Below, piece after piece: positions 1-64,000 of a stretch of DNA of 64,000 nucleotides. Numbering within the stretch: position 1 is the first letter of the stretch; each line of letters begins with the position of its first letter. Both the position numbers and the translations under genes were made by a program. The DNA is from a phage, in the sequence record PV808484.1; one strand, 5' to 3'. The notes under the pieces are model-generated. The model was not told the origin of the DNA. It saw nothing but the letters and a program-made list of their open reading frames with translations, and ran no database searches.

Positions 1-707
1 ATACAGGTCATCTTTACATTTACACCTATGATGAACAAACTCAAACTGCTGAATATGTAGATATGGGTAGTTTGAAAGGTGATAAGGGTGAAAAAGGTGA
101 CGCTGGTACTAACGGTACAGACGGTGCAACTTGGATTGTTAAAACAACAGATCCAATCTCTAGTGATGGTAAACAAGGTGATTATGCCTTTAATATCTCC
201 ACTGGCGAGGTGTTCTTAAAAACATCTGCAACTGCCTGGACTTCTCAAGGTACACTGCCTAGCATCACAGATGCACCTAGTGACGGTAAAATTTATGCTC
301 GTAAAGATGGAGCATGGGAAGAACTCACTAGTTCTGTAGATGGTCAAGATATAGTTCCAACAAAAGTAACAGCTAATTTTATAGAGGTTACAGCATACAC
401 CAACAACTCTGTTACAGGTGACTGGACACCTCCAGGAACACATAACATGAATGTGTTGAATCTTACTGGTAACGCTACTATAAAAGCATGGCCTGGTGTC
501 GAAGATAGCACAAAACCTAAACCATTCTCTGCAATAGTTTATCTTATCCAAGATGCCACTGGGGGTCATACTGTTACTTTAGATCCATCTTATAAAGTAA
601 TTGGTTCTAGTGATATTAATACAGATCCTAACGGAGTAACAATACTACAACTAACATATTGTGGTGTTGGCGATTACGTGGATGCTATTGTTGCTAAACG
701 CACATAA
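1..707 (+). CDS. tail fibre protein with collagen-like Gly-X-Y repeats (5' end probably outside window)
   Basis: ORF 63..707 (214 aa); run GDKGEKGDAGTNGTDG; frame stays open upstream to window start (codons from nt 3), so true start may lie upstream. Confidence 0.6.
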   Translation, partial: TGHLYIYTYDEQTQTAEYVDMGSLKGDKGEKGDAGTNGTDGATWIVKTTDPISSDGKQGDYAFNISTGEVFLKTSATAWTSQGTLPSITDAPSDGKIYARKDGAWEELTSSVDGQDIVPTKVTANFIEVTAYTNNSVTGDWTPPGTHNMNVLNLTGNATIKAWPGVEDSTKPKPFSAIVYLIQDATGGHTVTLDPSYKVIGSSDINTDPNGVTILQLTYCGVGDYVDAIVAKRT

Positions 708-711
708 TCAA

Positions 712-735
712 AGCCCCTTCGGGGGCTTATTATTT
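712..735 (+). terminator. rho-independent terminator
   Basis: stem AGCCCC / GGGGCT with TTCG loop followed by TATTATTT, directly after stop at 705-707. Confidence 0.6.
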
Positions 736-746
736 AAGGAGATTAA

Positions 747-3575
747 ATGTATCCTATTCCTTTATTTATGTCAACAACATCAGCTTCAGTAGTAACAGCT
801 ACATCTATAACTACTTCCTCTATTGGTATTGCAATAGTTGGTAGTAAAAAACAACTGACATACACAGTTACACCCGAAGATGGTGCGTTATTTGATATAG
901 CTTTTTCATCTTCAGATGATACCAAAATGGTTATAGATAATAATGGTATGATGGAGTTTGTTGCCGAAGGTGGTTTTGATGCAATAATGACAGCTAAAAA
1001 TAATTTAGGTGCTGTCTTAACTGATCAATCTGGTGGTTATGCTTCAGAATTAAGCGTGTACACTGAAAGTCTATCGGCTATGGATGTAGGCACTACTCAA
1101 CAGTTGGTTGCTACAATCAGCCCAGAAGGTGCTAAAGACCTTCCAGACATGGTAATTACATACACCACAACAGATCCAGAAGTAGCTACTGTAAGCCCTA
1201 CAGGATTAATAACTGCTCTTAAAGATGGCAATTGCCGTATAGGTTGTACTGCAACGTATCAAGGAACAGTTGTGGCCTCTGATAGTTCTTATTTAGGTGT
1301 TAATGCTATTCCTGTTATTTCTAATGTAACAGCCGTGGCAAACAGTTATGGAGACGTTCGTGTTGCTTGGGATGTAACTGATCCGCTAGACGGTGATACT
1401 TATACTGTAGAAGTATTAGATTTAAGTAATAACAGTGTCCAGTGGACTACAACAACCACGAATACTCATGCTTACTTTGATATCTCTGACTCTATTCCTC
1501 TTTATGGGTTTGCTCCAACATACCTTAAAATTAGCGTTAAGAGCACCAAAGCAGCACCCGTTATCTTTAATAACTCAATAGCTACAGATGATTCGTTCAT
1601 TAAAGAAGTTGTTGTCTTTGCTGGACAAGATAACGTAAATGCACACTTTACAGAATTATCTGGTGCAAATAAAGCAGCAATGAGTAGCACAACAGCCCGT
1701 AATGCATATGCTACGCAACGTGGTTTAGCAAATGCTGAAGTTCTTCCGTTAAATACAGCTTCTGGATCATCAGCAGCAGATAAATATGCTGACGATAAAG
1801 CTGGAACAGGTACACCAGACAACTACTGGTATGATCTGGATAACACAGCAGATGGGCCATGCTTAACTAACTTTATCACTAAAGTCACACCTTATGCAAG
1901 TAAGGTTAAAGCCATTATTTGGGGACAAGGTGAAAATGATGCTGTATCAGCATCTTCAACTGTTGCAGGTAGATACAGTAACACTACACGTTACCATGAT
2001 GCTACGATAGCTATCTTTGATAAGATGCGTACAATAGTTCCTGCTTCTCAAGCAAAAATTGTTTGGCAGATCCTAGGACGTTCTTATTTATATGGTGTAG
2101 AAGTTAATGGTGTGGATTGGCAGAAGTACAGAAATGTACAAAGAACCATCTCTACAGCACGTGATGATGTTATCATTGGTTCTTGGGTAGATGGTGCTGA
2201 ACGTTACAGTGGTTATGTTTATGAAGAAGGTATTGATGGTCGTATCCATTATATTTCTTCTGTATACCAAACAGCAGCTACAAAACTTGCTAAATCAGCA
2301 GCAGACGGTACAGACTTAACATCAACGTCACCTGTTTGGGTTGATATGGCTGTTCCAACTGGAGCAACAGCTACTTCCCAACCTAATCAAGATACAATTT
2401 TAGCATGGGATGCTCAAGGCTATAGTAAACACTACTTCCGTAATATTAACGTCTTAACCGCATCTGTATTAACTGAACAAACGCTTAATACGAACAGTTA
2501 TACGTTTACCTATGCAGATCAAGTAGAACAATATGGTTTTGCAGCAGGAACTACTATATTTGATGTTGCATATTATGATGAAGCAAATGATGTGTTATCT
2601 CCTTTAGTACGTTTTAATGTTAACGTTACAGCAGGAACCGTAGAAGATAAACCTGTCGTGATGGATTATGATTTGACGCAAGAAACTCTCCCATCAGATG
2701 TTAAGGTTAATGGTGGGAACTCTTTTGCTCGTGCCTCTGGAGATATACTTGTAGCCACTAAGGCACCTGCTGGTATAGCTCCGTTGGAGTATGTTGGTAC
2801 TACCCCTGTAGGTAGACGTGTTGTAACAGCAAACAGTACACAAATTTTTGTCAACAACGCCTTAACAAGTGCAAGCCCGTGGGTAAAGACCAACTTAACT
2901 GTTGCAGCTTCATCGATCAACTCTCCGGCTGGAACTACAGCTAACACTTACAAGTTAACACCTTCTACAAATCCAGGACAACATATTTTATCAGCGGTGA
3001 ATACAGCTTCTGATATTACAGCAGGTAAACAATGGGCTGCATCTGTATTCTTGAAGCCAGATGGGATCACTAAAGTCAAGCTCAAATTGACTTCAGGAGA
3101 TGAGGTTAACGAAGGGACTTATGATCTTGAAGCTGGAACATTTACAGGCACAGATGCAAATATGATCGACATGGGGAATGGTTGGTATCGTGTAATCTTA
3201 CATAAAGTAACGATTGCTAAACAAGCCTCTATGACTTATGAGATTATAGCTTTGAATGCCAGTGGATCAGACACTTTTGCAGGAGATGGCACTGGAGGTC
3301 TTATTGCTTGGGTTCCACAACTTGAAATGGGTGATATGACAAACCCAGTTTGGGCGGGGACACCATTTGTTTGTACTTATGCACGAGACACAGATAGTGC
3401 TGCCACCTTCACTATTCCTAAGAACGGACACACTGGCGTGGATATTTACCACACAGATGGAACTGTGCAAAGAGAGATTTTCACTGGCACAGCTACTACT
3501 TGGATGTTGTCATTCAACGCCGCAAGTGCGGATTGGGGATCGAAATTCATTTCTGGTTTGAAATATTACGACTAA
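747..3575 (+). CDS. large tail fibre / receptor-binding protein with Ig-like (Big_2-type) region and possible SGNH/sialate-O-acetylesterase-like region
   Basis: 942-aa ORF, AAGGAG 7 nt upstream; Big_2-like segment (VGTTQQLVATISPEG...ATVSPTGLITALKDGNCRI); WGQGENDA resembles QGESN esterase motif (inference). Confidence 0.6.
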   Translation: MYPIPLFMSTTSASVVTATSITTSSIGIAIVGSKKQLTYTVTPEDGALFDIAFSSSDDTKMVIDNNGMMEFVAEGGFDAIMTAKNNLGAVLTDQSGGYASELSVYTESLSAMDVGTTQQLVATISPEGAKDLPDMVITYTTTDPEVATVSPTGLITALKDGNCRIGCTATYQGTVVASDSSYLGVNAIPVISNVTAVANSYGDVRVAWDVTDPLDGDTYTVEVLDLSNNSVQWTTTTTNTHAYFDISDSIPLYGFAPTYLKISVKSTKAAPVIFNNSIATDDSFIKEVVVFAGQDNVNAHFTELSGANKAAMSSTTARNAYATQRGLANAEVLPLNTASGSSAADKYADDKAGTGTPDNYWYDLDNTADGPCLTNFITKVTPYASKVKAIIWGQGENDAVSASSTVAGRYSNTTRYHDATIAIFDKMRTIVPASQAKIVWQILGRSYLYGVEVNGVDWQKYRNVQRTISTARDDVIIGSWVDGAERYSGYVYEEGIDGRIHYISSVYQTAATKLAKSAADGTDLTSTSPVWVDMAVPTGATATSQPNQDTILAWDAQGYSKHYFRNINVLTASVLTEQTLNTNSYTFTYADQVEQYGFAAGTTIFDVAYYDEANDVLSPLVRFNVNVTAGTVEDKPVVMDYDLTQETLPSDVKVNGGNSFARASGDILVATKAPAGIAPLEYVGTTPVGRRVVTANSTQIFVNNALTSASPWVKTNLTVAASSINSPAGTTANTYKLTPSTNPGQHILSAVNTASDITAGKQWAASVFLKPDGITKVKLKLTSGDEVNEGTYDLEAGTFTGTDANMIDMGNGWYRVILHKVTIAKQASMTYEIIALNASGSDTFAGDGTGGLIAWVPQLEMGDMTNPVWAGTPFVCTYARDTDSAATFTIPKNGHTGVDIYHTDGTVQREIFTGTATTWMLSFNAASADWGSKFISGLKYYD

Positions 3576-3580
3576 TAAAA

Positions 3581-3608
3581 AAGGAGCCATTAGGCTCCTT
3601 TTCTTTTA
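3581..3608. terminator. bidirectional terminator between convergent genes
   Basis: AGGAGCC-ATTA-GGCTCCT hairpin flanked by A-run upstream and T-run downstream. Confidence 0.6.
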
Positions 3609-3610
3609 TC

Positions 3611-4042
3611 TTAGTCAGTGAAAATTACGCTTACATCCTCTTTAGAAAAGAGTTTATGATCTTCACCTTTTGTTTCAAGAGTTTCATACAGGTTAAGAAG
3701 TTCTGAAACATCTTTCTCTACCAGTTTCTTCAATGTTGCAATTTTCTGTTTGCGACTCTTAATACGTTCAGCTACAACCTTACGCTGGTATCCGGCAGTA
3801 CGATAACCTGAGAAAGTTACACCAGTGAGACTTGCAGTTACAGGATCGTAGTGACGTTCAATCTGAAATTTATTAAAAGGTACAGCGTCATCACGAATAA
3901 TCTTACCTCCATTACTTACTTGACGAAGACCAGTAACTTGTTCCAGTCGTGCCATAGAAATCTTTGGAGACAGACCAGAGTCCAGGTTCATACCATTGTT
4001 AATCAGTGCTTTCAGGGTGATTTTGCTGTTCAGTGTACTCAT
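3611..4042 (-). CDS. hypothetical protein
   Basis: 143-aa ORF; GGAGG 8 nt upstream of ATG at 4042; 5' end overlaps 3' end of the methyltransferase gene. Confidence 0.5.
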   Translation of the reverse strand: MSTLNSKITLKALINNGMNLDSGLSPKISMARLEQVTGLRQVSNGGKIIRDDAVPFNKFQIERHYDPVTASLTGVTFSGYRTAGYQRKVVAERIKSRKQKIATLKKLVEKDVSELLNLYETLETKGEDHKLFSKEDVSVIFTD

Positions 4043-4730
4043 TTAGTCGTTCCTCCGCTTGCTTAAAAATATTTACATCGGCTTCACAGCCTAAGTATTC
4101 TCTACCTGTTAAAAGTGCCGCAACTTGTGTTGTTGCACTTCCAGAGAAGAAGTCTAAGACTACATCTCCTTCGTTGGTGTGTATATTAATAAGGTCACAA
4201 AACAAAGTCAAGTGTTTTTGTGTTGGATGAAAACGATCTGCTCCTTGATAGATAGGATACTCAAACACACCCTTATGGTAGGAAGCATTGAAGGTTGGCT
4301 TCGAACCTTTAACACAAACAATAGCCATCTCTTTAGCGTTACTAAGGTAGTTAACACCACTGTTGATGGGTACAGGGTTTGTTTTAATCCATTCGATAGT
4401 ACGGAACATACGAAAACCAAGCGGTTCAAGGATTTCACGTAGCTCCTGGATCTTCCAGATATCATACCAAACTATGCAAGTACCACCTTTTCTAAGCACC
4501 CTGTAGGCTTCTTTGAATACTTCTTTAAAGTAAGGAATATCTACAACATCCCAATCACCGAAGTTGTAAGATACACGGAATCTATCCGTATCTTTTCCAG
4601 TCGGCTCTCCAGATTGAAAATTTGTGTCACGAGAAATAGCATATGGTGGGTCAGTAAGAATCAAATCTACACTATTGCTTTCGAGGGTTTGCAGGTAGTT
4701 TAATGCGGTGTTGTTTACAAATTCGCTCAT
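3999..4730 (-). CDS. DNA methyltransferase, beta-class (N6-adenine or N4-cytosine)
   Basis: 243 aa; DPPY catalytic motif near N-terminus (LILTDPPYAI) and SAM-binding FFSGSATT near C-terminus. Confidence 0.75.
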   Translation of the reverse strand: MSEFVNNTALNYLQTLESNSVDLILTDPPYAISRDTNFQSGEPTGKDTDRFRVSYNFGDWDVVDIPYFKEVFKEAYRVLRKGGTCIVWYDIWKIQELREILEPLGFRMFRTIEWIKTNPVPINSGVNYLSNAKEMAIVCVKGSKPTFNASYHKGVFEYPIYQGADRFHPTQKHLTLFCDLINIHTNEGDVVLDFFSGSATTQVAALLTGREYLGCEADVNIFKQAEERLNEYTEQQNHPESTD

Positions 4731-4740
4731 TATATCTCCT

Positions 4741-4768
4741 TCAAAGAAAAGGAGCCGTTAGGCTCCTT
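4741..4768 (-). terminator. rho-independent terminator
   Basis: AAGGAGCC-GTTA-GGCTCCTT hairpin; U-rich tract on minus-strand transcript. Confidence 0.5.
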
Positions 4769-4790
4769 ATATTCACACAATACTTAACTA

Positions 4791-5738
4791 TTAGAAACAG
4801 TGCAGGAAGTTTCGACCATACTGCAAACCAATAGGAGCAAATGGGATATCATCATCGAAATCTTGAACAACAGGTTCTGGTTCCTTCGGTGCTGGCTCTT
4901 TCTTCTCTACTTTTTTAGTTTCTTTCTTAACTTCTTGTACTGGGGTAGACATTCCACGGATAGCAGCAGCTACTTTATCAGACAAAGCAAGAACTTCACG
5001 AGCAGCTTCAATAATCTCTTCTGCCGTTACAGTTTTACCTGTATGATCACGACAAGCGTTAAGAATTGCGTGTCCAACTGAAGCACCAAGATCATAGTCA
5101 GTCACATCAACGCCACGATCTTTAGCAATTTCTGCTTTCAGAGTAACAGTTGCAGATTGTACCACACCAGCCAAGTCGAAAGCATCACCTTTCACACCAG
5201 CACGTAGAAGCTCCAGAGCGCCATTTACAGCGTGTCCTGTTTCAATCCCTACGGTATCACGTTTTTTGTAGTTAGGCTTGCTACCTTCGTTATTAGATGG
5301 CTTATTTCCACCTTTTGAAGAAGATTGTGCTTGCTGAACACCTTCTGTTGAAAGAACAGTGATTTTACCTTTAGAGGAGTTGTAGTATGTTTTGCCATTC
5401 CATTCGGAAGGTTTAACATCCATAGTTACTTCTACACCTTTTTCGATAGTAATCCACTTATCACCATCTTTAACTTGCAGGTTTTCATGTTCTGGGTGCA
5501 GTTTAACTTCACCTAGGCTAACCCAAACACCTTTATCATCAGCACCAGCACCTTTCTCTTTAATAAGCAGAGATGCTTTGTGAGTTGATTCAATTTTCTT
5601 ATCTGGCTGACCTGCAACCTTAATATAAGAGACTTTCATTTCATCAAACTTATCTAGTTTGACATATTCAACGATACCTTCAGCCCAGAATGCTTCTTTT
5701 TTAGTACGACGGTCGATTTCAGAATTAATTACTGGCAT
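4791..5738 (-). CDS. putative single-stranded DNA-binding protein (SSB-like acidic motif)
   Basis: 315 aa; Gly/Ser-rich linker; DFDDDIPF near C-terminus but followed by 15 extra residues. Confidence 0.45.
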   Translation of the reverse strand: MPVINSEIDRRTKKEAFWAEGIVEYVKLDKFDEMKVSYIKVAGQPDKKIESTHKASLLIKEKGAGADDKGVWVSLGEVKLHPEHENLQVKDGDKWITIEKGVEVTMDVKPSEWNGKTYYNSSKGKITVLSTEGVQQAQSSSKGGNKPSNNEGSKPNYKKRDTVGIETGHAVNGALELLRAGVKGDAFDLAGVVQSATVTLKAEIAKDRGVDVTDYDLGASVGHAILNACRDHTGKTVTAEEIIEAAREVLALSDKVAAAIRGMSTPVQEVKKETKKVEKKEPAPKEPEPVVQDFDDDIPFAPIGLQYGRNFLHCF

Positions 5739-5754
5739 AAATTCTCCTCTATAA

Positions 5755-6153
5755 TTACATTACTTTAACACAAAACTCTCGTAAAAGAGTAGCGTCAGTT
5801 TCTTCCAACAGGTATTTACCAAGACCAATACCAAATCCTATTTCACCACTTTCAAAATGGAGGATTTGTATCTTTTCTCCACCAAGGTTAATTACTTTTG
5901 CTTTTCCAGGATTATCCAAAACATCTCGTATTGTATCCTGTAGTAACATAAGTTCACGTTTTGTGATAGTGGTTTCAGATATCTCTTTGTTTTCTACTCT
6001 CACTGTTAAACGGTTGTATCCACCAAAGAGACATAGTATTTGAATAAAAAAGGTATTATCTTGAGGTTCAACATCTTTTTTAGTTAGCTCAAGACGATTA
6101 GTTTCTCTACTGTAGAACGTCTCGACTAAGATTTTAGAACGATTATCTGTCAT
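5755..6153 (-). CDS. hypothetical protein
   Basis: 132-aa ORF in co-directional block. Confidence 0.5.
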   Translation of the reverse strand: MTDNRSKILVETFYSRETNRLELTKKDVEPQDNTFFIQILCLFGGYNRLTVRVENKEISETTITKRELMLLQDTIRDVLDNPGKAKVINLGGEKIQILHFESGEIGFGIGLGKYLLEETDATLLREFCVKVM

Positions 6154-6196
6154 TCAAGTCCTCATAATAACACACAATTATAATGTTTGTCAACAC

Positions 6197-6811
6197 TTAA
6201 ATTTTAAATTCTTCACTGTTAAATGAATCCAGTGTACGTACTTCTGGTTCTTTGGGAATGAAAACGTCTTTTACAAAGCGGAACATGGGGAAACGTTCTG
6301 CCATTTTACGGACGTGTGCTTCTTTACCTGTGTATCGGTGATTAATAGTACAAATATTAGTTTTCAGTGCAAATTCAAAATCTGGATGATATACATAATT
6401 TTGACCATCCCAGTAACACAAGCAAATAGCTACATCAAAGTTCCATACGATTTCACTGCGTACACCTTCTTCCATGATCATAAAGTTAAACTTAAGATCT
6501 TTATAGTATGCTTCAAATACCCATTTCAAATGTGGTAGTTCGGCATAAGTGTGTTCTGTTTGCTTAGTAAGTTGTTTAACATTACGTGCACCAACACCCA
6601 ACATCAAAAATTTCTCTACTAATACGAGTGTATTGTGGTTAGGCATACGCAAGTAAATGTCAATATCTTGTGCAGGTTTCTCTAATCGCCAATCACGTAC
6701 AGCGCCGCCAGCGACAATTGCAAACGGATCTACCAGTTGGCACATACGTAATACTTCTAAAGCTCGTACTTTTTGATCTTCAATATTCATATTTTCTCCT
6801 ATCGTTTCCAC
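6197..6811 (-). CDS. minimal nucleotidyltransferase (Pol-beta superfamily, CCA-adding/poly(A) polymerase head-like)
   Basis: 204 aa; GGAVRD...DID motif (VAGGAVRDWRLEKPAQDIDIYL). Confidence 0.55.
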   Translation of the reverse strand: METIGENMNIEDQKVRALEVLRMCQLVDPFAIVAGGAVRDWRLEKPAQDIDIYLRMPNHNTLVLVEKFLMLGVGARNVKQLTKQTEHTYAELPHLKWVFEAYYKDLKFNFMIMEEGVRSEIVWNFDVAICLCYWDGQNYVYHPDFEFALKTNICTINHRYTGKEAHVRKMAERFPMFRFVKDVFIPKEPEVRTLDSFNSEEFKI

Positions 6812-7395
6812 TCTTTGTGTTGTTCTACATGCTCAAGCATTTCATTATATAGTGCTTTAAGATGTGGAACAACTCTTTCATCTTCAGTTTCAAAGAATTT
6901 TGTAAGCTGTTCTGCCTTAGCTTTCAACCAGCAAAGATGCGCTTCAATTTCAGTATTAAAACGTCCCAGCGTTATAACACGTCCATCACGTTGAATATGG
7001 GCTTTATACTTTTTACGATCTTTTTCGTAACTACAGCCTACCATAGTTCCATGAGATCTTTTACTTACTCTATAAGCTAAGAACTTGTTAAGATCTCCTG
7101 TTACTAAAAGACAGGTATCGGGAGAGTAAACCCTCCCTCCTATAATATCTTTATCAAGTTCTAAGTTTTCCCAGTTATCCCAAGTTTGTAACCAGGAGTA
7201 GAAATTGGAGAACAACTTCCATTCTTCGCAAACCGTCACCCCATTATAACAAGGATCACGTTCTTGTTGACAAGGGGAGTAACACCTCCCCAACATAGCC
7301 ATCCATTTCATATAATGAGGTGTTAGTTTCCTACTGCCAGGTAGTGTACTCTCACCTTCCAAATCATTAATACCTTCACCATATACTGTAAACAT
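6799..7395 (-). CDS. AP2-domain putative homing endonuclease
   Basis: 198 aa; AAGGAG upstream; AP2-like segment VGCSYEKDRKKYKAHIQRDGRVITLGRFNTEIEAHLCW. Confidence 0.5.
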   Translation of the reverse strand: MFTVYGEGINDLEGESTLPGSRKLTPHYMKWMAMLGRCYSPCQQERDPCYNGVTVCEEWKLFSNFYSWLQTWDNWENLELDKDIIGGRVYSPDTCLLVTGDLNKFLAYRVSKRSHGTMVGCSYEKDRKKYKAHIQRDGRVITLGRFNTEIEAHLCWLKAKAEQLTKFFETEDERVVPHLKALYNEMLEHVEQHKEWKR

Positions 7396-7422
7396 AAAAA
7401 CTCCTTTAAAATCAAAGAGTTG

Positions 7423-10002
7423 TCAATGACAACTAGCCCATGAGTTACCAACATCGTAACCAGCAGTGAGAGGTACATTAAGATTGTAATACTCACCAGC
7501 TTTATTAACAGCGATAGATGCTAATTCTCCAGCACGACTGTAGGCTGTAAACCAACCACCTTTTGGAGACTCATGTACGTTAGCCCAAATCTTGCCAGTA
7601 CGTTTCTCTTCCTCTTCTTTCCAGGCATTAACTTTATCCAAACATTCTTTATCAATTTTCTTTTGTTCATCTGGATCATCAACTTGAGTCCAACCTAAAG
7701 ATTCTTTAGAGAACCATTTAAAATGCACCAAATCACGAGTTACTTCAAGCTGTGCTTCATCGTGATATGCAATCATTTGTTGAACGAATGACTTATTTTT
7801 CCAGTCATCAACAAAAAAGTCAACAGCTAATCCTTCTTCTTCGATAAGATCGTCGTAGATAACCATTGCTCTTTTTGCACAAATAACACCACCACTCTGG
7901 AACAGAGAGTTAAGAATTGCGTGTGCAGATCGTGTAGGTACTTTTCTACCATCAATACCGAGAATGTATTTCTTACCTGTTTTAACCCAAAAATCATGCA
8001 GACGTTCTTTAAGAAGCGCAAGAGGTTTTGCAGCTTCCCAGAAAGCATCGTATACAAGCTGTCCTGTATACATATCACTACCTATAGTTTTTGCTACTTT
8101 TGCAGCTTGAGCACCATAAGTAATACCATACTTAACAGATTTAGCAGGGCTTCGTTCAAACTTACGACCAATAGTGTCAGAAATACGTCGAGCCATCATT
8201 GTATGAACATCATTGGGTTTTTCCAATAATAGAGCATTACAATATTCGTGTGGTTCCTGCTCGTACCGCCAACAGTAGTGTGATTCTATTTTTGCCTCAA
8301 GAGAATCAAAGTCATAACCAATTTGGAAGTATTTTGGAACTTCTACACCAAATAAGTTACGCATTTCATATCCGTATAGAGATGTTACACGTGGAATATT
8401 TGCTACTAACCTATGTTTCATACGAGATGTAGCTGCATCACACGTTGCAGCAGGAGTTGGTATACGACCATCAGCCCTTACTGCTGCCAGATAACCTTTA
8501 TCGTAATCCTCTTCATCTTCTTCCCAATCAGCACCACCCCCTAGAATAGAGTTCCTACGGTGTTTATACGTAAGATACTGCACAATCTGCGTAGCATAAG
8601 GAAACTTTTCACCTAGTGCTTCCAAGTTAGGACAAATATCTTTCTCTTGCCCTTTTGTAAAGGAAGGGTTAGTAAGCACTTTAACACCACGACCTTTAGC
8701 TTTAGCAATACGATCTCTTAGTTTCCATTCCAAAGTTTCTGGTGTGCACTCCAGATGATCACATCTGTCCTGGCAGAAGTTAGATGCTAACGTTTGATCA
8801 ACATAGTCACGAATAGCTTTCTCCATCTGTGCTTCATCTTTCTTAATCTTAGTGCCAGATTTAAGAGTGATATCTTTATCTTTATATTCAGATGGACTCC
8901 AACCTAAACCAACTAACCAGTTTTTAATATGTGTAGTGTCGTCTAAAGTAGCAGGTACTGTAGGATCACAAATAGGTTCTTCTGCTGGAATAGGGAGTTT
9001 AAACTCTTTACCTAATGCAAATAACCACCAACCATCTTCTTTTTGTACAAGTTCACCAGAATGTTTCTCTGCAAACTTTATCATGTTACTTGAAGGTTCA
9101 CCATTCTTTTTAAACTGTAGTTTAGGTGGAATGAATGATTTCAAATAACCTTTAGTAGCAGGTTTAGGAGGTAGCACAGGTTCTGCCTCTAAACGACATG
9201 CTTCCATTCGAGCATCCAGATCACGAATATTATCTTCTGCTTGCTTCATGTTGAAAGCAAAGCCACGGTGCTCTTGACGTGTAATAATATCAGCTACACG
9301 TTGTTCTAAATTAAATGGTTCAGACCACTTATTATAATCACCCCACTCTTCCATTAAATAACGGAACACTGCGGTGTTAGCTTTGTTATCGTAAATACAG
9401 TAATACAGCATATCTGCTGCAAATGTTCTAAACCTTTCGGATTCAGGAATGTTTTTTCTGAAATCAATTTTAACATCCCCTCCAGCTTTCTTAGATAACT
9501 CTGCCAGACTATGACCACCGAAGCGATCAGGGTTTAGTGTCTTACTTAAGATCATAGTATCACAAATTTCAATGTTACTATTACCCCAAGTATTGTACTT
9601 AACACTGTAGTTGAGTTTAAAAAATAATTTAATTGCCAGTAAGTCGAAGTTAATGATGTTGTGTCCAACTACTTTGGTAATTTTATAGTTTGAATTACCT
9701 TTAAATTTACCTGTTCCATTTACAAAATCAGGAAAATCTTTAAGAGGGAAATGGGTATATTCTAAATGCTCATATTCCTCCAGTCGGTATTCATACTTTC
9801 CGTCAGTCTCAACATACGGACGACCATCGAAAAGATATTTATCACCATCATGGAAAGCAATAATCTCTCCAGTATCATGACTTTCGCACACAATACAGTG
9901 CATTGCAAAACTATCTTTTAAACGATATGGACTTGCCAAGTAATCTACACTTTCGTCATTAAGCAAGTTGTTACTTTCAATGTCGAAAGTAAAAGCTCCC
10001 AT
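7423..10002 (-). CDS. DNA polymerase, family A, with 3'-5' exonuclease domain
   Basis: 859 aa; N-terminal exo motif (FTFDIESNNL); Pol A motif B-like KSVKYGITYGAQAAK; strong RBS AAGGAGGG. Confidence 0.85.
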   Translation of the reverse strand: MGAFTFDIESNNLLNDESVDYLASPYRLKDSFAMHCIVCESHDTGEIIAFHDGDKYLFDGRPYVETDGKYEYRLEEYEHLEYTHFPLKDFPDFVNGTGKFKGNSNYKITKVVGHNIINFDLLAIKLFFKLNYSVKYNTWGNSNIEICDTMILSKTLNPDRFGGHSLAELSKKAGGDVKIDFRKNIPESERFRTFAADMLYYCIYDNKANTAVFRYLMEEWGDYNKWSEPFNLEQRVADIITRQEHRGFAFNMKQAEDNIRDLDARMEACRLEAEPVLPPKPATKGYLKSFIPPKLQFKKNGEPSSNMIKFAEKHSGELVQKEDGWWLFALGKEFKLPIPAEEPICDPTVPATLDDTTHIKNWLVGLGWSPSEYKDKDITLKSGTKIKKDEAQMEKAIRDYVDQTLASNFCQDRCDHLECTPETLEWKLRDRIAKAKGRGVKVLTNPSFTKGQEKDICPNLEALGEKFPYATQIVQYLTYKHRRNSILGGGADWEEDEEDYDKGYLAAVRADGRIPTPAATCDAATSRMKHRLVANIPRVTSLYGYEMRNLFGVEVPKYFQIGYDFDSLEAKIESHYCWRYEQEPHEYCNALLLEKPNDVHTMMARRISDTIGRKFERSPAKSVKYGITYGAQAAKVAKTIGSDMYTGQLVYDAFWEAAKPLALLKERLHDFWVKTGKKYILGIDGRKVPTRSAHAILNSLFQSGGVICAKRAMVIYDDLIEEEGLAVDFFVDDWKNKSFVQQMIAYHDEAQLEVTRDLVHFKWFSKESLGWTQVDDPDEQKKIDKECLDKVNAWKEEEEKRTGKIWANVHESPKGGWFTAYSRAGELASIAVNKAGEYYNLNVPLTAGYDVGNSWASCH

Positions 10003-10069
10003 TCTCCCTCCTTAAAATATTTCTAAAGTCTTAATTTGTTAATACTGTACCACAAATTAATTGTTTTGT

Positions 10070-10088
10070 AAAGGGGCTTTCGCCCCTT
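10070..10088. other. intergenic GC hairpin (weak terminator or RNA stability element)
   Basis: AAGGGGC-TTTC-GCCCCTT between two minus-strand genes; T-run only on plus strand. Confidence 0.35.
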
Positions 10089-10092
10089 CTTG

Positions 10093-10488
10093 TTATTTAT
10101 TGTCAGCACTTAGTTGTACTTTAATAAGGCAATTAGGGACACCATTGGTATTTCTCAAGCCTACACGTTCAATTTTAACAGTGCCTGTCAAACCATTAAA
10201 AGTGGAAACAATGTTATTAATGTTTTCATCCTTACTAGTGATATCAAGAATAACTTTATCACTCACATTTTTCAACATACGATCTACAAGCTCTCCCACA
10301 AAACCACTGGTAGTTTGAATGAGAAGGTATAGACAACCATCCTCAAACCACAAATGTTCACCATAAGCATAACCGTATGGTTCTAATTCCGATCCATCTT
10401 GAAATTTAAACTTAGCAATAGTTTTCGTATAATCATACGCTAAAGCAGAAGGGCATACCCCATAGAGGATGTTTTCGTTGTCTTTCAT
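10093..10488 (-). CDS. hypothetical protein
   Basis: 131-aa ORF. Confidence 0.5.
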   Translation of the reverse strand: MKDNENILYGVCPSALAYDYTKTIAKFKFQDGSELEPYGYAYGEHLWFEDGCLYLLIQTTSGFVGELVDRMLKNVSDKVILDITSKDENINNIVSTFNGLTGTVKIERVGLRNTNGVPNCLIKVQLSADNK

Positions 10489-10497
10489 ATTTTCTCC

Positions 10498-12270
10498 TTA
10501 ATAAGAACCAGCAGCGATGTTTTCTGGGTTACTTGTGTATTGATCGTAATCGTGAAGTGTAGCTGTTTTAATCTCATAGAAGAAACTACCTGCTGCACCA
10601 GTCTCGGAGAACTCACGGTTCTTTAGAATGTAGCAATATGTGCGGTTACGTTCCATAGGATCTTCAGCTTGTTTATCACGCTCCAGCGCAATTGTGATAC
10701 CAGCACCTTTAGCAAGGAAGCTACTACCCATTGCATCATCTTCTACAATATGTTCATTACTATTGTTAGAAGACTTTTTAACGTGTGAAATTACAACAAT
10801 GGTTATTGCATACTCTTTCATAATGCGTTTCAGCCACGTCGCAAGTTCCTCTTGTTGTGACACGTCCATACCAGAAAGCAAATCAGAATAAGGGTCGATA
10901 ACAAGAATGGTTACTCCGAAATAAATAATCATTTCCAGAACCTTCTCTTTAATCACATCTACGTTAGCTCCACGATCATCACAAACATAGAAACGTGGTG
11001 TTCCATCTTCTCGTTCGTAAAAATCACGAATCTTTTCTTCATTATCTTTTAAAATCTTTTCCTTCTCTTCTTTTGTTTTACGGTGAAGAGGGATATGCAA
11101 GAATGAAGACAGTAAGTTACGAGAATACTTCTTATACGTTGCCTCCAAAGATAAAATACCAAGAGTATGTTCTGGGTGTGCAAGAATAATGTGTTTCGTA
11201 ATCTCGTTAACCAACAGTGTCTTACCGATACTTGTTTTTGCAAGTATAACAGTAATTTCTTCTTCTACCAAGCCTCCACCTAACATATTAGAAGCAACAC
11301 GCATGAATGGAGGAAGGGTGATCATTTTAGCTTCCAGGCATTCCAAGGCTGCTTCATACAGTACGTTAGAAGCATAAACACCAGCAGGTGTGTACAGTTT
11401 AGCTTTGAAAAAGCGATCAATAAAATGATCAATTTTTCCTTCTACTAATGCCTGGTTAGGATCTTTAACATCCGTTAGTTCCATCACGTAAACTTTATTA
11501 CGTGGTAAGATTTTAACACATTTCTCAACTGCTGCACGTCCAGCTTCATCATTATCCATACATAGAACAATCTTTTTAAATTGGTCTAAGAATTTATAAC
11601 GATGTTGAAGCTGCTTATGCAGAGATGTTTCGCCACAAGTACCAGATACTACAGCAGGAACAGGATATTTACCACCCTTGTTATAATCTTTTAGCATCTG
11701 TGTTGCAGCCAGCATATCGTGTTCACCACCAACGATTAGAATAGTACCGCTGTGGTTACGATATTTAAACTCCCCAAAAAGATCACAATCCTTTCCTGTT
11801 TCACCGATAGGATGTGAGAAATCTTTTGGATCGATACGTTGTTTATACCCAGCAATATTGTAATCTTTAGTTGTAGGGTATAGTGTTGAAATTACTTCGC
11901 CAGTAGCTTCATCGTACATATAACGTACACCGAAAGGCTTAGAGATATCTTCACGAATACCGCGATAACCTTTTGGATTAGTTCCAGTGCTGGCTTTTAG
12001 TTTATCATGTACTTCTGGATTAAACTCACTACCCAAGATATCCTCCTCTTCAATTTCTTCGCCGTGTGCATTTAACCATTTTTGATCAGGGATAGTAAAG
12101 CCACAAGAAAAACAATGTGCGCCTCGATGGTCTTCATCGGCATCTAAGCCATATACCATCAAATTGTTTTGTGATCGATCACGCCCTCCTTTCATACAAC
12201 GAGGACACCCAGTATGTCCTTCTTGACTTAGATCAATGTTATACCCATATTTATTTACAACATAAGACAC
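10498..12270 (-). CDS. primase-helicase (T7 gp4-like)
   Basis: 590 aa; N-terminal zinc-binding cysteines (CPRC...CFSCGF); TOPRIM-like middle; DnaB-type Walker A (AKTSIGKT). Confidence 0.8.
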   Translation of the reverse strand: MSYVVNKYGYNIDLSQEGHTGCPRCMKGGRDRSQNNLMVYGLDADEDHRGAHCFSCGFTIPDQKWLNAHGEEIEEEDILGSEFNPEVHDKLKASTGTNPKGYRGIREDISKPFGVRYMYDEATGEVISTLYPTTKDYNIAGYKQRIDPKDFSHPIGETGKDCDLFGEFKYRNHSGTILIVGGEHDMLAATQMLKDYNKGGKYPVPAVVSGTCGETSLHKQLQHRYKFLDQFKKIVLCMDNDEAGRAAVEKCVKILPRNKVYVMELTDVKDPNQALVEGKIDHFIDRFFKAKLYTPAGVYASNVLYEAALECLEAKMITLPPFMRVASNMLGGGLVEEEITVILAKTSIGKTLLVNEITKHIILAHPEHTLGILSLEATYKKYSRNLLSSFLHIPLHRKTKEEKEKILKDNEEKIRDFYEREDGTPRFYVCDDRGANVDVIKEKVLEMIIYFGVTILVIDPYSDLLSGMDVSQQEELATWLKRIMKEYAITIVVISHVKKSSNNSNEHIVEDDAMGSSFLAKGAGITIALERDKQAEDPMERNRTYCYILKNREFSETGAAGSFFYEIKTATLHDYDQYTSNPENIAAGSY

Positions 12271-12282
12271 ATGATTCTCCTA

Positions 12283-12552
12283 CTAAAATGATTCGTTTGT
12301 CTCCATAATATATTGCATTTCCAAATCTTCCATATGTTTCTTAAATTGGTAAACAATTTCCGATGGGGAAATATCTATATCAAAAATTTCTTTTGTACCA
12401 GAATAAAATCTAATACCATCAACAATAAGACCACCATAATAATCCCAATCACTTTCTCGTGAGAAAGGATTAGGTTCTTCATAATAGTAATCTACTTCAA
12501 CAATAATAGGTTCTTTATTATCTTGTTTATACTCAAAATCAAAAGTGTTCAT
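12283..12552 (-). CDS. hypothetical protein
   Basis: 89-aa ORF. Confidence 0.45.
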   Translation of the reverse strand: MNTFDFEYKQDNKEPIIVEVDYYYEEPNPFSRESDWDYYGGLIVDGIRFYSGTKEIFDIDISPSEIVYQFKKHMEDLEMQYIMETNESF

Positions 12553-13496
12553 TATAAATCCTCGATAAGCAGTCTGCGGGTTTCATTTAAATCATCAATA
12601 TTGTAGTTATCTCTTACATACTTAGCAAGAGCCAATCCTTTCTCAATACAAACATCAGGAGATTCGATTAAGTATTCTACAATATCTTTCCACTCTTTAA
12701 CTGAATCAGCAAAGAAGATTAGATCTTTAAATTCTTCAGTATAATAGTTCTCTCGTGGTGAACAGACGAGTGGCAAACCTTTAGCACCAGCTTCAAGAAT
12801 TTTTAAATTACTTTTAGCATTATTAAAATGATTATTTACTAATGGAGCTATGGAGATTTGATGACCATCGTATGCTTCCATATAACACTCATAAGGACGA
12901 ATACCTTCATAAACACAATCTGGTTGAATATCTTCTTTAATTTGCAACCATTGAGCACTACTTAACTCTTCGTGATCTCTACGAAATCCACATAAAGTTA
13001 AATCTTTACCAAAATCAGGAAGAATTGCTAAATCATGTTTATGGGTTTCACTTCCCGCCCAAACCAGTGGACTTTTAGAATAACGGTCTTTCGTAACAAC
13101 AAACTGTCCTTCATCAAAAGGTAGTCCGTTAGGCACAATATGTACATTATCATTGTATTGGCTTAATTCAACCTTTAATGCCGGAGTTGTTGTAGTTACA
13201 AGATCGCTTCTTTCAAGGAACCATTTTAGGTCATCTCGGATTTGATTTTCAAATAGTCCTTCAAGCATATGCCCTTCAGGAATAATTAAAGAATCATCCA
13301 GATCCATTACCAATTTAAACCCAAGTTGTTTAAGAGCCAGGAAACCTGGCTTTCCACGTGTTGGTACTCCATTGAACACAAAAATATTATGCTTAGGATT
13401 AATGGTCAGTTTGCGTTTATATGGCAAAATGATCCTATGAAAATCACATACACTATACTTTTCATTTCCGCGTGTGTCAAGAATAATATTAGGCAT
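12552..13496 (-). CDS. putative glycosyltransferase (GT-B, GT1/GT4-like), paralogue 1
   Basis: 314 aa; C-terminal KSNLKILEAGAKGLP resembles GT4 sugar-donor motif; paralogous to 13508..14482. Confidence 0.55.
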   Translation of the reverse strand: MPNIILDTRGNEKYSVCDFHRIILPYKRKLTINPKHNIFVFNGVPTRGKPGFLALKQLGFKLVMDLDDSLIIPEGHMLEGLFENQIRDDLKWFLERSDLVTTTTPALKVELSQYNDNVHIVPNGLPFDEGQFVVTKDRYSKSPLVWAGSETHKHDLAILPDFGKDLTLCGFRRDHEELSSAQWLQIKEDIQPDCVYEGIRPYECYMEAYDGHQISIAPLVNNHFNNAKSNLKILEAGAKGLPLVCSPRENYYTEEFKDLIFFADSVKEWKDIVEYLIESPDVCIEKGLALAKYVRDNYNIDDLNETRRLLIEDL

Positions 13497-13507
13497 ATAA
13501 CTCCTTG

Positions 13508-14482
13508 TTAAAGACTTTCAATAACTTGACGACGCAGTTCATTGGCATCTGCAAGATTATAATTAAGACGAACGTGTTCTGCAAGCATCATACCACGATC
13601 TTCTGTGTATCTAGGGTTCCTCATTAGCTTGACAACTTCATAATGCCAAGATGCTTTAGAATCTGCATAGATAACAGCCTTTGCATCTACCGGATTGAAG
13701 TACGGCAGCACAGGAGAACAGATAATAGGAAGACCCTTTGCACCTGCTTCCAAAATCTTCAAATTGCTTTTACAGTTGTTGAAGTCATTATCTACCAGGG
13801 GAGCAATTGCAATGCTATGACCGTCATACACAGACATATACTCACCTAAATTTTTAATAGCTGGTTTATACTGTGCATTTGGAATTTTACGTTTTATTTT
13901 AACCCACTCCGCAGTAGTTAGATACTGACTGTTATTTCCAACAGGTGCAGAAGGATACACTTCATACCCTGCAATTGTCAATAGTGTATCATCAAATGTA
14001 TTAGCTACAAGAGATAAATCAGGCTCGTGGCTTGCTCCTCCAGCCCAGATAATAGGCGTGTCAGAATTACGGTCTTTTGTCAAAGTAAATTGACCTTCGT
14101 CGTAAGGTAGTGCGTTTCTAATAACGACAACATTACGATTTAAATGACGAATTTTGTAAGCTAGGTATTCTGTTGTTACTGTAACAACATCTGCTAACTT
14201 AACCATCTCTACAATAGTCTTTGAATGATTAGTAAATACGCCAGCCATATAATGTTCAGGATTAAGTGAATAAAAGTCATCTAAATCAACAATAATCTTA
14301 ACACCTTGTGCCTTCAGGCGTTTAACTTCGTCTGCTCCATGAGAATACACTCTATTAAAAACTAAAACGTCTTTCTTAGGTTTAAACGTATTTCCAGCAA
14401 ATGGCATTACAATACGATGGTAATCACAACCACTGCCTAACTTATTATCACACTTAAGTACAGGAGTATTAGGATTTACCAT
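13508..14482 (-). CDS. putative glycosyltransferase (GT-B), paralogue 2
   Basis: same motifs as paralogue 1; start moved to ATG 14482 (GAGGAGG upstream, N-terminus then aligns with paralogue 1). Confidence 0.55.
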   Translation of the reverse strand: MVNPNTPVLKCDNKLGSGCDYHRIVMPFAGNTFKPKKDVLVFNRVYSHGADEVKRLKAQGVKIIVDLDDFYSLNPEHYMAGVFTNHSKTIVEMVKLADVVTVTTEYLAYKIRHLNRNVVVIRNALPYDEGQFTLTKDRNSDTPIIWAGGASHEPDLSLVANTFDDTLLTIAGYEVYPSAPVGNNSQYLTTAEWVKIKRKIPNAQYKPAIKNLGEYMSVYDGHSIAIAPLVDNDFNNCKSNLKILEAGAKGLPIICSPVLPYFNPVDAKAVIYADSKASWHYEVVKLMRNPRYTEDRGMMLAEHVRLNYNLADANELRRQVIESL

Positions 14483-15155
14483 ATTTTTGAGCCTCCTCAT
14501 AAGAGATAAAAGTTTTACCATTGCGAAGATCCTCCAGTGATTGTTTATATTGTTCCCAGTTTACACCAATCCCCTGTTCTTTCTCTTCTTTTGATAGATT
14601 CGCAAAAGGTAAAGGATTGTCTCCAAACACATCGTCAGGATGGATAAACGCCATAATTCGAATAGGACATGGTACGCCTGGAATACCTCGGTTCAAACCT
14701 GCCAGCGGAACGCGCTGAATCCACTCTGCATCTTCATATCCATAACCGTGGGTGTATGAGCGGAAATAGCCAGCTTTCTCAATAACTGCACGGGAATACA
14801 TACCAAACTGGCACATCCCTAGTTCCCAAATAACCACTTCCCCTTCAATACCTTTTACTTTATCTTTAAAGTATTCAGGCATACCAAAGAAATCCCAACC
14901 ATTTTCCTTCGCCTGTTTTACAAAATATGTTTCCCAACCTTGAACAACAGGATAACAATCATCATCAAAAATAAACCAGTAGTCATACCCTTCGTCATAA
15001 AACTTTTTCATCAATTCATTACGAGCATATGCAACACCTTTTCGTTCCCGATCATACTGTACAACAAAAGTAGCATTAGGATCAGTCACAAGATAATCTT
15101 TAAGAGGACGCTTACCTACAGTAATAACACCAACACCAATTTTTGTATTTTCCAA
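14469..15155 (-). CDS. putative glycosyltransferase (GT-A, family 2-like)
   Basis: 228 aa; GVGVITVGKRP; DxD-type FIFDDDCYP. Confidence 0.55.
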   Translation of the reverse strand: MENTKIGVGVITVGKRPLKDYLVTDPNATFVVQYDRERKGVAYARNELMKKFYDEGYDYWFIFDDDCYPVVQGWETYFVKQAKENGWDFFGMPEYFKDKVKGIEGEVVIWELGMCQFGMYSRAVIEKAGYFRSYTHGYGYEDAEWIQRVPLAGLNRGIPGVPCPIRIMAFIHPDDVFGDNPLPFANLSKEEKEQGIGVNWEQYKQSLEDLRNGKTFISYEEAQKYGKS

Positions 15156-15164
15156 AATAACTCC

Positions 15165-15728
15165 TTAAATAATTTTATTCATGTCTTGACAATGTAAAAG
15201 GTGTGAAACAGCTTTTCTAGGATCATCATTACCTAAACGGTAGGTGTGAAATAAATATAACCCACGTAGTAAACCTAGCCTTTTATTATTAGCATGTAAT
15301 GCTTTAGAGAAAATTATATCAAACTGTATTGATCTTTCCTCAAAAGGGATTTCATTCCACAGACTCTTACGAAAGAGAAGAAAGAATCCTGCTAAGATAG
15401 CATCTGTAGGTACTTCCTCTATTGAGTTTCCCCATTCTAGATGTGCTCTTTTTGCAATCTCAATGTGGTGTAATATATTTGGATCTTCACTTCTTTCATT
15501 ATTAAATAATTGATATGTTGATCCCAATCTATTACAAGATGCACCAAGAACATCAAAATCAGGATTTGAACGGACTATTGATTCCAGCCAAGCAGGTTGT
15601 TCTGGAAGAAGAAACATTGTATCAATGTCTCTTAGGCAAATCCAACTATCTTCTGGTAAGACACTTATTGTGTCATTGATACCTTTTCCAATATCTCCAG
15701 AAAGATAGGGAGTTATGTGAAATATCAT
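15165..15728 (-). CDS. hypothetical protein (possibly glycosyltransferase-associated)
   Basis: 187-aa ORF, co-directional with the glycosyltransferase cluster. Confidence 0.45.
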   Translation of the reverse strand: MIFHITPYLSGDIGKGINDTISVLPEDSWICLRDIDTMFLLPEQPAWLESIVRSNPDFDVLGASCNRLGSTYQLFNNERSEDPNILHHIEIAKRAHLEWGNSIEEVPTDAILAGFFLLFRKSLWNEIPFEERSIQFDIIFSKALHANNKRLGLLRGLYLFHTYRLGNDDPRKAVSHLLHCQDMNKII

Positions 15729-15785
15729 ACTCCCTCCGTATTATTACTTTAGCATTTTTAGACTAAAAAGTCCAAATGGTTTTAC

Positions 15786-15980
15786 CTATTGATTACGTTT
15801 TGCGAGTTCCATTTGGATAGCTAAACTGTGATCTCGTGCTTCCATATACTCTTTATATGTTTCATTAAGATGATCACGACAAACATCACGCAGTTTAATC
15901 AGTTTATCTGTAGGGATACCACTAAGATCATCCCAAGATTTTACAACTTCACCAGTATCATTGATCCCAATGGTTTTCAT
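15786..15980 (-). CDS. hypothetical protein
   Basis: 64-aa ORF. Confidence 0.4.
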   Translation of the reverse strand: MKTIGINDTGEVVKSWDDLSGIPTDKLIKLRDVCRDHLNETYKEYMEARDHSLAIQMELAKRNQ

Positions 15981-16236
15981 CTACAACCTCCTTAATTGCT
16001 ACAGCACAGTTTTTGCAGATACACTGCCCTTTACCTTTAGAAATCTGGATGTAAGGTTCATTTTCATTTTCGCCCTTACGTGAGTCATATATTACAGAAT
16101 TGAAGCACACAACGCAAATATTTTTTAAGATTGTATACTTATCAACTTTCTTTTTTGTTTTAAAGTTAACTTCAATAACATCAGCCATTAGTGTAACACT
16201 CCCAGTATGTTGTTTTGTGACATAACCATAGAACAT
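15958..16236 (-). CDS. hypothetical Cys-rich (zinc-ribbon-like) protein
   Basis: 92 aa; CVVCFN ... CICKNCAVA. Confidence 0.4.
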   Translation of the reverse strand: MFYGYVTKQHTGSVTLMADVIEVNFKTKKKVDKYTILKNICVVCFNSVIYDSRKGENENEPYIQISKGKGQCICKNCAVAIKEVVDENHWDQ

Positions 16237-16466
16237 TCAACATTATCGTGACTACGTGAAAAACGTTCCCAAACATCTTCATCGACTCGTAAAGCTATAC
16301 AAGGATAGACGTTATCATTGATCATTTCAATTGAATAAACATCCACATTGTCTTCGTCTTCGATGAACATCATTGCAAACTGTTCTAAATGTTTCCTAAT
16401 GTAATGTACATCCTCTTCTGTAAGACCAATAACAAGATAACTTGCAACGATAACGCCATCTTTCAT
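16188..16466 (-). CDS. hypothetical protein
   Basis: 92-aa ORF. Confidence 0.4.
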   Translation of the reverse strand: MKDGVIVASYLVIGLTEEDVHYIRKHLEQFAMMFIEDEDNVDVYSIEMINDNVYPCIALRVDEDVWERFSRSHDNVECSMVMSQNNILGVLH

Positions 16467-16476
16467 CTATATCTCC

Positions 16477-16986
16477 TTAGCGATAGAATTGATGTTCTTT
16501 GTAGCGGTACACTAGAACCATATCTTTTTCCCAGTGTGCTCTTATTGTAGATTTTTTAAAGTATAATGCTCCTTTTGTAATATCTAATGCAATTCGTAAC
16601 TCTGGAAAATGAGTATCGAGATAAAGTAGACGTTCCGCTATAGCCTTAGCTTCCTTCCACTTATCACGTTCCATAACGTTGAATGTCTTTGTGTAAGAGA
16701 ATTGTCCTTTTTGAAACAAAACTTCTTTTATAGTATCAGGGAAATATGAATCTCTCGCCCTATTCAATACTACATTACCAACAGCAGACATACCGCGCTT
16801 TCCTTGATTACGACTTTCTGCATAGATTGCACAAGCTAATAGATTTTCTTTACTATCACGCTTTGTACACTTGTGAACTACTTTAGCAGTTTTTACGTTT
16901 GCAGCTTCGGCTTGCGCCACAACAGGTGTAAATGTAAAAGCAGTTAAGGATAGTAACGCAATTGCGACAAAGGTTTTTATTGACAA
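16477..16986 (-). CDS. secreted cell-wall hydrolase (SleB-like)
   Basis: 169 aa; N-terminal signal peptide (MSIKTFVAIALLSLTAFTFTPVVAQA); GNVVLNRARD...QFSY resembles SleB hydrolase core. Confidence 0.5.
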   Translation of the reverse strand: MSIKTFVAIALLSLTAFTFTPVVAQAEAANVKTAKVVHKCTKRDSKENLLACAIYAESRNQGKRGMSAVGNVVLNRARDSYFPDTIKEVLFQKGQFSYTKTFNVMERDKWKEAKAIAERLLYLDTHFPELRIALDITKGALYFKKSTIRAHWEKDMVLVYRYKEHQFYR

Positions 16987-17049
16987 ACTTGCCTCCTATT
17001 TTGTTAAACGAACTTTTATTGTAACACAGAAGAGGCTGTTTTGCAAGTG

Positions 17050-17068
17050 GAGGGGGATAATCCCCCTC
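17050..17068. other. intergenic 8-bp GC hairpin
   Basis: GAGGGGGA-TAA-TCCCCCTC between minus-strand genes. Confidence 0.35.
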
Positions 17069-17078
17069 TTAGACTCTG

Positions 17079-17684
17079 TTAGATATTGTAAACCTTTGTA
17101 TGAGTTACTACACCATCTTCTACAAAATCAATACGTTCTTGATCCGTAATCAGTGCAGACAACACTTTAAATTTAATTTTTACACGTTCAAAAGCTGGTT
17201 GACCATCTTTAAGATAATTATGTTCGGTTGTCACTGTCTTGTTTACAAAATCAACTTTCGCTTTACCGTTTTCGCGTAGGTGGAATGTTTTTCCTGCTTT
17301 GTACACAATTTCAACATTACCTTCGAGAATAATTCCTTCAAAAAGTTCACCATCTTCTTCTTCATTTTCTTCACTTTTGAACAGACGACGAAACTCTTCC
17401 ATATCAAGATAAACAACATCTTCAGAATGACTATCAGTAAGGTATGTCCTACCATCCATTAACCCGAAATATTGCCAGATTGCAGAATAAACATCACAAG
17501 TTGATCCTGCGGTTTCCTTTAGTTTAGTTCCACGGATTACTTCATAAACTTCAAAATTAAAACCAGACTGCAAAGCATTAAACAGTACATCACTAACCTC
17601 TAAAGCATACTCTTTATTGCTGTTAATATCTACAAGAAAATTGCCGCTGCGAATAAGTTTTTTACCTTCTAAAGTAATACCCAT
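17079..17684 (-). CDS. hypothetical protein (Ter-module neighbourhood)
   Basis: 201-aa ORF. Confidence 0.5.
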   Translation of the reverse strand: MGITLEGKKLIRSGNFLVDINSNKEYALEVSDVLFNALQSGFNFEVYEVIRGTKLKETAGSTCDVYSAIWQYFGLMDGRTYLTDSHSEDVVYLDMEEFRRLFKSEENEEEDGELFEGIILEGNVEIVYKAGKTFHLRENGKAKVDFVNKTVTTEHNYLKDGQPAFERVKIKFKVLSALITDQERIDFVEDGVVTHTKVYNI

Positions 17685-17700
17685 TGTTTTCTCCTCTTTT

Positions 17701-17735
17701 ATTTAAAATATGCGCCCCGAAGGGCGCTATGCTTT
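17701..17735. terminator. terminator hairpin
   Basis: GCGCCC-CGAA-GGGCGC with AT-rich flanks on both sides. Confidence 0.5.
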
Positions 17736-17748
17736 ATTACTTGACTTA

Positions 17749-18345
17749 TTACTCGAACCAATCGTCGCCAGCGCCAAACGCTTTAACTACATCATAAATG
17801 TCAAGTCCAGCTTTACCTACACCATATGCTTTCAGTTTCCATTCGCTATCTTCCCGTACCAGGGAGGCAACGTGGCAAATGGTATTACCTGCAAGTTCTG
17901 GAGCCAAGAAGTCAAAATCCAGCAGTTCAACGTTACGTTCATCATCGAAGATTTTAAGGAAACCTTCGGTAGCGTGACCAAGGCGTTTCTTACCCGTTTC
18001 GTCATCAATAGTGATTACGAATGCAATTTCCTGTGCTTCAGCAGAGATATTATCCAGTGTAACATCAATCTGCTCCATTTGTCCTACACCGTCACGAACA
18101 TCTTCACCTGCAAAAGTAGAACGTTCAGGATCAAATTTCTGTGCGTAGCATACCAGGTGGCGAGGAGACAACAGTTCCGGCAGACCAGATGCATTGTGTC
18201 GGCAAATCAGAGCACTAACATCCAGATCCAGTTTTTCGTTAGATTTCCAAGAGAATTCCAGACGAATGCGTTTCAGTGCTGGTGCGATCTTTTTCAGAGA
18301 AACTTTTTCGCTAGAACCTTTTTTCAGGGAAATTTTCTGAGTCAT
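17749..18345 (-). CDS. TerD-domain protein
   Basis: 198 aa; N-terminal ISLKKG..VSLKK, LDLDVSALI, EWKLKAYGVG match TerD family landmarks. Confidence 0.75.
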   Translation of the reverse strand: MTQKISLKKGSSEKVSLKKIAPALKRIRLEFSWKSNEKLDLDVSALICRHNASGLPELLSPRHLVCYAQKFDPERSTFAGEDVRDGVGQMEQIDVTLDNISAEAQEIAFVITIDDETGKKRLGHATEGFLKIFDDERNVELLDFDFLAPELAGNTICHVASLVREDSEWKLKAYGVGKAGLDIYDVVKAFGAGDDWFE

Positions 18346-18417
18346 AATTTATTATCTCCTTTGTTGTTAATTTACGTTGTCTATTTTACTAATCTTTTCT
18401 ACAAAGTCAAGCGTTTT

Positions 18418-19212
18418 TTACGCTTTTGCTCCAAATTTTTTAACCCACTCGCCAAACTCTTCGGATAACAGTTTATCGTAGAGTTCTTCATCAGACAAGG
18501 ACAAATCTGCAATACCGATAAAATCAACATTATCGTATTCTTTTGCCAAGTCTTTCAGGAATTTAAAGTTTGCATTACCTACACCAACCATAAACCAGTA
18601 AACAGGCGTATTGCGGTGTTTGTTCAGTAAGCTACGTACTGCTGAAGTATCCATGTTCTCCCCGTCAGTTTGGAAGAAAATCATTGCAGGAGTACGATCA
18701 ACTTGTGCATCAGTATCTACAACCTGTTCTACAACAGTACGTGTAACTTCTACAAGTTCTTTTTTACCAGTTAGTTTAGCAAGGAAACCCTTAGCCGGAA
18801 CTTCTTCATACTCAACGACTTCGCGTGTAATATTTTTCATAGGTACACTACCGAAGTATGTATCATAGATCTCTTGCATTACTGGAGCATAGGCTGTACC
18901 ACCGTTGATGCAAACATTAGACATGCAAGAGCCGACATAATCATCATACACATCAGCCGTTGCAGGAGGCAGTTCAAAAGAAGAACTATTGAAAGCCCAC
19001 ATGTCAATCTGTGCATTGTCATCAAACTTCATACCAAACGGCAGCAGTTTACCTACAAAATCACTTACAGTGCCATCACGATACAGCTCACACATACTAC
19101 CCGAAATATCTAAGGCGCTACCGACACGAAGAACAACATCGTTAATCTTTTTCTTACGCAGAGATACAGTAAGAGTTTCTTGACGTTTTTTAAGACTGAT
19201 TTTATTGGACAT
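18418..19212 (-). CDS. vWA-domain protein (TerY-like)
   Basis: 264 aa; MIDAS-like DISGSM; TerD-like N-terminal strand (ISLKK...TVSL). Confidence 0.5.
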   Translation of the reverse strand: MSNKISLKKRQETLTVSLRKKKINDVVLRVGSALDISGSMCELYRDGTVSDFVGKLLPFGMKFDDNAQIDMWAFNSSSFELPPATADVYDDYVGSCMSNVCINGGTAYAPVMQEIYDTYFGSVPMKNITREVVEYEEVPAKGFLAKLTGKKELVEVTRTVVEQVVDTDAQVDRTPAMIFFQTDGENMDTSAVRSLLNKHRNTPVYWFMVGVGNANFKFLKDLAKEYDNVDFIGIADLSLSDEELYDKLLSEEFGEWVKKFGAKA

Positions 19213-19213
19213 A

Positions 19214-19483
19214 TTATTTCTCCTTTCTGACTGTAATGTTAGTAACTTCTAAATCCACTTCTACCACTTCTGTATCATATAAAATACAGTTAAGTTGACC
19301 TCTTTGTGAACCGTTCAGACACATTGCTTGGTTTGTATTAACCTTAATAAACACTAAGTTTCTGAACGTATCTAAACCAGCATCTTGATAGGCAACATAA
19401 TATACGAATGTATCACCTGTGTCAAGTTCTCCAAAACATTTAGGTTCATCTGATTTGTCGTCTTTGATATTAAATTTAAGCAC
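19214..19483 (-). CDS. hypothetical protein
   Basis: 89-aa ORF. Confidence 0.45.
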   Translation of the reverse strand: MLKFNIKDDKSDEPKCFGELDTGDTFVYYVAYQDAGLDTFRNLVFIKVNTNQAMCLNGSQRGQLNCILYDTEVVEVDLEVTNITVRKEK

Positions 19484-20039
19484 TGTCTTCTCCTTTACCT
19501 GCTCTCAAGCCTAAATAGAAAGCCTCTCTGGTGATCTTTTGCAACTCGTTTAAAGAGATAGTTACAACTAAATCATCTTCAATTTCTAGCTTTGAGTCTT
19601 CTTCTGTCTCAATGCAAGTATTATGCACTTTGTGGTAAGGATTGTCAACACGTTTAAATTTATTATTTTCAGTGCTGAAGAAGCAATCTGGATCTTCTTC
19701 TCCATCACCCCAGCCCTGGTTAGGGTCTTCTTCAGATCTTTCTGTTGGGATCTCACCTGTAAAATGCTCTTCTAATACCATAGCAATACCATCCCCAAGA
19801 TCGGAAGAGAACATCAAATTACAAACTTCTTCCCAAGGCATAGACCACTTGAATCTTTTACGATTGCCATGTTTATCTTCTTCGTTAGAGAAAACACTAC
19901 CATAGCTATCATAATTGCCATACATCTCTTCAATAACTTTACCACCTTTCAAAAGAAATAGGTAGCAAGGAGAGCCATCGAAAGAGGTAGAAAGAGCAGC
20001 ATTACCAGACTCTTTGCATAAGAAACTAAAGCACCCCAT
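19476..20039 (-). CDS. hypothetical acidic protein
   Basis: 187-aa ORF. Confidence 0.5.
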   Translation of the reverse strand: MGCFSFLCKESGNAALSTSFDGSPCYLFLLKGGKVIEEMYGNYDSYGSVFSNEEDKHGNRKRFKWSMPWEEVCNLMFSSDLGDGIAMVLEEHFTGEIPTERSEEDPNQGWGDGEEDPDCFFSTENNKFKRVDNPYHKVHNTCIETEEDSKLEIEDDLVVTISLNELQKITREAFYLGLRAGKGEDSA

Positions 20040-20239
20040 TATACACCAGCCTTAAGATCAATTAAAGCCAAAGTTGTTTCAGAGTGTGTTTGCTCGTCTA
20101 CAGGTGCAGTCATATGATAATACAAAAAGTCTTCGGCATCATACCAATCTGACTCTTGACCTTGTTTCCAACCATCAATGAAAGCATCTTCCATAATGGT
20201 TTGTAACTCTTCACGAGTTAAGTGAATATCTTTACTCAT
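20039..20239 (-). CDS. hypothetical protein
   Basis: 66-aa ORF. Confidence 0.4.
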   Translation of the reverse strand: MSKDIHLTREELQTIMEDAFIDGWKQGQESDWYDAEDFLYYHMTAPVDEQTHSETTLALIDLKAGV

Positions 20240-20472
20240 TACACATTCTCCTCTTTTACCAATTCCATCGTTGAACTATCAAAACCATCTTTAGAAGAAT
20301 AGGTATAGACAGAACGTAGTTCTCGCAGGACAGTGAATACATTAGGATCATCTAACCAAGCATCCTGGAGGAGAACATAACGATCTTCATTGTCGTACTG
20401 GACGGCAATCATAGAACCAGACAGTTTGTAAATTTTAATATTCATAATATATTTCTCCTTAAAGTAGACCAC
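20239..20472 (-). CDS. hypothetical protein
   Basis: 77-aa ORF. Confidence 0.4.
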   Translation of the reverse strand: MVYFKEKYIMNIKIYKLSGSMIAVQYDNEDRYVLLQDAWLDDPNVFTVLRELRSVYTYSSKDGFDSSTMELVKEENV

Positions 20473-21562
20473 GTTTAACAGTTTGAATCATACCATCTTC
20501 AAGAGATTGTACTTCTTGGATGTAATCAATACGAGCAGCACGGGCTTCAGTATTGATTCGGTTAGTTTCTTCTAACATTTTAACTAAGTTTTCTTGATCG
20601 CGACGTAATGTTTCAATATCCAATACTTGACGATTAGCAAGTTGTGTAGCTTCAATTTGGTTTTGTGCAGCCAGATCACTACCCATTGCAATAGCAGCAT
20701 TAAATTCGTTCAGTACATTGTTCTGTGTATCTGCTGCTTTCTTCTGGCGTAGACTTTCAATATACATAGAAAAGTTTGCAGAGTAAGCAGGGATAACATT
20801 ATTCACAATATTACGGGCTGATCGCATCAAACTTGCAGATACTTTCTGCATACTTTGTACACGTGGCCCCATCTGAACACAGAGTAAACGTAAGGCTTTC
20901 AGGTCTGCAATACGAATTTCAAGCAGATCCATAGTATCACGAGTACGTTGACGCTCTTCTACTTCATTTTCAGGTAGTGTATTAAGGCGAACTTCTTCTT
21001 TTTCATAAGTAGCTGTTAGAAGCTCTATATCCCTGTTTAAGCTAAGAGCATATTTGGCAATAGCCTCTTCTAAACGTTGCAGATATCGTAAAGAATCTTC
21101 TTCTTTTTTCAAGTCTGTTTGGAGTGTCTTTACCAAACCTTCAATACGATTATTGATGGTGTCAAATTCTCCAAACAAATCTTCTTTCATACCTAATACT
21201 TTCTTAACTAACTTACCTAAACCTTTAGATTGTTTAATAGAATTAGGATCAAGTTGCTTTGCTTGCTTAATAAGTGCAGTTAAACGTTCACTCATTTCAT
21301 CTCCCTGAGATGAACGCTGGTGTTTAAGCACTTCAGCATTAAGGTTACGAAGAGTAAGTCCTGCATCAGCACCAACTTGTTCAATCTCTTCACGAGACAT
21401 TGGAGGCAGCATTTGTACAGGTCGTGCAACAGCAGGGGCATATACAGGGCTTGCATCCATAGCACTTGGAGCAAACAAAGACTTACTTTTTTCTGTTGTT
21501 GCCGTGAATACACTCATTTCAGACGGTTTGCTTTTTACGGCACTGATAAAAGGACTGGACAT
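20459..21562 (-). CDS. coiled-coil protein, TelA-like (toxic anion resistance family) by context
   Basis: 367 aa, largely alpha-helical/coiled-coil; size and ter-gene neighbourhood suggest TelA; no diagnostic motif confirmed. Confidence 0.4.
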   Translation of the reverse strand: MSSPFISAVKSKPSEMSVFTATTEKSKSLFAPSAMDASPVYAPAVARPVQMLPPMSREEIEQVGADAGLTLRNLNAEVLKHQRSSQGDEMSERLTALIKQAKQLDPNSIKQSKGLGKLVKKVLGMKEDLFGEFDTINNRIEGLVKTLQTDLKKEEDSLRYLQRLEEAIAKYALSLNRDIELLTATYEKEEVRLNTLPENEVEERQRTRDTMDLLEIRIADLKALRLLCVQMGPRVQSMQKVSASLMRSARNIVNNVIPAYSANFSMYIESLRQKKAADTQNNVLNEFNAAIAMGSDLAAQNQIEATQLANRQVLDIETLRRDQENLVKMLEETNRINTEARAARIDYIQEVQSLEDGMIQTVKRGLL

Positions 21563-21630
21563 TCAATTTCCTCCATATTCTTTAGTAGATGGTGATACCT
21601 CTGTACCACCATCATAACACAAATTAAGTA

Positions 21631-22482
21631 TTAAACAAACATATCTAAATAATTTGTAGTAATAAATGCTCCATCTGCTTCCAGATTAACATAACCAGTA
21701 GCATTAGTGGTTAAGAAATCCAGATCGAAAGACTCTTTAACACCCCGTACCTCAACACGAGAGATATCGAATACAGGTAGTGTAACAGCCTCTTCGTGCA
21801 ATACCGTACCTTTGTAGGTTGCCTTAATGATAAACTTGATATTACCCGTTCCAGCATCATACAAAACACTTTCAAACCCTTTGAGAGTATACTTATCACC
21901 AGAAGTGAAGTGCAAAGTTGCTTTGTTTACAGTACGTTTCTTACGAGGAGTTCCTTTCACACGTTTATGATCACTACGTTTTTTGTACTTATGGAATAAT
22001 ACAAACGATACACTATCAAGAAAGGTATCAACATCAAGGATTTTAATATCCTCTGTTGCAGCAAATTTTGAAGTCGTTGCATCAAAATGCTTTTCCCTGC
22101 GATCATACATAAAGATATCAAAACGATCTTCTAAATCAAACAAATTATGTATCTTAATTTCAGAATGCTTGCACATTGCAGCAACCTTAAACTCTTCAAA
22201 ACGTGGGTGTTCTACCAGTTCTTCAAGTTTTACACCAAAGACAGTATATGGCTTCGAAGTTTTTTCTGGCGTTGGCATTACAGAAGCATAATCACCGATT
22301 GCGCTTTTAAAGCAAAATTGTTCTTGACCTGTATTTTTACCAACGAATTTACAATATTCGTCATCGTGCATACTTTCTTTGGTAGTACCAACAAACTCAA
22401 AACCATCTTTATTCTTCTCAAGAATTTCTTGATTAAAGATCCAACCTTCCAGGCGATACACTTTACCAACTTCTAGTTTCAT
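21631..22482 (-). CDS. hypothetical protein
   Basis: 283-aa ORF. Confidence 0.5.
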   Translation of the reverse strand: MKLEVGKVYRLEGWIFNQEILEKNKDGFEFVGTTKESMHDDEYCKFVGKNTGQEQFCFKSAIGDYASVMPTPEKTSKPYTVFGVKLEELVEHPRFEEFKVAAMCKHSEIKIHNLFDLEDRFDIFMYDRREKHFDATTSKFAATEDIKILDVDTFLDSVSFVLFHKYKKRSDHKRVKGTPRKKRTVNKATLHFTSGDKYTLKGFESVLYDAGTGNIKFIIKATYKGTVLHEEAVTLPVFDISRVEVRGVKESFDLDFLTTNATGYVNLEADGAFITTNYLDMFV

Positions 22483-22517
22483 CTGTTTCTCCTTCTTATT
22501 TAATCTGTATTAAATTA

Positions 22518-23108
22518 TTAACGACGACGTGAGCTACTAAAACTACGTTTCGACGAAGAATAACTTTTCGAAGACTTACTATAAGAGCTAATAGGACTTG
22601 AGTAAGACTTACGAGCAGAGTAATCACTATTCACTTTTGTTGTTGATGGGCGTGAATACGTTTGTACACTTTGCTGCTTAATTGTGTTTTGTTTAGTGGT
22701 TGTATATGTATTTACAGGTTTATCATAAAAACTACGCTTTTGTGTTGTATACGATTTACTGTTAGTTGTAGGAGCAGCATTGTTATTAATAATGGTTGTA
22801 TTGCTACCACCATCTCTATAACCACCACCGCCACTGTTACCACTTAACATATGACCAAGAAGCATACCTGTAGCAAACTCACCTACACCAGAAGAACCAC
22901 TGCCGCCTCCTTGCACAACAACTGTTGAAGGTTGTGCAGGTGCTGCTTGAACAACTTGAGGTGCAGGCTGATTTACATATTGTTCATCTACCATCTGATT
23001 TGGTGTTTGTTGGTAACGTTGATTTTGTACATTTTCAGAATCATCACAACCTACCAGCAATGCACTACCTAATACAACTGCAACAATAAAAGATTTAATG
23101 TTTTTCAT
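22518..23108 (-). CDS. lipoprotein with Gly/Ser/Tyr-rich low-complexity tail
   Basis: start moved to ATG 23108 (MKNIKSF..); lipobox LLVGC; GAGAGGG upstream. Confidence 0.55.
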   Translation of the reverse strand: MKNIKSFIVAVVLGSALLVGCDDSENVQNQRYQQTPNQMVDEQYVNQPAPQVVQAAPAQPSTVVVQGGGSGSSGVGEFATGMLLGHMLSGNSGGGGYRDGGSNTTIINNNAAPTTNSKSYTTQKRSFYDKPVNTYTTTKQNTIKQQSVQTYSRPSTTKVNSDYSARKSYSSPISSYSKSSKSYSSSKRSFSSSRRR

Positions 23109-23340
23109 TTGTAACCCTCTCATTTAAAGTCTCAACACAATTTTTAAAATCCCTAGAGAAACAATACATCTGTTCTCCGTTCCTGTTGATAGTAATTGTA
23201 TGGTTATCAATATATGTTGTCAAGATAAAAATCAAACAAAACAACCCTAAAGCAAAACAAATATTTTCAAACAGAATCCAAAGAACACGTAAAACTACCA
23301 TCAGATCACCTCAACAAAGCCCCCGAAGGGGCTTAATGAA

Positions 23341-24318
23341 TTAAGCAACAGTCTGGTCTTCTTTTTCAGGGAAGATTAAACTTGCAATAACACCCAGCCC
23401 CAGAGTACCTAACACAATATACATACTGATCGTCGGATCAATGTGTGCTGGCAGGAAACTCACTTTTGCGTGCAGAGTTTCTGCAAACGGGTGATACATC
23501 AGTTTTACACCCACAAATACCAGGACTACGATAACTGCTTTCTCCAGATGAACCAAATATTTCAGTGCAACACTAAGGACAAAGAACAGAGCACGTAGAC
23601 CTAAAATTGCACACAGCATTGAAGAAAATACAAGCAGAGGTTCTTGTGTCACTGCAATTACTGCTGGAACAGAGTCTACTGCAAAGATTACGTCAACCAT
23701 TTCCATTACAAACACACAAACCAGAGCCGGAGTTGCTACACGAACACCATTTTTGATTGTGAAGAACTTCTCACCATCCATCTGATCAGATACAGGGAAC
23801 AGCTTACGAACAATGCGAGTAGCCCAGTGTTTAGAGTAATCAACTTCTGCGTCATTATCTCCAGCGAATACCATTTTAGCTGCACAGAAAAGGATGACCG
23901 CACCGAAGAAGATATTAACATACCAGCCCAAACTCAACAAGTAAGTGCCTACTGCTACAAACACACCTCGGAAGACAATCGCACCTGCAATACCCCAAAG
24001 TAGAATCTTGTGTTGCAAGTGTGTGCTTTTAATACCAAAACTTGCGAATACTGCCACAAATACTACTAAGTTATCTACAGAAAGAGATTTCTCCAACACA
24101 TACCCACTCAAGAACAAGCTCGCAAAATCAGCACCGTGTTGGAAGTATACAAAACCATAGTAGGCTAATGATACCCCAATCCAGAAAATTGACCAGCCAA
24201 TTGCAGATTTAAATGAAATTTCTTTGTTTTCTCTGTGTCCAAAGAAATCAATACAAATTGACAAGACTAAAATACCCACTAAAACAACCACATCAATAAT
24301 TGGGAAACCCAGTTGCAT
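23341..24318 (-). CDS. TerC-family integral membrane protein
   Basis: 325 aa, multi-pass hydrophobic; LSVDNLVVF and AVDSVPAV motifs typical of TerC/Alx. Confidence 0.7.
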   Translation of the reverse strand: MQLGFPIIDVVVLVGILVLSICIDFFGHRENKEISFKSAIGWSIFWIGVSLAYYGFVYFQHGADFASLFLSGYVLEKSLSVDNLVVFVAVFASFGIKSTHLQHKILLWGIAGAIVFRGVFVAVGTYLLSLGWYVNIFFGAVILFCAAKMVFAGDNDAEVDYSKHWATRIVRKLFPVSDQMDGEKFFTIKNGVRVATPALVCVFVMEMVDVIFAVDSVPAVIAVTQEPLLVFSSMLCAILGLRALFFVLSVALKYLVHLEKAVIVVLVFVGVKLMYHPFAETLHAKVSFLPAHIDPTISMYIVLGTLGLGVIASLIFPEKEDQTVA

Positions 24319-24336
24319 TCTCTTCTCCTCTTTAAT

Positions 24337-24355
24337 GCGGAGGACAATCCTCCGC
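24337..24355. other. GC hairpin immediately upstream of TerC RBS
   Basis: GCGGAGGA-CAA-TCCTCCGC. Confidence 0.35.
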
Positions 24356-24395
24356 TCTATGTCTTATACTATAAACTGTTTTTAAAGAAAGTCAA

Positions 24396-24644
24396 CTAGT
24401 TCAGTTCTGTAATTTTAAGTTTATCTTCTTTGTTAATGATAGGGAAAGCTACAGCATCACCTACATCATCAATAAAGCAAATAGCAAGACCACCTTCCAC
24501 TTTGCTAACCTGACCGTTAAAAGCATGATACGGGGCAGGAACTTCATCCCCATCTTCAATGAGAATAGCCTCGTAAACCTTGCCGATAGTACAATCACGG
24601 GTGTTTATAAATTTTTCAAGCACTTCAACATTTACTTTACGCAT
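24396..24644 (-). CDS. hypothetical protein
   Basis: 82-aa ORF. Confidence 0.45.
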   Translation of the reverse strand: MRKVNVEVLEKFINTRDCTIGKVYEAILIEDGDEVPAPYHAFNGQVSKVEGGLAICFIDDVGDAVAFPIINKEDKLKITELN

Positions 24645-24658
24645 ATAAAGATCCTCTC

Positions 24659-24865
24659 TTATTTGTTAGATTGAAAGATACCACGGAGTACCGCAAGAAT
24701 GAACGTCACACAGACTACACTCCAAAACGTTACAGGAACATGATGCCAGTCTAAGCCGATAATGTCAATCATATAGTTGTATGCTAAAAGCAGTAGCCAA
24801 CTAGGGATTAACACAATCAAGAACACAACAATAAAACAACCTAATACTGCTAAAACACCTGCCAT
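24659..24865 (-). CDS. small membrane protein
   Basis: 68 aa, two hydrophobic segments. Confidence 0.45.
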   Translation of the reverse strand: MAGVLAVLGCFIVVFLIVLIPSWLLLLAYNYMIDIIGLDWHHVPVTFWSVVCVTFILAVLRGIFQSNK

Positions 24866-24874
24866 ACTTTCTCC

Positions 24875-25591
24875 TTATTTCAGTTTGTAAACAATTACAT
24901 TTAAACCTTTGTTTACTAGAGTTTCTTCGATCATAAGTTTTACAATATTCCAAGAACCTCCAGCCAAACCACAACCAAGCATTGGTAAACCTACAATTTT
25001 ACCGCCTGAAGATACAACATCGTCTCCCATACTATCTAGCGCATTGTAGATAGCTTCATAATTCAGGTCACGCTTACCTTCCTCACGACGACTATAACCA
25101 TATTGTCCATATAAATTATAAATTGTCAAATTGTTTTCTGTATATTTGGTAAACGTACCTAATTTTTTATAATCACCACGTTTAGTGGCACAATCTGCTT
25201 TAAACGCACCAGGCCACTTGCTTTTAATTTTTGGTGCAATACCACTACCCATAGTGCAAAAACAGTTACAGCAGTGTGCTATAGCGTCTATATCGCCTCT
25301 CTCGGCTGCTGCTAAAAGATCACCGTATACCTCAATGATACCTGCCGGATAACTTGTTACAATTTCATCTTCCCAATACATTTTCTCTACACCACCGATC
25401 AGTGCAAAGTTTTGTGTAATGCGATCATCAATATAGTTAAGACCTGAAACATACACAGCGTATTCATCCTGTGCTGTAATACCTTGCACACGAATTCTTA
25501 AGACACCATCTTTATCTGTTGCTACACGCCCAAAATCTTTTTCTGTAATATTGGTGATAGGATCTCCGAAAGTCATTACTTTATTAGACAT
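24875..25591 (-). CDS. macro-domain protein, TARG1/OARD1-like (DarG-type ADP-ribose hydrolase fold)
   Basis: start moved to ATG 25591; AHCCNCFCTMGSGIA and GLPMLGCGLAGGSW match TARG1 landmarks HC..MGxGIA and GCGL. Confidence 0.7.
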   Translation of the reverse strand: MSNKVMTFGDPITNITEKDFGRVATDKDGVLRIRVQGITAQDEYAVYVSGLNYIDDRITQNFALIGGVEKMYWEDEIVTSYPAGIIEVYGDLLAAAERGDIDAIAHCCNCFCTMGSGIAPKIKSKWPGAFKADCATKRGDYKKLGTFTKYTENNLTIYNLYGQYGYSRREEGKRDLNYEAIYNALDSMGDDVVSSGGKIVGLPMLGCGLAGGSWNIVKLMIEETLVNKGLNVIVYKLK

Positions 25592-26441
25592 AATAATCCC
25601 CTTTAACATTAGATTTGTTGATAATGTTGCTTTCAAAAAATTGACGTAGGAAATCAAAGTTCTCTTTGTATTTTTCAATGTTATTGTAACCTTCTGCAAG
25701 GCAACCAAAGAACAGTTGTTCTACATAATACAAAGGAAGTTGTGAAAGTGCAATTTTAAAATCAACTTCGCTTTGACTCATTAGATACTTAATAGGACGA
25801 ACCAAACATTTAGCATCAGTTTCTTGCTTAATCATTTTAATAAAAGCTGCCAGGTTATTGATATAGTTGAAGTTAAGTGCAGCTTCGGTATTGGCTTCTG
25901 TACCTTCATACTTTGCAAAGTACAGGAAAAACGTATCGTTTTCAACACCTTCTTTGTCTAAAATTTCAATAAGTTTTTCTTCGTGTGTTCCTGTAATATT
26001 AACATCATCAATGAAAACCAGAGTTTTATTACCCCAGAAATCACGATTGATAGAGAAAGTGTCACCATCGATCAAAGCCTTACGATCTTCTTTACTAAGA
26101 AATCCATAATCATTGATATAGCTCACTTTACGATGAACGATATCCCACTCCACTGCTTTACCTCCTTTGATAGAGATTAGGTAGTTGAGGTGATCTACAA
26201 AATGTTCAGATAACACTGTAGCTGCATTTTTCACATAGTTATATGGAGATGGAATAACAACAAAACTTTCATTTACCAGTCGTTCTTCATACTTGGAAAA
26301 GAAACTTTCAGCCAGAATGCGCCCCATTCTTTTTGCTGCCTGGTTACTACCAAACTTTAACTTGGAATAATCTGCAATGTTAAATTTTGCTTCCTTCAGG
26401 TTAGTAAAAGTATTAGCAAAATGTTGAATTTGATTACGCAT
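25584..26441 (-). CDS. type-I phosphoribosyltransferase-domain protein
   Basis: 285 aa; PRPP-binding-type motif LVFIDDVNITGTHEE. Confidence 0.55.
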   Translation of the reverse strand: MRNQIQHFANTFTNLKEAKFNIADYSKLKFGSNQAAKRMGRILAESFFSKYEERLVNESFVVIPSPYNYVKNAATVLSEHFVDHLNYLISIKGGKAVEWDIVHRKVSYINDYGFLSKEDRKALIDGDTFSINRDFWGNKTLVFIDDVNITGTHEEKLIEILDKEGVENDTFFLYFAKYEGTEANTEAALNFNYINNLAAFIKMIKQETDAKCLVRPIKYLMSQSEVDFKIALSQLPLYYVEQLFFGCLAEGYNNIEKYKENFDFLRQFFESNIINKSNVKGDYYV

Positions 26442-27090
26442 TAATAAGTTCCTCTTTTTTAAGTTTAGCCAACAAGTCTTCTGGATTAATAATATGACAG
26501 AACTTCATCCCTATGTCAACAGCTTTTCCATCATAGATCAAACTATCTCCAACGTGTAAAATCTCCTCTGGTGCGAGATCAAATGTTACCATTTCATCAA
26601 AAGAGAGTTTAAAAAACCTAGGATCTGGTTTACACAAGCAAAACTCATCAGAAAAATGCATAAAGTCGAATGGTAATTTTGTCAAGCTAGAATATACAGC
26701 TAAGAAACTACCAGGTACAAAATTGGTATTGCTTTTAATACTCAAAGAATAGGTTGAACTTAGCTCTTCCAACTTCTTGCAAAGTTCAGGGTTTAATATT
26801 GGAGGATGTTTTATAAACATTGCTAAACAGTCTCTTTTTAACCCATCTACTTTATCAAGATCAATGTTCAAATGAGCAGAAAGTGTTTCCCAAGCATTTC
26901 TAGATGTTCCACAAATGCCTTTTTCTGCTTTTAAATCCAGGAGAGTTTTTACCTCTTTATATACGGTAGCTGCTTCTACCTCAGAACAAGAGGCATACTC
27001 GGCAATAACCTTGTTGCGTTCTTCTGCATACAAAGGATTAGCAGTAATAAGAGTATTCCATACATCAAAAGAAATATGCTTAACAGTCAT
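26434..27090 (-). CDS. HAD-superfamily hydrolase (phosphatase)
   Basis: start moved to ATG 27090 (GGAGG upstream); FDVWNTL motif-I-like, HVGDSLIYDG motif-IV-like. Confidence 0.6.
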   Translation of the reverse strand: MTVKHISFDVWNTLITANPLYAEERNKVIAEYASCSEVEAATVYKEVKTLLDLKAEKGICGTSRNAWETLSAHLNIDLDKVDGLKRDCLAMFIKHPPILNPELCKKLEELSSTYSLSIKSNTNFVPGSFLAVYSSLTKLPFDFMHFSDEFCLCKPDPRFFKLSFDEMVTFDLAPEEILHVGDSLIYDGKAVDIGMKFCHIINPEDLLAKLKKEELINA

Positions 27091-27092
27091 TT

Positions 27093-27248
27093 TTAATCCT
27101 CCGTCCAAAAGAATATCATCTGCTTAATTTTATTGATCTCTTGATGTAGTAACTTTCCAGCATGTGATTGATCTTTAATATTGACAGCAAGAATTTCAAG
27201 CTCCGTTAGTTTTTCTTGGATAGCTTTATATTCATCATCTGTAAGCAT
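27093..27248 (-). CDS. small hypothetical protein (51 aa)
   Basis: not in ORF track; ATG 27248 with AAGGGGAAG upstream; stop abuts HAD gene start. Confidence 0.35.
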   Translation of the reverse strand: MLTDDEYKAIQEKLTELEILAVNIKDQSHAGKLLHQEINKIKQMIFFWTED

Positions 27249-27259
27249 TTTCTTCCCCT

Positions 27260-27463
27260 TTAGAATGGTAATCTTTGTATGTCACTTATCCCCACACCAA
27301 GAAGTCTAGCAATATCCTTATCTAAAAGCAACTCTTTTTGTTCTAAAATGTTAATCAGATCTCCTAATACTTCTTTAATGTCACGATCATTTTTAGCAAC
27401 GTGACCACCTGCGGTATCAACTTTATCTTTAAAAACAAAATAATGATCCATAATACCCTCCAT
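27260..27463 (-). CDS. hypothetical protein
   Basis: 67-aa ORF. Confidence 0.45.
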   Translation of the reverse strand: MEGIMDHYFVFKDKVDTAGGHVAKNDRDIKEVLGDLINILEQKELLLDKDIARLLGVGISDIQRLPF

Positions 27464-27470
27464 ATAAATA

Positions 27471-27490
27471 AAGGAGGCTTTCGCCTCCTT
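27471..27490 (-). terminator. rho-independent terminator
   Basis: AAGGAGGC-TTTC-GCCTCCTT downstream of ATPase gene stop. Confidence 0.5.
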
Positions 27491-27497
27491 TTATCAC

Positions 27498-28658
27498 TTA
27501 GTAAGAACGACCACCAAACACATACTCTGTGTAGTTTTTACGTTCTTTGTTTTTAATAACAACTTCAATGTTGTTACCTTTATCATCGGTGAACATAAAG
27601 TGATAACCGTCACCACCCATTGTACGGATGTGTTTTTCATCATACGTTAGCAAGATACGGTCTACACCCCAGTAGTAGTCACCTTCTTCATCTTTATCTT
27701 CTACGGTAACGATCCCTTCCATTTCAGGAAGATGCTCTTCACCTAGTTTATGGTCTACAGCTACAACATAACGATTACCGCTAAACAAACCTTGTGCTGT
27801 CATACCGTCAATATCGGTATCTGCCGAAACATCTCCTGTACGATCTACACCGTTAACTTTCAGAAGTTTAACCTCTTTTGCCGCATAGCGGTGTTCAGTA
27901 ATACTGATACCCATCAATGCAAGTGCATCAGAGAATTTGTCATTAGGGTAACGGTTAAGTTCTTCTACTAATGACTGAACAATATCAAAGTTCAAATCCA
28001 CGGAGAGATTATAAAGCGTTTCAAAATCTGGTAAGAAGGCTTTGTTCTCCAGATTTTTAGCCAGATAATCATCCATAGTAGCTTTAGGTAGTTTCTTATA
28101 GCTAAAACTGTAGAAAATACGGCTAGGACGATTACGCAAAAATTCTGATACATAACCATCATTTTTAGTCAATACAAACAGTTTGTCGTAGCCACCAACA
28201 CCATCCAGCAGGGTAAGCAAACCATCTTGTGCATCTTTTTCAGCATACAGTTTATCAAATTCATCGATCATAATCATCACAGGTTGTGTGATTTTAGACA
28301 TAAAATTGATAAAACCTTCGCCATTAAAAGCACTACCGATAGAAATAGTAGGAATACCCATTTCACGAAGAGCAGAAGACAGCATTTTAGCTTGCAAAGT
28401 TTTACCGCTACCTTTCGTACCTTCAAGGAGAACACCTGTGTTTTTACCTTTGCGGCTAAGGAACGTTTTGATAATACGTTCTGATTTATCATCAGTATCA
28501 CCGTATGTTACTGAAGGGACTTCCATATCGTTTTTAGGATACAGGAAGAACTCACCACTTTGAGTAACACCTACACCAAAAGTTCCTGCTGGAATTTCTT
28601 CAATATCTGTACCAGATTTCTGACGCAGAAAGATTTGATTGCCGAATACTGTAAACAT
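27498..28658 (-). CDS. P-loop ATPase, paralogue A
   Basis: 386 aa; Walker A GTKGSGKT, Walker B MIMIDEFDK; clear paralogue of 42904..44031. Confidence 0.6.
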   Translation of the reverse strand: MFTVFGNQIFLRQKSGTDIEEIPAGTFGVGVTQSGEFFLYPKNDMEVPSVTYGDTDDKSERIIKTFLSRKGKNTGVLLEGTKGSGKTLQAKMLSSALREMGIPTISIGSAFNGEGFINFMSKITQPVMIMIDEFDKLYAEKDAQDGLLTLLDGVGGYDKLFVLTKNDGYVSEFLRNRPSRIFYSFSYKKLPKATMDDYLAKNLENKAFLPDFETLYNLSVDLNFDIVQSLVEELNRYPNDKFSDALALMGISITEHRYAAKEVKLLKVNGVDRTGDVSADTDIDGMTAQGLFSGNRYVVAVDHKLGEEHLPEMEGIVTVEDKDEEGDYYWGVDRILLTYDEKHIRTMGGDGYHFMFTDDKGNNIEVVIKNKERKNYTEYVFGGRSY

Positions 28659-28678
28659 AGTTTTCTCCTCTATTTAAT

Positions 28679-29149
28679 TTAGTCAGATTCCCAAATGTTG
28701 TCTTTCTTAACCCACATTCGTTGATTATCTGAACCTCTATAACGTTTCGTTGTTGGTTGATTCATATCATACTTACCATCTATCACTATGTCAACCAGTT
28801 TTTTAATTTTCTCTGGAATTTCTTCAAAAAGATATCCTGTATATAAGACAATATCTTTTTTGTTTCCAAAACAATCTCTTACCTTCTCAAGAACATACTC
28901 TACAGTGTCAATGTTCTCTTTGTCAAGAGGTTCACCACCTAAAACTGTTAATCCTTTAATGAAAGGTCGAGATAAATCTTCCAAGATAAGATCTAATGTT
29001 TCAGCAGTGAACTCTTGTCCGTAGCTATACGACCAGGCTTTCTGGTTAAAGCAGCCACGGCAACCGTGGCTACAACCGCTCACCCACAAAGAGCATCTTA
29101 CACCGTCACCGTTGAGCATGTCAACAGGTTCATATCCGGCGTAATTCAA
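28679..29149 (-). CDS. nrdG: anaerobic ribonucleotide reductase activating protein
   Basis: 156 aa; radical-SAM cysteine cluster CSHGCRGC; directly downstream of nrdD. Confidence 0.75.
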   Translation of the reverse strand: MNYAGYEPVDMLNGDGVRCSLWVSGCSHGCRGCFNQKAWSYSYGQEFTAETLDLILEDLSRPFIKGLTVLGGEPLDKENIDTVEYVLEKVRDCFGNKKDIVLYTGYLFEEIPEKIKKLVDIVIDGKYDMNQPTTKRYRGSDNQRMWVKKDNIWESD

Positions 29150-30975
29150 AAGTGTTTCTCCCTTTCTAGTACCTCTTGCATTTTACCTTTATTATAAGGG
29201 CGAGAGTTAGGAGCAGAAAGGTATCCTGACACTCTTCTGATCACAGATATGGATTCTTCTTCATGATTTCCACAACTTGGACACTCGAAGCCTTTAGCTG
29301 TTGCCTTAAATTCACCATGAAAACCACATTTGAAACACTGATCTACAGGTTGGTTCACGCCAAAATAAGGAATTTTGTTGTAGGCATAATCTACAAGAGT
29401 TTCCAGTGCTTGCAAGTTATTTTTAAGGTTTGGTGTTTCTACATAACCTATGTTCCCACCATTACTAATTTGTGCAAAACCTTCCTCATAATCCCATTTT
29501 TGGAACGGGGTAGTGTGCATCCATACAGGTTGATGGAAAGAGTTTGTCAAGTAGTCACGATCAATAGAACCAGGATAGCGATCATTTAACGCTTTGGCAA
29601 ATTTATAGCACAAGGATTCTGCTGGTGTTCCATACAAACTAAAAGCTAAACCAGAACGTTCTTTAAATGTGCAACAGATATCCTTCATATATTGAAGGAT
29701 GTTTTTACCCATTGCTTTTGGATTGGTGTTATTTGGGTATAAAATCTCCATAGCTTCTGCTAAACCTACATAACCGATACTAATAGAGGCATAACCACCT
29801 TCAAATAATTTACCAATCTCTTCATTAGCTTCTAGTCGAGCTAAAGCCCCTTCCATAAACAATGTAGGGTTTTGAGATGCTTTGGTATGTCTGATACGGT
29901 TAACACGTAGCATATGTGCCTTATACGCCATCTCCATATGTTGTTCCAACAGTTCAGTAAATAAGATGCCCCTTTCACGGGACTCTGCTGCAATGATAGG
30001 TAAGTTTAAAGAAACTACGCCTAAGTTGAAACGACCATCATATTTTTCACCTTGCTCTGTTGCATAATATGACAAGAAACTACGGCAACCCATGCTTGTG
30101 ACGCGACCATCTGAAGATCCTGTAACTTCTTTGTTTAAAGGTACAGAGATAAAATCAGGATAGATGCGTTCAGCACAACACTCCATTGCCAGTTGCTTCA
30201 GATCATAATTTGGATCGCCAGCTTTCATGTTAACACCATCTTCCAAGAAGAAGATAACTTTAGGAAACACAGGAGTTACCCTATCTTTTCCTAACCCTTG
30301 TTTGTGCACCATTAGGTAGTTTTTAGTGATCATTCTACCAAAAGCAGAGGTATCCAAACCTAAACTAATTGTTATAAAAGGTGACTGACCATTTACACTC
30401 ATTAGGGTGTTCACCTGGTAGATTAAAGTTTGCATTGCATCATAGACCTGTTTATCTACCATACGCATAGCAATATCATAATCGCCAACATCGGCATATA
30501 TTTTGTTAAAACTTGCTTTAACGTATTGACTAAGCCCAGTATCAATATGTGCACAAGTTTGTCCACCATATTGGCTAGAAGCTACTGCTTGAATAATTTG
30601 AGTTAGGACAGTAGTTGCTACGCCAATAGATTTTGGTTTTTCAATATGTGCATTACCAATACGGAAACCGTTCTCAAGCATATCTTGGTAATTTACCAGG
30701 CAACAATTAGTTAGAGGTGAGAGTAAATAATCTAAATCGTGAATGTGACCATACCCACTTTTATGCCATTCTGCCAGATCTTCCGGTAAAATATGGGTCA
30801 TTGCCATGTGCTTGCTTAGGATACCTGCTAGTAAGTCTCGGTGAGTATTAACAATCATTGCAGGTTTGTTTGCATTTTCACGAGTAAATTCTTCGGATGT
30901 TTGTTCGAGGAATCCGATTACATCCTCATATAGTTTTTGGGTCATTAATCCTCCGTGGAAAATAAAAGCCAGCAT
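29146..30975 (-). CDS. nrdD: anaerobic ribonucleoside-triphosphate reductase
   Basis: 609 aa; C-terminal glycyl-radical motif RVSGYLS; GGAGG RBS. Confidence 0.85.
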   Translation of the reverse strand: MLAFIFHGGLMTQKLYEDVIGFLEQTSEEFTRENANKPAMIVNTHRDLLAGILSKHMAMTHILPEDLAEWHKSGYGHIHDLDYLLSPLTNCCLVNYQDMLENGFRIGNAHIEKPKSIGVATTVLTQIIQAVASSQYGGQTCAHIDTGLSQYVKASFNKIYADVGDYDIAMRMVDKQVYDAMQTLIYQVNTLMSVNGQSPFITISLGLDTSAFGRMITKNYLMVHKQGLGKDRVTPVFPKVIFFLEDGVNMKAGDPNYDLKQLAMECCAERIYPDFISVPLNKEVTGSSDGRVTSMGCRSFLSYYATEQGEKYDGRFNLGVVSLNLPIIAAESRERGILFTELLEQHMEMAYKAHMLRVNRIRHTKASQNPTLFMEGALARLEANEEIGKLFEGGYASISIGYVGLAEAMEILYPNNTNPKAMGKNILQYMKDICCTFKERSGLAFSLYGTPAESLCYKFAKALNDRYPGSIDRDYLTNSFHQPVWMHTTPFQKWDYEEGFAQISNGGNIGYVETPNLKNNLQALETLVDYAYNKIPYFGVNQPVDQCFKCGFHGEFKATAKGFECPSCGNHEEESISVIRRVSGYLSAPNSRPYNKGKMQEVLEREKHF

Positions 30976-30987
30976 TAAGCTGGCTTT
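30965..30987 (-). terminator. rho-independent terminator upstream of nrdD
   Basis: AAAGCCAGC / GCTGGCTTT stem followed by U-rich tract on minus strand. Confidence 0.55.
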
Positions 30988-31034
30988 AGGGTGGATCTTT
31001 ATTTTAAATCTTTTTCGTAAGATTGTCCTTGATC

Positions 31035-31985
31035 TTAGTCAAGGTTTTTGGTAATACGTGTGCAACCGTCAGAAGTCAAACCGTCAACTTGAGTTTCCCA
31101 AGTACCATGAATATTTCGGAACAATGTTGTTACACCTTTTGGTTCATTAATAATGATTGCCATAACAAGTTTAGGATCGATAACAGACATAATCTTTTCC
31201 TCAATACCCTCTGTAATAACATTATTGCGCACAATATTAATTGCATCTTCTTGTACAGTAAGAACACTTACGTTCTTAAGAGTATATACCTGCTGTGTAG
31301 TGTAAATGATACGAACATAACTTACAGAACGAGTAGGCACAGGTTTACGCGGTCGGCGAAAACGTGGTTTTGGTGAAGATTCAGTTTTACTTTCATCTTT
31401 TGAATAATACTCCTCAAACAGTTTAGTAAATGTTTTTACATCAACTACAAACCGATCTTTCCGATATGGAGAATTCTTATGTGCACCATTAATACCACTG
31501 TTTTCATCGAAGAAAGTAATGTTTTCTTCAGTTGAATACATTAGATAATGATCTGCATTGTTCCAATGTGGTTGTGGACAACGAGAATTACAAACGGAAA
31601 GCAGATAATTAATATTTTCTTTCGTGGCCTCAGTATCCAGGAAACACGTATTATGCACAGTCAGTTGTACTTTTTCAGCCATATCCTTTTCTTTATCCTC
31701 ATTGGTAAGATATTCAGTACGAAGAATTTCCAGAAAATTTTCAGGTGTTACTTCCATAAATGTATATTCAGGATGAAGTTCCATATATTCAAATCCACAA
31801 CCATCTAATTGCTGTAGAAAGTTAGGGTAGAAGAACAAATCATTAACACTGTGAATCAGATCATTGATTTCTGCTTCAGTTGTGTAACCAAAACTTTTGT
31901 GAATTGCCTCGTTAAGAATATGCAGGATACCCATCTCTTCTGCTGCTTTTTTAACTTCCAGTTTATTAGCGTAAAATGCAATCAT
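31035..31985 (-). CDS. hypothetical protein
   Basis: 316-aa ORF. Confidence 0.5.
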   Translation of the reverse strand: MIAFYANKLEVKKAAEEMGILHILNEAIHKSFGYTTEAEINDLIHSVNDLFFYPNFLQQLDGCGFEYMELHPEYTFMEVTPENFLEILRTEYLTNEDKEKDMAEKVQLTVHNTCFLDTEATKENINYLLSVCNSRCPQPHWNNADHYLMYSTEENITFFDENSGINGAHKNSPYRKDRFVVDVKTFTKLFEEYYSKDESKTESSPKPRFRRPRKPVPTRSVSYVRIIYTTQQVYTLKNVSVLTVQEDAINIVRNNVITEGIEEKIMSVIDPKLVMAIIINEPKGVTTLFRNIHGTWETQVDGLTSDGCTRITKNLD

Positions 31986-32002
31986 TATGTTCTCCTTCTA
32001 AA

Positions 32003-32437
32003 TTAGTTTAAAATTTCTTTTGCAATGGTAGAAGCAAGTTTTCCATCATATTGATTCGGATACTCTGCTTTAAGGTGTTTCATCATATCTGGCATTTTCT
32101 TGCCTGTCAAGGCAAATTCTTCGGCAATAGCTCGAAGATCATCTTCAGATAGCATTTCTGGTAAATATTTCTCCAGAGTGGTGATATCACGCATAGCTCG
32201 CTCACATTTGCTAAGGGAAGCATTAACTTTCTTAAGCGAGTCTAGTTCCTCTTTAGCGTGTGCAATACCAATCTTAACAATGTTAATCATAATATCGTCT
32301 TCTGATTTGTTTAGATTTGCCTTTTGAGTACGAGCAAGGTCAAACTCACCAATAATATTAGTTAACAAAGCAAAAGCACCCTTATCGGTTGTACGTGCTA
32401 AGATACGATCTGCTTTCATTTGTGTCACAATAGACAT
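32003..32437 (-). CDS. GatB/YqeY-domain protein
   Basis: 144 aa; LEKYLPEMLSEDDLRAIAEE...DGKLASTIAKEIL aligns with YqeY signature. Confidence 0.7.
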   Translation of the reverse strand: MSIVTQMKADRILARTTDKGAFALLTNIIGEFDLARTQKANLNKSEDDIMINIVKIGIAHAKEELDSLKKVNASLSKCERAMRDITTLEKYLPEMLSEDDLRAIAEEFALTGKKMPDMMKHLKAEYPNQYDGKLASTIAKEILN

Positions 32438-32449
32438 TCTATTCTCCTC

Positions 32450-33022
32450 TTATTTGCTAATGCTTTGAATGTTATTTACAACACGGTTTATTGCCAGTGA
32501 AGCCCTAGGCTCTGCAATACCTGTTGCATAGATATAAGGATGACCTTTTGGAGACTCCCTCATACCGAATGAACCTAATTCTAAACCATATTCATCCTCT
32601 ACGTCAACCCCAATATTAGTGGGTACTAAATATGTTTTAACTCCATAATAAGTAGAGAAGAAACAGCGCATAGCGTTAGCATACTCTTCAATTGTAGCAT
32701 CAGGGTAGAACTCAATCAACTCCAATTTCAAGAAAATATTAAAATGGGTATCATCTAAACTTTCTTCTGTACGGTAACATGGCGTTAGTGCCATATACGG
32801 ATTACCTGCTGCAAATTCAAAACCATCCTTCTCCATTTGCAGGAAAGATTGTTCTGCACTAGCTACATAGTATTTACCGTTAGGATGCCCTAATGGGCGA
32901 TCCTCTTTATTTTCTGGTAGTGTGTACGCCAGTATATCAGCATCCACGAGATATGGAACTTCTAACATTTGTGCAAATCGACCATAGTAATCAATAGCTT
33001 GAGCTATTACTGCAACATTCAT
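32450..33022 (-). CDS. hypothetical protein (possible class-II aaRS-like ligase fold)
   Basis: 190 aa; ATGIAEPRASL resembles class-II motif 3; weak. Confidence 0.45.
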   Translation of the reverse strand: MNVAVIAQAIDYYGRFAQMLEVPYLVDADILAYTLPENKEDRPLGHPNGKYYVASAEQSFLQMEKDGFEFAAGNPYMALTPCYRTEESLDDTHFNIFLKLELIEFYPDATIEEYANAMRCFFSTYYGVKTYLVPTNIGVDVEDEYGLELGSFGMRESPKGHPYIYATGIAEPRASLAINRVVNNIQSISK

Positions 33023-33270
33023 GATCGACCTCCATTGCGGAATGCACGTTTAGTAATGTTTGACATAGTGATCAAATCTTGAAGCGTCATATCAGGAAAA
33101 TGCTGTTCAAGAACACCTTCAACAGCGCCTACAATATCTGATAACTCAATAAGTTGCATCAGCTTGCAGTCTTGATCAATAGCATCTTGAAGTTCATAAA
33201 GCTCTTCTTGAATCTTAGCAACAGAACCATATTCCTCTTTGCTAATCTCCTTCAAATGATACCCTGCCAC
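33019..33270 (-). CDS. hypothetical protein
   Basis: 83-aa ORF, acidic helical. Confidence 0.45.
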   Translation of the reverse strand: MAGYHLKEISKEEYGSVAKIQEELYELQDAIDQDCKLMQLIELSDIVGAVEGVLEQHFPDMTLQDLITMSNITKRAFRNGGRS

Positions 33271-33280
33271 TTTAACCCCC

Positions 33281-35017
33281 TTAGTTTACCAGTTTATTTA
33301 TGTCTGGTAAAAGATTTATTTCACCTAAGAAATCACCTTCACCTTCCTCTAGCCAACTCTCATATGCTTGTGCATGATTATAGTTACCATCAAAAGAATC
33401 TGCAACAAATTTTTCTACAGTTTTTCGAGATGTGCCAGCGCCAAATACACCAAGTTTAATACCATTGATCGGTAAAGTGGTGCTTGTGGGTACTTTCTCT
33501 GTTGCAACACGGTTGATATCTATAATCTCCTGTACGGTTGTATTCCATTGTAAGCATTTAACACAACGGGTGTGCGCTACATACAGTAGGTTTCGCTCTG
33601 CCTCTTCCAGTCCTACCCATTCACCAGTCTTTTTATCATAATTGGAAGGAAAATCATTAGCAACAATAACCTGATCCCACTCCAAACCTTTAGATTTGTG
33701 TGCTGTAGTCAATGTGACTTTTGCTGTAGGAGAATTTCTATGCGTTCTAAGTGTATGTGCTATAGTGTTTGCCTTACCAGAAACTACAATGTTTAACAAA
33801 CGTTTAGCATCTGGATCAGCCTCTGCACACTCAACAAATTCATCCCAGTCTGCATAAGGTAATACAGTTTCATGTTTTACTTTCTCAATATCTCCTCTCC
33901 GAAGAGCATTAACACTATCTACCATAGAGATAAAATCCCTGGTATCTACGTTAATAATAATTTCTTCCCCGTCTGCAATACGATCCATTGCCTCCATAAG
34001 CAAGGTTAAATTCTTGCGAAAGATGATAGTGTAAGGCTTTGTATAGTCTACAACATCTGATTTGTAGCTACCTACTACAGTATCAAAGCCTTTACCAACC
34101 AAAGGATGACGCAAAGGTTCTTTATCACTTAAAATCATATTCGCAATGTTTGCCACTTTGGGGCCAAAACGGAAGCAAGCAGTTAATGGAAGTTCTGCCC
34201 CATATGTAGAAGTTTCCTTCATCATATTTTGGCTTCCACGGAACTGGTAGATGCTCTGATATTCGTCTCCCACCACTACTACTTGTTTTGCAGATTTAGC
34301 ATTCCGCAGAATAGACAAGAATGCAGGGTTAACATCCTGGAATTCATCCCCAAAAATAATGTCATAACCAAGATCAGCACCTGATAATTCAAACAATTTT
34401 ACATAGGTGTCATGCGTCATCAAAGTATCTGTGTTAGGATCAATGCGCTCTCGCCACAATTGTTTTGCATACTTAACTACTTCTGTAATTAGTTTGTGTT
34501 CGTTAATACCTTTTCTTTTAATATCTGCAAGATGTACACCAGGAAAATGTTTACGGCTGATAAAAGGATCATCCGAAAATTCAAACTTACCTACGGTTTG
34601 CTTGATCATTAAACCAATCATAGCACGAGTTAAAAGTGTTTTCCCTCGTTTATCAATAAGATTATTAATCTTAAATTTCTTTGCTATCTCGCTACCTGTA
34701 CCTGCAACGTTAACATACTGTCCTTCTGGTCGTGACAGTTTTGCACGTAAACGATGATCCAGGAATTGATAGCAAATGGAATGCAATGTACGGCATTCTA
34801 CATTTGGTGGCATCTTACGCCGTGCTTCTTCTGCCATGCTTTTATTGAAAGCTAAGTAAAGAATGCGATCTTCTGTACTGTTAGCCAGCAAATAAAGTGT
34901 TGACGTTTTGCCTGATCCAGATTTAGCCTGGATAGTTAAAAAGCGATGATCTGGAAAAGCCTCCTTAATAGCTGTTTGCTCTTCTGTTGGAGTAAAACTC
35001 AACTCTTTCTTAGCCAT
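33281..35017 (-). CDS. UvrD/Rep-type superfamily-1 DNA helicase
   Basis: Walker A AKSGSGKT; C-terminal TAHKSKGLEWDQVIV; start moved to ATG 35017 (AGAGAGG upstream). Confidence 0.7.
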   Translation of the reverse strand: MAKKELSFTPTEEQTAIKEAFPDHRFLTIQAKSGSGKTSTLYLLANSTEDRILYLAFNKSMAEEARRKMPPNVECRTLHSICYQFLDHRLRAKLSRPEGQYVNVAGTGSEIAKKFKINNLIDKRGKTLLTRAMIGLMIKQTVGKFEFSDDPFISRKHFPGVHLADIKRKGINEHKLITEVVKYAKQLWRERIDPNTDTLMTHDTYVKLFELSGADLGYDIIFGDEFQDVNPAFLSILRNAKSAKQVVVVGDEYQSIYQFRGSQNMMKETSTYGAELPLTACFRFGPKVANIANMILSDKEPLRHPLVGKGFDTVVGSYKSDVVDYTKPYTIIFRKNLTLLMEAMDRIADGEEIIINVDTRDFISMVDSVNALRRGDIEKVKHETVLPYADWDEFVECAEADPDAKRLLNIVVSGKANTIAHTLRTHRNSPTAKVTLTTAHKSKGLEWDQVIVANDFPSNYDKKTGEWVGLEEAERNLLYVAHTRCVKCLQWNTTVQEIIDINRVATEKVPTSTTLPINGIKLGVFGAGTSRKTVEKFVADSFDGNYNHAQAYESWLEEGEGDFLGEINLLPDINKLVN

Positions 35018-35018
35018 T

Positions 35019-35495
35019 TCAACCTCTCTTAATTTGTTTAACAAGCATAGGAACAAAATCTCGTTTTAAAATTTGTTCAATAATGTGATCAGGTAGCTGT
35101 TGGAAATTATAATTAAAAGCTACTGTTTCACCTTTAGGTGTTTCTACCCGCACATATAACATGTTGCGAAGTTTATCCACTTGTGCTGTATATTCTAAAC
35201 CACGTAATTGATGCATTGCAAACATCAAATCATCAGTTTCAGTTTGGAATCTATCCCTTGTCTGCATCAAGGATAAGGCAAAAGGTAGATTTTCCCTAAG
35301 AGCCACCTTCTTAGGCACTAGTGAAGGGAAATACTCCCCAATAACTTCCTGTGTAAGCTGAATACACTCTTTTTCAAGCTGGTTTTGTTCCTTGAGTTCA
35401 CAAACACTTTTTTGTAAAGTGTTAACCTCTTTTTGCAAAGCTGCTAGTTGAGCACTTAACTTTCTTTTTTGATTACGACCAAAACGTTTAGACAT
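35019..35495 (-). CDS. hypothetical protein
   Basis: 158-aa ORF. Confidence 0.5.
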   Translation of the reverse strand: MSKRFGRNQKRKLSAQLAALQKEVNTLQKSVCELKEQNQLEKECIQLTQEVIGEYFPSLVPKKVALRENLPFALSLMQTRDRFQTETDDLMFAMHQLRGLEYTAQVDKLRNMLYVRVETPKGETVAFNYNFQQLPDHIIEQILKRDFVPMLVKQIKRG

Positions 35496-35503
35496 ATTTC
35501 CCC

Positions 35504-36019
35504 CTAGTAAAACCCCTTAACAATTTGTATTAACTCGGCACAACGGTTGACCAACTTTTCCTCGCACAATACACGTTGTGGCATATGTTGTATAATATAC
35601 TCCATTTGCTCATGCCATGTCCACTTTTCTTTTTTGTCCGGGATAACATCACTAGCACGAGAATTATCTTTTAATGTTTGTATAATCCAATTGCTTGGAA
35701 AGTGCTCTCCACCTTTCTTAAATGGTTTATAGTGTCCTAGAGTGAATTGAGAATCCCCTGTTAGAGCACCCAATTTATTTAGATGGATAATCAAACTACG
35801 AAACACGTAGTATTCATAGATGTTATCCACCGTATAGCAAGCATAATATTTCAAGATGCCCTTATCTCGCGGATACTTACCAACATCCAGATTACACCAG
35901 TTGACATTTTCTGGATCATAGTGGTGTTCCTTAAGCCATATTTCTCTTTCATCAAAGTCTGGATATATTACCGCCCTGCTTACAGAGTCAACAAGTGGAG
36001 ATTGAGCATCAAAAAACAT
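35504..36019 (-). CDS. hypothetical protein
   Basis: 171-aa ORF. Confidence 0.5.
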   Translation of the reverse strand: MFFDAQSPLVDSVSRAVIYPDFDEREIWLKEHHYDPENVNWCNLDVGKYPRDKGILKYYACYTVDNIYEYYVFRSLIIHLNKLGALTGDSQFTLGHYKPFKKGGEHFPSNWIIQTLKDNSRASDVIPDKKEKWTWHEQMEYIIQHMPQRVLCEEKLVNRCAELIQIVKGFY

Positions 36020-36040
36020 TATATTTTCCTTATTGGTTTG

Positions 36041-36406
36041 TTAAACGTTTTCTAAATCTTTTAAGGCATTACCCAACGTTAGAACAATAACATCGTTTGC
36101 TGCCTCTTCCCCATTGATATTGGTGAAATTTGGTGTGACAAAAGTAACCATATAAAACTCGTCCACCTGGAAGATAGCAATAACACCATCCATCTTAACA
36201 TCTTGACGAAAGGAAAAACCAATCATCTTCTCTTGCAAAGGCATATCCCCTTCCTTCATTACCGCCAGGGAGTTTTCAGGAATGTTATATTTATCTGCTC
36301 CGATGTAGATGTACGTAATGTTATCTTTATCGTGATGATACAGGGTTGCTTTTTCCATGTCTAAACCTGACAGATCAAATACGTTAATTTCTTGTGTAGT
36401 CTTCAT
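36041..36406 (-). CDS. hypothetical protein
   Basis: start moved to ATG 36406 (MKTTQEINV). Confidence 0.45.
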   Translation of the reverse strand: MKTTQEINVFDLSGLDMEKATLYHHDKDNITYIYIGADKYNIPENSLAVMKEGDMPLQEKMIGFSFRQDVKMDGVIAIFQVDEFYMVTFVTPNFTNINGEEAANDVIVLTLGNALKDLENV

Positions 36407-36770
36407 AAATATCCTCCCAAATCCAATAATCATCTGTGTAAGTAGGATGCCTTTTATCCCACTCTGTTCTAGCCCAAGCAACCGCTGCTACCAACACATC
36501 ACCATGACAAGGTTGAGGTGAGCAGAAGCAAACTAAGTCTTTCCCTTCTAATTCTAACAAATCCTCAAGAGTGATTTTACCACAACGAATTTGTTCCCAC
36601 AACCACTCTTTATATCTTTGTATAGTTGATCCTCGTGGTTCATCATCCTTTAACTTGAAAGGATTTGCAAACTTTGAGGCTTTTAACCCCATATGAGGCA
36701 TAGCTCTGCCAATGTACACTGCACCTTCAGGTATTACTTTACCTGAGTGGTAAAAATTTAATACTTTCAT
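36384..36770 (-). CDS. DUF4326-like protein
   Basis: 128 aa; KASKFANPF and CFCSPQPCHGDVL motifs. Confidence 0.5.
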   Translation of the reverse strand: MKVLNFYHSGKVIPEGAVYIGRAMPHMGLKASKFANPFKLKDDEPRGSTIQRYKEWLWEQIRCGKITLEDLLELEGKDLVCFCSPQPCHGDVLVAAVAWARTEWDKRHPTYTDDYWIWEDIYEDYTRN

Positions 36771-36771
36771 A

Positions 36772-37122
36772 TTAACCCAAACACATCTGCGCGATCAAGC
36801 CTTGTATAAATTTATTAGCTTCTTTACTGTCGTAGTCAGTCTCTTCTGGATATCCATCTTCATCGTACACAACTGTACCTTCAATATACCCTGCCTCAAT
36901 TAAGGCGCGGATCATATCAAATTGCCAGCATGAGTTACCAAATGGACGTTTACCATTAAAACACTCTTCTTCTCTCCATAACGTAGAGAGTAGTTGTCGG
37001 AAATATTCCCGTACAGTGACAGTACCAAGATCTGAATCCTCAAACATAACATCCAGGGCATCAGGATTGCTTTTCTCTACATAAGGAATATATTTAACAC
37101 CATTAATAGTTACATCAAGCAT
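36772..37122 (-). CDS. hypothetical protein
   Basis: 116-aa ORF. Confidence 0.5.
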   Translation of the reverse strand: MLDVTINGVKYIPYVEKSNPDALDVMFEDSDLGTVTVREYFRQLLSTLWREEECFNGKRPFGNSCWQFDMIRALIEAGYIEGTVVYDEDGYPEETDYDSKEANKFIQGLIAQMCLG

Positions 37123-37494
37123 TTATTTCTCCTTATCATCATATTCTAGGAACATATCTGCACGATATGCTTTACGCTCTTCAAACTTAGCAGGATCTAC
37201 AACAATAAGCAATACAAGGTTAACATCTAAATACTTTTTAACAAATAGAAATAAATCTTTTCCACAGTTAAAACCTACACCAGTATAGGCATCCCCATAT
37301 TGATCTACTGATTTAATCTTCTTACTAACCGTACATTCTATGCTATTCTTTTCTTCTTGGTATAAGGCTTTCCCACCCCAATATGTAAAGAATTTAGTAC
37401 CGTCAGCACCAAGTTTAAAACCCTCTGTTGCATGTCCCGCAAATGAAAGTAAGCATAACCAAGTGATCATCAGGTACTTTAGCATTTTAACCAC
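37123..37494 (-). CDS. secreted hypothetical protein
   Basis: 123 aa; signal peptide MVKMLKYLMITWLCLLSFAGHA. Confidence 0.5.
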   Translation of the reverse strand: MVKMLKYLMITWLCLLSFAGHATEGFKLGADGTKFFTYWGGKALYQEEKNSIECTVSKKIKSVDQYGDAYTGVGFNCGKDLFLFVKKYLDVNLVLLIVVDPAKFEERKAYRADMFLEYDDKEK

Positions 37495-37969
37495 CTAATT
37501 GCAAATGTTTAGAAAGAACAATATCCCACTGATCACCACAACCGTTATCTATGCGGAACATAATGTACGTATCATCTTCTTCTACGACATATAATACCTC
37601 ATAGGAATTACAACAGCCTTCCCAATTTTTAACAGCCTCTGGTGTATCATGTGTAAAAATTTCATTACCATCATATGACCAAAACAAAGGAGTAAGGTTT
37701 TCGAACGTCAGTGAAGTAGGGTTCACTTCGTCTTTAACTGCTTCCTCATATTCCTTATGCGTTTGTACTGCTTTAGTTAGTGTACTCATGTCTATCTCCT
37801 TTTCTCCTTCTTGACTATGGAGGATAGCGAACTCTCTAAACTCCACCTCACGCCATGTTTTCAGGTAGTGCTTTATAATTTGATCAACATCTGCCTGTTC
37901 AACGTTACTTTTCAAGCAATAGTAGTCATGGTCTTCACCCATTCTACCCCATATGCTATACATTGTCAT
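37487..37969 (-). CDS. hypothetical protein
   Basis: 160-aa ORF. Confidence 0.5.
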   Translation of the reverse strand: MTMYSIWGRMGEDHDYYCLKSNVEQADVDQIIKHYLKTWREVEFREFAILHSQEGEKEIDMSTLTKAVQTHKEYEEAVKDEVNPTSLTFENLTPLFWSYDGNEIFTHDTPEAVKNWEGCCNSYEVLYVVEEDDTYIMFRIDNGCGDQWDIVLSKHLQLGG

Positions 37970-38237
37970 CTGATTGATCCTTCACATTGTTCTTGGCATA
38001 CACAGGAATAACATCATGGTGATCTTTATTACTTTCGTCTGTTAAAGCCCAAAACAACTTACCTGCCGGATGTTTAAAGATGTAAGCAATAGGTTCCTCT
38101 TCCTGTGCTTCTTTGCTACGGATGCCATCCCGCCAGGCAAGCCAAGTGTAGATCATCATCTCTTGACGTTCTTCTTCATTAGGCCACAGATGGGGTAGAA
38201 AGTTTTTATCAAACCATTGCTTAAACTCTTCAGTCAT
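37956..38237 (-). CDS. hypothetical protein
   Basis: 93 aa; AAGGAG upstream. Confidence 0.45.
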   Translation of the reverse strand: MTEEFKQWFDKNFLPHLWPNEEERQEMMIYTWLAWRDGIRSKEAQEEEPIAYIFKHPAGKLFWALTDESNKDHHDVIPVYAKNNVKDQSDDNV

Positions 38238-38247
38238 AGTCTACTCC

Positions 38248-38412
38248 TTAGCGTACAAAGTTAACTTCTGCTTCTTTCAGCTTTGACACTTCTACATAAC
38301 CACCATGATCATCTTTAATCCATTCTTTTCCTTTACGGATGATAACAGGATATGTAGAGTGAGTAAGTTTAGGTACAGATCTTTTTGTTTTAGTGATAGA
38401 AATGTTTTGCAT
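38248..38412 (-). CDS. small hypothetical protein (54 aa)
   Basis: not in ORF track; ATG 38412 with AAGGAG 6 nt upstream. Confidence 0.4.
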   Translation of the reverse strand: MQNISITKTKRSVPKLTHSTYPVIIRKGKEWIKDDHGGYVEVSKLKEAEVNFVR

Positions 38413-38472
38413 AGTAATCTCCTTAGTAAATTTTACATAGAGTCTAGATTATTTAGTAGGTAGAGTCAATAA

Positions 38473-38739
38473 CTAATTACTGTTAGATCTGTACTCTGTC
38501 TTCCATTCACAATGGTAAACTTCAACAGGTTCTAACTTCCAGTGTTCAGGAACTAGTTCAGGACAATATCTACAAAAGAGAAATAGATAGATAACTAAGA
38601 CAGGTATTAAATAGTAAAATGGTATACGATCATAACCATACTTACGAGATAACATGTAGACATATAGATAGGGTATAACAATTAATCCTATAACTATAAG
38701 TAAGAAGAGAAGTATAAACCTTAGTGTAGTAACATCCAT
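38473..38739 (-). CDS. small membrane protein
   Basis: 88 aa, hydrophobic N-terminal half. Confidence 0.45.
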   Translation of the reverse strand: MDVTTLRFILLFLLIVIGLIVIPYLYVYMLSRKYGYDRIPFYYLIPVLVIYLFLFCRYCPELVPEHWKLEPVEVYHCEWKTEYRSNSN

Positions 38740-38904
38740 AGTATTCTCCTATACAGTAATATACTCTGTTCCTGCCCCTCCATGAGTGACAGGAACAATA
38801 TCTATAGAGAATACTAACTCGCTTCGCTCGTCACCTTTCAGGTTTAGGGTAGCATGTTTTTCTGAAAAAGTCAATACTCTCCACAAAACTTTACAAAATA
38901 CTTT

Positions 38905-39177
38905 TTACATAGGTACAACAGAGTCTGTTTTGAAGTCGTACATATGATTTACACCTGTGATTTTTGACATAGAGATCGCACGTTTAGCACCTGCAATTAC
39001 CTGGTCTGTCTTCTTAATCTCTTCACGGAACTTACGCACAGTTAGAGAGAAGAAACGATGATCCATCCATTGACGATTCACACGATCACGCTTGAAGTGA
39101 CGGAAATCTTCAATCTGTTTATTGCGCAATCGGCGCAGTACATGCAATAATTTATAGTAAGGGTGTTTATTTTTCAT
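38905..39177 (-). CDS. hypothetical basic protein
   Basis: 90-aa ORF. Confidence 0.45.
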   Translation of the reverse strand: MKNKHPYYKLLHVLRRLRNKQIEDFRHFKRDRVNRQWMDHRFFSLTVRKFREEIKKTDQVIAGAKRAISMSKITGVNHMYDFKTDSVVPM

Positions 39178-39180
39178 AAT

Positions 39181-39609
39181 TTATTCTCCAAATCGAAAAT
39201 CGTCAATATCATCAAACCATACACAATGGCGAGTCCTTTCTTTTTCTGTTGCAGACATTGTTTCAACAGCTTTAGGACTAAGCACAACAGGAATGTAACG
39301 AACAGGTCGTTCATAGTAGTAGCCATACTTTTCTGTATTAGCTGCCTCAAAGACTTTACGGCGTTCTTCAAGATCTTCTATGGTGAATCCTACCATATAA
39401 CCATCATGTTTGCTACCCCATCCTTCCTCACTTTCAACAATCGGGATATAAAAGCCGTTACGCGTCCCTGACGCTGGTTTTTCTTGAGCCTGAAGGCAAG
39501 CCTCCCATCCTGCTTTAAAGACGTTATAGAGCGATTTACGCACGTTATGAGTGCCGCTTTCGCTTGCTGGATAGAGTTCATTAAATTTATCTTGGATTTG
39601 TTGTGTCAT
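39181..39609 (-). CDS. hypothetical protein
   Basis: 142-aa ORF. Confidence 0.5.
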   Translation of the reverse strand: MTQQIQDKFNELYPASESGTHNVRKSLYNVFKAGWEACLQAQEKPASGTRNGFYIPIVESEEGWGSKHDGYMVGFTIEDLEERRKVFEAANTEKYGYYYERPVRYIPVVLSPKAVETMSATEKERTRHCVWFDDIDDFRFGE

Positions 39610-39752
39610 ACTCGCCCCTTAGTGATTATTTGACCAGCTAAACAAATAGCTTGTAGTACAATAAAGAAGTAGCCTAATTTTACACTACCCAATACCCAGA
39701 ATGCAATGTTTGCAAACAAACAAAAAGCAATATTAAGTCTAAAGAATAACAT

Positions 39753-39953
39753 TTAATCCCCTTCATATTTAGGTAAAGGCATATATGCCACAATAGGAGG
39801 GTAATCAAAGTGAAAATGATGGTTCACCACAATAATCTTACCAGACATACTTTTATGCACTTCACAATACCCTTTTTCACCATCTTCCATTACCACCACA
39901 TACTCACCTAGTGGGATATCGTATGGATCTTCTACTTTTACCCATTCTGTCAT
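39753..39953 (-). CDS. hypothetical protein
   Basis: 66-aa ORF. Confidence 0.4.
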   Translation of the reverse strand: MTEWVKVEDPYDIPLGEYVVVMEDGEKGYCEVHKSMSGKIIVVNHHFHFDYPPIVAYMPLPKYEGD

Positions 39954-40219
39954 TTTGGAAATACCTCTTGTCCATCTTCATGCATTTGTAGTAAAGTTTC
40001 ACAGATTTCATACACATCTTGGTATGTTACAACTGAGAGATCAGATTCTTGATCTTCGACAAGCATAGCACAAAGAGCTTTAATGTCAATACCTTTACAA
40101 TGTTCCGTAGCTACACGGTACATTTCACCATCCTCCCAAACAATTGGTTGCGGGAGCAAAACATCTGTACCATCTTCACAAGTTACAATGTAGTCTGCAA
40201 TATTGTCACGAATTTTCAT
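39950..40219 (-). CDS. hypothetical protein
   Basis: 89-aa ORF. Confidence 0.45.
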   Translation of the reverse strand: MKIRDNIADYIVTCEDGTDVLLPQPIVWEDGEMYRVATEHCKGIDIKALCAMLVEDQESDLSVVTYQDVYEICETLLQMHEDGQEVFPK

Positions 40220-40473
40220 TGTACTACCCCCTTAAATCCAGATGTACTGCCAGTTTTAACTTTTGCTTTAAGATGTTCCAACTCTACCATAGGTGTTGCT
40301 ACTTGTATAGGATTTTCCTCAACCTCATAAATATAATATTCATAATAAGCATACTTACCAATAGAGTGCAGATACTTAATTGCATGTTCAGGCGAATCTG
40401 CTTCAACATACCCTAAATCTTTTGTGGTACGACCTTCGCAATCACCTTCGGTAGTTACATGATAAAGTGTCAT
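40216..40473 (-). CDS. hypothetical protein
   Basis: 85-aa ORF. Confidence 0.45.
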   Translation of the reverse strand: MTLYHVTTEGDCEGRTTKDLGYVEADSPEHAIKYLHSIGKYAYYEYYIYEVEENPIQVATPMVELEHLKAKVKTGSTSGFKGVVQ

Positions 40474-40784
40474 AAAACCTCCTCATAGTAAGGTAAAGCC
40501 TTGATCAGTTGTTCTGAAGTGCCATTTTGCACCCACGTAACACCATTGTCAACAGAAACATACCCTTTTTTGTCAATAAATTTACGCAGACAACCAGTGA
40601 ACTTATTTTTGTAGATCATTTCTTCTTTCCTTTTTTGATTACAGCCCCCGTCACTTCCTTGCCAAACTTCCGCTCTGAATTCCATCTCAAACCACTCACC
40701 ACCGCAAAAACGGCTGTGTTCAACACGTCTATCTTCCTTCATTGCTTCTTTAGCTTCGATAGAAGTTAGTTCGATGTTTTGCAT
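40470..40784 (-). CDS. hypothetical protein
   Basis: start moved to ATG 40784 (MQNIELTS; AGGAGA upstream); first gene of leftward block. Confidence 0.45.
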   Translation of the reverse strand: MQNIELTSIEAKEAMKEDRRVEHSRFCGGEWFEMEFRAEVWQGSDGGCNQKRKEEMIYKNKFTGCLRKFIDKKGYVSVDNGVTWVQNGTSEQLIKALPYYEEVL

Positions 40785-40902
40785 TTGCTTTTCTCCTTTC
40801 CTTTGGTATGCGCTAATCTTAACAAAATAAAAACGTATGTCAATACTTGATTTGAAATTAGTTTCTGGTACTCTGTGTGTATCGTAACAAAAGAGGTTAG
40901 AT
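40785..40902. promoter_or_regulatory. divergent intergenic region at the strand switch
   Basis: 118-bp AT-rich gap separating first leftward and first rightward gene; no motifs assigned. Confidence 0.4.
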
Positions 40903-41193
40903 ATGAACATCACACTAGCAACTAAGAATATTACAGAAACTTTCGATGGTTTTGGCATTATTATTGCTGTTCATGGGCATAACGAAAAATGGTTAGCCTC
41001 TTTTGAAGAGGACAAAGAACGCAATGTACGTTTGAATGCACCAATCAAAGTTTTACACCAGGTAGGTGAGAATAAGAAACAATGGAGATCATACAAAGAG
41101 TGGAACATTACAAACGAATTAATACACAAACTTGACAAAGTGATAAACATGTTCGACAATGCACCAAGCAGTGCAAAACGTGTTTTACTATAA
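40903..41193 (+). CDS. hypothetical protein
   Basis: 96-aa ORF. Confidence 0.5.
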   Translation: MNITLATKNITETFDGFGIIIAVHGHNEKWLASFEEDKERNVRLNAPIKVLHQVGENKKQWRSYKEWNITNELIHKLDKVINMFDNAPSSAKRVLL

Positions 41194-41204
41194 AGGAGAG
41201 TGAT

Positions 41205-41558
41205 ATGAAAATTGTACACGATGAAATTCAATTTGAAGAGAGTGATCTTCTTGATCTGGATGTGACACTAAGTAAACTGATCTACAACGCACTTTCTGCA
41301 TATCGTGCAAAAGTGATAGCCACAAACAATGTTAAAATTCCTAGTGGGTTACTTCGTCGGATGTACCCACACGCTAAAGGTGACTATCTACCTTATATGG
41401 AAGAACGAGCAGCAGAACACTGGTTAGAAATTCTTGAAAAAATGGAGTCCTCTTTTAAAGATTCAACTCCACCTGAAGAAGTTAATGAAAAACAACGGCA
41501 AGAGCGTTTAGAAGGTCGTATTTTGTTTGCTAAGTATTTCCATAATTTGTGGAGCTAA
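41205..41558 (+). CDS. hypothetical protein
   Basis: 117 aa; AAGGAGAG upstream. Confidence 0.5.
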   Translation: MKIVHDEIQFEESDLLDLDVTLSKLIYNALSAYRAKVIATNNVKIPSGLLRRMYPHAKGDYLPYMEERAAEHWLEILEKMESSFKDSTPPEEVNEKQRQERLEGRILFAKYFHNLWS

Positions 41559-41656
41559 ACATATCTGGTAAAATCACTTATATGTTCTTAGTATACTTGT
41601 GTAAAGAAGTTATCTAACAGGTGTTGAGTGGACTATTAAATTAGGAGGGCTTTAAT

Positions 41657-41995
41657 ATGTTTAGTAAAGAAATGAGAGAAGTAATTGCCACTTTGGTAGT
41701 TGATCATGGTGTTGAAGTTGAGCGTCACGTTTGGAACGATGAACCTCCTTTCTTCGATTTGGCATCACGAGCTAAAAGTCATATGCACCTGCTGGAAGAC
41801 GGTAATGAGTTTGTTCTCCGTATGCGTTATGATCGAGAGTTTCGAATTCCGCTTGACACTGAACCAGATGGTGTAGTAATGTGGTTGGCAGAACATTTCG
41901 CATACGATGCACTACATGGAAGAAGTTTTGGTAATGAGCGTTGGGATGCCATTTGTCGTAAGCATAATATTGAACCAGAGTACGGGAGTTTATAA
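41657..41995 (+). CDS. hypothetical protein
   Basis: 112 aa; AGGAGGG upstream. Confidence 0.5.
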   Translation: MFSKEMREVIATLVVDHGVEVERHVWNDEPPFFDLASRAKSHMHLLEDGNEFVLRMRYDREFRIPLDTEPDGVVMWLAEHFAYDALHGRSFGNERWDAICRKHNIEPEYGSL

Positions 41996-42246
41996 TGTTA
42001 AGTATCAAACCTAAAATGATAACAGCAGATGAAGCAGACTTTATTTTCAAATGTGGACGTGTATGGAGAGAGTTCACAAAAGGGAATGAAGTGGTTGTTG
42101 TTGTCGAACACAAGATATCTATCCAGGATCTGTTTGGACAATATGTTGATGTTATTAAATTAGGTATTGACAAGGGTTTAGTTGAGGTGTTAACATTAGA
42201 TCAAGTTGAAGCAGAGCACCTCGATAAAGTGGTGGTTGAATTTTAA
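41995..42246 (+). CDS. hypothetical protein
   Basis: 83-aa ORF, start overlaps upstream stop. Confidence 0.45.
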   Translation: MLSIKPKMITADEADFIFKCGRVWREFTKGNEVVVVVEHKISIQDLFGQYVDVIKLGIDKGLVEVLTLDQVEAEHLDKVVVEF

Positions 42247-42266
42247 AATACAGACGGGAGAAAGGT

Positions 42267-42440
42267 ATGAGTTTCTTTGTTACAGTATTTATGGCTATTT
42301 GGATTGTAGTCTCACTCGTTCTTTTCCTGGTGGGTTGTCTGGAAGAGATTAAGAAAGCGGTTATTTGCGGTTTCTTTGGCTTTATTATCTCTCCTGCCTG
42401 GATGTGGTTCTTCATTATGATTGGTTTCCTTAAAAGGTAA
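42267..42440 (+). CDS. small membrane protein (57 aa)
   Basis: not in ORF track; two hydrophobic helices. Confidence 0.4.
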   Translation: MSFFVTVFMAIWIVVSLVLFLVGCLEEIKKAVICGFFGFIISPAWMWFFIMIGFLKR

Positions 42441-42454
42441 GTGAGGAATAAAGA

Positions 42455-42892
42455 ATGAGTAAAACAAACGCAATCGCAGATAAAGCAACGGATGTACTTC
42501 TGAACATGGTTAACGTCACTATTCAAACAATGAGTGATGTTGTGGAGTTTGGAAAACAACAAATTCCAGAAGTAATCCATCAATTATTAGTGTGGAAAGC
42601 AGTATCCGCAGGTTTATGGCAACTTTTTAGTATTTGCTTTATGTTTATTACTTTTATTGCTGTGCGGAACCTCGTAAAAGCAATTAAAGATAAAGAATGC
42701 CTGTGGTCACGAGATCGCTATGGTGAAGTATCTGCTTTACCTATTGTTGGTCTTGTTGTCTGTGCTTTCTTTTTCTTTTTAGGATTTGTTATTTTCTTTT
42801 CGAATTTTGATTGGCTAAAAATCATTATTGCACCAAAAGTGTATCTGATTGAATTTGCTGCTGATTTAATTCGTTCATCTCAACAAAAATAA
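42455..42892 (+). CDS. membrane protein
   Basis: 145 aa, multiple hydrophobic segments. Confidence 0.5.
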   Translation: MSKTNAIADKATDVLLNMVNVTIQTMSDVVEFGKQQIPEVIHQLLVWKAVSAGLWQLFSICFMFITFIAVRNLVKAIKDKECLWSRDRYGEVSALPIVGLVVCAFFFFLGFVIFFSNFDWLKIIIAPKVYLIEFAADLIRSSQQK

Positions 42893-42903
42893 AAGGGGTT
42901 AAA

Positions 42904-44031
42904 ATGAAATACACGATTTATGGTGATATTGTAAGTGTAAATAAAGATATGGGCGTGGAATCTAACTACCTTCCACCTGGATTCTATACTGTTAGTCGTG
43001 ATCCCCTTGGCAATTATTTTTTAAGCCGTGGTAATCTGACAGGTGTACCGGATGTTCTGTATGGTGAAACAGAAAAACGAGCAAATCACGTTATCCGTAC
43101 ATTCCATCGCCGGAGTGCACAAGGTAAAAATACAGGTTTGCTCCTGACAGGAACTAAGGGCAGTGGTAAAACTATGTTAGCCAAACTCATTAGTCGTGAC
43201 CTTGTAGAAGAAGGTATTCCAACTATTATGGTTACTCAAGCCTACAGCGATGCTAATTTCATTGAACTTATTAGCAAGATCACCGACAAAGCAGTGATTA
43301 TTTTTGACGAGTTTGATAAAGTGTATGAGAAGAAACAAGATCAAGAAGCACTTCTCACTTTGTTAGATGGTACTGGCAGTGGTAATAAACTGTTTATTCT
43401 GACTAAAAACAGTGGTTTTATCTCTGAATTCTTTTTAAATCGTCCTAGTCGTGTGTTTTATAATTTTAATTATGATAAAATCTCACTAGAAACTATGATT
43501 GACTATTTAGATAAAAACCTGGATAACAAAGCACACTTTGATAATTTCCAAAGACTTTGGGATGTAAGTTTAGAGTTGTCCTTTGATGTGATCCAAGGTA
43601 TAGTAGAAGAACTTAATTTCTACCCTGATTTATCCTTTAAAGAATGCATCTCTATGATGGGCGTTTCTTTAGGTGGTGGTAATAAATGGGATATCAGCAG
43701 CGTTGTTATTAATGGAAAACTTCAGAAAGTTAGCTGGGTATCTAGTTGGCATAACTTCACACCTGCAATCTTTTTAGGTGGTTCGTGCACACTAGACGTG
43801 TACTTGTCATCTCCAAGTGATGCAGATTCTAAAGAAGCCCTTGCTAATAGCTCTTACGTGGTTTTTGATGATGAAGGCGATGCTCGAATTCCATTGAATG
43901 CGACAAAAATGAAAGCAGACCTTATCACAGGCGGTAAAATCGTTGTGTTTAGTGATGATCCAGAAGATTCTTTCCGTATTGTTCTGGAACCAACTATCAC
44001 CAATGGTGCAACTTTGGCAAGCGTGTTTTAA
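42904..44031 (+). CDS. P-loop ATPase, paralogue B
   Basis: 375 aa; Walker A GTKGSGKT, Walker B IIFDEFDK; collinear similarity to 27498..28658. Confidence 0.6.
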   Translation: MKYTIYGDIVSVNKDMGVESNYLPPGFYTVSRDPLGNYFLSRGNLTGVPDVLYGETEKRANHVIRTFHRRSAQGKNTGLLLTGTKGSGKTMLAKLISRDLVEEGIPTIMVTQAYSDANFIELISKITDKAVIIFDEFDKVYEKKQDQEALLTLLDGTGSGNKLFILTKNSGFISEFFLNRPSRVFYNFNYDKISLETMIDYLDKNLDNKAHFDNFQRLWDVSLELSFDVIQGIVEELNFYPDLSFKECISMMGVSLGGGNKWDISSVVINGKLQKVSWVSSWHNFTPAIFLGGSCTLDVYLSSPSDADSKEALANSSYVVFDDEGDARIPLNATKMKADLITGGKIVVFSDDPEDSFRIVLEPTITNGATLASVF

Positions 44032-44045
44032 GTAAGCCAGCAAAT

Positions 44046-44072
44046 AAAAACCCGCTTCGGCGGGTTTTCTTG
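44046..44072 (+). terminator. rho-independent terminator
   Basis: AAAAACCCGC-TTCG-GCGGGTTTT then CTTG. Confidence 0.65.
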
Positions 44073-44105
44073 CATTAATGCCAGATTTAATAAGAGGAGT
44101 AGTAG

Positions 44106-45083
44106 ATGGCAGCACCAAAATCATGGGAACAATATAAAGAAGAGTGTATACCAATAGCAGAGAGTAAGCAAATCCAAATCTTAGGATGGACGGGACAATG
44201 GAAAGGGGGCCACACAAAACTTGATTTGTTGTGCCATTGTGGTTATAAATGGGATACTACAAGTATTAACAGTTTTAAATGTGGTAGCGGTTGTCCACAA
44301 TGTAAGAGGGAGAAACAAACAATGTCCGACGATCAACATATTGCAGGTTTCTTTTCTACAGGGAAATTTAAGGAAGGCACTATCTTCACTAACACAGGAA
44401 CACGGGGTAAAGGATGTAGGCATATTACCTGGATGGTTGAATGTCCTGTTTGCTCTCATGATGAATATGTTCAAGCAGGTGTTTGTGATGGTAAATTTTA
44501 CTCTAAAGGACATCGCCTTAAACAAGGGTATATTCCGTGTCGTTGTGGGAAATATCAGTATACAGAAGACCAGATCACCTATAGGGTAAAAAAGGAAGTA
44601 GAAGGGAAAGGGTATGTCTGGGTAGATTGGATTACCAAACCCTCTTCTATAGGTAAGTTTAAATATCTTTGTCTTGTGCATGGTGAGCAGATAGGGAGTG
44701 CTCGTAATTTATTAAGCCTCGGTCAAGGTTGTCCACAGTGTGCTGGTCATAGTCAACAGCAATTATATATTAATATTGTTAAAGATAATGATATTATAGT
44801 TGCTCTTAAGTTTGGTATAGCTAAAGATAGCGATAGACGATTAAACGGTCAAAATAGCCGTAATCTGTTTTTTATGGAGCGTATTTGTTTATATGATTTT
44901 AGCACAGTGAAACAATGTAAGGCTGCTGAAAGAGCTATAAAGAAAAAATTAAAAACTGGTATTTTAACGGCAAGAGAGTTGAAAGATGGTTATACAGAAA
45001 CAGTAAGTGTTTCTGATTTGGAAAATCTTCAAAAAATTATTACACAATATGGTGGCAAGTTAGTATACAGTAAGGAGGTGTAA
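44106..45083 (+). CDS. zinc-ribbon repeat protein, possible GIY-YIG-like (T5orf172-type) nuclease
   Basis: 325 aa; repeated G(S/Q)GCPQC units; C-terminal LYINIVKD...FGIAKDSDRR; low certainty. Confidence 0.4.
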   Translation: MAAPKSWEQYKEECIPIAESKQIQILGWTGQWKGGHTKLDLLCHCGYKWDTTSINSFKCGSGCPQCKREKQTMSDDQHIAGFFSTGKFKEGTIFTNTGTRGKGCRHITWMVECPVCSHDEYVQAGVCDGKFYSKGHRLKQGYIPCRCGKYQYTEDQITYRVKKEVEGKGYVWVDWITKPSSIGKFKYLCLVHGEQIGSARNLLSLGQGCPQCAGHSQQQLYINIVKDNDIIVALKFGIAKDSDRRLNGQNSRNLFFMERICLYDFSTVKQCKAAERAIKKKLKTGILTARELKDGYTETVSVSDLENLQKIITQYGGKLVYSKEV

Positions 45084-45635
45084 ATGCGGATTACTGATAA
45101 GTATGTGTTCTTCTTCTCGGCAAAAGATGAATTTAGCAACTGGTATCTATCATCTTTTATTGAACCTTTAGCTCCCAAGTATAATAATTCTATCACAAGT
45201 TCTGTCGAATTTACTTGTGTGGAACAATATATGATGTGGAGAAAAGCATGTTTATTTTATGATTACAACATTGCATCTTCTATTTTAACCGGAGATCTAA
45301 GATATACAGGAGAAAAAGAACAAGCATATTATAAGCGACTAGGTAGATTAGTTAAAGATTATGATGAAGATACCTGGACTTCTTTACGGGAGAAGATTGT
45401 CAAACGTGGTTTGTATCTTAAATACACACAAAATGAAGATCTCAAAAATAAACTTATAGCTTACGCAGATAAGGAGTTCGTAGAGGCAAGCCCTTATGAT
45501 TCTATTTATGGTATCAAAATGGGGATGTGGGATCGTGATGTTGAAAATAAGGATTGTTGGAAAGGACAAAATCTTTTAGGAAAATGGCATACAGACCTTG
45601 CTGTTTATCTAAAAGCACAATCTGATATTTCCTGA
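45084..45635 (+). CDS. NADAR (YbiA/DUF1768) domain protein
   Basis: 183 aa; VFFFSAKDEFSNWY, VEQYMMWRKA, YDSIYGIKMG match NADAR landmarks. Confidence 0.7.
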   Translation: MRITDKYVFFFSAKDEFSNWYLSSFIEPLAPKYNNSITSSVEFTCVEQYMMWRKACLFYDYNIASSILTGDLRYTGEKEQAYYKRLGRLVKDYDEDTWTSLREKIVKRGLYLKYTQNEDLKNKLIAYADKEFVEASPYDSIYGIKMGMWDRDVENKDCWKGQNLLGKWHTDLAVYLKAQSDIS

Positions 45636-45849
45636 TATTTTGAAAATTTTTATTTTTATAAAAAGGGGTGTGGGTTTCATGTACGGAAATCCACCCTCTG
45701 AATAATATATCCAGAGTAAGTATTATTCTGTACTCTGTTAATAAATTATTTAATTTGTTTGTTGGATTATGATATCTGGTTTTTAAAAGGCATACTATCT
45801 CTTAACTACTACTTATAACAGAACAGTAAAATCATTTTTATAAAAAGGA

Positions 45850-46055
45850 CAAAATTATTTAAAGTTTTTACAGATTTTTGGGTACAAATTTTGAAAATGA
45901 AAAGTTCAAGTTTGGTCAAAATTATTTAAAGTTTTTGTACGTATTTCCATCCAGATTTTGAAAATGAAAAGTTCAATTTTTTAAAAATTCCCCAGTTTAT
46001 TTAAAGTTTTTTTGCCTTTTTCCGTAGAAAAATCAAAAATGAAAAGTTCAATTTC
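45850..46055. repeat. three tandem ~67-bp direct repeats
   Basis: unit TATTTAAAGTTTTT ... TTTGAAAATGAAAAGTTCAA recurs at about 45856, 45923 and 45989. Confidence 0.6.
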
Positions 46056-46072
46056 GTGTTTTTATAGGTATG

Positions 46073-46190
46073 CGTATGATAATCATTCTCATTTGTAAAT
46101 GAGAATCATTATCATTTAATTATGTAAGTGATAATCATTCTCAGTAAGAGAATGAGAATCATTAGCAAATGAGAATTTTCTCATTTAGAG
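46073..46190. promoter_or_regulatory. cluster of three operator-like palindromes (Fur-box-like)
   Basis: GATAATCATTCTCATTT-GTA-AAATGAGAATCATTATC; GATAATCATTCTCA..GAGAATGAGAATCATTAGC; AAATGAGAATTTTCTCATTT. Confidence 0.5.
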
Positions 46191-46447
46191 AATAACGCGT
46201 AGGGGTGGTGTTTGTCTCGCGCTCCCGTGTCCCCTCGCCATACAATAAGAATAGCATAACCAACAACAAAAGCAAGCGATTATTTTTATCTTTACATTTC
46301 TTTACAAATTTATTTTAGACGAGCTACCGGCGATCAACCTTCCAACCAGTGTGCCCTGGTATGTTAGCCCCGCCTTTACGCCGTGGGGGTGGCGCTTCCT
46401 CTTCTGTATGTAAAACAGTATAAGCCCGATCCCTGGGCTTGTCAAGA

Positions 46448-46714
46448 TTATTTTTTGTTTTCTTGCCAGGATAGGACACCTAACCAAAAATACATGTCGC
46501 CCCGCGCCCCTGGCGGGATCTTGCTTTCCCCGCCGCCACTGCAAGCCCATAGATAACCATTTGCGAACGTATCAAAATGATCTATTTCTTCCACCTTATG
46601 ATCGCCCAGGTTGAGAACGGTTTCAACCTTTAAGCCCGTTGCGCTTGCTACCTGGTGCACCGTGCCGCCTTGCCAGCCTAATGAGTGCATGAGGTGTAAA
46701 GTAGTATTTGTCAT
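46448..46714 (-). CDS. hypothetical protein inside GC-rich island
   Basis: 88 aa from internal ATG 46714; opposite strand to neighbouring early genes; uncertain. Confidence 0.3.
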   Translation of the reverse strand: MTNTTLHLMHSLGWQGGTVHQVASATGLKVETVLNLGDHKVEEIDHFDTFANGYLWACSGGGESKIPPGARGDMYFWLGVLSWQENKK

Positions 46715-46824
46715 GGTATCGCCCTTTCTTTGATGTGCGCCCTGGTTGGCGCGGTAGAAAGATAATAGCCCCTTTCCTTTATAGATAGCAAGCAAAAAAG
46801 AAATGAAAAAAGATTAAAAAAGGG

Positions 46825-46853
46825 TTGACGTTCCTCACCTGGTAGCGTATTAT
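46825..46853 (+). promoter_or_regulatory. sigma70-like promoter
   Basis: TTGACG -17 bp- TATTAT; followed by strong SD and a 6-codon ORF (46907..46927). Confidence 0.45.
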
Positions 46854-46979
46854 TCATCTTGTCGAGGGGGGCGAGGCACAACGACAATAAACAAAAGGAG
46901 GGCGCAATGCAGGACGGGCAAAGGTGAGGATCTCCACAATCCACCGTCACAATAACATTACTTATAAAAGGTTGATAAC

Positions 46980-47075
46980 GATGATCAAGAAAGAAAACAG
47001 CTTGACGGTTGGAACGATTAACGCTATCATTTTCGCCGTTCCATTTTGGGTTGTAGTAGCGGTTATTATCTTTTA
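46980..47075 (+). CDS. small hydrophobic peptide (31 aa)
   Basis: MIKKENSLTVGTINAIIFAVPFWVVVAVIIF; AAAAGG upstream. Confidence 0.3.
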
Positions 47076-47130
47076 AAAATATTCTTGACAACGTTTTTTA
47101 ATCTGATAAGATGTATCACATAGGGCGGCA
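47075..47130 (+). promoter_or_regulatory. early promoter + 5' leader hairpin cassette
   Basis: TTGACA 47075-80, -10 TAAGAT, leader CACATAGG, hairpin GCGGC-AATAGT-GCCGC, ATG at 47165. Confidence 0.6.
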
Positions 47131-47164
47131 ATAGTGCCGCTCATAACAGAAGAGAGAAATAATC

Positions 47165-47437
47165 ATGGCATCATATAGCGCATCAATGATCGTAATGGGT
47201 ATCACTGGTAAACCTATGCGCGGTGGCGGATCTTTCGCTAACATCAATATTGATGGACGTTTATCCCTGGACGCAGCGATCACAGTGGCACGGGAAACAT
47301 TTAAAAAAGAATGTAATTTCAATAAACAAGATTATCTCGGTTTCGCTATTGAAAAAACCGCGCGATTTGTGGATTATAAAAGCCCGAAAATGATCGACAC
47401 TACACTAAAAGCGAAAGATGTAGCGTTTTTGCTTTAA
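47165..47437 (+). CDS. hypothetical early protein
   Basis: 90-aa ORF downstream of cassette. Confidence 0.5.
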   Translation: MASYSASMIVMGITGKPMRGGGSFANINIDGRLSLDAAITVARETFKKECNFNKQDYLGFAIEKTARFVDYKSPKMIDTTLKAKDVAFLL

Positions 47438-47447
47438 GACTTGACAC

Positions 47448-47508
47448 TGAAAAATAATTTGGTAATATATACCACATAAGGCGGGGAAATGGTTTCCCGC
47501 CAAGCCAT
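47448..47508 (+). promoter_or_regulatory. early promoter + 5' leader hairpin cassette
   Basis: TTGACA, -10 TAATAT, hairpin GGCGGGGAAA-TGG-TTTCCCGCC. Confidence 0.6.
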
Positions 47509-47526
47509 CAAAGAAAGGGTAACACA

Positions 47527-47889
47527 ATGAGCAAGCAAATCAATACTATCATGTTAAACCTGGTATCTTTCCGCGATGACGTGAAAAATCTTTCGCGTGA
47601 TGCAGTGGATGCACGGATCGAAAGCTATCGCACACAGATCGCAACATTACCGTTAAAACGTGATCAACATGCCGCTAATATGATGCTTGATGCTATGATT
47701 AAAAAGATGATTCAATGTGATCTTACTCTGGCTTATGAATATGCTGGCGATCTTTTTGTAACATATAACAAGCCCGTTCCAGGTATGAGCACCACGGAAG
47801 AATTGCATGCCTTAAATCTGCGACAAGATGCATGGGATAACATGCGCCGTGTTATGGTATGGGTAGAAAGCGGTAAAATTTACGAATAA
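47527..47889 (+). CDS. hypothetical early protein
   Basis: 120-aa ORF. Confidence 0.5.
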   Translation: MSKQINTIMLNLVSFRDDVKNLSRDAVDARIESYRTQIATLPLKRDQHAANMMLDAMIKKMIQCDLTLAYEYAGDLFVTYNKPVPGMSTTEELHALNLRQDAWDNMRRVMVWVESGKIYE

Positions 47890-47895
47890 AAACGG

Positions 47896-47949
47896 TTGAC
47901 ATTGCACTAAAACCTGATAAGCTATCTTAAAGCGGGAATAGTTCCCGCT
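47896..47949 (+). promoter_or_regulatory. early promoter + 5' leader hairpin cassette
   Basis: TTGACA, -10 TAAGCT, hairpin AGCGGGAA-TAG-TTCCCGCT. Confidence 0.55.
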
Positions 47950-47967
47950 TACATAGGATAAAACTTT

Positions 47968-48114
47968 ATGAAACAATATGTAATGAGTATTCACACCAAA
48001 AACGGCGCTACTGTTACGACTCCGGCACGGTTTGCACTTGTAAACCGTTGCAAGAGACTAAAACGAGAGCTAAAAAACAACCGTGCAACGGGCTTTAAAC
48101 GCTGGGGAGGATAA
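47968..48114 (+). CDS. small basic protein (48 aa)
   Basis: not in ORF track; ATG 47968 downstream of cassette. Confidence 0.4.
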   Translation: MKQYVMSIHTKNGATVTTPARFALVNRCKRLKRELKNNRATGFKRWGG

Positions 48115-48116
48115 TC

Positions 48117-48389
48117 TTGTTTTTTCTAAAAGTTTTTGATAATGTGATCGCTTTTGAACATGCTGCAACGTTCAACCTGGCGAGATACGCTATCAGGTTT
48201 AAAGATAATGTTTATCCCCGTGCTGGTGGCGGTTACACTATCTTTAATCATCGTAACGCTCAATTAACGGATATAACGAATCCAGATCCTGGAGTGTATC
48301 GCATAGGTTGGCTACCGTCAAAAGACGCGGCAAGCATGTTTAAGGTGTGTAAACTACTAACAGAAGAGGCGAACGAACATGGGGCGTGA
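48117..48389 (+). CDS. hypothetical protein (TTG start)
   Basis: 90 aa; TTG start with GGAGG 9 nt upstream. Confidence 0.35.
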   Translation: MFFLKVFDNVIAFEHAATFNLARYAIRFKDNVYPRAGGGYTIFNHRNAQLTDITNPDPGVYRIGWLPSKDAASMFKVCKLLTEEANEHGA

Positions 48390-48933
48390 ATATGTGATCC
48401 AGTCCTGGGTAAAGCATGATGCTGATGATCCGCGCATAATACCAGATGACATGATCGATCACATGGTAGGGTATAGCGGGGAGCAGATAGGAAATCGAGC
48501 GGCAAAGAGCAACGGTCACACAAAAACGCGATCCGTTCGCCCTGGTTGGCTGGCAAATGGTAACGCTGACATTGCAAGCGCCGCAGATCCAAGCGATGAC
48601 GCTAAAAATAATCCCTTATACAGCATTGATCCGGCTTTTAAGGTGTTAGAAGAGTATCCCGCTAAATTAGCCGCACTAGATAAAGCATATGAAGAAAAGC
48701 GCATGGCATGGACGGTATACAACACCGCTAAAATGGTGCTAGATGCAAAATTGATTAAAGCCCAGGAGAAGATCAATAAACTTGTTACCATAGCGCAAGA
48801 GGAAGACCAGGACGACCAGGAGGAAGAGGAAGAAATCATGCCTACCCTGGAAGAGGAAGAGATCCAGCCATACATGCCGACGGAAGAGGAAAAAAGACAA
48901 GCCCTAAAAAATTATGAAAATTGTGTTGTGTAA
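48379..48933 (+). CDS. hypothetical protein with acidic C-terminal tail
   Basis: 184 aa; E/D-rich C-terminus (EEDQDDQEEEEEIMPTLEEEE). Confidence 0.45.
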   Translation: MGREYVIQSWVKHDADDPRIIPDDMIDHMVGYSGEQIGNRAAKSNGHTKTRSVRPGWLANGNADIASAADPSDDAKNNPLYSIDPAFKVLEEYPAKLAALDKAYEEKRMAWTVYNTAKMVLDAKLIKAQEKINKLVTIAQEEDQDDQEEEEEIMPTLEEEEIQPYMPTEEEKRQALKNYENCVV

Positions 48934-48936
48934 GGC

Positions 48937-49042
48937 TTGACATATGCAAACAAGCCCCGTAATATGTACCACATAAAGCGGGGCAACGCCCCATAAGGTG
49001 AAATAAAAAATCACTTGACACCTGAAATCAGTAAGCTATAAT
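48937..49042 (+). promoter_or_regulatory. tandem early promoters
   Basis: TTGACA/TAATAT with hairpin GGGGC-AAC-GCCCC, then second TTGACA -16- TATAAT. Confidence 0.55.
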
Positions 49043-49079
49043 GCTTATATAGATTGAAACATTACTAAGGAATAAAAGC

Positions 49080-49259
49080 ATGGCTATTATTGCAAAGACT
49101 GAGATCGTAGGTTTAGATTCTATCATCCTGGCATATGAGGAAGCTATAGAAATGTATGTGGTTTCCTATGGTGATTATATCCGTGAATATAAATCTATTG
49201 ATCTAGCTTTTGAATGCTATATTCGCCAGGTCAATAAAGCCTATGATGATTATCGTTAA
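49080..49259 (+). CDS. small hypothetical protein (59 aa)
   Basis: not in ORF track; ATG 49080 with AAGGA upstream. Confidence 0.45.
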   Translation: MAIIAKTEIVGLDSIILAYEEAIEMYVVSYGDYIREYKSIDLAFECYIRQVNKAYDDYR

Positions 49260-49278
49260 AAGTTTTAGTCTTGTGCTA

Positions 49279-49307
49279 TTGACAACGAACGATAGTGCAA
49301 GCATAAT
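49279..49307 (+). promoter_or_regulatory. sigma70-like promoter
   Basis: TTGACA -17- CATAAT. Confidence 0.5.
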
Positions 49308-49354
49308 AACTTTTATCGGGAATACTCCTAACTAATCAAAAGAGATTAAAGACT

Positions 49355-49720
49355 ATGGCTAAAAATATCAATGTTTCTGCTTATGCTACCCTGGCTAACA
49401 CTGCTAAAATTGAACTATCCAGCATTGAAGCGGTACATATTAGCGCCCGTCGCTGGTTTCAAAAGTCTTATGGTAACACTTATTTCTCTTTGATGGTTGA
49501 CGTTGAGATCGGCGGTAAACTGATTGAAGTCGTTAACGTTCCGTTTCACTATGGCTACGGGGATCATTTTGATACCGTTGCCCTAGAAGAGTTTAGCAAG
49601 GTTATCAACCTGGAAGGTAAAGAATTTTCAAATTATGCCTACCTTTCCCGTTTTTGCCGTGATAATGGGATCGCTGTATACAGTCATGCAAGCGATGTTA
49701 AACGTAAAAAAGATTTATAA
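49355..49720 (+). CDS. hypothetical early protein
   Basis: 121-aa ORF. Confidence 0.5.
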   Translation: MAKNINVSAYATLANTAKIELSSIEAVHISARRWFQKSYGNTYFSLMVDVEIGGKLIEVVNVPFHYGYGDHFDTVALEEFSKVINLEGKEFSNYAYLSRFCRDNGIAVYSHASDVKRKKDL

Positions 49721-49726
49721 AAAGCA

Positions 49727-49898
49727 TTGACAGCACGAATAAAAAGCGTAAAATGTTTCATATCAGGACGGGGAACGAAGTAACACCCCGTTAAGTAGCC
49801 CAGGAGTAAGACACACGAAAAACTCCCCTGATAAAATAGTTTGACAATGGTTTCTAATAACGTATAATACTTACATCGAGAGCGGGAACACTTCCCGC
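49727..49898 (+). promoter_or_regulatory. tandem early promoters, each with leader hairpin
   Basis: TTGACA/TAAAAT + ACGGGG..CCCCGT hairpin; TTGACA/TATAAT + GCGGGAA-CAC-TTCCCGC. Confidence 0.55.
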
Positions 49899-49923
49899 CT
49901 CACTGAAAAAAGAGATTAACATC

Positions 49924-50163
49924 ATGGCTAAATCTAAAATGTTCTTAGGTCACAAAAACAAAACTCATTGGAATGTAAGCCTTTGGATCAACAACGATGA
50001 AGGTTTTTATAATCTTGCGCGTGAATTTATCGCAGCTAACACCAATAAGAATGACGCAGCGCGTGATATGATGTTATTTCTTGAAAGTATGGATCAAGAT
50101 AAAACGCCAGACGGATTCAAGTTCAGTAAAACCGCGATCCGTGCCGCTATGGTTGGAATGTAA
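49924..50163 (+). CDS. hypothetical early protein
   Basis: 79-aa ORF. Confidence 0.5.
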   Translation: MAKSKMFLGHKNKTHWNVSLWINNDEGFYNLAREFIAANTNKNDAARDMMLFLESMDQDKTPDGFKFSKTAIRAAMVGM

Positions 50164-50258
50164 AGGAGACATAAAAATGAAACATCGTTCGACCTATCTC
50201 ACAAAACGTTTTAGCTTAGATCATAAATTGGGCTATTACGGAAGAAATAGAAAATAAT

Positions 50259-50317
50259 TTGACAACGTTTTAAATTAGTGTAAGATATATCACATAGGGC
50301 GGGAAATGGTTTCCCGC
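50259..50317 (+). promoter_or_regulatory. early promoter + 5' leader hairpin cassette
   Basis: TTGACA, -10 TAAGAT, hairpin GCGGGAAA-TGG-TTTCCCGC. Confidence 0.6.
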
Positions 50318-50340
50318 CAAATCAAAGAAAGGTTATCATT

Positions 50341-50568
50341 ATGGCTATCATTATTGTTCGCGTATCCGGTACGGTTGGAAGCTCCCAGGTAGTAGCAGTT
50401 ATCACAGAGAAGAAAGGGGATGATCTTCACTCTTCCTTGAATAGTTGGGCGGTCGCTAATTTTGGTCAGTGGTCGAGCGTCGAGTATATCGAATCCTACC
50501 AGGTGCCGACGATTAGCCTAACCGATTTAAATGTTGATCGCTTGTTGTGCCTGGATGGATTAAACTAA
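50341..50568 (+). CDS. hypothetical early protein
   Basis: 75-aa ORF. Confidence 0.5.
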   Translation: MAIIIVRVSGTVGSSQVVAVITEKKGDDLHSSLNSWAVANFGQWSSVEYIESYQVPTISLTDLNVDRLLCLDGLN

Positions 50569-50576
50569 AAATAATC

Positions 50577-50632
50577 TTGACAAGATAACTAAAATCAGTA
50601 AAATGTAATGCATAGGGCGGCAATAGTGCCGC
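50577..50632 (+). promoter_or_regulatory. early promoter + 5' leader hairpin cassette
   Basis: TTGACA, -10 TAAAAT, hairpin GCGGC-AATAGT-GCCGC. Confidence 0.6.
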
Positions 50633-50655
50633 TCATAGTAAGAGAGATTATCAAA

Positions 50656-50871
50656 ATGGCTAATATCCGCACACTGTTAAAAAATGCAAGTCAAGTTTTA
50701 TTTTCAGATGACGAGTATTTCAACAAAGACATTACAGGCGTGAAAAATTTAAAAGACGTGAAGGATGTTATCGGTATCCGTGGATCTTTACGTAAAGGTG
50801 ACATATACGGTAACAAGGTGCAATATAAACTGTCAAAAGATTATGATTTTACTTTGACAATTATCAATTAA
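50656..50871 (+). CDS. hypothetical early protein
   Basis: start moved from track 50608 (inside leader hairpin) to ATG 50656. Confidence 0.5.
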   Translation: MANIRTLLKNASQVLFSDDEYFNKDITGVKNLKDVKDVIGIRGSLRKGDIYGNKVQYKLSKDYDFTLTIIN

Positions 50872-50882
50872 GGGATCACAAA

Positions 50883-51041
50883 ATGAAAACTTGCCAATGT
50901 GGTAAAAAGTCTATCTCTGGTTTAAAACGTGGCGTTGCTCTTTGTCAATATCACTATAACGCTCAAACGTGGGGTAAGCAGTGGGCGGATCAGATGGAAG
51001 AGGCAAAGAAAGAAAATATAAAAGTAGTTGCAAAGAAATAA
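50883..51041 (+). CDS. small Cys-containing protein (52 aa)
   Basis: not in ORF track; CQCG...CQYH. Confidence 0.4.
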   Translation: MKTCQCGKKSISGLKRGVALCQYHYNAQTWGKQWADQMEEAKKENIKVVAKK

Positions 51042-51066
51042 AAATAAAGTAAACTGTATTCATCAA

Positions 51067-51088
51067 GGCGGTGGAATAGCCCACCGCC
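51067..51088 (+). other. GC hairpin in intergenic leader
   Basis: GGCGGTGG-AATAGC-CCACCGCC, no -35 upstream. Confidence 0.4.
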
Positions 51089-51112
51089 TAACAAAGAGAA
51101 GAGGAAAACATC

Positions 51113-51283
51113 ATGATCACTTTCGCTACCCGTGAAGCCGCTCGCAACGTTGCACGTAAAGTTAACGCCGCCAACCTGGGCGCTACGTTTAAAGCCCCGG
51201 TGAAAGATGAGTCAGGAAAATGGATCTTCCCTGGTCTGCGTCACGCTGATAAGCTGGGAACATTAACGTTAAAAAATAAATAA
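51113..51283 (+). CDS. small hypothetical protein (56 aa)
   Basis: not in ORF track; ATG 51113, GAGGAAAA upstream. Confidence 0.4.
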   Translation: MITFATREAARNVARKVNAANLGATFKAPVKDESGKWIFPGLRHADKLGTLTLKNK

Positions 51284-51290
51284 GATCCGC

Positions 51291-51349
51291 TTGACAGTAG
51301 CATGATTTATAAGTAAAGTAACAACAACGGCGGGAAATGGTTTCCCGCC
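51291..51349 (+). promoter_or_regulatory. early promoter + 5' leader hairpin cassette
   Basis: TTGACA, -10 TAAAGT, hairpin GCGGGAAA-TGG-TTTCCCGC. Confidence 0.6.
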
Positions 51350-51369
51350 ATCAATAAAGAGATAAGATT

Positions 51370-51729
51370 ATGAAATCAGTAAAAGCAATCAAAACTTACA
51401 TTGTATCGGCTATTTCTTTTGAAGGTACTACAACCGAAAAAGAAAAAATCACCGAACTGATGCGCCGTTTTAATTCTGAATACTGGTATCCCGATAATCA
51501 AAAACGTTACAATTATAACGTGATCAAGGCGATAGCCTCATGGTTACAAGGTTTACCGTCAGACATTAACATCGCCTTTGATTATAACGAGATCGATCAC
51601 TTGTTAATTGAATGGAAGTACATAAAAGAAACAAGCAAAGAAACAACCGTTACCCGTGAGCGGGAAAATTATTGGTTATATATTGCAAGCATGATCGTAA
51701 TCCTGGCAAAACAGCATAACGTGGCGTAA
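51370..51729 (+). CDS. hypothetical early protein
   Basis: 119-aa ORF. Confidence 0.5.
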   Translation: MKSVKAIKTYIVSAISFEGTTTEKEKITELMRRFNSEYWYPDNQKRYNYNVIKAIASWLQGLPSDINIAFDYNEIDHLLIEWKYIKETSKETTVTRERENYWLYIASMIVILAKQHNVA

Positions 51730-51744
51730 TTAAGAGGAAGAAAC

Positions 51745-51882
51745 ATGAACGCATCACAGCAGATCGAAAAATTCAACCGCAGCAAGGCGCGTAAAGATTG
51801 GAACGAAGAGATCACCAAAAAAGGCGACAAGCGGAACAAAACAAAAAGAGATCGCAGCACAAAAAGACACTGGAACGAATAA
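51745..51882 (+). CDS. small basic protein (45 aa)
   Basis: not in ORF track; AAGAGGAAG upstream. Confidence 0.35.
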   Translation: MNASQQIEKFNRSKARKDWNEEITKKGDKRNKTKRDRSTKRHWNE

Positions 51883-51887
51883 CAAAA

Positions 51888-51912
51888 AAGGGCGCAATAA
51901 GCGCCCTTTTAG
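51888..51912 (+). terminator. rho-independent terminator
   Basis: AAGGGCGC-AATAA-GCGCCCTT then TT. Confidence 0.6.
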
Positions 51913-52000
51913 CTTATATAGAGGCTTGTTACCCATAGGCAATGGTAACGCCAGGGCAAGCCTATAAACAACGTTAGACGGCTTTACAGGAGCTTTAAAA

Positions 52001-52183
52001 ATGAGATTAGAAGAAATAAGCAAGGCACTAGCCCAGGGGCAAAGGTTATGCGCCAGATATCGTGATCAATATGGCTTCATAACTAGCGGCGTGATCCTGG
52101 GGATTGAAGGCAATAAGATTTTTATTGACACGTTGAAAAACGTTGTATATAGTGACAATATAATCTCAATAAAACATATATGA
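52001..52183 (+). CDS. hypothetical protein
   Basis: 60-aa ORF. Confidence 0.4.
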   Translation: MRLEEISKALAQGQRLCARYRDQYGFITSGVILGIEGNKIFIDTLKNVVYSDNIISIKHI

Positions 52184-52191
52184 GGCAAGAA

Positions 52192-52593
52192 ATGAAAAAC
52201 TTATTGATCGCTGGTTTACTCTCTTTTGGTATGGTTGGAACATCTAGCGCGGCGATATCCTCCACAGTAGCAGAATTAAGCGCCGTTGATGCAATGGAAA
52301 ACGTCATGCTTATTAATAATGCGATCCCCGATGAAATCATGGAGGATTCACACATGATCGCTTATGGTGCTGTTACACAACTAACGGCAAAAATAGATAA
52401 ATCTATTGTTAATGGCTTAAATGAAGATGTACCATGTGAAATTATTACCAGTGTGCTTACTACTCAAAATTTTACGCCGTGGTTAAAAAGTATTCAAAAA
52501 GTACACAGTACAGCCGCAGATCGTAGCAATGAAAAACTAGTGTCAGCACTTGCAACGTATACCCTAGCAAAATGCACCGAGATAAAAGATTGA
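52192..52593 (+). CDS. secreted hypothetical protein
   Basis: start moved to ATG 52192 (GAGG upstream); signal peptide MKNLLIAGLLSFGMVGTSSAA. Confidence 0.5.
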   Translation: MKNLLIAGLLSFGMVGTSSAAISSTVAELSAVDAMENVMLINNAIPDEIMEDSHMIAYGAVTQLTAKIDKSIVNGLNEDVPCEIITSVLTTQNFTPWLKSIQKVHSTAADRSNEKLVSALATYTLAKCTEIKD

Positions 52594-52618
52594 CAACATA
52601 GAAAGCACGTTATAAGAT
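52590..52618 (+). promoter_or_regulatory. sigma70-like promoter
   Basis: TTGACA ... TATAAGAT upstream of 52641 gene. Confidence 0.45.
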
Positions 52619-52640
52619 ACACACAACAAAGGAGAACTAC

Positions 52641-52943
52641 ATGAACGGCATAGCTAAAACGTTTTTTCTTTTTTCTGGTGTAAATGATCCATCAATAAAA
52701 GTCGATAGTGTAAAAGAAAACAATACTATCACCGCTAAATTGTTTCAAGATGAAACAAATAACGTGCTAATCATTAATCTTAAAGAAATAACTAAAGGTT
52801 ATTATACTATTGCTTACCATGCAATCTATCATGCTGGTACTAGTGAGGAAGTGCAAACAAGCAACAACGAAAGCGCGGCGCTACCTGGTGATCTGGTGCT
52901 GGGCGTTATCAGTTTAATTGTCAATGATTTTTTTAAGGAGTAA
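52641..52943 (+). CDS. hypothetical protein
   Basis: 100 aa; AAGGAGAA upstream. Confidence 0.45.
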   Translation: MNGIAKTFFLFSGVNDPSIKVDSVKENNTITAKLFQDETNNVLIINLKEITKGYYTIAYHAIYHAGTSEEVQTSNNESAALPGDLVLGVISLIVNDFFKE

Positions 52944-52947
52944 AACC

Positions 52948-53043
52948 ATGCCCTATTTACATTTATTTTTCGGTATCTTATTGACAGGATCTTTTTTCTT
53001 CTGTATGCTTGTTTCTATTGTAAACCACGTTTTAAGACATTAA
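52948..53043 (+). CDS. small hydrophobic peptide (31 aa)
   Basis: not in ORF track; AAGGAG upstream. Confidence 0.3.
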   Translation: MPYLHLFFGILLTGSFFFCMLVSIVNHVLRH

Positions 53044-53052
53044 GGAAACAGC

Positions 53053-53172
53053 ATGAAAATTATTCCCGTACAATATAGCGTAATAAATCCAGCATACGAG
53101 GAAGGAAGGAAAACAAGCATGGCTTTATGTTGTATTGCTACTATAGCCATGTTGTTATGCATTGTGTTTTAA
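53053..53172 (+). CDS. small peptide with hydrophobic C-terminus (39 aa)
   Basis: not in ORF track; AAGGAAACAGC upstream. Confidence 0.3.
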   Translation: MKIIPVQYSVINPAYEEGRKTSMALCCIATIAMLLCIVF

Positions 53173-53201
53173 TAGGTTTTATAGTTGTACGCTTTAAAGG
53201 C

Positions 53202-53253
53202 TTGACAATTTTTTGTTATGCTTTAAACTATATCTTGAAAACGGCAAAGGCCG
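53202..53253 (+). promoter_or_regulatory. early promoter + short leader hairpin
   Basis: TTGACA, -10 TAAACT, hairpin CGGC-AAAG-GCCG. Confidence 0.5.
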
Positions 53254-53272
53254 CAAACAAAAGGGTAAAATT

Positions 53273-53596
53273 ATGAAATCTGTGATCGGTGTTTATTTGG
53301 ATAACTCTGATTTTTTCTATCATCGCGCTCGTTTCCTTGATGCGATTGAAATGATAGAATCAGGCTTTAAAGAGTATCGCCTTGCACATGATGACCTGGA
53401 AGCATTACAGGGCAATAGTGTTTTTACATTGCAAGCTAAAGCACTATGCAAAAGCCGGATCGACATTGCGAGCAAAAAGATAGAACGCGGCATGTCCTGG
53501 TTGCGCACCGCAGAAATCAACATGGGGCAATGGTACGGCGAAAACTTAGAAAATAAACATGCTTTTGTCAATGTAGAAAATATTGAAGATTATTGA
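53273..53596 (+). CDS. hypothetical early protein
   Basis: start moved from track 53213 (inside promoter) to ATG 53273. Confidence 0.5.
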   Translation: MKSVIGVYLDNSDFFYHRARFLDAIEMIESGFKEYRLAHDDLEALQGNSVFTLQAKALCKSRIDIASKKIERGMSWLRTAEINMGQWYGENLENKHAFVNVENIEDY

Positions 53597-53658
53597 TTGA
53601 CAGCACACCTAACGGGTAGTATATTGTATCTCATAGAGCGGGGAAATGGTTTCCCCGC
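53597..53658 (+). promoter_or_regulatory. early promoter + 5' leader hairpin cassette
   Basis: TTGACA, -10 TATATT, hairpin GCGGGGAAA-TGG-TTTCCCCGC. Confidence 0.6.
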
Positions 53659-53678
53659 CATCAATAAAGAGATAAGCT

Positions 53679-53963
53679 ATGAAGATCACAAAAGCACTTT
53701 CCAACTATGCAGCACGTCGCGGATTATGTTTAACCGTTGAAAATTTAGGGAAAGAAGATTTTTTGTGCTTTTGGGAGCTTGAGAATGATAATGAGTGGAT
53801 CTTCTCTTATTCTATCTGCGAAGATCAAAACGGTTGTTTATTAACCTGGCGCGGTAATATCTATCTACCGGAAGAAATCAAAGAAGAATTACCAGGCACG
53901 ATCATGACTGAGAAACAGCTTAAGGAAGTGATCAATTTTGTAGGGCAAAACATTAAAAAATAA
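53679..53963 (+). CDS. hypothetical early protein
   Basis: 94-aa ORF. Confidence 0.5.
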   Translation: MKITKALSNYAARRGLCLTVENLGKEDFLCFWELENDNEWIFSYSICEDQNGCLLTWRGNIYLPEEIKEELPGTIMTEKQLKEVINFVGQNIKK

Positions 53964-53964
53964 T

Positions 53965-54021
53965 TTGACAGCAGAAAAACAACGTAGTAAAGTTTATCAC
54001 ATAGGGCGGCAATAGTGCCGC
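53965..54021 (+). promoter_or_regulatory. early promoter + 5' leader hairpin cassette
   Basis: TTGACA, -10 TAAAGT, hairpin GCGGC-AATAGT-GCCGC. Confidence 0.6.
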
Positions 54022-54044
54022 TCATAACAGAAGAGAAACAAATC

Positions 54045-54215
54045 ATGATCCCGACTATGTTTTATGTATCGCGCAAAGGTCACAATATTTTTTGGTCTGA
54101 AGATTTAAATGAAGCCATGACGTTTGCCCGTGATCGTGTTGCTATCGGTGGCGTTAACATTACTGTAACCGATGAAAATGGCATTGAATACTATAACGGC
54201 GACGATGAAGAGTAA
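54045..54215 (+). CDS. hypothetical early protein (56 aa)
   Basis: start moved from track 54015 to ATG 54045. Confidence 0.45.
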   Translation: MIPTMFYVSRKGHNIFWSEDLNEAMTFARDRVAIGGVNITVTDENGIEYYNGDDEE

Positions 54216-54260
54216 TTAACAAGGCGGGGAGTATTCCCGCCGTCAATAAAGGATAATATC

Positions 54261-54398
54261 ATGAAAACTTTCAACGCAACAGCATCAACAATTGGTTATA
54301 TTATCACCGTGCAAGCTATTGATCTAGTAGCTGCAACAAACAAGATTAAAAACATGATCCCTGTAGGCAGTGATTTTTCCGTTTGGGAAGTAAAATAA
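54261..54398 (+). CDS. small hypothetical protein (45 aa)
   Basis: not in ORF track; preceded by GGCGGG..CCCGCC hairpin and AAAGGA. Confidence 0.4.
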   Translation: MKTFNATASTIGYIITVQAIDLVAATNKIKNMIPVGSDFSVWEVK

Positions 54399-54401
54399 AT
54401 C

Positions 54402-54463
54402 TTGACAGTGATTTGTTATTTGATAAGATGTACTACGTAGGGCGTGGCAATAAGGCAACGCCC
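54402..54463 (+). promoter_or_regulatory. early promoter + 5' leader hairpin cassette
   Basis: TTGACA, -10 TAAGAT, hairpin GGGCGT..ACGCCC. Confidence 0.55.
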
Positions 54464-54484
54464 CACATCAGAAAGGGAAAGATT

Positions 54485-54721
54485 ATGACTATAGCAACAG
54501 TATTAACCGCCGTTAAAACCGCCGAATCATCCGGCTTGCATGTTGAGATTATAGATCAACCAGGTGGCGATCTCCTTGTCCAGGTTTACCCGCCGAAAGT
54601 AGGGGATGATTATTATTGGTGCTATTCTGATACGTTCGAACAAGTAGACACGAAAGCGATCACGGCTTTTATTTTAAAAGCTATTGAAGAAAATAACTTT
54701 CATTATAACATCAATCAATAA
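54485..54721 (+). CDS. hypothetical early protein
   Basis: start moved from track 54383 to ATG 54485 (AAAGGGAAAG upstream). Confidence 0.5.
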   Translation: MTIATVLTAVKTAESSGLHVEIIDQPGGDLLVQVYPPKVGDDYYWCYSDTFEQVDTKAITAFILKAIEENNFHYNINQ

Positions 54722-54763
54722 ACCATAAGCGGGGCAGTAACGCCCACTAATGAGGGTAAAATC

Positions 54764-54868
54764 ATGTTAGAGAAAATTTTCACGGTTGTAGTAGTGGGCC
54801 TGGCGTTATCGGTTGGAGTGGTTGCAACTATGGCTAACATGATTCTATCTTCTCACGGTATTGGATAA
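54764..54868 (+). CDS. small hydrophobic peptide (34 aa)
   Basis: not in ORF track; GAGGGTAAAATC upstream. Confidence 0.3.
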   Translation: MLEKIFTVVVVGLALSVGVVATMANMILSSHGIG

Positions 54869-54878
54869 GGTGAATCAA

Positions 54879-55094
54879 ATGATCACGAATAAGACAGGTA
54901 AAACAGAATTTTTACGCGGCTTGCAAATAGGTAAACCTGAGATCTGGCATTGCACTAAATCCGCGCATAATGAAATGAAAGATTTTACCGCTACTTTACA
55001 ACGTGTTAAAATATCTATCACACAGAAAAAAGCCTTGTTAGTAGTAGAAAACGAGATCCCGCAAACTATTATTATTGTCGAGCGTACAGCATGA
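54879..55094 (+). CDS. hypothetical protein
   Basis: start moved from TTG 54861 to ATG 54879. Confidence 0.45.
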   Translation: MITNKTGKTEFLRGLQIGKPEIWHCTKSAHNEMKDFTATLQRVKISITQKKALLVVENEIPQTIIIVERTA

Positions 55095-55477
55095 AAACAG
55101 AAATCATTATTGAAATCATCAACGGTTATAAAGAAGCCTTTATTTTTGCTGAATCCGCCAGGGATCATGAAGGTAATTTTATTGATAACTTGACTGATTA
55201 TGATTTTTCAGATCAAGCCCATCAGCGGATCATTCATGACGTAGCGGCTTATTGTGATGCCAATGATGCCGCTATCTCTGAGGCAATGAGCGACGGCGCA
55301 ACAGCCAACCAGATCGGGAATGATTTACATTTTACCCGTAATAGTCACGGCGTAGGCTTTTGGGATCGCCCTGAAATATACACTACTAACACCGCCAACC
55401 GCTTAACTAATGCAGCTAAATTGATGCCATCGGTGCATGCTTACATTGGTGAAGATAATTTGATTTATATTGAATAA
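55091..55477 (+). CDS. hypothetical protein
   Basis: 128-aa ORF. Confidence 0.5.
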   Translation: MKTEIIIEIINGYKEAFIFAESARDHEGNFIDNLTDYDFSDQAHQRIIHDVAAYCDANDAAISEAMSDGATANQIGNDLHFTRNSHGVGFWDRPEIYTTNTANRLTNAAKLMPSVHAYIGEDNLIYIE

Positions 55478-55483
55478 AAAGTA

Positions 55484-55541
55484 TTGACACCGATCCCCAA
55501 TATGGTACTATTTACCACGTAGGCGGGAAATGGTTTCCCGC
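55484..55541 (+). promoter_or_regulatory. early promoter + 5' leader hairpin cassette
   Basis: TTGACA, -10 TACTAT, hairpin GCGGGAAA-TGG-TTTCCCGC. Confidence 0.6.
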
Positions 55542-55565
55542 CAGGTAATCAAAAAGGTAAATACT

Positions 55566-55955
55566 ATGCGCAACCTGGTTTCTGTTTCTAACGTTGAAAA
55601 ATTTCAATCTTTACAGGGTATCGTTAACAACGTAGCGCCTTTTTTAGTCAACGGCTTGATTGCAAAGATGAAAAATAAACATCATGCGGCATGGTCTGCT
55701 TACTGCTTTGATAATGATGAAAAAGCGGCTGAAATGATGTTAAATATGCTGTTAGACAGTGTAGAATCATCTTTACCGGAAAACATCGCAGAAGAGATCA
55801 CCTATCGTTATAATATGGCGATCACTTACCAGGAGGTTGCGCAATTTAATATGATGGACGATGACGAACAACAGGATCAGGAAATTTTCTGGGAGTATGC
55901 AGATCGTCAATCGGCTTTTGATGAAAAGTTAGCGATGTATTATAACGAATATTAA
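55566..55955 (+). CDS. hypothetical early protein
   Basis: start moved from track 55530 to ATG 55566. Confidence 0.5.
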   Translation: MRNLVSVSNVEKFQSLQGIVNNVAPFLVNGLIAKMKNKHHAAWSAYCFDNDEKAAEMMLNMLLDSVESSLPENIAEEITYRYNMAITYQEVAQFNMMDDDEQQDQEIFWEYADRQSAFDEKLAMYYNEY

Positions 55956-55970
55956 TACACGGTAAAAGAA

Positions 55971-55996
55971 AGGGGCGCACTAAGCGCCCTTTTTTG
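55971..55996 (+). terminator. rho-independent terminator
   Basis: GGGGCGC-ACTAA-GCGCCCT followed by TTTTTTG. Confidence 0.65.
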
Positions 55997-56341
55997 TATT
56001 CTTTTTTCACAATGGAAGCGACACGTAAAGAATAGGCGTAAAAGGTGGCGTAAAACCATCTAAAACCGACTGTAACCGCTTAAACAAGGCAGGGATGATT
56101 AATCCCCTTACCAGGATGAAAAAGCTGTTAGAGAGCTATTCATAGCGTTTAAAGCACATAGGAAATAATTTGCTTTTTATCTTGCCTTTTATCCTGCTTT
56201 TGATTATTATTATGGAACGGGCGGCACCTGGGGACAGGGGAAGATAATCACCGGAAGATCCCGCTATATATTGATAGCTAATACCTATTAAACAACAAAA
56301 CATCAAAGGGATAAACTATCAAATCTTTACAATCCTACCTA

Positions 56342-56400
56342 TTGACACACGATCACCCTTATACTAATATGTATCCCGTAGGCGGGAAATGGTTTCCCGC
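56342..56400 (+). promoter_or_regulatory. early promoter + 5' leader hairpin cassette
   Basis: TTGACA, -10 TAATAT, hairpin GCGGGAAA-TGG-TTTCCCGC. Confidence 0.6.
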
Positions 56401-56419
56401 TTGATATAGGAATCATACC

Positions 56420-56650
56420 ATGATCGAACAAATTAAAAGCACTCAAAATGTTAACGGCAATGTGTTCCACTTTATCGGCAATAAAGGAAAAGGCGTACCC
56501 TACGCCGCCGTAACCGTGCAACCTAATGGCGATTATTGGTTTACCGTGTACGGATCATACTCTTTCGGACGCCCGGCACATGATAAGATCTTGCAAGCGG
56601 TTAAACCTGCGGGGAAGAATATTACAGCAGAAAAATTTTATAAAAAATAG
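56420..56650 (+). CDS. hypothetical early protein
   Basis: 76-aa ORF. Confidence 0.5.
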   Translation: MIEQIKSTQNVNGNVFHFIGNKGKGVPYAAVTVQPNGDYWFTVYGSYSFGRPAHDKILQAVKPAGKNITAEKFYKK

Positions 56651-56651
56651 C

Positions 56652-56680
56652 TTGCTTTATTTCTTCTGTTAACTTATAGT
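56652..56680 (+). promoter_or_regulatory. sigma70-like promoter
   Basis: TTGCTT -17- TATAGT. Confidence 0.45.
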
Positions 56681-56725
56681 TATCGCGTAGGGCAAACAAT
56701 TTTAAACGGTAGACGAGGAATCACC

Positions 56726-57109
56726 ATGAGCAATATCATCAACCTGGCAGCGACTGTAAACGGTAAAGACTTTAACGGCGCTGTAGACCGTGATCCTATG
56801 TGGTGCTTATCAGTGTTTAAAGGCGATCTGGTTGAAGTTAGAACAACCGAAGGGTATAGCGATGATTATAAATGCGAGATCCATTTACATAACTGGTACA
56901 CGGGGAAAACTTATGCGCTGAATCACGCGTTTATCGGGAAAATTGAATATCGCGAGATGATCGACGATGAAACGGGGCAAGATTTTAGTGATTATGTTTA
57001 TATTCGTTCAGAAACATTAGCCGAACGTTTGATCGAGAAAATGAAAGCAAAAAATAAAATTAATTTAGCTCATTGGCTTGATATAACAAATGATCCGGCT
57101 TACAAGTAA
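56726..57109 (+). CDS. hypothetical protein
   Basis: 127-aa ORF. Confidence 0.5.
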   Translation: MSNIINLAATVNGKDFNGAVDRDPMWCLSVFKGDLVEVRTTEGYSDDYKCEIHLHNWYTGKTYALNHAFIGKIEYREMIDDETGQDFSDYVYIRSETLAERLIEKMKAKNKINLAHWLDITNDPAYK

Positions 57110-57123
57110 ATAACATTTCATAC

Positions 57124-57150
57124 CAGGGCGCACAAAGCGCCCTTTCTTTT
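57124..57150 (+). terminator. rho-independent terminator
   Basis: GGGCGC-ACAAA-GCGCCC followed by TTTCTTTTT. Confidence 0.65.
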
Positions 57151-57354
57151 TACCTAAATAAAGATGATAGCTTTTACCTATCAAAAACATTCACCGAAAA
57201 AAGTGAATAGATCGCGGTATCGAGCTAATCAAGGAGCAGATGAACAACCATACCATGAAGATCATAAGGCGCTTACAACGTGTTTTAAACCGCTTATTTT
57301 TAATTTCTCCATGTAACTATCTGGCAAAAACAGCCTTTTTCGTGTCTTTCCTCT

Positions 57355-57435
57355 TAAGTGATAATCATTCTTATTTATAGCTGATTATTTATGCAATAAA
57401 CTGCATAATGCAATAATGATAATCATTCTTAACTT
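57355..57435. promoter_or_regulatory. pair of Fur-box-like sites
   Basis: GTGATAATCATTCTTA at about 57358 and AATGATAATCATTCTTA at about 57414. Confidence 0.45.
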
Positions 57436-57439
57436 ATGA

Positions 57440-57780
57440 CCATCTAACCTATAAAATAATAAGTTATCTAACTAAATTAAAGCTAATTATTTCACCTTTA
57501 TTTATAACTTACTGTTACTATCTCATTGATAACCTTATATTAAACAACAATAACTAATATAAATCATTACTAAGCTAAATATAATCTATCTAACCTTTAA
57601 AACTATAACTATAATCTATCGAATTGTTGCACAAAGTAACTATTAAATTGTTAGTAACATTACTAAATAATTCATATCCTATCTATTTATGATCTAATCT
57701 TTACTTTCCTATCTATTACCTAAATAATCCTATCATACAGTTACCATTTCATGTAATAATCATTTCATACAATAACTATA
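57440..57780. repeat. AT-rich iteron-like short repeats
   Basis: recurring CTATCTAACCT / CTATCTAT / ATAACTATAA words in 340 bp without coding potential. Confidence 0.45.
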
Positions 57781-57837
57781 ACAAGAAATATAATTCGCAA
57801 GCGTATCATTAGCAGCCTATGCCGGACACATAGGCGG

Positions 57838-57985
57838 CTAATAATAACGCAACTACACACCCCACATAATAACCATCACCGATAGTTATTATTTGTGCTT
57901 ATGTAGCTTGCAACAATTGCAAGCGCAACAATATACATGGTATATTGTATCCCTTACATTGTTGCGGTGCGTTATTATTAGCTAA
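57838..57985. repeat. long-range inverted repeat with internal palindrome
   Basis: GCTAATAATAACGCAAC ... GTTGCGGTGCGTTATTATTAGC ~110 bp apart; internal CTTGCAACAATTGCAAG. Confidence 0.45.
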
Positions 57986-58282
57986 TGTTTGGAACATTGG
58001 CTATAATATAAGCTAAATAATAAGCTATTCAATAATAAACATAATGAATAATGACACTGATGATCATAATGCGCCACCTTCCAGGGGGCGCTATGTGAAC
58101 ACAAAGAAATCTTTCTTGTCAAGAAAAATATTAACACTATTGCGCAAAATTATTTATGTCTGAATAGATGATTTTTCATACTATTGTTATTATTTATCGG
58201 CCCTAACTATTGCCTATTTGTTGAGCCTACTTTCTTAAAAGCGCAATAAATCAGAATTATCTTGATTTTTAGGGTGTTTTAT

Positions 58283-58305
58283 AGTATAGAAAATATGCAA
58301 ATGAT
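58283..58305. promoter_or_regulatory. Fur-box-like site (17/19 match to GATAATGATAATCATTATC)
   Basis: GCAAATGATAATCATTATC read directly. Confidence 0.5.
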
Positions 58306-58482
58306 AATCATTATCAGCTATCTTCCACGGGTGGCACTATTTCACGCAGGATCATTTCATTTGGCAAGGTGTATATAGATGTTTAGACTTGCCAAGCCAT
58401 TGATTTACTTAGAATTTATCTGTTTTGTTGTGAGTAGTACCTTTCTTGCTCAGAAAATAATCAAAAGTCTTATAAGTCATTG

Positions 58483-58515
58483 AATGATAATGCAAATGAT
58501 AATTATTCTCATTGA
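58483..58515. promoter_or_regulatory. overlapping Fur-box-like sites
   Basis: GAATGATAATGCAAATGATAATTATTCTCATTGAT. Confidence 0.45.
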
Positions 58516-58632
58516 TATTTGAGGGGGACGGTCGGCAGAAATCGGGGGGCGCTGAAAATCGCGTTAAGCACCTCTCGCAAGCGAGCAGTATTTTGCGGCA
58601 AGTTATTGATATTATTGGCTTTACGCTTATGG

Positions 58633-58730
58633 AAAGGGGGTGTGTCGAAATAAATCGGGTATACCGGAAAATTTTTGTGGCATAGATATTTATTTGTCTA
58701 TATTATGTACAAAGGGGTGTGTTAAAAATA
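58633..58730 (+). repeat. two copies of AAAGGGGTGTGT-containing ~35-bp direct repeat upstream of paralogue array
   Basis: AAAGGGGGTGTGTCGAAATAAATCGGGTATACC and AAAGGGGTGTGTTAAAAATATTAGGTATATA; third core copy at 45661. Confidence 0.45.
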
Positions 58731-58872
58731 TTAGGTATATATAGAATAATTGATAGGGAAATCCTATACTAATTCCTCCATTAATGATGTTTCTATGTTG
58801 CTGTTCTTGTAACAGATGAAAAGACGCTGTATGATGTGTAGCATGAAACGTAAATTTATAAAGGAGTCTGAT

Positions 58873-59241
58873 ATGTGTGTTCCTCTTAGCAGTCCTCTGC
58901 TGTTAGAATTTTACAAAGCATGGATGGAAGATCATTCCTCAATGCATCGTGAGAATGTTGGTTTGTGTAATTGCCTTATGGATTACCTGGCAACCACTAT
59001 GTCAAAGAAAAAGCCTACGGAAGAAGATATAGAATATTTCAAGATGGTTCGTAGCAAAACGCTGAAAGAGATGAAACTGCAATTCACGTGTGCTGGGCTA
59101 TCCTCCTTCCTACCCTTTAATTATGATCTTCTATGTTATGAAGATGAAGGTAAGACACATTCTTGCCATACCAACCCAAAGAGATTGCAGTGGGTGAAAG
59201 ATCGTATTGCCGATTCATGTTTGGTGTTAGGGGGGTGGTAA
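58873..59241 (+). CDS. paralogue family protein 1 (Cys/His small protein)
   Basis: start moved to ATG 58873 (AAGGAG upstream); FYKAW..GLCNCL.DY and HTNPKRLQWVKDRI. Confidence 0.5.
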   Translation: MCVPLSSPLLLEFYKAWMEDHSSMHRENVGLCNCLMDYLATTMSKKKPTEEDIEYFKMVRSKTLKEMKLQFTCAGLSSFLPFNYDLLCYEDEGKTHSCHTNPKRLQWVKDRIADSCLVLGGW

Positions 59242-59609
59242 TGAAAAGTAATATTCCGTTGAGTAGTGCAGCTTTAATACGATTCTATAAAGCATGGATT
59301 GCCAACCATCCGGCAATGAATCGCACAACGAGTGGCTTGTGTGGTTGTCTGGTAGATTATGTAGATGATTTTGTTGGCGAGGTAACTAGAGAAGAAGATA
59401 AAAGATGGCGTGATCGTTTGTTGGATAGTTTGAAATACGAAATGAGGAAACAATTTACATGTGCAGGACTGGACTACAATCTTCCGTTCAATGTAGATTG
59501 CATGGATTACCTTTCAGAGTGTATAGACTTGGCGTGTCATACCAACACGTTACGTCTTCAATGGGTGAAAGACAGAATCGAAGATGCAAATAATGCTTGC
59601 ATTGAATAG
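59241..59609 (+). CDS. paralogue family protein 2
   Basis: start ATG 59241 overlapping upstream stop (TAATG); same motifs. Confidence 0.5.
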   Translation: MKSNIPLSSAALIRFYKAWIANHPAMNRTTSGLCGCLVDYVDDFVGEVTREEDKRWRDRLLDSLKYEMRKQFTCAGLDYNLPFNVDCMDYLSECIDLACHTNTLRLQWVKDRIEDANNACIE

Positions 59610-59680
59610 AAATGTCTGTACACTGTGTTCCATAAGATATGCAATATCGCGCATAACAAAACTACTAATGAGAGGTGTAA

Positions 59681-60139
59681 ATGAAAACTGTATCTTTGTA
59701 TCTTGCTAACACGGAGCGTGTACATAATCTCGTAAAAGAATGCGGTGTGAGTGTTCAATTTAATACAGGAAAGCCTTCCGTGGTGACAGGCAGTGAGATG
59801 TGTGTTATTGATTTCCTCAATGAATATTTTCGTGGAAAACCTATTGCTCGTCACTTCATTCAAGAAATGCGAGATGTTCTACAGGATTATGAATTCTACC
59901 CAGAAGTTTGTGAACGCTATGAAACGATTCTTAGTTCTGTAGAAGATCCAGATACTAGTGAAACAGGTGCTTCCCACTTACTGTGGATGTTGAATGAAAT
60001 TCAGGATGGGTGTAATGGTATGTCTGAAACCAAACGCCATCGTTGGCTAGGCTATATTCAGGGTGTTATGGTTATGAAAAACCTTATTACAGTGAACGAT
60101 GAACGTAACGCTACACGCCCCGTCTTTAATGGAGCATAA
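59681..60139 (+). CDS. hypothetical protein
   Basis: 152-aa ORF. Confidence 0.5.
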   Translation: MKTVSLYLANTERVHNLVKECGVSVQFNTGKPSVVTGSEMCVIDFLNEYFRGKPIARHFIQEMRDVLQDYEFYPEVCERYETILSSVEDPDTSETGASHLLWMLNEIQDGCNGMSETKRHRWLGYIQGVMVMKNLITVNDERNATRPVFNGA

Positions 60140-60140
60140 C

Positions 60141-60356
60141 ATGAAAAGCATTAAGGTGTGTATTGAAAATAATTGTGGCTATCTGGGGTTGACACACGTT
60201 GCTTTCCCTCTTATATTGGATGCCGATATAGCTTACAGCGGAGTTGCTTATGTGTCATTCAAGACAATGAGCCAAGTACCTGGCTGGAATTGGGAAGTAG
60301 TTGATGTTGTTGAAGGAGAAGACTATGTTTTCCTTCCACACGAATATACTGTTTAA
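60141..60356 (+). CDS. hypothetical protein
   Basis: start moved from track 60099 to ATG 60141 (GGAG upstream). Confidence 0.45.
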   Translation: MKSIKVCIENNCGYLGLTHVAFPLILDADIAYSGVAYVSFKTMSQVPGWNWEVVDVVEGEDYVFLPHEYTV

Positions 60357-60371
60357 AGAGAGGAAAAGAAG

Positions 60372-60548
60372 ATGGATAAACAAACTACTGTGTACTTAGT
60401 AACAAAGAATACCCCAGGCTGGAGCCAATGCAGCACTGTCCCTTACAAGATTTGTGCAACATTAGAACTAGCACAACGCGCAGAAGCAGAAGTGGATGCC
60501 ATGCAATACAGCTATGGTGAGATCATTCCTTTTACTCTTGAACAATAA
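60372..60548 (+). CDS. small hypothetical protein (58 aa)
   Basis: not in ORF track; AGAGGAAAAGAAG upstream. Confidence 0.4.
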   Translation: MDKQTTVYLVTKNTPGWSQCSTVPYKICATLELAQRAEAEVDAMQYSYGEIIPFTLEQ

Positions 60549-60559
60549 GGAGTTGTGTA

Positions 60560-61012
60560 ATGTTTGAAATTGGTAAAGTGTATCGTTTTAAGAACGCATC
60601 TTATATCCGTAAGTTTGCTAATGTGTCTGAGTGCAATAGCAGGATTGCTTCTTTCTTAGGTGATTCCTGTTTTCGTGTATTAGATGTGGATGCCTGGTAT
60701 GGTGTCACTTCTTTGCAATCCTTAGCAGGAGAGCAAGAAATTATCACTCAAAATGAAGGAGACTTTGTTCTGTGTTACACATTGCTTGCAGAAAGTGAGT
60801 TTGAGTATTTTGTAGAAGTATTAGAAGAAGCACCAAAAAGTAAACACGAAGAGAAATACCTGCTTGTAGTGGATGGAGTTCCGATCATGGAAACCACCTC
60901 CCGTGAGGAAGTTGAAAAAGAGGCAAAACGTTACAAGCTGGATCGTACACAGAGTGTAGTTGAAGTCTATTCTCTTGTTGGTGTTGCAGATGTTCATGTG
61001 AACATTGTATAA
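60560..61012 (+). CDS. hypothetical protein
   Basis: 150 aa; AAGGAG upstream. Confidence 0.5.
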   Translation: MFEIGKVYRFKNASYIRKFANVSECNSRIASFLGDSCFRVLDVDAWYGVTSLQSLAGEQEIITQNEGDFVLCYTLLAESEFEYFVEVLEEAPKSKHEEKYLLVVDGVPIMETTSREEVEKEAKRYKLDRTQSVVEVYSLVGVADVHVNIV

Positions 61013-61015
61013 TAT

Positions 61016-61228
61016 ATGTGTAATGATAGATACATTCTTCGTGTATCTGATAAGTCTCCTATGTTTGACTGGCGGGGCTGGTGGCTACTAGCTCCGATGC
61101 AAGGTCTGACAGACGTGGAAAAGGAGGCTTATGTGTATACAAAAGAAGAGATAGAAGATAGCCTTTATTTGACAGATAACATTAAGAATGGTATCTTTGA
61201 GTGTAAATTGAAAGGAGAGGAAGAATGA
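61016..61228 (+). CDS. hypothetical protein
   Basis: 70-aa ORF. Confidence 0.45.
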   Translation: MCNDRYILRVSDKSPMFDWRGWWLLAPMQGLTDVEKEAYVYTKEEIEDSLYLTDNIKNGIFECKLKGEEE

Positions 61229-61524
61229 CTATTACAGAAAAACTGCGCTGTATTGCAAAGCAAAGTGGAGAAGGTTTATGGTTTCCTATTGAGGAAATTA
61301 TTCAGGACTGTTATGATCAGGCTAAGACTGGCAAATACTCCAAAGCATTTAAACCGTCTGTTTTCGGTTTGGATGACTATCCAAAAAATGAACAAGCAAA
61401 GAAACGACAAGTTGATTTGATTGATCTGGCTATGGAAGCACTACGAGAGCATGGACTTAGTAAGGTGTATGCTTTAAACACCAAAGAGGGCTTTGTAGAT
61501 TCCGTGATCGTAGACTGGTATTAA
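61225..61524 (+). CDS. hypothetical protein
   Basis: 99 aa; GGAGAGGAAG upstream. Confidence 0.5.
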   Translation: MTITEKLRCIAKQSGEGLWFPIEEIIQDCYDQAKTGKYSKAFKPSVFGLDDYPKNEQAKKRQVDLIDLAMEALREHGLSKVYALNTKEGFVDSVIVDWY

Positions 61525-61533
61525 GGAGAAGTC

Positions 61534-61902
61534 ATGCAAGAGAATAGTAAAGTGTGTAGCATGAAAAGCAGCCCCTATTTGCTACAATTTTATGAGTGGT
61601 GGTTAGAACAAGAAGATACAAACTTTAGCAAAAAACATTATGGTCTTTGCACGTGTCTTGTAGACTTCTTGTACAATATTGCTTTGATAAAAGATGTTGA
61701 GAATGTAGCAAAGCTCCAATCCTCTGTACGAGAGGAAATGAAGGAACAATTTAAGAAAGCGGGTTTGAACCATTTACATCCGTTTAATACGGATTTCTCG
61801 CACTACTTTACGGAAACAGAGCTAGGCATTGCACACCTTAATAAAGAACGTGTACAATGGGTGATTGATCGTATTCGTGATATGGAGGAATACAATGGTT
61901 AA
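61534..61902 (+). CDS. paralogue family protein 3
   Basis: 122 aa; FYEWW..GLCTCLVDF and HLNKERVQWVIDRI. Confidence 0.5.
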   Translation: MQENSKVCSMKSSPYLLQFYEWWLEQEDTNFSKKHYGLCTCLVDFLYNIALIKDVENVAKLQSSVREEMKEQFKKAGLNHLHPFNTDFSHYFTETELGIAHLNKERVQWVIDRIRDMEEYNG

Positions 61903-62104
61903 GTTTAAAACTTTCTGTGCAATCACTGTTTGTCTTATTCTTGCATACGTGTTATTCTCTGGTATCGTTCGTTTAGGTGAGTATATGGCAAGAGAAGCTC
62001 GTGAAAGTGCAGCTAAAAAAGAACAGTGTATTGTGTTCAAGCATCAAAGAGATGCTGAAAAGTTTCTTGAACAGGATTGTGGGCGCTATGTGAATTATAA
62101 TTAG
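61895..62104 (+). CDS. hypothetical protein with N-terminal hydrophobic segment
   Basis: start moved from track 61865 to ATG 61895 (GGAGGAA upstream). Confidence 0.45.
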   Translation: MVKFKTFCAITVCLILAYVLFSGIVRLGEYMAREARESAAKKEQCIVFKHQRDAEKFLEQDCGRYVNYN

Positions 62105-62113
62105 GAGGGAAGT

Positions 62114-62362
62114 ATGTTAGATATTTTTACCTTTGATCGTGTTGGTACACCGATTACCGAAGAAGAACGTACCAAAATTGAACAAGAATTGGATGCTTTA
62201 CGTGCGTCTCTTACAGACACAGCCTCACTACAACGTGAAGCTGCACATCTCACAGAGATCACTGGTATTCAGTGGAACACGGAGTGGGTTGTAATTACAA
62301 TTGAAGCGGATATTTGGGGACATGAAGAGACGCTACGTACCGGAGTAGTAACGGTTTGGTGA
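62114..62362 (+). CDS. hypothetical protein
   Basis: 82 aa; AGGAGGG upstream. Confidence 0.45.
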   Translation: MLDIFTFDRVGTPITEEERTKIEQELDALRASLTDTASLQREAAHLTEITGIQWNTEWVVITIEADIWGHEETLRTGVVTVW

Positions 62363-62408
62363 TAGATGTTATTCTTTTGTGTTTCTTGATATATAAATAG
62401 GAGGGTTT

Positions 62409-62633
62409 ATGGTAAAACGTCTGGAATGGGATGCGTGTACTGCTCACGCTTGTCACTGTGATATTGTTGAAGATCCTAATGGAGAGATGGTGTATTATGA
62501 GGATTACGAAGCATTGCACAATGCTGTGATTGCTTTACTGGATGATATTAGCTCACGCTATCCAGGACAACAATTCACGTGTCCACATATCCAACTATTA
62601 GCCGAACTTACGGAGTATCCAAGTGTTCCATAA
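62409..62633 (+). CDS. hypothetical protein
   Basis: 74 aa; AGGAGGG upstream. Confidence 0.45.
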   Translation: MVKRLEWDACTAHACHCDIVEDPNGEMVYYEDYEALHNAVIALLDDISSRYPGQQFTCPHIQLLAELTEYPSVP

Positions 62634-62634
62634 T

Positions 62635-62802
62635 ATGGGTGTCCCTGAACAACTGCTCTTTATTGTAGGATTAGTAGGCTTATTGGCGGCTGGCGCTAAA
62701 GCCGCTTCTCACACGCATCACATAATGTTAAGATTTCTGTTCCTACTCCCTTCTATCCTTGTATTATTAGTCATATTGATTGATAACATTTTTCACAATT
62801 AA
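62635..62802 (+). CDS. small membrane protein (55 aa)
   Basis: not in ORF track; start overlaps upstream stop (TAATATG); two hydrophobic segments. Confidence 0.4.
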   Translation: MGVPEQLLFIVGLVGLLAAGAKAASHTHHIMLRFLFLLPSILVLLVILIDNIFHN

Positions 62803-62811
62803 GGAGAGGTT

Positions 62812-63396
62812 ATGAGTAAAATTATACCAAGCAGTTATGAATTATTGCAGTTTTATGTATATTACTTAGACTGGGTTAATAGATCGAATGTTAAAGACAA
62901 TGCGATGTTTAGTAAAAACATCTGTTTAACAGAAAGTATCTTCCGTTATTGGCACACAGGCAGAAAGTGTACACACAGTGAAGCTATGCGCATTGTAGGT
63001 GAATACCTGGAGCAATTGCAAAAAGCAGAACTTCCTGTCCTTCACCCATTCAACGAATCTAAAGAAGAATTAGAACAAGAGTGTAGAGAAGGTAAGTGCC
63101 ATTTAAATGAAAAACGTATCGAATGGGTGAGGCAACGTTTAGCCGATGCAGGGAATCCTCCTAGTGACTCTGACTATACGTGGTATGATGTAGAGGGTTT
63201 AGTTCAAGGTTTTGAGGCTTGTGCTATAGGTAATACCAACTTTGCCAAAGTTTTATGCGAGGTTTATGATCTGGCAGATAAAATCCGAAATCACGGATGG
63301 AAACAAGAGCATAAAGAATCATATGAACGCCTTGACAAGATTTTCAAACAGATCTATTCTAACCACAAAGAGATGTTCCAAATGGAGGATGTGTAA
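62812..63396 (+). CDS. paralogue family protein 4 (extended)
   Basis: 194 aa; FYVYYLDW...HLNEKRIEWVRQRLADA; AAGGAGAGG upstream. Confidence 0.5.
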   Translation: MSKIIPSSYELLQFYVYYLDWVNRSNVKDNAMFSKNICLTESIFRYWHTGRKCTHSEAMRIVGEYLEQLQKAELPVLHPFNESKEELEQECREGKCHLNEKRIEWVRQRLADAGNPPSDSDYTWYDVEGLVQGFEACAIGNTNFAKVLCEVYDLADKIRNHGWKQEHKESYERLDKIFKQIYSNHKEMFQMEDV

Positions 63397-64000
63397 TGAA
63401 AGAGATTATGTTTGAAGGGCATCGTTACGAAGTTCCAGACAATGCAAATTTCATGGCTCGTGATATCACTGGAGATGTGTTCTGGTTTGAAGATGAACCT
63501 GTGTTTTCTTCGAACAAACACTGGTTTTCACAACAATCTTCTTCGGAAAATATGACTTTTGGCTACGTAGAGCCTAAAGTGCGCTGCAAAGCAGCTTCTT
63601 CTTTGGTAAAAATTTCCCAAGATGATCAAGAAAATACTCCAGATGTTGTTAGTGCACTACTGAAGTACATTGCAGAACTTGAGAAGAAAATTAAAGAAGC
63701 AGAAACTAAGGTGAAAGCACGATCAGCCATCATTGAAGCTATGTCTGAACGTATCTTAGAGCTAGAAGATTTGTGTGGAGAGGCTTATCAAGTGGTTGGT
63801 GCGCTGGCTTGTGAAGCACAAATGTTTGAAACTTCAGAACAAGTTTCACATATGTTAGATAATTTGAGTGAATGTAAAATGATTCATGATGATGTATTGC
63901 CATTTTGTTGCAATGTTAACAAAACAGAGCAAACACAAGATTCAGAAACAGTTTATGTTCCGCTAATGTGTGTTCCAGATCATCTAAAAGGTGTATTCTC
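63396..64000 (+). CDS. hypothetical protein (3' end outside window)
   Basis: ATG 63396 overlapping upstream stop (TAATG); frame open to window end (>200 codons); not in ORF track. Confidence 0.5.
   Translation, partial: MKEIMFEGHRYEVPDNANFMARDITGDVFWFEDEPVFSSNKHWFSQQSSSENMTFGYVEPKVRCKAASSLVKISQDDQENTPDVVSALLKYIAELEKKIKEAETKVKARSAIIEAMSERILELEDLCGEAYQVVGALACEAQMFETSEQVSHMLDNLSECKMIHDDVLPFCCNVNKTEQTQDSETVYVPLMCVPDHLKGVF

Follow-up and report, generated by a model that had tools for sequence, protein, structure and literature searches.

Genomic context of the repeat array

The stretch of DNA analysed here (the window; 64,000 nucleotides of sequence record PV808484.1) belongs to a phi92-like phage (Justusliebigvirus, Stephanstirmvirinae), and the 2.2 kb around the array described below are 96-98% identical to many Escherichia phages, including the named Justusliebigvirus relatives EmilieFrey, outra, alia and phi92. 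The array consists of three bipartite units (45855-45909, 45922-45976 and 45997-46051) and in the GenBank records of alia and inny it is already labelled 'repeat_region', without comment. The features of the locus are as follows.

42904-44031: AAA+ ATPase with a beta domain at its N-terminus and a beta-rich domain at its C-terminus
45084-45635, plus strand: NADAR-domain gene, upstream of the array (Pfam NADAR, E = 2.5e-36)
45855-45909: repeat unit 1, with box A (45855-45869), a variable 24 nt and box B (45894-45909), found by exact box matches and a repeat search
45922-45976: repeat unit 2, with box A (45922-45936) and box B (45961-45976), starting 67 bp after unit 1
45977-45996: spacer between units 2 and 3, TTTTTTAAAAATTCCCCAGT, conserved in relatives and the source of an extra 8 bp
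45997-46051: repeat unit 3, with box A (45997-46011) and box B (46036-46051), starting 75 bp after unit 2
46072-46176: four overlapping Fur-box-like palindromes of the TGATAATCATTCTCA type, with 15-mers at 46077, 46100, 46129 and 46153
46186-46445: conserved motif block with the direct repeat CTTTACATTTCTTTACAAA, the stretch ACCGGCGAT...GCCCCGCCTTTACGCCGTGGGGG and a minus-strand promoter, from an alignment of eight divergent phages
46448-46714, minus strand: 88-aa ORF that closes the module on the right (phrog_19316, E = 2e-59, no known function)

The original prediction placed the repeats in non-coding DNA downstream of a NADAR gene and just upstream of operator-like palindromes, and each part of this description holds: the Pfam match identifies the gene, no ORF of at least 40 aa is present on either strand between 45636 and 46301, and the palindromes form a real cluster at 46072-46176. 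The NADAR gene is followed by a hairpin (45664-45699, -20.1 kcal/mol) with a folding signal on the plus strand (z = -3.3; minus strand, -0.86), and the idea that leftward transcripts end there was dropped, as the hairpin is stable as plus-strand RNA only. The ~170 nt segment between the NADAR gene and repeat unit 1 is flanked by two copies of the 15-mer ATTTTTATAAAAAGG (45652-45666 and 45834-45848), 182 bp apart.

The N-terminal part of the 88-aa ORF carries a conserved LGWQGGTVHQV...GL motif, and the C-terminal half is variable and ends in FW.GVL; neither Pfam nor NCBIfam gives a match. Homologues were detected by tblastn in 152 phage records. The ORF always bounds the non-coding module. The idea that the protein sets the specificity of the boxes found no support, since it is 100% identical in phage ESCO13 despite a differing box B.

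On the other side of the NADAR gene, the AAA+ ATPase shows weak Hda-, DnaC- and IstB-like sequence matches, while its AlphaFold model (pLDDT 86.7) matches the classical AAA proteins Bcs1, Rpt, NSF and FtsH. As the predicted fold is not that of DnaA, DnaC or Orc, the protein was rejected as a candidate initiator. It is variously annotated as an ATPase, an FtsH-like protease or a replicative helicase, and judging from the model the 'helicase' label, used in one record, looks wrong. Between this gene and the NADAR gene, 44106-45083 encodes a protein with CapR and T5orf172 (endonuclease-type) domains whose size varies (325 aa here, 465 aa in alia), and in the Klebsiella and Citrobacter relatives only small ORFs (65-113 aa) occupy this position. 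The gene is possibly a mobile one for a homing endonuclease. No Rep-, O- or DnaA-like initiator gene was found among the neighbours of the array.

Architecture of the repeat units

Each unit is built from two conserved elements, box A (TTATTTAAAGTTTTT) and box B (AAAATGAAAAGTTCAA), with exact copies at 45855, 45922 and 45997 for box A and at 45894, 45961 and 46036 for box B. The offset from box A to box B is 39 bp in all three units, while the ~24 nt between them differ from unit to unit, and each unit contains T-tracts followed by A-tracts. The three direct repeats first noted at this locus are therefore present, with both boxes exact and at matching offsets, but each unit is made up of two conserved boxes around a variable middle and is not a uniform 67-mer, and the 'regular' spacing of ~67 bp is an approximation of steps of 67 and then 75 bp. 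A repeat search of the window likewise returned three copies of a 79-nt unit at spacings of 67 and 75, whereas the 8-bp shift of the third unit leaves Tandem Repeats Finder with just 2.0 copies at a period of 67.

The boxes are specific to this site. The sole further match to box A in the 64 kb has two mismatches, and box B has no fourth match at up to two mismatches; in a shuffle control, box B averaged 0.32 matches and none of 100 shuffles reached three. A genome-wide motif was rejected on these grounds, exact copies being confined to the array within the 64 kb, and a host origin of the array was rejected because no match was found in 5,426 E. coli genomes.

Conservation of the array and its geometry

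The array is kept in all sampled Stephanstirmvirinae relatives, and 56 phage records, from Justusliebigvirus and its close relatives, cover it in full, mostly at 97-99% identity. Absence or lack of conservation in close relatives had been set beforehand as evidence against function; the repeats are both present and conserved. In an alignment of four Justusliebigvirus genomes (the window, inny, phi92 and alia) the array is nearly invariant and the differences fall mostly inside the variable middles, the exceptions being a single base of box B in unit 2, another immediately 5' of unit 1 and, in phi92, an insertion of 1 nt. As a check, the original prediction had proposed comparing copy number across related phages, and there is no change among the 56 close relatives: apparent variation in the form of 229-bp spans proved to be an artefact of joined BLAST pieces, and the alignment with inny, alia and phi92 shows no change. 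Several records that are ~97-98% identical to E. coli Justusliebigvirus in this region are labelled as phages of other hosts, namely 'Campylobacter phage' records (MG065639, MG065645, MG065656 and MG065689) and single 'Acinetobacter' and 'Pseudomonas' phage records; these host labels are probably wrong or the result of contamination.

Across a broader sample of 27 units from nine Stephanstirmvirinae phages, both boxes are conserved, unlike the ~22-nt middle between them, giving a column profile of TTATTTAAAgtTTTT, ~22 unconserved positions and aAAA..aAAAttTaAA.TTt. Three units persist in the Klebsiella phages phi1_175008, KP2025, FKP3 and KP13-26, in Citrobacter phage Tr1, and in the Phapecoctavirus phages ESCO13, ZCKP1 and phiWec190. 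The spacer between units 2 and 3 (a T-run, an A-run and CCCCAG) is also conserved in the Klebsiella and Citrobacter relatives. A LexA box (CTGT-N8-ACAG) was considered and rejected, as it was found in unit 2 of the KP2025 clade only.

The layout of the array is retained where its sequence is not. In type I phages the units are spaced 66-68 and then 75-76 bp apart, with a first-to-third distance of 141-143 bp, and in Phapecoctavirus, where box A of unit 2 is degenerate, this distance is 138-139 bp. Salmonella phage SSBI34 (Vequintavirinae) carries three direct repeats of a different, 59-nt unit beside its homologue of the 88-aa ORF, spaced 77 and 65 bp apart in the orientation of the window (sum 142). 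Scanning IMG/VR with a motif from the conserved block yielded seven further rV5/phi92-like contigs, in each of which a further unit sequence (GGTTCTCGATCG...GATCGTATT...AAAAAATTTTT), with 5-7 GATC sites per array, is repeated exactly three times at spacings of 74/67, 74/68 or 78/63, which again sum to 141-142. Type II arrays hold 5-7 GATC sites in ~200 bp, within the short palindromes CTCGATCGAG and GAGATCTC, and have a GC content of 33-51%, compared with none or one GATC site and 17-24% GC in type I arrays; the abundance of these sites may point to an involvement of Dam or SeqA in the type II lineages. The exception is Klebsiella phage FBKp34, where a 45-nt unit occurs just twice, at a distance of 186 bp. 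The array is always positioned just upstream of the Fur-box-like cluster and the conserved motif block, and the Fur-like and CTTTACA motifs of this neighbourhood are unchanged between lineages, unlike the sequence of the array unit.

Because copy number, span and position are kept while the unit sequence turns over, they appear to be under selection. Such conserved geometry combined with lineage-specific sequence suggests sites that co-evolve with a lineage-specific, probably phage-encoded, binding protein. It also bears on whether the units are simply what is left of an ancient triplication, now neutral and functionless. AT-rich DNA is prone to tandem duplication, yet a remnant would hardly retain its copy number and span across two subfamilies despite sequence turnover, nor conserve its boxes and not its spacers and show no copy-number change in 56 close relatives, making this explanation highly improbable.

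Predicted physical properties and tests for RNA or promoter function

Curvature was predicted with a dinucleotide wedge model, using Bolshoy-Trifonov values. The array has the highest predicted curvature in the 64 kb, both at the 31 bp scale (59.6 degrees at 45874) and at the 126 bp scale (136.7 degrees at 46009, the window maximum), and the mean for the array region is 39 degrees versus 17.5 for the window. The arrays of phi92 and EmilieFrey are predicted to be similarly curved and those of most other relatives show raised values, while that of Klebsiella phage phi1_175008 has almost no excess. In a nearest-neighbour calculation, only one 200-bp stretch of the window, at 57419-57618, is less stable than 45702-45901 (z = 3.6), a result that places the AT-rich feature of a DNA-unwinding element beside the array. 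Both the curvature and the low helix stability are model predictions.

These properties raise the possibility that the array is purely architectural, a bent segment recognised by shape and bound by the host nucleoid proteins H-NS, Fis, IHF or HU without any dedicated protein. The top predicted curvature of the window, the 17-24% GC of type I arrays and the succession of T-tracts and A-tracts in each unit would all fit such a role. It sits poorly with the conservation of specific 15-16-nt boxes while the adjacent AT-rich sequence drifts, and with the type II arrays, whose GC content and GATC-rich palindromes indicate that composition is not what is conserved. As curvature is also not raised in every relative and no match to the IHF consensus occurs within the units, a purely architectural role is considered unlikely.

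A structured non-coding RNA was rejected, as the array has no Rfam match even at E up to 5 and no folding signal relative to shuffles on either strand (z = +0.95 and +0.23); the window also contains no tRNA. The array was similarly rejected as a promoter cluster. No sigma-70 geometry is conserved in the units, the one weak match (9/12, minus strand) being confined to a single unit, and although box A includes TAAAGTTT, a sigma-28-like -35 element, inspection of the 27-unit alignment by eye revealed no conserved -10 element after it. None of the three units contains a DnaA box, and the region 45600-47200 contains no exact one, only 9-mers with one mismatch.

Fur-box-like palindromes, the conserved motif block and promoters

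The palindromes to the right of the array match the E. coli Fur consensus GATAATGATAATCATTATC at 15-16 of 19 positions, and their 15-mer is found 23 times in the window where 4.3 matches would be expected. The offsets of the Fur-like boxes from unit 1 are fixed in type I phages, at 222, 245, 274 and ~300 bp, with the CTTTACA motif following at 380-456 bp, and in more distant lineages Fur-like boxes also follow the array, at offsets of their own. No paper on Fur boxes in lytic coliphages was found.

Conservation in the adjoining block (46186-46445) exceeds that of the flanking genes, and the eight-phage alignment gave no convincing conserved RNA structure on either strand. Its direct repeat CTTTACATTTCTTTACAAA (46290-46308) does not vary within the phage group and reads GTAAA-N5-GTAAA, the CpxR consensus, on the opposite strand. 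This 19-mer is also present in 65 IMG/VR stretches (twice per contig in T5-sized contigs) and in many contigs lies ~6-10 nt upstream of the -35 element of sigma-70-like promoters, a placement that suggests a widespread promoter-upstream element. The block ends in a near-consensus minus-strand promoter that faces the array (TTGACA-17-TATACT, 46445 to 46417; 11/12 in the promoter scan) and is kept in all eight aligned phages, 350-560 bp from the array. Its spacer forms a hairpin that covaries between phages and directly follows the stop codon of the 88-aa ORF, so that the hairpin may double as terminator and promoter spacer. No ORF of at least 40 aa starts downstream of this promoter. On the far side of the 88-aa ORF, three sigma-70-like promoters (46825-47112) head a rightward block of small genes.

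With these elements nearby, the array could instead control transcription, a phage or host regulator on the three units acting together with Fur on the adjacent boxes to loop or silence the DNA. Possible targets would be the leftward promoter (46445-46417), the 88-aa gene or the rightward early promoters (46825-47112), and in a variant the array would act as an insulator between the early transcription unit and that of the NADAR gene. The location of the array at the boundary of two plus-strand gene blocks, close to Fur boxes and sigma-70-like promoters, is consistent with such a role, as is its fixed distance to the Fur-like boxes, compatible with one regulatory complex that includes both. 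Regulated promoters often have curved DNA upstream, and no other part of the window is predicted to be as strongly curved as the array. However, no promoter lies within ~150 bp of the array, no regulator was identified, and the boxes are absent elsewhere in the 64 kb, hence they are not shared by any wider set of regulated genes. A 200-bp platform of three units would also be large for a simple operator. Transcriptional control is thus a possible role for the array, though on balance a doubtful one.

Relationship of the array to the genome ends

Short direct terminal repeats have been determined in independent PhageTerm analyses for two relatives, BME3 (342 bp; PMC12210895) and FKP3 (317 bp; PMC11663894). 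Both map to 58224-58678 of the window, ~12.3 kb to the right of the array (~8% of the genome), and the physical genome ends therefore probably lie in the 57000-58900 region, at ~58.2-58.7 kb. This is a second ORF-poor, AT-rich region that includes the least stable DNA of the window (57419-57618) and has Fur-like boxes at 57359, 57417, 58302 and 58497, the best of which matches at 17/19 (starting at 58297). As the terminal repeats map ~12 kb away, the array was rejected as a genome end or pac site, and it is not near a terminase gene. The ends of the phiWec187 record (LC739536) share a 148-bp overlap that maps to 52928-53075, in the block of small genes, and is probably an assembly overlap and not a true terminal repeat. 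A region of phage rV5 described as 'non-coding' (104013-106618) was examined as a possible homologue and set aside, since its repeats are different and not homologous to the array.

The array was also considered as a component of a signal for DNA entry or packaging, on the model of the T5 injection-stop signal or of terminase recognition sites (lambda cosB R1-R3, P1 pac). The adjoining Fur-like boxes have counterparts of the same kind in direct repeat C and palindromes E-J of T5, the array lies ~8% of the genome from the terminal repeat where the T5 stop signal lies at 7.9%, and type II arrays are GATC-rich, as is the pac site of P1. The position of the physical ends at 58.2-58.7 kb, and not at the array, argues against this role, as does the transcription of the intervening genes toward the end, unlike in T5. 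The array also has no DnaA boxes, the literature found contains no report of two-step injection for this phage group, and the agreement at 8% may be a coincidence. An entry or packaging signal is therefore regarded as quite improbable.

Proposed function of the array

The evidence best fits a protein-binding platform, a cis-acting element in which three bipartite sites (each with box A, a 24-nt middle and box B) are held at a fixed geometry of ~142 bp on AT-rich DNA that is predicted to be curved and easily melted. Of the two possibilities originally raised, iterons or an array of regulatory sites, conservation and geometry support the general idea, and suggest a functional array of protein-binding sites. 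Each unit would be bound by a sequence-specific, probably phage-encoded, protein, and the bound proteins would build a higher-order protein-DNA complex beside the Fur-box-like cluster. Among the roles considered, this complex would most likely serve as a replication origin or an origin-like control point, an assignment that is itself tentative, and the conserved leftward sigma-70 promoter ~350-560 bp away may supply activating or priming transcription.

The origin reading draws on the repeats, the bent and easily melted DNA predicted around them, the adjacent Fur-like sites, the facing promoter and the occurrence of the site only once in the genome. Counting against it are the lack of an initiator gene nearby, the lack of an exact DnaA box and dimensions that are not those of iterons. 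Further points against it are the location of the least stable DNA elsewhere, the 350-560 bp between promoter and array, the two copies of FBKp34 and the barely curved array of phi1_175008. No paper on the array repeats was found, nor any published experimental or transcript data for the phi92-like group or any report of a replication origin or early control region in phi92-like or rV5-like phages; in the rV5 genome paper, a skew search for the origin gave only changes that follow the direction of transcription.

Phi92-like and rV5-like phages are widely isolated and are considered for therapy, and the array represents a concrete, conserved and easily deleted candidate cis-element in their genomes. 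Its binding protein might be traced by looking for proteins whose variation parallels the array type.

Comparison with known systems

The array matches no annotated family and belongs to the repeat-array class of cis-elements, several members of which share part of its organisation. In lambda cosB (R3, R2 and R1 with an IHF site), three spaced repeats on bent DNA assemble a protein complex, as would the units here on DNA predicted to be bent. In contrast to cosB and other terminase arrays, the present array is near neither the genome ends (~12 kb away) nor a terminase gene. The T4 origins oriF and oriG and the primary origin of T7 resemble the locus in having a strong promoter directed into AT-rich DNA of low stability. 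They differ in that their promoters are much closer, whereas here the promoter is 350-560 bp away with Fur-like boxes in between, and to our knowledge none of them has a three-unit repeat platform.

The iterons of lambda ori, P1 oriR, pSC101 and R6K are similar in comprising direct, sequence-specific sites (three here) in non-coding, AT-rich, bent DNA (bent by prediction in the present case) beside sites for host factors, and in combining a lineage-specific sequence with a conserved layout. The repeats were originally called typical of iterons or of arrays of regulatory sites, and for iterons their dimensions contradict this: iterons are 17-22 bp long at a spacing of ~22 bp, while the units here are bipartite, 55-60 bp long and spaced 67/75 bp apart. 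There is also no adjacent Rep- or O-type initiator, and Fur-like sites take the place of DnaA boxes, of which no exact copy is present. As three of the four testable iteron features fail, the array is described as iteron-like and not as a set of iterons.

Repeat Region 3 of T5, a candidate injection-stop region, consists of two 66-bp repeats with paired DnaA boxes, followed by palindromes (Davison, bioRxiv 10.1101/866236). The preprint discusses the DnaA boxes of this region and does not use the term 'Fur box'. In the T5 genome (AY587007), direct repeat C and palindromes E-J at 9468-9637 correspond to AAATGAGAATCATTATCATT, which matches the Fur consensus at 15-16 of 19 positions, and BLAST links 46070-46190 of the window to T5-like phages. 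Both systems thus have a large untranslated region in which repeats of ~66 bp lie directly 5' of Fur-like palindromes of the AAATGAGAATCATT type, and both lie ~8% of the genome from one end. They differ in that T5 has two repeats, located inside a 10-kb terminal repeat, and the present phage three, located 12 kb from a terminal repeat of 0.3 kb; in that the paired DnaA boxes of the T5 repeats have no counterpart here; and in their dissimilar unit sequences.

Parts of the array, Fur-like and CTTTACA arrangement are also seen in the T5 injection-stop region and, in both phage groups, close to the terminal repeats. It is conceivable, if unlikely, that the array, the Fur-box-like cluster and the CTTTACA repeat form a single module of fixed geometry that makes phage replication or DNA entry depend on host state, for example on iron status sensed via Fur; if so, unrelated large coliphages would share a previously unrecognised cis-element that depends on a host factor. 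The Fur-like boxes held in common with T5 likewise give rise to the idea that large lytic coliphages read the iron status of the host through non-coding DNA. By analogy, then, the closest structural parallel to the array is Repeat Region 3 of T5, and its closest functional counterpart would be the iterons of replication origins.

Follow-up and report, generated by a model that had tools for sequence, protein, structure and literature searches.

The window, a 64,000-nucleotide stretch of phage DNA (PV808484.1), is by its sequence that of a phi92-like E. coli myophage of the genus Justusliebigvirus, subfamily Stephanstirmvirinae; a sequence search with the 1.6 kb around the array described below returned dozens of Justusliebigvirus genomes at 96-99% identity. 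The best annotated matching record was EmilieFrey (MZ501063), and window positions correspond approximately to EmilieFrey record positions minus 32,000. The annotation assigns ribonucleotide reductases of both class I and class III to the phage genome. Two non-coding gaps are considered here. Region 1, 1.5 kb long (45636-47164), lies between a NADAR/YbiA-like gene on one side and small plus-strand genes on the other, and region 2 (57111-58873) holds the further sites listed in an earlier note on this DNA. The ten open reading frames flanking the gaps were identified with Pfam and PHROGs as NADAR, CapR/T5orf172-like or gp30.8-like or were left without an assigned function, and in none of them was a DNA-binding or iron-related domain detected by these searches. 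No Rfam family matched the window at the gathering threshold, the two gaps gave chance-level Rfam matches only (E of 0.2 or worse), and a search for tRNA and tmRNA genes found none. GC skew tracked gene orientation only, with no switch at region 1, and DnaA boxes (TTWTNCACA) numbered 9 in the window against 11.7 expected, with none in either gap.

An array of Fur-type boxes was located at 46073-46190 in region 1 (no strand assigned) by a repeat search, by pattern counts and by matrix scoring. The earlier note had described three adjacent palindromes there, and the repeat search recovered them in place: the arms 46076-46094/46097-46115 are 19 nt long and 95% complementary, the arms 46100-46118/46125-46143 are 89% complementary, and the arms 46129-46143/46153-46167 are 87% complementary. 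With a matrix derived from E. coli sites, 19-mers were found to start at 46075 (19.6 bits), 46098 (22.3 bits), 46127 (14.0 bits) and 46151 (16.1 bits). A 1-nt deletion has left the proximal copy (46168-46186) degenerate, and four extra copies lie further left.

To count such sites throughout the window, we used the 7-1-7 inverted-repeat form of the Fur box, TGATAATnATTATCA, at no more than two mismatches. The pattern TGATAATNATTATCA, searched at this stringency, gave 9 matches in 64 kb compared to 0.82 expected, a number reached in 0/100 shuffles, and all nine fell in the two gaps, at 46077, 46100, 46129, 46153, 46973, 57359, 57417, 58302 and 58497; the match at 58302-58316 is perfect. The 19-mer consensus GATAATGATAATCATTATC, which has also been read as overlapping 7-1-7 or hexamer arrays, matched five times at no more than three mismatches, compared to 0.03 expected. 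When the scan was extended to the genome of approximately 146 kb, assembled from EmilieFrey segments and the window as a near-identical complete genome, the stricter pattern TGAKAATNATTMTCA (at most one mismatch) was likewise confined to the two gaps. The positions that the earlier note gave for the recurring sites were exact at 57358 and 57414 and lay approximately 10-20 nt left of the box cores at 58283 and 58483; the 17/19 identity that it reported near 58283 does exist, at 58297-58315.

We then asked whether the motif is that of E. coli Fur. Because the text of a paper on Fur site clusters (PMC2189734) gives no site sequences, a Fur matrix was derived de novo with a Gibbs sampler, run without a prior motif and independently of the consensus, from nine K-12 Fur-regulated promoter regions (fepA-fes, fepD-entS, fepB-entC, fhuA, fecA, cirA, tonB, ryhB and fur). 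The sampler returned AATGATAATCATTATCATT. Scored with this matrix, as the earlier note had proposed, the phage boxes reached 14.0-22.3 bits, compared to 5.6-19.0 bits for E. coli's own sites under leave-one-out scoring. In the window, 14 positions scored at least 12 bits compared to 1.6 expected, and the top three (22.3, 21.3 and 19.6 bits) exceeded the maximum of 18.4 bits among 200 simulated 64-kb sequences. In the opposite direction, 45.5 kb of E. coli DNA were searched with a reciprocal matrix built from eight window boxes only, and its nine best matches were all within the nine Fur promoter regions, which make up 4.1% of that DNA. The ryhB site AATAATAATCATTCTCATT and the commonest phage box AATGATAATCATTCTCATT are 18/19 identical, i.e., one base apart, and the agreement with the E. 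coli motif includes tolerated variants, such as GAGAAT for GATAAT. The window sites also occur in pairs offset by 6 bp (46069/46075, 46145/46151, 57409/57415, 58294/58300 and 58489/58495), and overlap at this offset has been described for clusters of Fur sites (PMC2189734). Altogether, both matrix directions indicate that one and the same motif underlies the phage boxes and the E. coli Fur sites, making the resemblance claimed in the earlier note not only real but stronger than claimed. The boxes share with Fur operators the consensus, the range of matrix scores and the arrangement in overlapping or adjacent clusters; overlap with -35/-10 elements was limited to weak matches of 8-9/12, with no conserved promoter over the boxes.

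Since the phage lacks a Fur homologue (tblastn with E. coli Fur, best E = 2.6), the likely ligand is host Fur. Homologues of 14 T5 pre-early proteins (A1, A2, dmp and 11 others) were also absent from this phage and from Cronobacter phage CR8 in tblastn searches at E of 1 or less, noise aside. Host Fur is the most economical ligand because, as detailed below, unrelated phages share the motif without a shared protein among those tested, and because the matrix test held both ways. From these comparisons, the boxes are very probably genuine Fur operators to which host Fur binds.

The surroundings of the region-1 array were examined for promoters, defined here as promoter-like sites held at the same alignment column across region-1 homologues. 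Only two such promoters were found in region 1, P1- and P2-, both on the minus strand, and this search revealed no conserved plus-strand promoter over the boxes. P1- (46417-46445, minus strand; TTGACA-17-TATACT) was present in 20/20 homologues, with its hexamers kept and its spacer varying. P2- (46248-46275, minus strand) is sigma-70-like, reads TTGCTT-16-TATTCT here and is kept in 15/20 sequences at 8/12 matches or more; read from the sequence, it is weak in the window itself (7/12), and both the Vequintavirinae version (TTGCAA-17-TATATT) and that of the homologue L054 (TTGACT-17-CATAAT) are stronger. Downstream of P1- lies a conserved non-coding core (46289-46410, minus strand), a candidate structured RNA without an Rfam match, and identity across genera in this core (approximately 46289-46414) is 80-87%. 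Its consensus fold includes one compensatory pair, and the G-U pairs in it would turn into A-C mismatches on the opposite strand; similarly, the 5' stem of the P2- leader is kept through G-C to G-U changes that would leave A-C mismatches on the plus strand. P1- would transcribe the conserved core, and P2- would yield a hairpin leader. This minus-strand non-coding RNA locus, conserved and common to two phage subfamilies, is apparently unannotated. Transcription from P2- is inferred to start at approximately 46241, which puts the array edge, 46186, at approximately +55; measured from P1- and the conserved candidate structured RNA that follows it, the array lies approximately 220 nt downstream. 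From the placement of P1- and P2-, the region-1 array is therefore located downstream of predicted, conserved leftward non-coding transcription and off promoters. We considered and rejected roadblock-assisted termination at the P2- leader hairpin: judging from the spacing, a polymerase stalled at the proximal box would halt with the 3' arm of the hairpin still untranscribed.

Directly left of the array are three direct repeats of 67-75 bp (45834-46054, no strand assigned) with the iteron-like core AAATTATTTAAAGTTTTT, and similar repeats are found in the homologue L102. As to features of a replication origin, region 1 has these three repeats and two minus-strand promoters directed toward them, with no GC-skew change and no DnaA boxes. 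On the other side of the array, approximately 19 canonical early promoters (TTGACA-N16-18-TAnnnT) occupy the plus strand between 47085 and 56342, the first at 47085-47112, each preceding a small gene, and none of them carries a Fur box; the Fur-type arrays bracket this terminal block of early genes, which is approximately 12 kb long. The suggestion in the earlier note that the boxes tie early gene expression to host iron is accordingly not borne out by the layout of the sites, since no box overlies a strong or conserved sigma-70 promoter and the early promoters are free of boxes.

Conservation was assessed in more distant relatives that retain the core, namely Phapecoctavirus and, among the Vequintavirinae, Seunavirus (PVP-SE1), Certrevirus (CR8 and CB7) and Mydovirus (KB57 and Mydo). 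Six distant phages and 15 IMG/VR contigs containing the invariant core pattern gave 20 distinct homologues. Fur-type boxes were present left of the core in 19/20 of these loci, representing four genera, and the arrays are kept across Stephanstirmvirinae and Vequintavirinae. The position of the proximal box is nearly fixed, at -185 to -198 from GTTAGCCCC, the one outlier being L026, where an insertion puts it at -235. Further boxes often follow at steps of approximately 29 bp, for a total of 1-6 boxes per relative. The proximal box is the best-conserved one elsewhere, yet it is the one damaged by the 1-nt deletion in the window. The homologue L033 keeps the core and P1- and has lost P2- and all boxes; the module is therefore dispensable. 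In the 149 kb of CR8 that were searched, 10/11 sites scoring at least 13 bits fall within 81.0-94.0 kb, an interval made up of the counterpart of region 1, two intergenic sites and another large gap, at which gene orientation changes. As CR8 DNA is 50.8% G+C, chance A+T-rich matches should be rare in this phage.

Region 2 is associated with the physical ends of the genome. Several records of related phages start or stop within it, and the record of Salmonella phage UAB_1 annotates a direct terminal repeat of 343 bp, which alignment places at 58224-58566 of the window (no strand assigned). Short direct terminal repeats have been reported for UAB_1 (PMC11350853), and a 342-bp direct terminal repeat was determined by PhageTerm for BME3 (PMC12210895). 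Four places in region 2 carry boxes, again without strand assignment. Boxes A and B (57357-57433) comprise 19-mers at 57357 (A, 16.4 bits) and at 57409/57415 (B, 11.4/14.5 bits); they lie approximately 250-300 nt past the terminator of the last right-end gene (57125-57143) and approximately 0.8 kb before the right terminal repeat. Box C (58294-58318) consists of overlapping 19-mers at 58294/58300 (15.8/15.2 bits) and contains the perfect 7-1-7 sequence TGATAATCATTATCA at 58302-58316, and box D (58489-58513) consists of overlapping 19-mers at 58489/58495 (16.7/21.3 bits). The 343-bp terminal repeat contains boxes C and D, approximately 70-290 nt from the genome end, so that both boxes are present at the two ends of the virion DNA. 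Phage phAPEC8 keeps boxes A, C and D (17.3, 17.8 and 21.3 bits), with flanks diverged to 70-78% identity. No strong or conserved promoter was found over the region-2 boxes, only weak A+T-rich matches, and the first gene beyond the terminal repeat begins approximately 360 nt past box D.

The same boxes were found in T5-like phages. In Tequintavirus EC122, the non-coding stretch at 9.57-10.3 kb contains two DnaA boxes, then a Fur-type array with boxes of 22.3, 20.6 and 18.3 bits plus offset partners, and then GTGCAAATCCGACAA repeats; this stretch matched 642 phage records. In T5 (AY692264), the array at 9552-9715 falls in the final 200 bp of the left terminal repeat (9749 bp), inside the annotated injection stop signal and beside the major nick, and the left end is followed, at 233-247 nt, by a perfect 7-1-7 box. 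A preprint by Davison lists the T5 palindromes palE-palJ and DRC, states that their function cannot be guessed and does not discuss Fur (10.1101/866236). In addition, the exact 19-mer AATGATAATCATTCTCATT was found, often arrayed, in more than 120 IMG/VR contigs of varied size and base composition, some of which may include host DNA; one 41-kb contig contains (GAGAAT)7 followed by three copies of GAGAATGAGAATCATTATC.

Taking these observations together, we propose that the Fur-operator arrays form an iron-dependent nucleoprotein block or boundary at non-coding DNA hubs, a reading to which we give a probability of roughly 0.5. This block is favored over promoter operators because the boxes are not on recognizable promoters; against it, weak promoter-like matches (8-9/12) do overlap some boxes. 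The weakness of P2- in this phage, the damaged proximal box, the loss of P2- and all boxes in L033, the variable number of boxes and the lack of a GC-skew switch at region 1 count against it too. According to this model, iron-loaded host Fur dimers would bind cooperatively, coating approximately 120 bp in region 1 and approximately 25 bp at each of the four places in region 2, two of them within the terminal repeat. The array in region 1 would gate read-through of minus-strand transcripts into the iteron-like repeats, bound Fur at the genome ends would mark the terminal repeat, and replicated phage genomes would titrate Fur as a by-product. For a cis-acting, non-promoter role of the boxes in general, the layout of the sites leaves the chances about evenly balanced, and the specific role of the region-1 array in gating read-through is put forward tentatively, as something that may well prove wrong.

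Several other explanations compete with a nucleoprotein block. Titration, a plausible option among those given in the earlier note, could be the main function rather than a by-product: hundreds of genome copies, each with at least nine strong boxes, would draw off host Fur as phage DNA replicates, derepressing iron uptake and other Fur-repressed genes and feeding the iron-dependent ribonucleotide reductases. Derepression of the Fur regulon by Fur boxes in multicopy underlies the Fur titration assay, reportedly described by Stojiljkovic et al. in 1994. Boxes that score as high as or above the nine E. coli sites (up to 22.3 bits), their location in non-coding DNA away from promoters, the presence of the two terminal-repeat clusters twice per virion DNA molecule, and the class I and class III ribonucleotide reductases encoded by the phage all agree with such a sponge, and the variable copy number per array (1 to 6 in the relatives) is as compatible with dosage or a decoy as with a positional role. 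A pure decoy, however, needs no fixed position, whereas the proximal box is fixed relative to P2- and the core across genera. Moreover, T5 carries the same arrays and, according to the annotation of A1, degrades host DNA early, so it would gain little from the derepression of host genes. We regard a sponge as rather unlikely to be the explanation. It is also unlikely that Fur, bound at the terminal repeat and at the inner border of the early terminal block, serves as a host factor at the DNA ends, either in DNA entry, as a stop, anchor or ratchet like that of the T5 injection stop signal, or in concatemer cutting and packaging, in the manner of IHF at lambda cos. The placement of boxes C and D approximately 70-290 nt from the genome end fits such a factor, as do the T5 box at 233-247 nt and the T5 array at 9552-9715 in the injection stop signal. 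The distance from the region-1 array to the right end is approximately 12.4 kb (approximately 8.4% of the genome), the array in T5 marks the approximately 8% of the DNA that is transferred in the first step, and CR8 has the same bracket, of approximately 13 kb. This 8% parallel may nevertheless be coincidence. The arrays here are without DnaA boxes, unlike those of T5, homologues of T5 A1 and A2 are absent from the phage, and arrays also occur in contigs without an evident terminus. We know of no two-step injection in phi92-like or rV5-like phages.

Classical repression by Fur would require that the boxes overlap weak promoters, such that non-coding RNAs or the first genes after the repeat are made only when iron is scarce. 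Candidate elements do overlap boxes, i.e., TTCTCA-18-TATCAT on both strands at 46076-46115 and GTGCCA-16-GATAAT at 58337-58310, and in alignments of Vequintavirinae the proximal box was read between TTGAAT and cAGAAT, 18 nt apart; the box of the Fur-repressed small RNA ryhB, moreover, is nearly identical to that of the phage. These matches, however, are of 8-9/12 only, unconserved across genera and no commoner than in shuffled sequence, the strong early promoters carry no boxes, and approximately 360 nt separate box D from the first gene after the repeat, making this account quite unlikely. Very unlikely, in our estimate, is a phage-encoded dimeric protein (origin-binding, partition-like or regulatory) whose sites merely resemble Fur boxes or which competes with Fur for them. 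The arrays adjoin iteron-like repeats, and several small gene products of the phage (e.g., bas61_0151 and bas61_0173-0175) are putative DNA-binding proteins or transcription factors, either of which observations could speak for such a protein. Against it, no Fur homologue is encoded, Pfam and PHROGs place no DNA-binding domain in the gap-flanking genes, the agreement with the E. coli motif extends to its tolerated variants (GAGAAT for GATAAT), and the motif is identical in T5-like phages and unrelated IMG/VR contigs, with none of the 14 T5 pre-early proteins having a homologue here. The layout of a repressor and its operators is likewise missing, as the flanking reading frames lack a DNA-binding domain in Pfam and PHROGs and no strong or conserved promoters overlap the boxes; for these reasons the dimeric phage repressor offered as an option in the earlier note has become less likely. 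That the palindromes are RNA or DNA hairpins, such as terminators or processing sites, or chance products of A+T-rich DNA, is hardly credible. The boxes are palindromic, Rfam models gave weak hairpin matches (E = 0.2-7), and read-through from P2- would transcribe the palindromes. The commonest box, TGATAATCATTCTCA, is nonetheless imperfect, with a half-site asymmetry (T versus G) that is conserved in many relatives and would mismatch in a hairpin, so it is the sequence rather than the pairing that is conserved; chance was excluded by the pattern counts and the matrix scan. Compared to these explanations, an iron-dependent nucleoprotein block at the non-coding hubs remains the best account of the arrays.

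If host Fur binds, the arrays could couple host iron status to infection by phi92-like, rV5-like and T5-like phages. Therapy cocktails make use of several phages of these three kinds, and laboratory broth differs sharply in iron status from iron-poor urine, serum and the inflamed gut. A broader reading, that host Fur is an unrecognized host factor for terminally repeated virulent phages of the T5-like, phi92-like and rV5-like groups, is a long shot; by it, DNA entry, the early-to-later transition or end processing would depend on Fur and hence on iron, through arrays at the genome ends and at the inner border of the early terminal block. If true, it would supply a specific candidate ligand, Fur, for the long-unexplained palindromes in the T5 injection stop region. 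In the full-text literature searched, we found no link of Fur boxes with these phage genera, T5 repeats or virulent phages, and reports may exist elsewhere. Fur boxes themselves are textbook elements of bacterial iron regulation, and what appears to be new is the context, i.e., conserved Fur-type arrays in virulent phages, off promoters and in terminal repeats, in three phage groups including T5.

The phage arrays can be compared with several known systems. With the E. coli Fur regulon (ryhB, fhuA, fepB-entC, etc.) they share the same motif and the same overlapping clusters at 6-bp offsets. Chromosomal Fur sites, however, overlap the -35/-10 elements of iron-regulated promoters, whereas the phage boxes are on no recognizable strong promoter; the phage arrays are also longer, with up to six boxes often approximately 29 bp apart, and, unlike chromosomal sites, they reside in the genome of a virulent phage, the terminal repeat included. 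In Shiga-toxin prophages, the stx1 promoter, regulated by Fur, offers a precedent for a phage-borne box through which host iron is linked to a function that the phage carries. Its box is single and lies at the promoter of a cargo toxin in a temperate prophage, in contrast to the arrays in non-coding DNA and the terminal repeat of the virulent phage described here. As in FURTA, many strong boxes on a replicating element would be expected to draw Fur off chromosomal operators, but FURTA is a laboratory artifact of cloning. The palindromes of Repeat Region 3, the injection stop signal region (palE-palJ and the DRC repeats in T5), are in T5 and EC122 Fur-type boxes like those of the window, up to 22.3 bits. 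T5 differs in its adjoining DnaA boxes and DRD repeats and in a repeat of approximately 10 kb that carries the pre-early genes A1 and A2, whereas the phage of the window has a 343-bp repeat, no DnaA boxes at the arrays and no A1/A2 homologues. Both nevertheless place boxes in the terminal repeat, and in both a terminal block of early genes is bordered by a long non-coding region rich in repeats, with boxes C and D inside the repeat and the region-1 array approximately 12.4 kb from the genome end in the phage studied here.

A minus-strand, non-coding core of approximately 125 nt, which together with its promoter occupies window positions 46289-46445, is conserved across Stephanstirmvirinae and Vequintavirinae, with 80-87% identity. 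The sigma-70 promoter upstream of this core, which reads TTGACA-17-TATACT in the window, is kept in all 20 of 20 homologues, and the consensus fold contains one compensatory pair as well as G-U pairs favoring the minus strand. No family was matched when the core was compared with Rfam, and annotation of this region in relatives is either lacking or consists of small open reading frames (ORFs) that disagree with one another. Judged from its sequence, the core is a candidate for a new phage non-coding RNA.

The 1.5-kb gap that holds this core also carries elements on the plus strand. Within 46463-46520, a promoter-like site (TTGCCA-17-AAAAAT) lies back to back with P1-, the minus-strand sigma-70 promoter at 46417-46445, and its counterpart in Cronobacter phage CR8 is TTGACC-17-CACAAT; the site is followed by a short hairpin (46501-46517) that is rich in G+C and ends in a T-rich stretch. 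The gap may harbor several small transcription units. Directly adjoining the Fur array on its left are three direct repeats of 67-75 bp (45834-46054) with the core AAATTATTTAAAGTTTTT ... GAAAATGAAAAGTTCAA, and related iteron-like repeats, AAAGTTTAAATAGTTT and AAATGTTTAAATAATTTTGG, occupy the same place in the IMG/VR locus L102. These repeats may serve some phage protein as binding sites, or they may belong to an origin. The ORF at 44106-45083, which adjoins the gap on its upstream side, has a CapR homology domain and a weak T5orf172 match and also matches endonuclease PHROGs. It measures 978 nt, compared to 1,398 nt for the homologous gene in phage alia, and may represent a variable gene resembling homing endonucleases.

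Together with the second non-coding gap (57111-58873), the 1.5-kb gap (45636-47164) brackets a dense early-promoter block at 47085-56342, where the plus strand has approximately 19 promoters that match the host type almost perfectly (TTGACA, 16-18 nt, TAnnnT), or about one per small gene. In both non-coding regions, the E. coli phage of the window shares 94-97% identity with five records that bear the name "Campylobacter phage" (146,366 bp; H35 MG065689 and H90 MG065656 are among the matches) and give C. jejuni as their host; this host assignment looks doubtful.

By sequence matching, Fur-box arrays seem widespread in viral contigs, with the exact 19-mer box present in more than 120 of them among the IMG/VR matches listed. 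In an unrelated 41-kb viral contig, 3300025631_000015 (loci L044 and L071, which have 49% G+C), whose two ends overlap, a single intergenic region contains (GAGAAT)7 and, after it, GAGAATGAGAATCATTATC in three copies. In phage T5 (AY692264; loci L156 and L160), the injection stop signal is "Repeat Region 3", and its palindromes are Fur-type boxes, with scores of up to 22.3 bits under the E. coli K-12 Fur matrix; Fur is not mentioned in the T5 preprint (10.1101/866236). These boxes (record positions 9552-9715) fall within the final 200 bp of the left terminal repeat, neighbored by DnaA boxes and the major nick, and a perfect 7-1-7 box (233-247) is located inside dmp, approximately 230 nt from the left end. 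Tequintavirus EC122 (locus L155) likewise carries Fur-type boxes, at record positions 9854-10017.

Follow-up and report, generated by a model that had tools for sequence, protein, structure and literature searches.

A conserved leftward module heading the early genes of phi92-like phages, with predicted non-coding early transcription and a possible role as an origin or control region

The window (the whole 64,000-nt stretch of DNA that was analysed) comes from a phi92-like myovirus infecting E. coli, which matches phage outra at 98-99%. The preliminary description of this DNA had pointed to a GC-rich island at 46200-46900, and calculation bore this out. GC content was 0.471 across that interval and 0.503 across 46300-46760, compared with a window mean of 0.377 (z ~3.7; sd 0.03 per 500 nt across the window), and the island is the richest 500- or 700-nt stretch of the 64 kb. 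The adjoining segment (45636-46199) has a GC content of 0.252, among the lowest in the window. The island has two parts, a minus-strand gene (46451-46714) and a non-coding segment (46200-46445), and is the GC-rich core of a conserved leftward (antisense) module that heads the early-gene block. The features of the locus, from left to right, are as follows.

45664-45700, no strand: GC hairpin bordering the non-coding gap on the left (plus sense, -20.1 kcal/mol and z -3.3; minus sense, -11.8 kcal/mol)
45834-46054, no strand: three AT-rich, iteron-like direct repeats of ~67-79 bp, each with ATTATTTAAAGTTTTT and TTTTGAAAATGAAAAGTTCAA
46074-46190, no strand: 15-bp palindromic boxes, TGA(T/G)AATCATT(C/A)TCA, at 46077, 46100, 46129 and 46153
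46200-46247, minus: GC-rich start of the predicted P2 transcript, ATGGCGAGGGGACACGGGAGCGCGAGACAAACACC..., conserved in alignments and containing CCCCTCGCC
46248-46275, minus: predicted promoter P2, sigma70-type, with -35 TTGCTT (46275-46270), a 16-nt spacer and -10 TATTCT (46253-46248)
46289-46308, no strand: tandem pair TCTTTACA-nn-TCTTTACAAA (period 10 bp), immediately before the P2 -35
46289-46411, minus: near-invariant core, the 5' part of the predicted P1 transcript, ACAGAAGAGGAAGCGCCACCCCCACGGCGUAAAGGCGGGGCUAAC-[hairpin]-GGAAGGUUGAUCGCCGGUAGCUCGUC...UUUGUAAAGAAAUGUAAAGA
46343-46363, minus: covarying hairpin within the core, with compensatory changes and a terminal loop variable in length and sequence
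46417-46445, minus: predicted promoter P1, TTGACA-17-TATACT then GTTTT-ACATA (sigma70 consensus 11/12)
46451-46714, minus (stop 46448-46450): protein-coding gene, 88 aa, of the phi92 gp224 family (phrog_19316)
46762-46791, minus: predicted promoter of the 88-aa gene, TTGCTA-18-TATTAT (consensus 9/12)
46825-46853, plus: first rightward early promoter, TTGACG-17-TATTAT (10/12), conserved in relatives
46860-46980, plus: 5' leader with a 6-codon ORF and GGGGGGCGAGG, in some relatives only (fold z 0.02)
46981-47076, plus: conserved gene for a 31-aa protein with one hydrophobic membrane-type segment

Taken alone, this anatomy and both small-gene calls are very probably correct. No tRNA or tmRNA genes were found in the 64-kb window.

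The 88-aa ORF was confirmed both in its position and in its orientation, opposite to that of all its neighbours. At least 21 homologues (41-100% identity) have kept its length, and dN/dS values of 0.09-0.42 indicate purifying selection; on this comparative evidence, it is a genuine protein-coding gene. The predicted model of the protein is confident and all-helical, with an N-terminal motif, LGWQGGTVHQVAxATGL, and a fold search returned no match. A role as a helix-turn-helix DNA-binding regulator was rejected because fold and profile searches gave no support, and a role in binding the iterons or boxes was rejected because repeat type is independent of ORF type across lineages. The predicted promoter of the gene stands back-to-back with the first rightward early promoter and is followed by a 5' hairpin, GCGCC-AACCAG-GGCGC, at 46737-46752. 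A sigma70-like match occurs at the equivalent site in 10 of 12 lineages. Both this ORF and the 31-aa ORF are truncated, misframed or missing in several GenBank records.

One of the readings put forward earlier was that the island is a horizontally acquired moron, an 88-aa cassette set in AT-rich phage DNA, whose conserved flanks would then be explained by hitch-hiking. The suggested codon-usage comparison did find that the ORF deviates (GC3 0.52 vs 0.26-0.47 in neighbours), and the ORF resembles phage morons in having its own promoter and a terminator hairpin, both by consensus and conservation only. In KB57, Mydo and 4MG, which are Mydovirus and Seunavirus phages, an unrelated small ORF takes its place. 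The phage also shares the block of core plus ORF with Av-05 of the Vequintavirinae at 78% nucleotide identity, amid flanks that cannot be aligned between the subfamilies, and TSP7_1 carries an Av-05-like allele. However, morons are set apart from this ORF by its conserved architecture and fixed position in lytic phages: the module lies at the same position, in the same gap between plus-strand genes, in every lineage examined. No bacterial source or counterpart was found, and all 21 source-named homologues are phage or phage-like, on phage-sized contigs. Moreover, conservation is highest in the non-coding left third of the island (46289-46445), far above that of the ORF, and in other lineages the GC content of the ORF follows local GC or falls below it. 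Relatives that lack the ORF (KB57, Mydo and 4MG) still retain P1 and the core, and the slot is always occupied. Acquisition as a moron is weakly supported, and we consider it quite improbable. The GC-rich patch is most probably a conserved leftward-reading phage unit rather than foreign DNA, and the module occurs in phi92-like phages and most rV5-related genera.

To the right of the island, the TTGACG/TATTAT promoter was confirmed at 46825-46853. The 6-codon ORF in its leader is present (MQDGQR*, 46907-46927, behind AAGGAGG at 46895-46901), but the leader-peptide role proposed for it fails on conservation: codon 2 is a stop in phage alia and the Shine-Dalgarno sequence is damaged in L018. The whole leader is missing in Phapecoctavirus-type relatives, and L012 and L035 have a standard 5' hairpin instead while keeping the peptide gene. 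The 6-codon ORF is noise, and its annotation is unwarranted. The 31-aa hydrophobic ORF exists, one base to the right of where it had first been placed. It was found in 108 phage records (100 full length), is conserved down to ~52% identity, and lies at varying places among early cassettes; judged by this pattern, it is an ordinary conserved early small-membrane-protein gene in a movable cassette.

The same stretch had been read as a small toxic-peptide locus with a leader peptide. The form weighed here is a type I toxin or leader-controlled locus (46860-47076) in which the 6-codon ORF would govern a membrane-damaging 31-aa peptide. The charged N-terminus of the peptide, followed by ~20 hydrophobic residues, does resemble Hok/TisB/Ibs-type peptides, and the mini-ORF has a strong Shine-Dalgarno sequence ahead of it. 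Nonetheless, the mini-ORF is broken in alia, and many relatives keep the peptide gene without the leader, whose fold z is 0.02. The promoter scan listed no minus-strand promoter at 46792-47200, so no antisense-RNA candidate covers the gene; the 31-aa protein matched no toxin family in Pfam or PHROG; and its mobile early cassette is spread over records of lytic phages. The toxic-peptide claim is therefore unsupported, and we rate this reading as highly improbable.

Imperfect inverted G/C motifs had also been described as bracketing the island, CCCCTCGCC (46231-46239) on the left and GGGGGGCGAGG (46866-46876) on the right. The complement that they share is only 7 nt (CCTCGCC/GGCGAGG) at a distance of 630 nt, which is not above chance, and a repeat search with a minimum length of 10 did not recover the pair. 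The left motif falls within the first transcribed bases of P2 (minus) and the right one within those of the 46825 promoter (plus); they are the start regions of two divergent promoters, not the ends of an element. The right-hand motif is also missing in relatives without the 46860-46950 leader.

P1, which the first reading had overlooked, is the best promoter match in the region by promoter scan. Each of the 41 distinct sequences has it at 9-12/12, always equally far from the core, and it fits TTGACA-N16/17-TAnnnT-N5-ACATA, the pattern of five plus-strand early promoters. Its spacer is a GC hairpin (46423-46440) immediately after the stop codon of the 88-aa ORF, such that terminator and promoter overlap; this hairpin covaries, at -7 to -13.6 kcal/mol across the 41 distinct sequences. 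P2 lies in tandem with P1 on the minus strand, with the near-invariant core of ~120 nt between them, and is the weaker promoter call (7-9/12 in the same 41 sequences, e.g., TTGCAA-17-TATATT and TTGATC-16-TATTAT). Its start site is predicted near 46241, and most lineages have ACA-CAT(A/G)GCG after the P2 -10. A small ORF at the P2 start (MARGHGSARQTPPLRVIL) was rejected, being out of frame in L032 and having ATG changed to ATA in Vequintavirinae. The TCTTTACA/TCTTTACAAA pair upstream of P2 is invariant across aligned relatives, and the 10-bp insertion that separates it from the P2 -35 in Stephanstirmvirinae preserves helical phase. The pair is probably a protein-binding or UP-like site, and the TCTTTACA-type motif is not enriched elsewhere in the 64-kb window. 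We infer from consensus matches and their conservation both the firing of P1 and P2 and the extent of the leftward transcript; non-coding leftward transcription from the two is likely.

The layout P1-core-P2 is common to about 40 distinct sequences, which come from Stephanstirmvirinae and Vequintavirinae. The core remains 82-85% identical in distant phages, across subfamilies, with non-alignable flanks, and its indels of 1-2 nt rule out a coding function. In an alignment of 39 core sequences, covariation was confined to one helix of three pairs with two-sided changes (pair 57-79, AU in 24 and GC in 15; pair 60-77, CG in 37 and GC in two; pair 62-75, AU in 23 and CG in two), and the remaining helices never vary. 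None of 500 shuffles reached the observed score, and slid controls collapsed. Fold stability of the core is ordinary (z -1.0), and the G-U pairs in its proposed outer helices are compatible with the minus sense only. Among the three readings first offered, a structured RNA came closest, albeit for the minus-sense segment 46411->46289 behind P1 and not for the ORF or a plus-strand leader.

Scans of viral, genome and metagenome sequences found the core in these phages only. It had no match and no extended complementarity in 5,426 E. coli genomes, by which a host-derived sequence or host mimic was rejected; the one metagenome-assembled contig that matched in the genome-collection scan is itself phage-like. 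A covariance-model search of the window found no second copy. An Rfam scan of 44000-49000 (E<=1) returned nothing in 46200-46450, so a known RNA family was also rejected; its two matches elsewhere, an RsmY terminator-like one at 44046 and an L2 leader at 47113, were at chance level. Resemblance of the core's GCCGGTAGCTCG to the RfaH ops site GGCGGTAGnnTG was discounted, as the essential T is G in several lineages. The rV5 genome contains no copy of the core by similarity or covariance-model search, and the element is hence not universal in the rV5-related group; the genus Vequintavirus lacks it.

Two other functions for the core were weighed. The P1 product may be a discrete trans-acting sRNA, ~110-130 nt long, that is produced as infection begins and binds a conserved host factor (protein or RNA), with the downstream boxes and repeats as a separate feature. 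An early-class promoter directly before the core is consistent with this, as are the purine-rich, GGA-containing stretches beside the covarying hairpin. The core is also invariant in phages of E. coli, Klebsiella, Salmonella, Cronobacter, Pectobacterium, Serratia and Proteus, which fits recognition by a factor common to all of these hosts. However, no intrinsic or otherwise discrete terminator and no conserved 3' end follow the core, its fold is not unusually stable, and E. coli DNA showed neither similarity nor extended complementarity to it. Pairing of GGAAGGUGGAUC with the 16S 3' end was no better than that of shuffled sequence, and an anti-Shine-Dalgarno decoy was rejected accordingly. P2 comes directly after the core with the same orientation, as if the two belonged to a continuous unit. 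A trans-acting sRNA is unlikely on this balance.

Alternatively, the core could act as double-stranded DNA, a protein platform such as a pac site, a recombination or partition-like site, or an initiator landing pad, with transcription incidental. Near-total invariance, little covariation and an ordinary folding energy would suit such a platform; the phasing of the TCTTTACA pair and its preservation through a 10-bp indel are features typical of DNA sites, and several GenBank records and metagenome contigs start or stop within ~2 kb of the locus. Those record ends are nonetheless a minority, and the repeats could themselves break assemblies. A strongly conserved promoter also faces the core, and the variable segment of the core keeps its pairing by compensatory changes while loop length changes, which is a single-strand property. 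We view the DNA-platform reading as improbable.

Downstream of P2, the leftward module continues into the palindromic boxes and the repeats. The Fur box of Enterobacteria is known as a 19-bp sequence, GATAATGATAATCATTATC, and in a 7-1-7 form, TGATAATnATTATCA. The phage boxes fit both consensuses beyond chance: nine 7-1-7 boxes occur in 64 kb at <=2 mismatches (0.82 expected), and the 19-bp consensus has five matches (0.03 expected). The boxes at 46077-46167 are 1-2 bases off the 7-1-7 consensus, with perfect copies in relatives, and a further degenerate box lies near 46170. A box at 0-1 mismatch occurs at a fixed offset from the core in 17 of 17 representatives. Elsewhere in the window, 58302-58316 is a perfect 7-1-7 match, and 58297-58315 matches the 19-mer at 17/19; Fur-consensus palindromes thus occur in two non-coding regions flanking the early genes. 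The boxes can form long hairpins, and the cluster includes an inverted repeat with 19-nt arms that are 95% complementary. In contrast to a Fur operator, the 46.1-kb cluster lies downstream of promoters, about 45-165 nt from the predicted P2 start (~75-165 nt for the boxes at 46077-46167) and not over a -35 or -10, and its dominant half-site is TGAGAAT rather than TGATAAT. Promoter matches inside the cluster are weak (9/12 only). We treat the boxes as putative Fur-binding sites, and their reader could instead be a phage protein.

The three AT-rich repeats beyond the boxes are spaced by 67 and 75 and are 72-73% identical. Exactly three repeats, of a different sequence and with 63-78 bp spacing, occur in five other lineages, and the order P1/P2, boxes, three ~70-bp repeats is preserved in six lineages. 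ToxI-like antitoxin repeats were rejected, since the phiTE pseudo-ToxI is a 36-nt repeat (PMC3475682) and the repeats here are 67-79 bp without an Rfam match. At the far left, the plus-strand operon upstream, in which the NADAR gene runs to 45635, is probably terminated or stabilised by the hairpin at 45664-45700. On the minus strand this hairpin has a U5 run after it and may therefore stop leftward transcripts as well; its greater strength in the plus sense leaves it uncertain where the leftward unit ends.

An AT-rich, direct-repeat region with promoters pointing into it is an arrangement of the origin type. In the T7 primary origin (phi1.1A/1.1B), the T4 R-loop origins oriF and oriG, and lambda ori (iterons and pR), transcription is aimed at an AT-rich or iteron region, where the RNA serves to open the DNA or to prime it. 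The module shares with these origins its tandem promoters facing an AT-rich region and a direct-repeat array beside inverted repeats, in a non-coding unit of the early region. It differs in that its promoters are of the host sigma70 type, its repeats are long (~70 bp) and exactly three, and it has a ~120-nt invariant GC-rich transcribed segment without counterpart in those origins. A DnaA-dependent origin was rejected for want of a DnaA-box cluster, there being 19 matches (21.9 expected) and none in the gap. GC skew reaches its minimum at ~41 kb, at the flip of gene orientation and not at 46 kb, and is uninformative for an origin because it follows gene orientation.

The cis-acting leader RNAs HK022 put and lambda nut offer a second comparison. 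As in these, the core lies right after an early promoter, with a small hairpin and a larger irregular stem-loop, and would act ahead of any coding sequence. The core differs in having no sequence or Rfam match and no obvious downstream terminators that would need read-through. The boxA-like TCTTTACAA is on the plus strand, wrong for the conserved promoters, and its spacing is not nut-like; a boxA/nut reading was accordingly rejected.

For rV5, skew analysis could not place an origin, and an ORF-free region was reported at 104013-106618 (PMC3606486). Like the module, this is a large non-coding stretch amid the small ORFs of a related phage, and it holds box-like GAGAATnnTTATCA sequences and an iteron-like array (nine CTGTTYAC vs 0.35 expected). 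Flanking genes converge there, however, and neither sequence homology nor a copy of the core was detected; as a homologue of the module, the rV5 region was rejected for lack of similarity.

Taken together, we propose a conserved leftward module with non-coding early transcription that serves as a transcription-activated origin or control region, and we give this statement as a whole a probability of roughly 0.5. Host sigma70 RNA polymerase would initiate at three minus-strand promoters. The first (46791->46762) would express the 88-aa helical protein, with the message stopping at the hairpin within the P1 spacer. P1 (46445->46417), of the early class, would yield a non-coding RNA that begins with the almost invariant stretch of ~120 nt (46411->46289) and its one covarying hairpin, and P2 (46275->46248), behind the two phased TCTTTACA sites, would add to leftward transcription. 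This transcription would cross the 4-5 Fur-like palindromic operators and then the three ~70-bp AT-rich iteron-like repeats. A conserved factor would recognise the invariant RNA or DNA segment, and the palindromes would gate the process. An origin or control function of the 45.8-46.45 kb region, by analogy with the systems above, is the tentative part of this proposal and, taken by itself, somewhat less likely than not.

The literature searched on phi92-like and rV5-related phages yielded no mapped origin or described non-coding RNA, that on Vequintavirinae and Stephanstirmvirinae transcriptomes and on Fur boxes in lytic phages yielded nothing relevant, and no paper describing a link between iron physiology and a lytic phage programme was found. 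In its strongest form, which we think rather unlikely, the proposal would hold for phi92-like and most rV5-related phages: the core would be a phage non-coding RNA not described before, transcribed by host RNA polymerase within the first minutes of infection and acting in cis with Fur-type operators and three iterons as an origin or master switch that is iron-gated via Fur. If true, the iron status of the host would control either replication of the phage DNA or the passage from early to middle expression. For annotation, the 88-aa and 31-aa ORFs merit retention as genes. The phi92-like and rV5-related phages are common in therapeutic collections, and the module gives them a precise origin candidate, defined by its coordinates, strand and promoters, by an invariant core and by a hairpin for which compensatory variants exist in nature. 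Its Fur-like palindromes suggest a tie between host iron physiology and the lytic phage programme.

The GC-rich island is, in its left part, a piece of a conserved non-coding control module at the start of the early-gene block; literature searches found no paper describing the element. The island, placed at about 46200-46900 in the preliminary description, was borne out on calculation: GC content is 0.471 for 46200-46900 and 0.503 for 46300-46760, against a window mean of 0.377 (z ~3.7; sd 0.03 per 500 nt, window-wide), a value unmatched by any other 500- or 700-nt stretch in the 64 kb. The adjoining 45636-46199 (GC 0.252) is among the lowest in the window. BLAST analysis of 1.9 kb around the locus showed 96-98% identity to ~50 phi92-like E. 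coli myoviruses, which are Stephanstirmvirinae (Justusliebigvirus and Phapecoctavirus), the closest match being phage outra (98.2% over 1.9 kb, 99.3% for the island alone). In annotated relatives, the locus is a nearly unannotated stretch of ~1.5 kb, with a NADAR-domain gene on one side and small plus-strand genes on the other, and the record of phage alia has two "repeat_region" features upstream. The order of the module is a minus-strand gene, a terminator hairpin in promoter P1, an invariant ~120-nt segment with a covarying hairpin (the core), phased sites and promoter P2, Fur-type palindromes, and three long AT-rich repeats.

Features of the locus and of related regions
45084-45635, NADAR-domain gene (Pfam E 2.5e-36)
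45664-45700, left-edge hairpin closing the non-coding gap (-20.1 kcal/mol, z -3.3, plus sense)
45834-46054, three AT-rich direct repeats of ~67-79 bp each, leftward beyond the palindromes
46275-46270 (-35) and 46253-46248 (-10), minus strand, P2 (7-9/12 across lineages), ~135 nt downstream of P1
46791->46762, minus strand, promoter of the minus-strand gene (sigma70-type match; counterpart in 10/12 lineages)
47085-47160, 47441-47520, 48937-49000, 50259-50330 and 53965-54040, plus strand, early-promoter cassettes
24395-24358, minus strand, early-promoter cassette
57110-58815, second large ORF-poor, very AT-rich region, closing the early-gene block

The minus-strand ORF (88 aa, 46451-46714) was confirmed and is a real gene, annotated in phi92 as gp224. 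A search of 5.8 billion proteins yielded 21 relatives (mostly 86-93 aa, identity down to 41%). The N-terminal motif L-x-LM-x2-LGWQGGTVHQVA-x-ATGL is invariant among the homologues, which also have FWxG at the C-terminus. With tblastn on the fetched loci, an intact ORF was recovered from all Stephanstirmvirinae loci, from Av-05, and from further lineages, Certrevirus-type ones among them; dN/dS is 0.09-0.42, and third-position changes are clearly in excess. In 4/4 independent contigs, the homologue runs opposite to the genes around it, and the ~800-900 nt after it contain no called genes; its promoter in the window lies back-to-back with the first rightward early promoter. The island had been proposed to be a horizontally acquired moron, and the GC3 of the gene (0.52) is indeed far above that of most neighbouring genes (0.26-0.47). 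Nonetheless, the gene appears to behave as an exchangeable cassette inside the phage supergroup and not as a bacterial import, because its slot holds an unrelated ~62-aa ORF in KB57, Mydo and 4MG, and the block of core and ORF is 78% identical between the window phage and Av-05, a member of a different subfamily. One relative locus (L050) carries both ORF types in tandem.

The hydrophobic ORF predicted downstream also exists, at 46981-47076, one base away from its proposed position, and encodes a real small protein with one hydrophobic membrane-type segment. It is conserved at the protein level (relatives at ~52-55% identity retain KK-x-N...G-x-IN-A-x-I-x-AVP-x-W), occurs in 108 phage records (100/108 full length), and varies in position among early cassettes. 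Both it and the minus-strand ORF are ordinary conserved phage genes. The TTGACG-17-TATTAT promoter (46825-46853) and 6-codon ORF (46907-46927) are likewise present. The latter is not conserved, with a stop at codon 2 in alia and an altered Shine-Dalgarno in another relative (L018), and in TSP7_1-type phages the usual 5' hairpin stands in place of the entire leader (46860-46950), which in two loci (L017, L033) precedes a different 65-aa gene. The suggested toxic-peptide or leader arrangement is therefore unsupported, as folding of the leader is unremarkable (z 0.02) and a promoter scan found no antisense promoter over the leader and 31-aa locus. The inverted G/C motifs said to bracket the island have just seven complementary bases in common, are absent from the repeat search output, and lie at the very start of the transcripts from two divergent promoters, one motif per promoter; both they and the mini-ORF are noise. 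The preliminary description was largely correct in observation and right in part in interpretation.

Several observations concern neighbouring genes and records. The gene upstream of the NADAR gene (44106-45083) encodes a CapR plus T5orf172 endonuclease-like product (PHROG "endonuclease"), and its variation in length between close relatives (978 nt in the window, 1398 nt in alia, L001:1087-2484, and 1191 nt in phi92, L002:1294-2484) suggests a mobile or decaying homing-endonuclease gene. Annotation problems were seen in GenBank MN850632 (alia), MW175890 (TSP7_1), FR775895 (phi92), OK210077 and others. In alia, the gp224 homologue is annotated from an internal GTG (70 aa) despite an intact 88-aa ORF, while in TSP7_1 an annotated 95-aa ORF (L012 2911-3198) overlaps the true, unannotated homologue (L012 3029-2769) by ~120 nt. 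The 31-aa gene is unannotated in phi92 and many other records; in the phi92 copy, the final third is divergent (73% identity), and gp225, an additional gene of 93 aa, is inserted at its 3' end (L002 4454-4782 vs window 47049-47075). Records of "Campylobacter phage A110a/B15" (H43, H49, H97; MG065689, MG065650), and one record each for "Pseudomonas", "Acinetobacter" and "Serratia" phages, show 92-98% identity to phi92-like coliphages at the locus; mislabelling of the host or contamination by coliphages may explain this.

The non-coding left third is the more interesting part of the island. Sensitive BLAST matched 46289-46414 at 82-85% identity to Vequintavirinae phages of Klebsiella, Cronobacter, Proteus, Pectobacterium and Salmonella, in which the DNA outside this segment otherwise does not align with the window and the segment is mostly unannotated (one Klebsiella phage record, H80, has an HNH endonuclease annotated under the match). 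About 40 distinct copies of the core were recovered, all on contigs of this phage group, besides two chance hits (exact-pattern scans covered IMG/VR, 185,579 species genomes and JGI/ENA metagenomes); neither E. coli genomes nor an Rfam scan gave a match. In an alignment of 39 sequences, ACGGCG-n-AAAGGCGGGGCUAAC and GGAAGGU-nn-AUCGCCGG are long stretches without variation. Indels of 1 and 2 nt, and a middle segment variable in length and sequence, exclude a coding function. The strand is taken as minus because of the promoters. RNAalifold and explicit pair counting support a sole helix, the hairpin 46343-46363 (loop of 4 to ~8 nt), with sequence counts of 24 A-U and 15 G-C for pair 57-79, 37 C-G and 2 G-C for pair 60-77, and 23 A-U and 2 C-G for pair 62-75. 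This covariation was reached by 0/500 shuffles, and paired cells fall from 97% to 25-45% in slid controls. The remaining proposed helices show no variation across sequences, with G-U pairs compatible with the minus sense only. The fold of the core is not unusually stable (z -1.0 minus sense, +0.16 plus sense), so structure alone does not explain its invariance, and the sequence is probably read by something.

P1 (TTGACA-17-TATACT, 46445->46417, minus strand; 11/12) is the top sigma70 match within 45500-48000. Its equivalent (9-12/12) is present in 41/41 distinct sequences, the -10 ending 25-32 nt ahead of the invariant ACGGCG, and P1 fits the phage early-promoter pattern TTGACA-N16/17-TAnnnT-N5-ACATA seen ahead of five plus-strand early genes. 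The spacer is a GC hairpin (-7 to -13.6 kcal/mol across lineages) that covaries among lineages (AGCCC..GGGCU; GCCCC..GGGGC; CCCGGA..UCCGGG), and terminator and promoter overlap because it lies directly 3' of the minus-strand gene's stop codon. P2 is preceded by an invariant tandem, TCTTTACA-nn-TCTTTACAAA (46289-46308), which a 10-bp insertion separates from the P2 -35 in Stephanstirmvirinae, with helical phase kept. The putative P2 transcript start (...AUGGCGAGGGG) is the left of the two supposed bracketing motifs. Host RNA polymerase would transcribe the module leftward as infection begins.

Early cassettes of this phage are stereotyped: TTGACA-N16/17-TA(A/T)nnT-N5-ACATA precedes a G/C hairpin (e.g., GGGCGGC-AATAGT-GCCGCTC) that forms the 5' end of the RNA, and often an ACAGAAGAG ribosome-binding region comes next. 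P1 (46445->46407) has the promoter portion and the ACAGAAGAGG tract in common with them, but no start codon lies behind it. In one IMG/VR contig (L028, UViG_2974574029, ~6990-7080, minus sense), an ORF (MKKVYGVGVND...), which from its start motif we take to be homing-endonuclease-like, is inserted behind AAGGAGG right after the core (...GATCGCTGGTA); it takes the place of the TCTTTACA pair and P2, and the core there is therefore a 5' untranslated region.

The first feature facing P1 and P2 is a set of 15-bp palindromic boxes at 46077, 46100, 46129 and 46153 (TGATAATCATTCTCA, TGAGAATCATTATCA and close variants), which are 1-2 mismatches away from TGATAATnATTATCA, the 7-1-7 consensus of Fur. Across the window there are nine 7-1-7-like matches (0.82 expected) and five to the 19-bp Fur box (0.03 expected). 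In 17/17 representative relatives such a box lies at a fixed distance from the core (185-250 nt), often as TGAGAATGATTATCA and sometimes as a perfect Fur match. Exactly three repeats, spaced 63-78 bp, also occur in five other lineages, although the repeat sequence varies by lineage. None of the ORFs present in the leftward stretch is conserved, and the left-edge hairpin is stronger in the plus sense, yet U5 follows it on the minus strand. The second ORF-poor region begins after a clean terminator (57125-57143) and has four more boxes, at 57359, 57417, 58302 (a perfect Fur 7-1-7, TGATAATCATTATCA; 58297-58315 matches the 19-bp box at 17/19) and 58497; in three ~37-nt units (58051, 58295, 58490), CTTCCA(C/G)GGG accompanies a box. 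Two box-bearing non-coding regions therefore flank the early genes (46.8-57.1 kb).

Promoters face an AT-rich or iteron region in the T7 primary origin, T4 oriF/oriG and lambda ori. The layout of the module is nearest to these, and for this reason we favour a transcription-activated origin or control region, at a probability of no better than about one in three. Less favoured alternatives are a small RNA made early as a discrete species acting in trans, a platform for proteins purely at the level of DNA (pac, for example), and the moron suggested in the preliminary description. Counting against an origin, DnaA boxes were not found, the GC-skew minimum (~41 kb) tracks gene orientation, and rV5 lacks the core. 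An ORF-free 2.6 kb region has been reported in rV5, where an origin search by skew was unsuccessful (PMC3606486). This region (L051, NC_011041, 104013-106618) is not homologous to the module locus, and a covariance model of the core, which finds one copy in the window, finds none there. It contains nine CTGTTYAC motifs (0.35 expected), five within 130 bp, and box-like GAGAATACCTATCAC and GAGAATAGTTATCA, and resembles a separate iteron array. The module combines a near-invariant core, promoters of the early class, Fur-type operators and an array of three repeats, which make it a concrete candidate for where these phages have their origin or regulatory centre.
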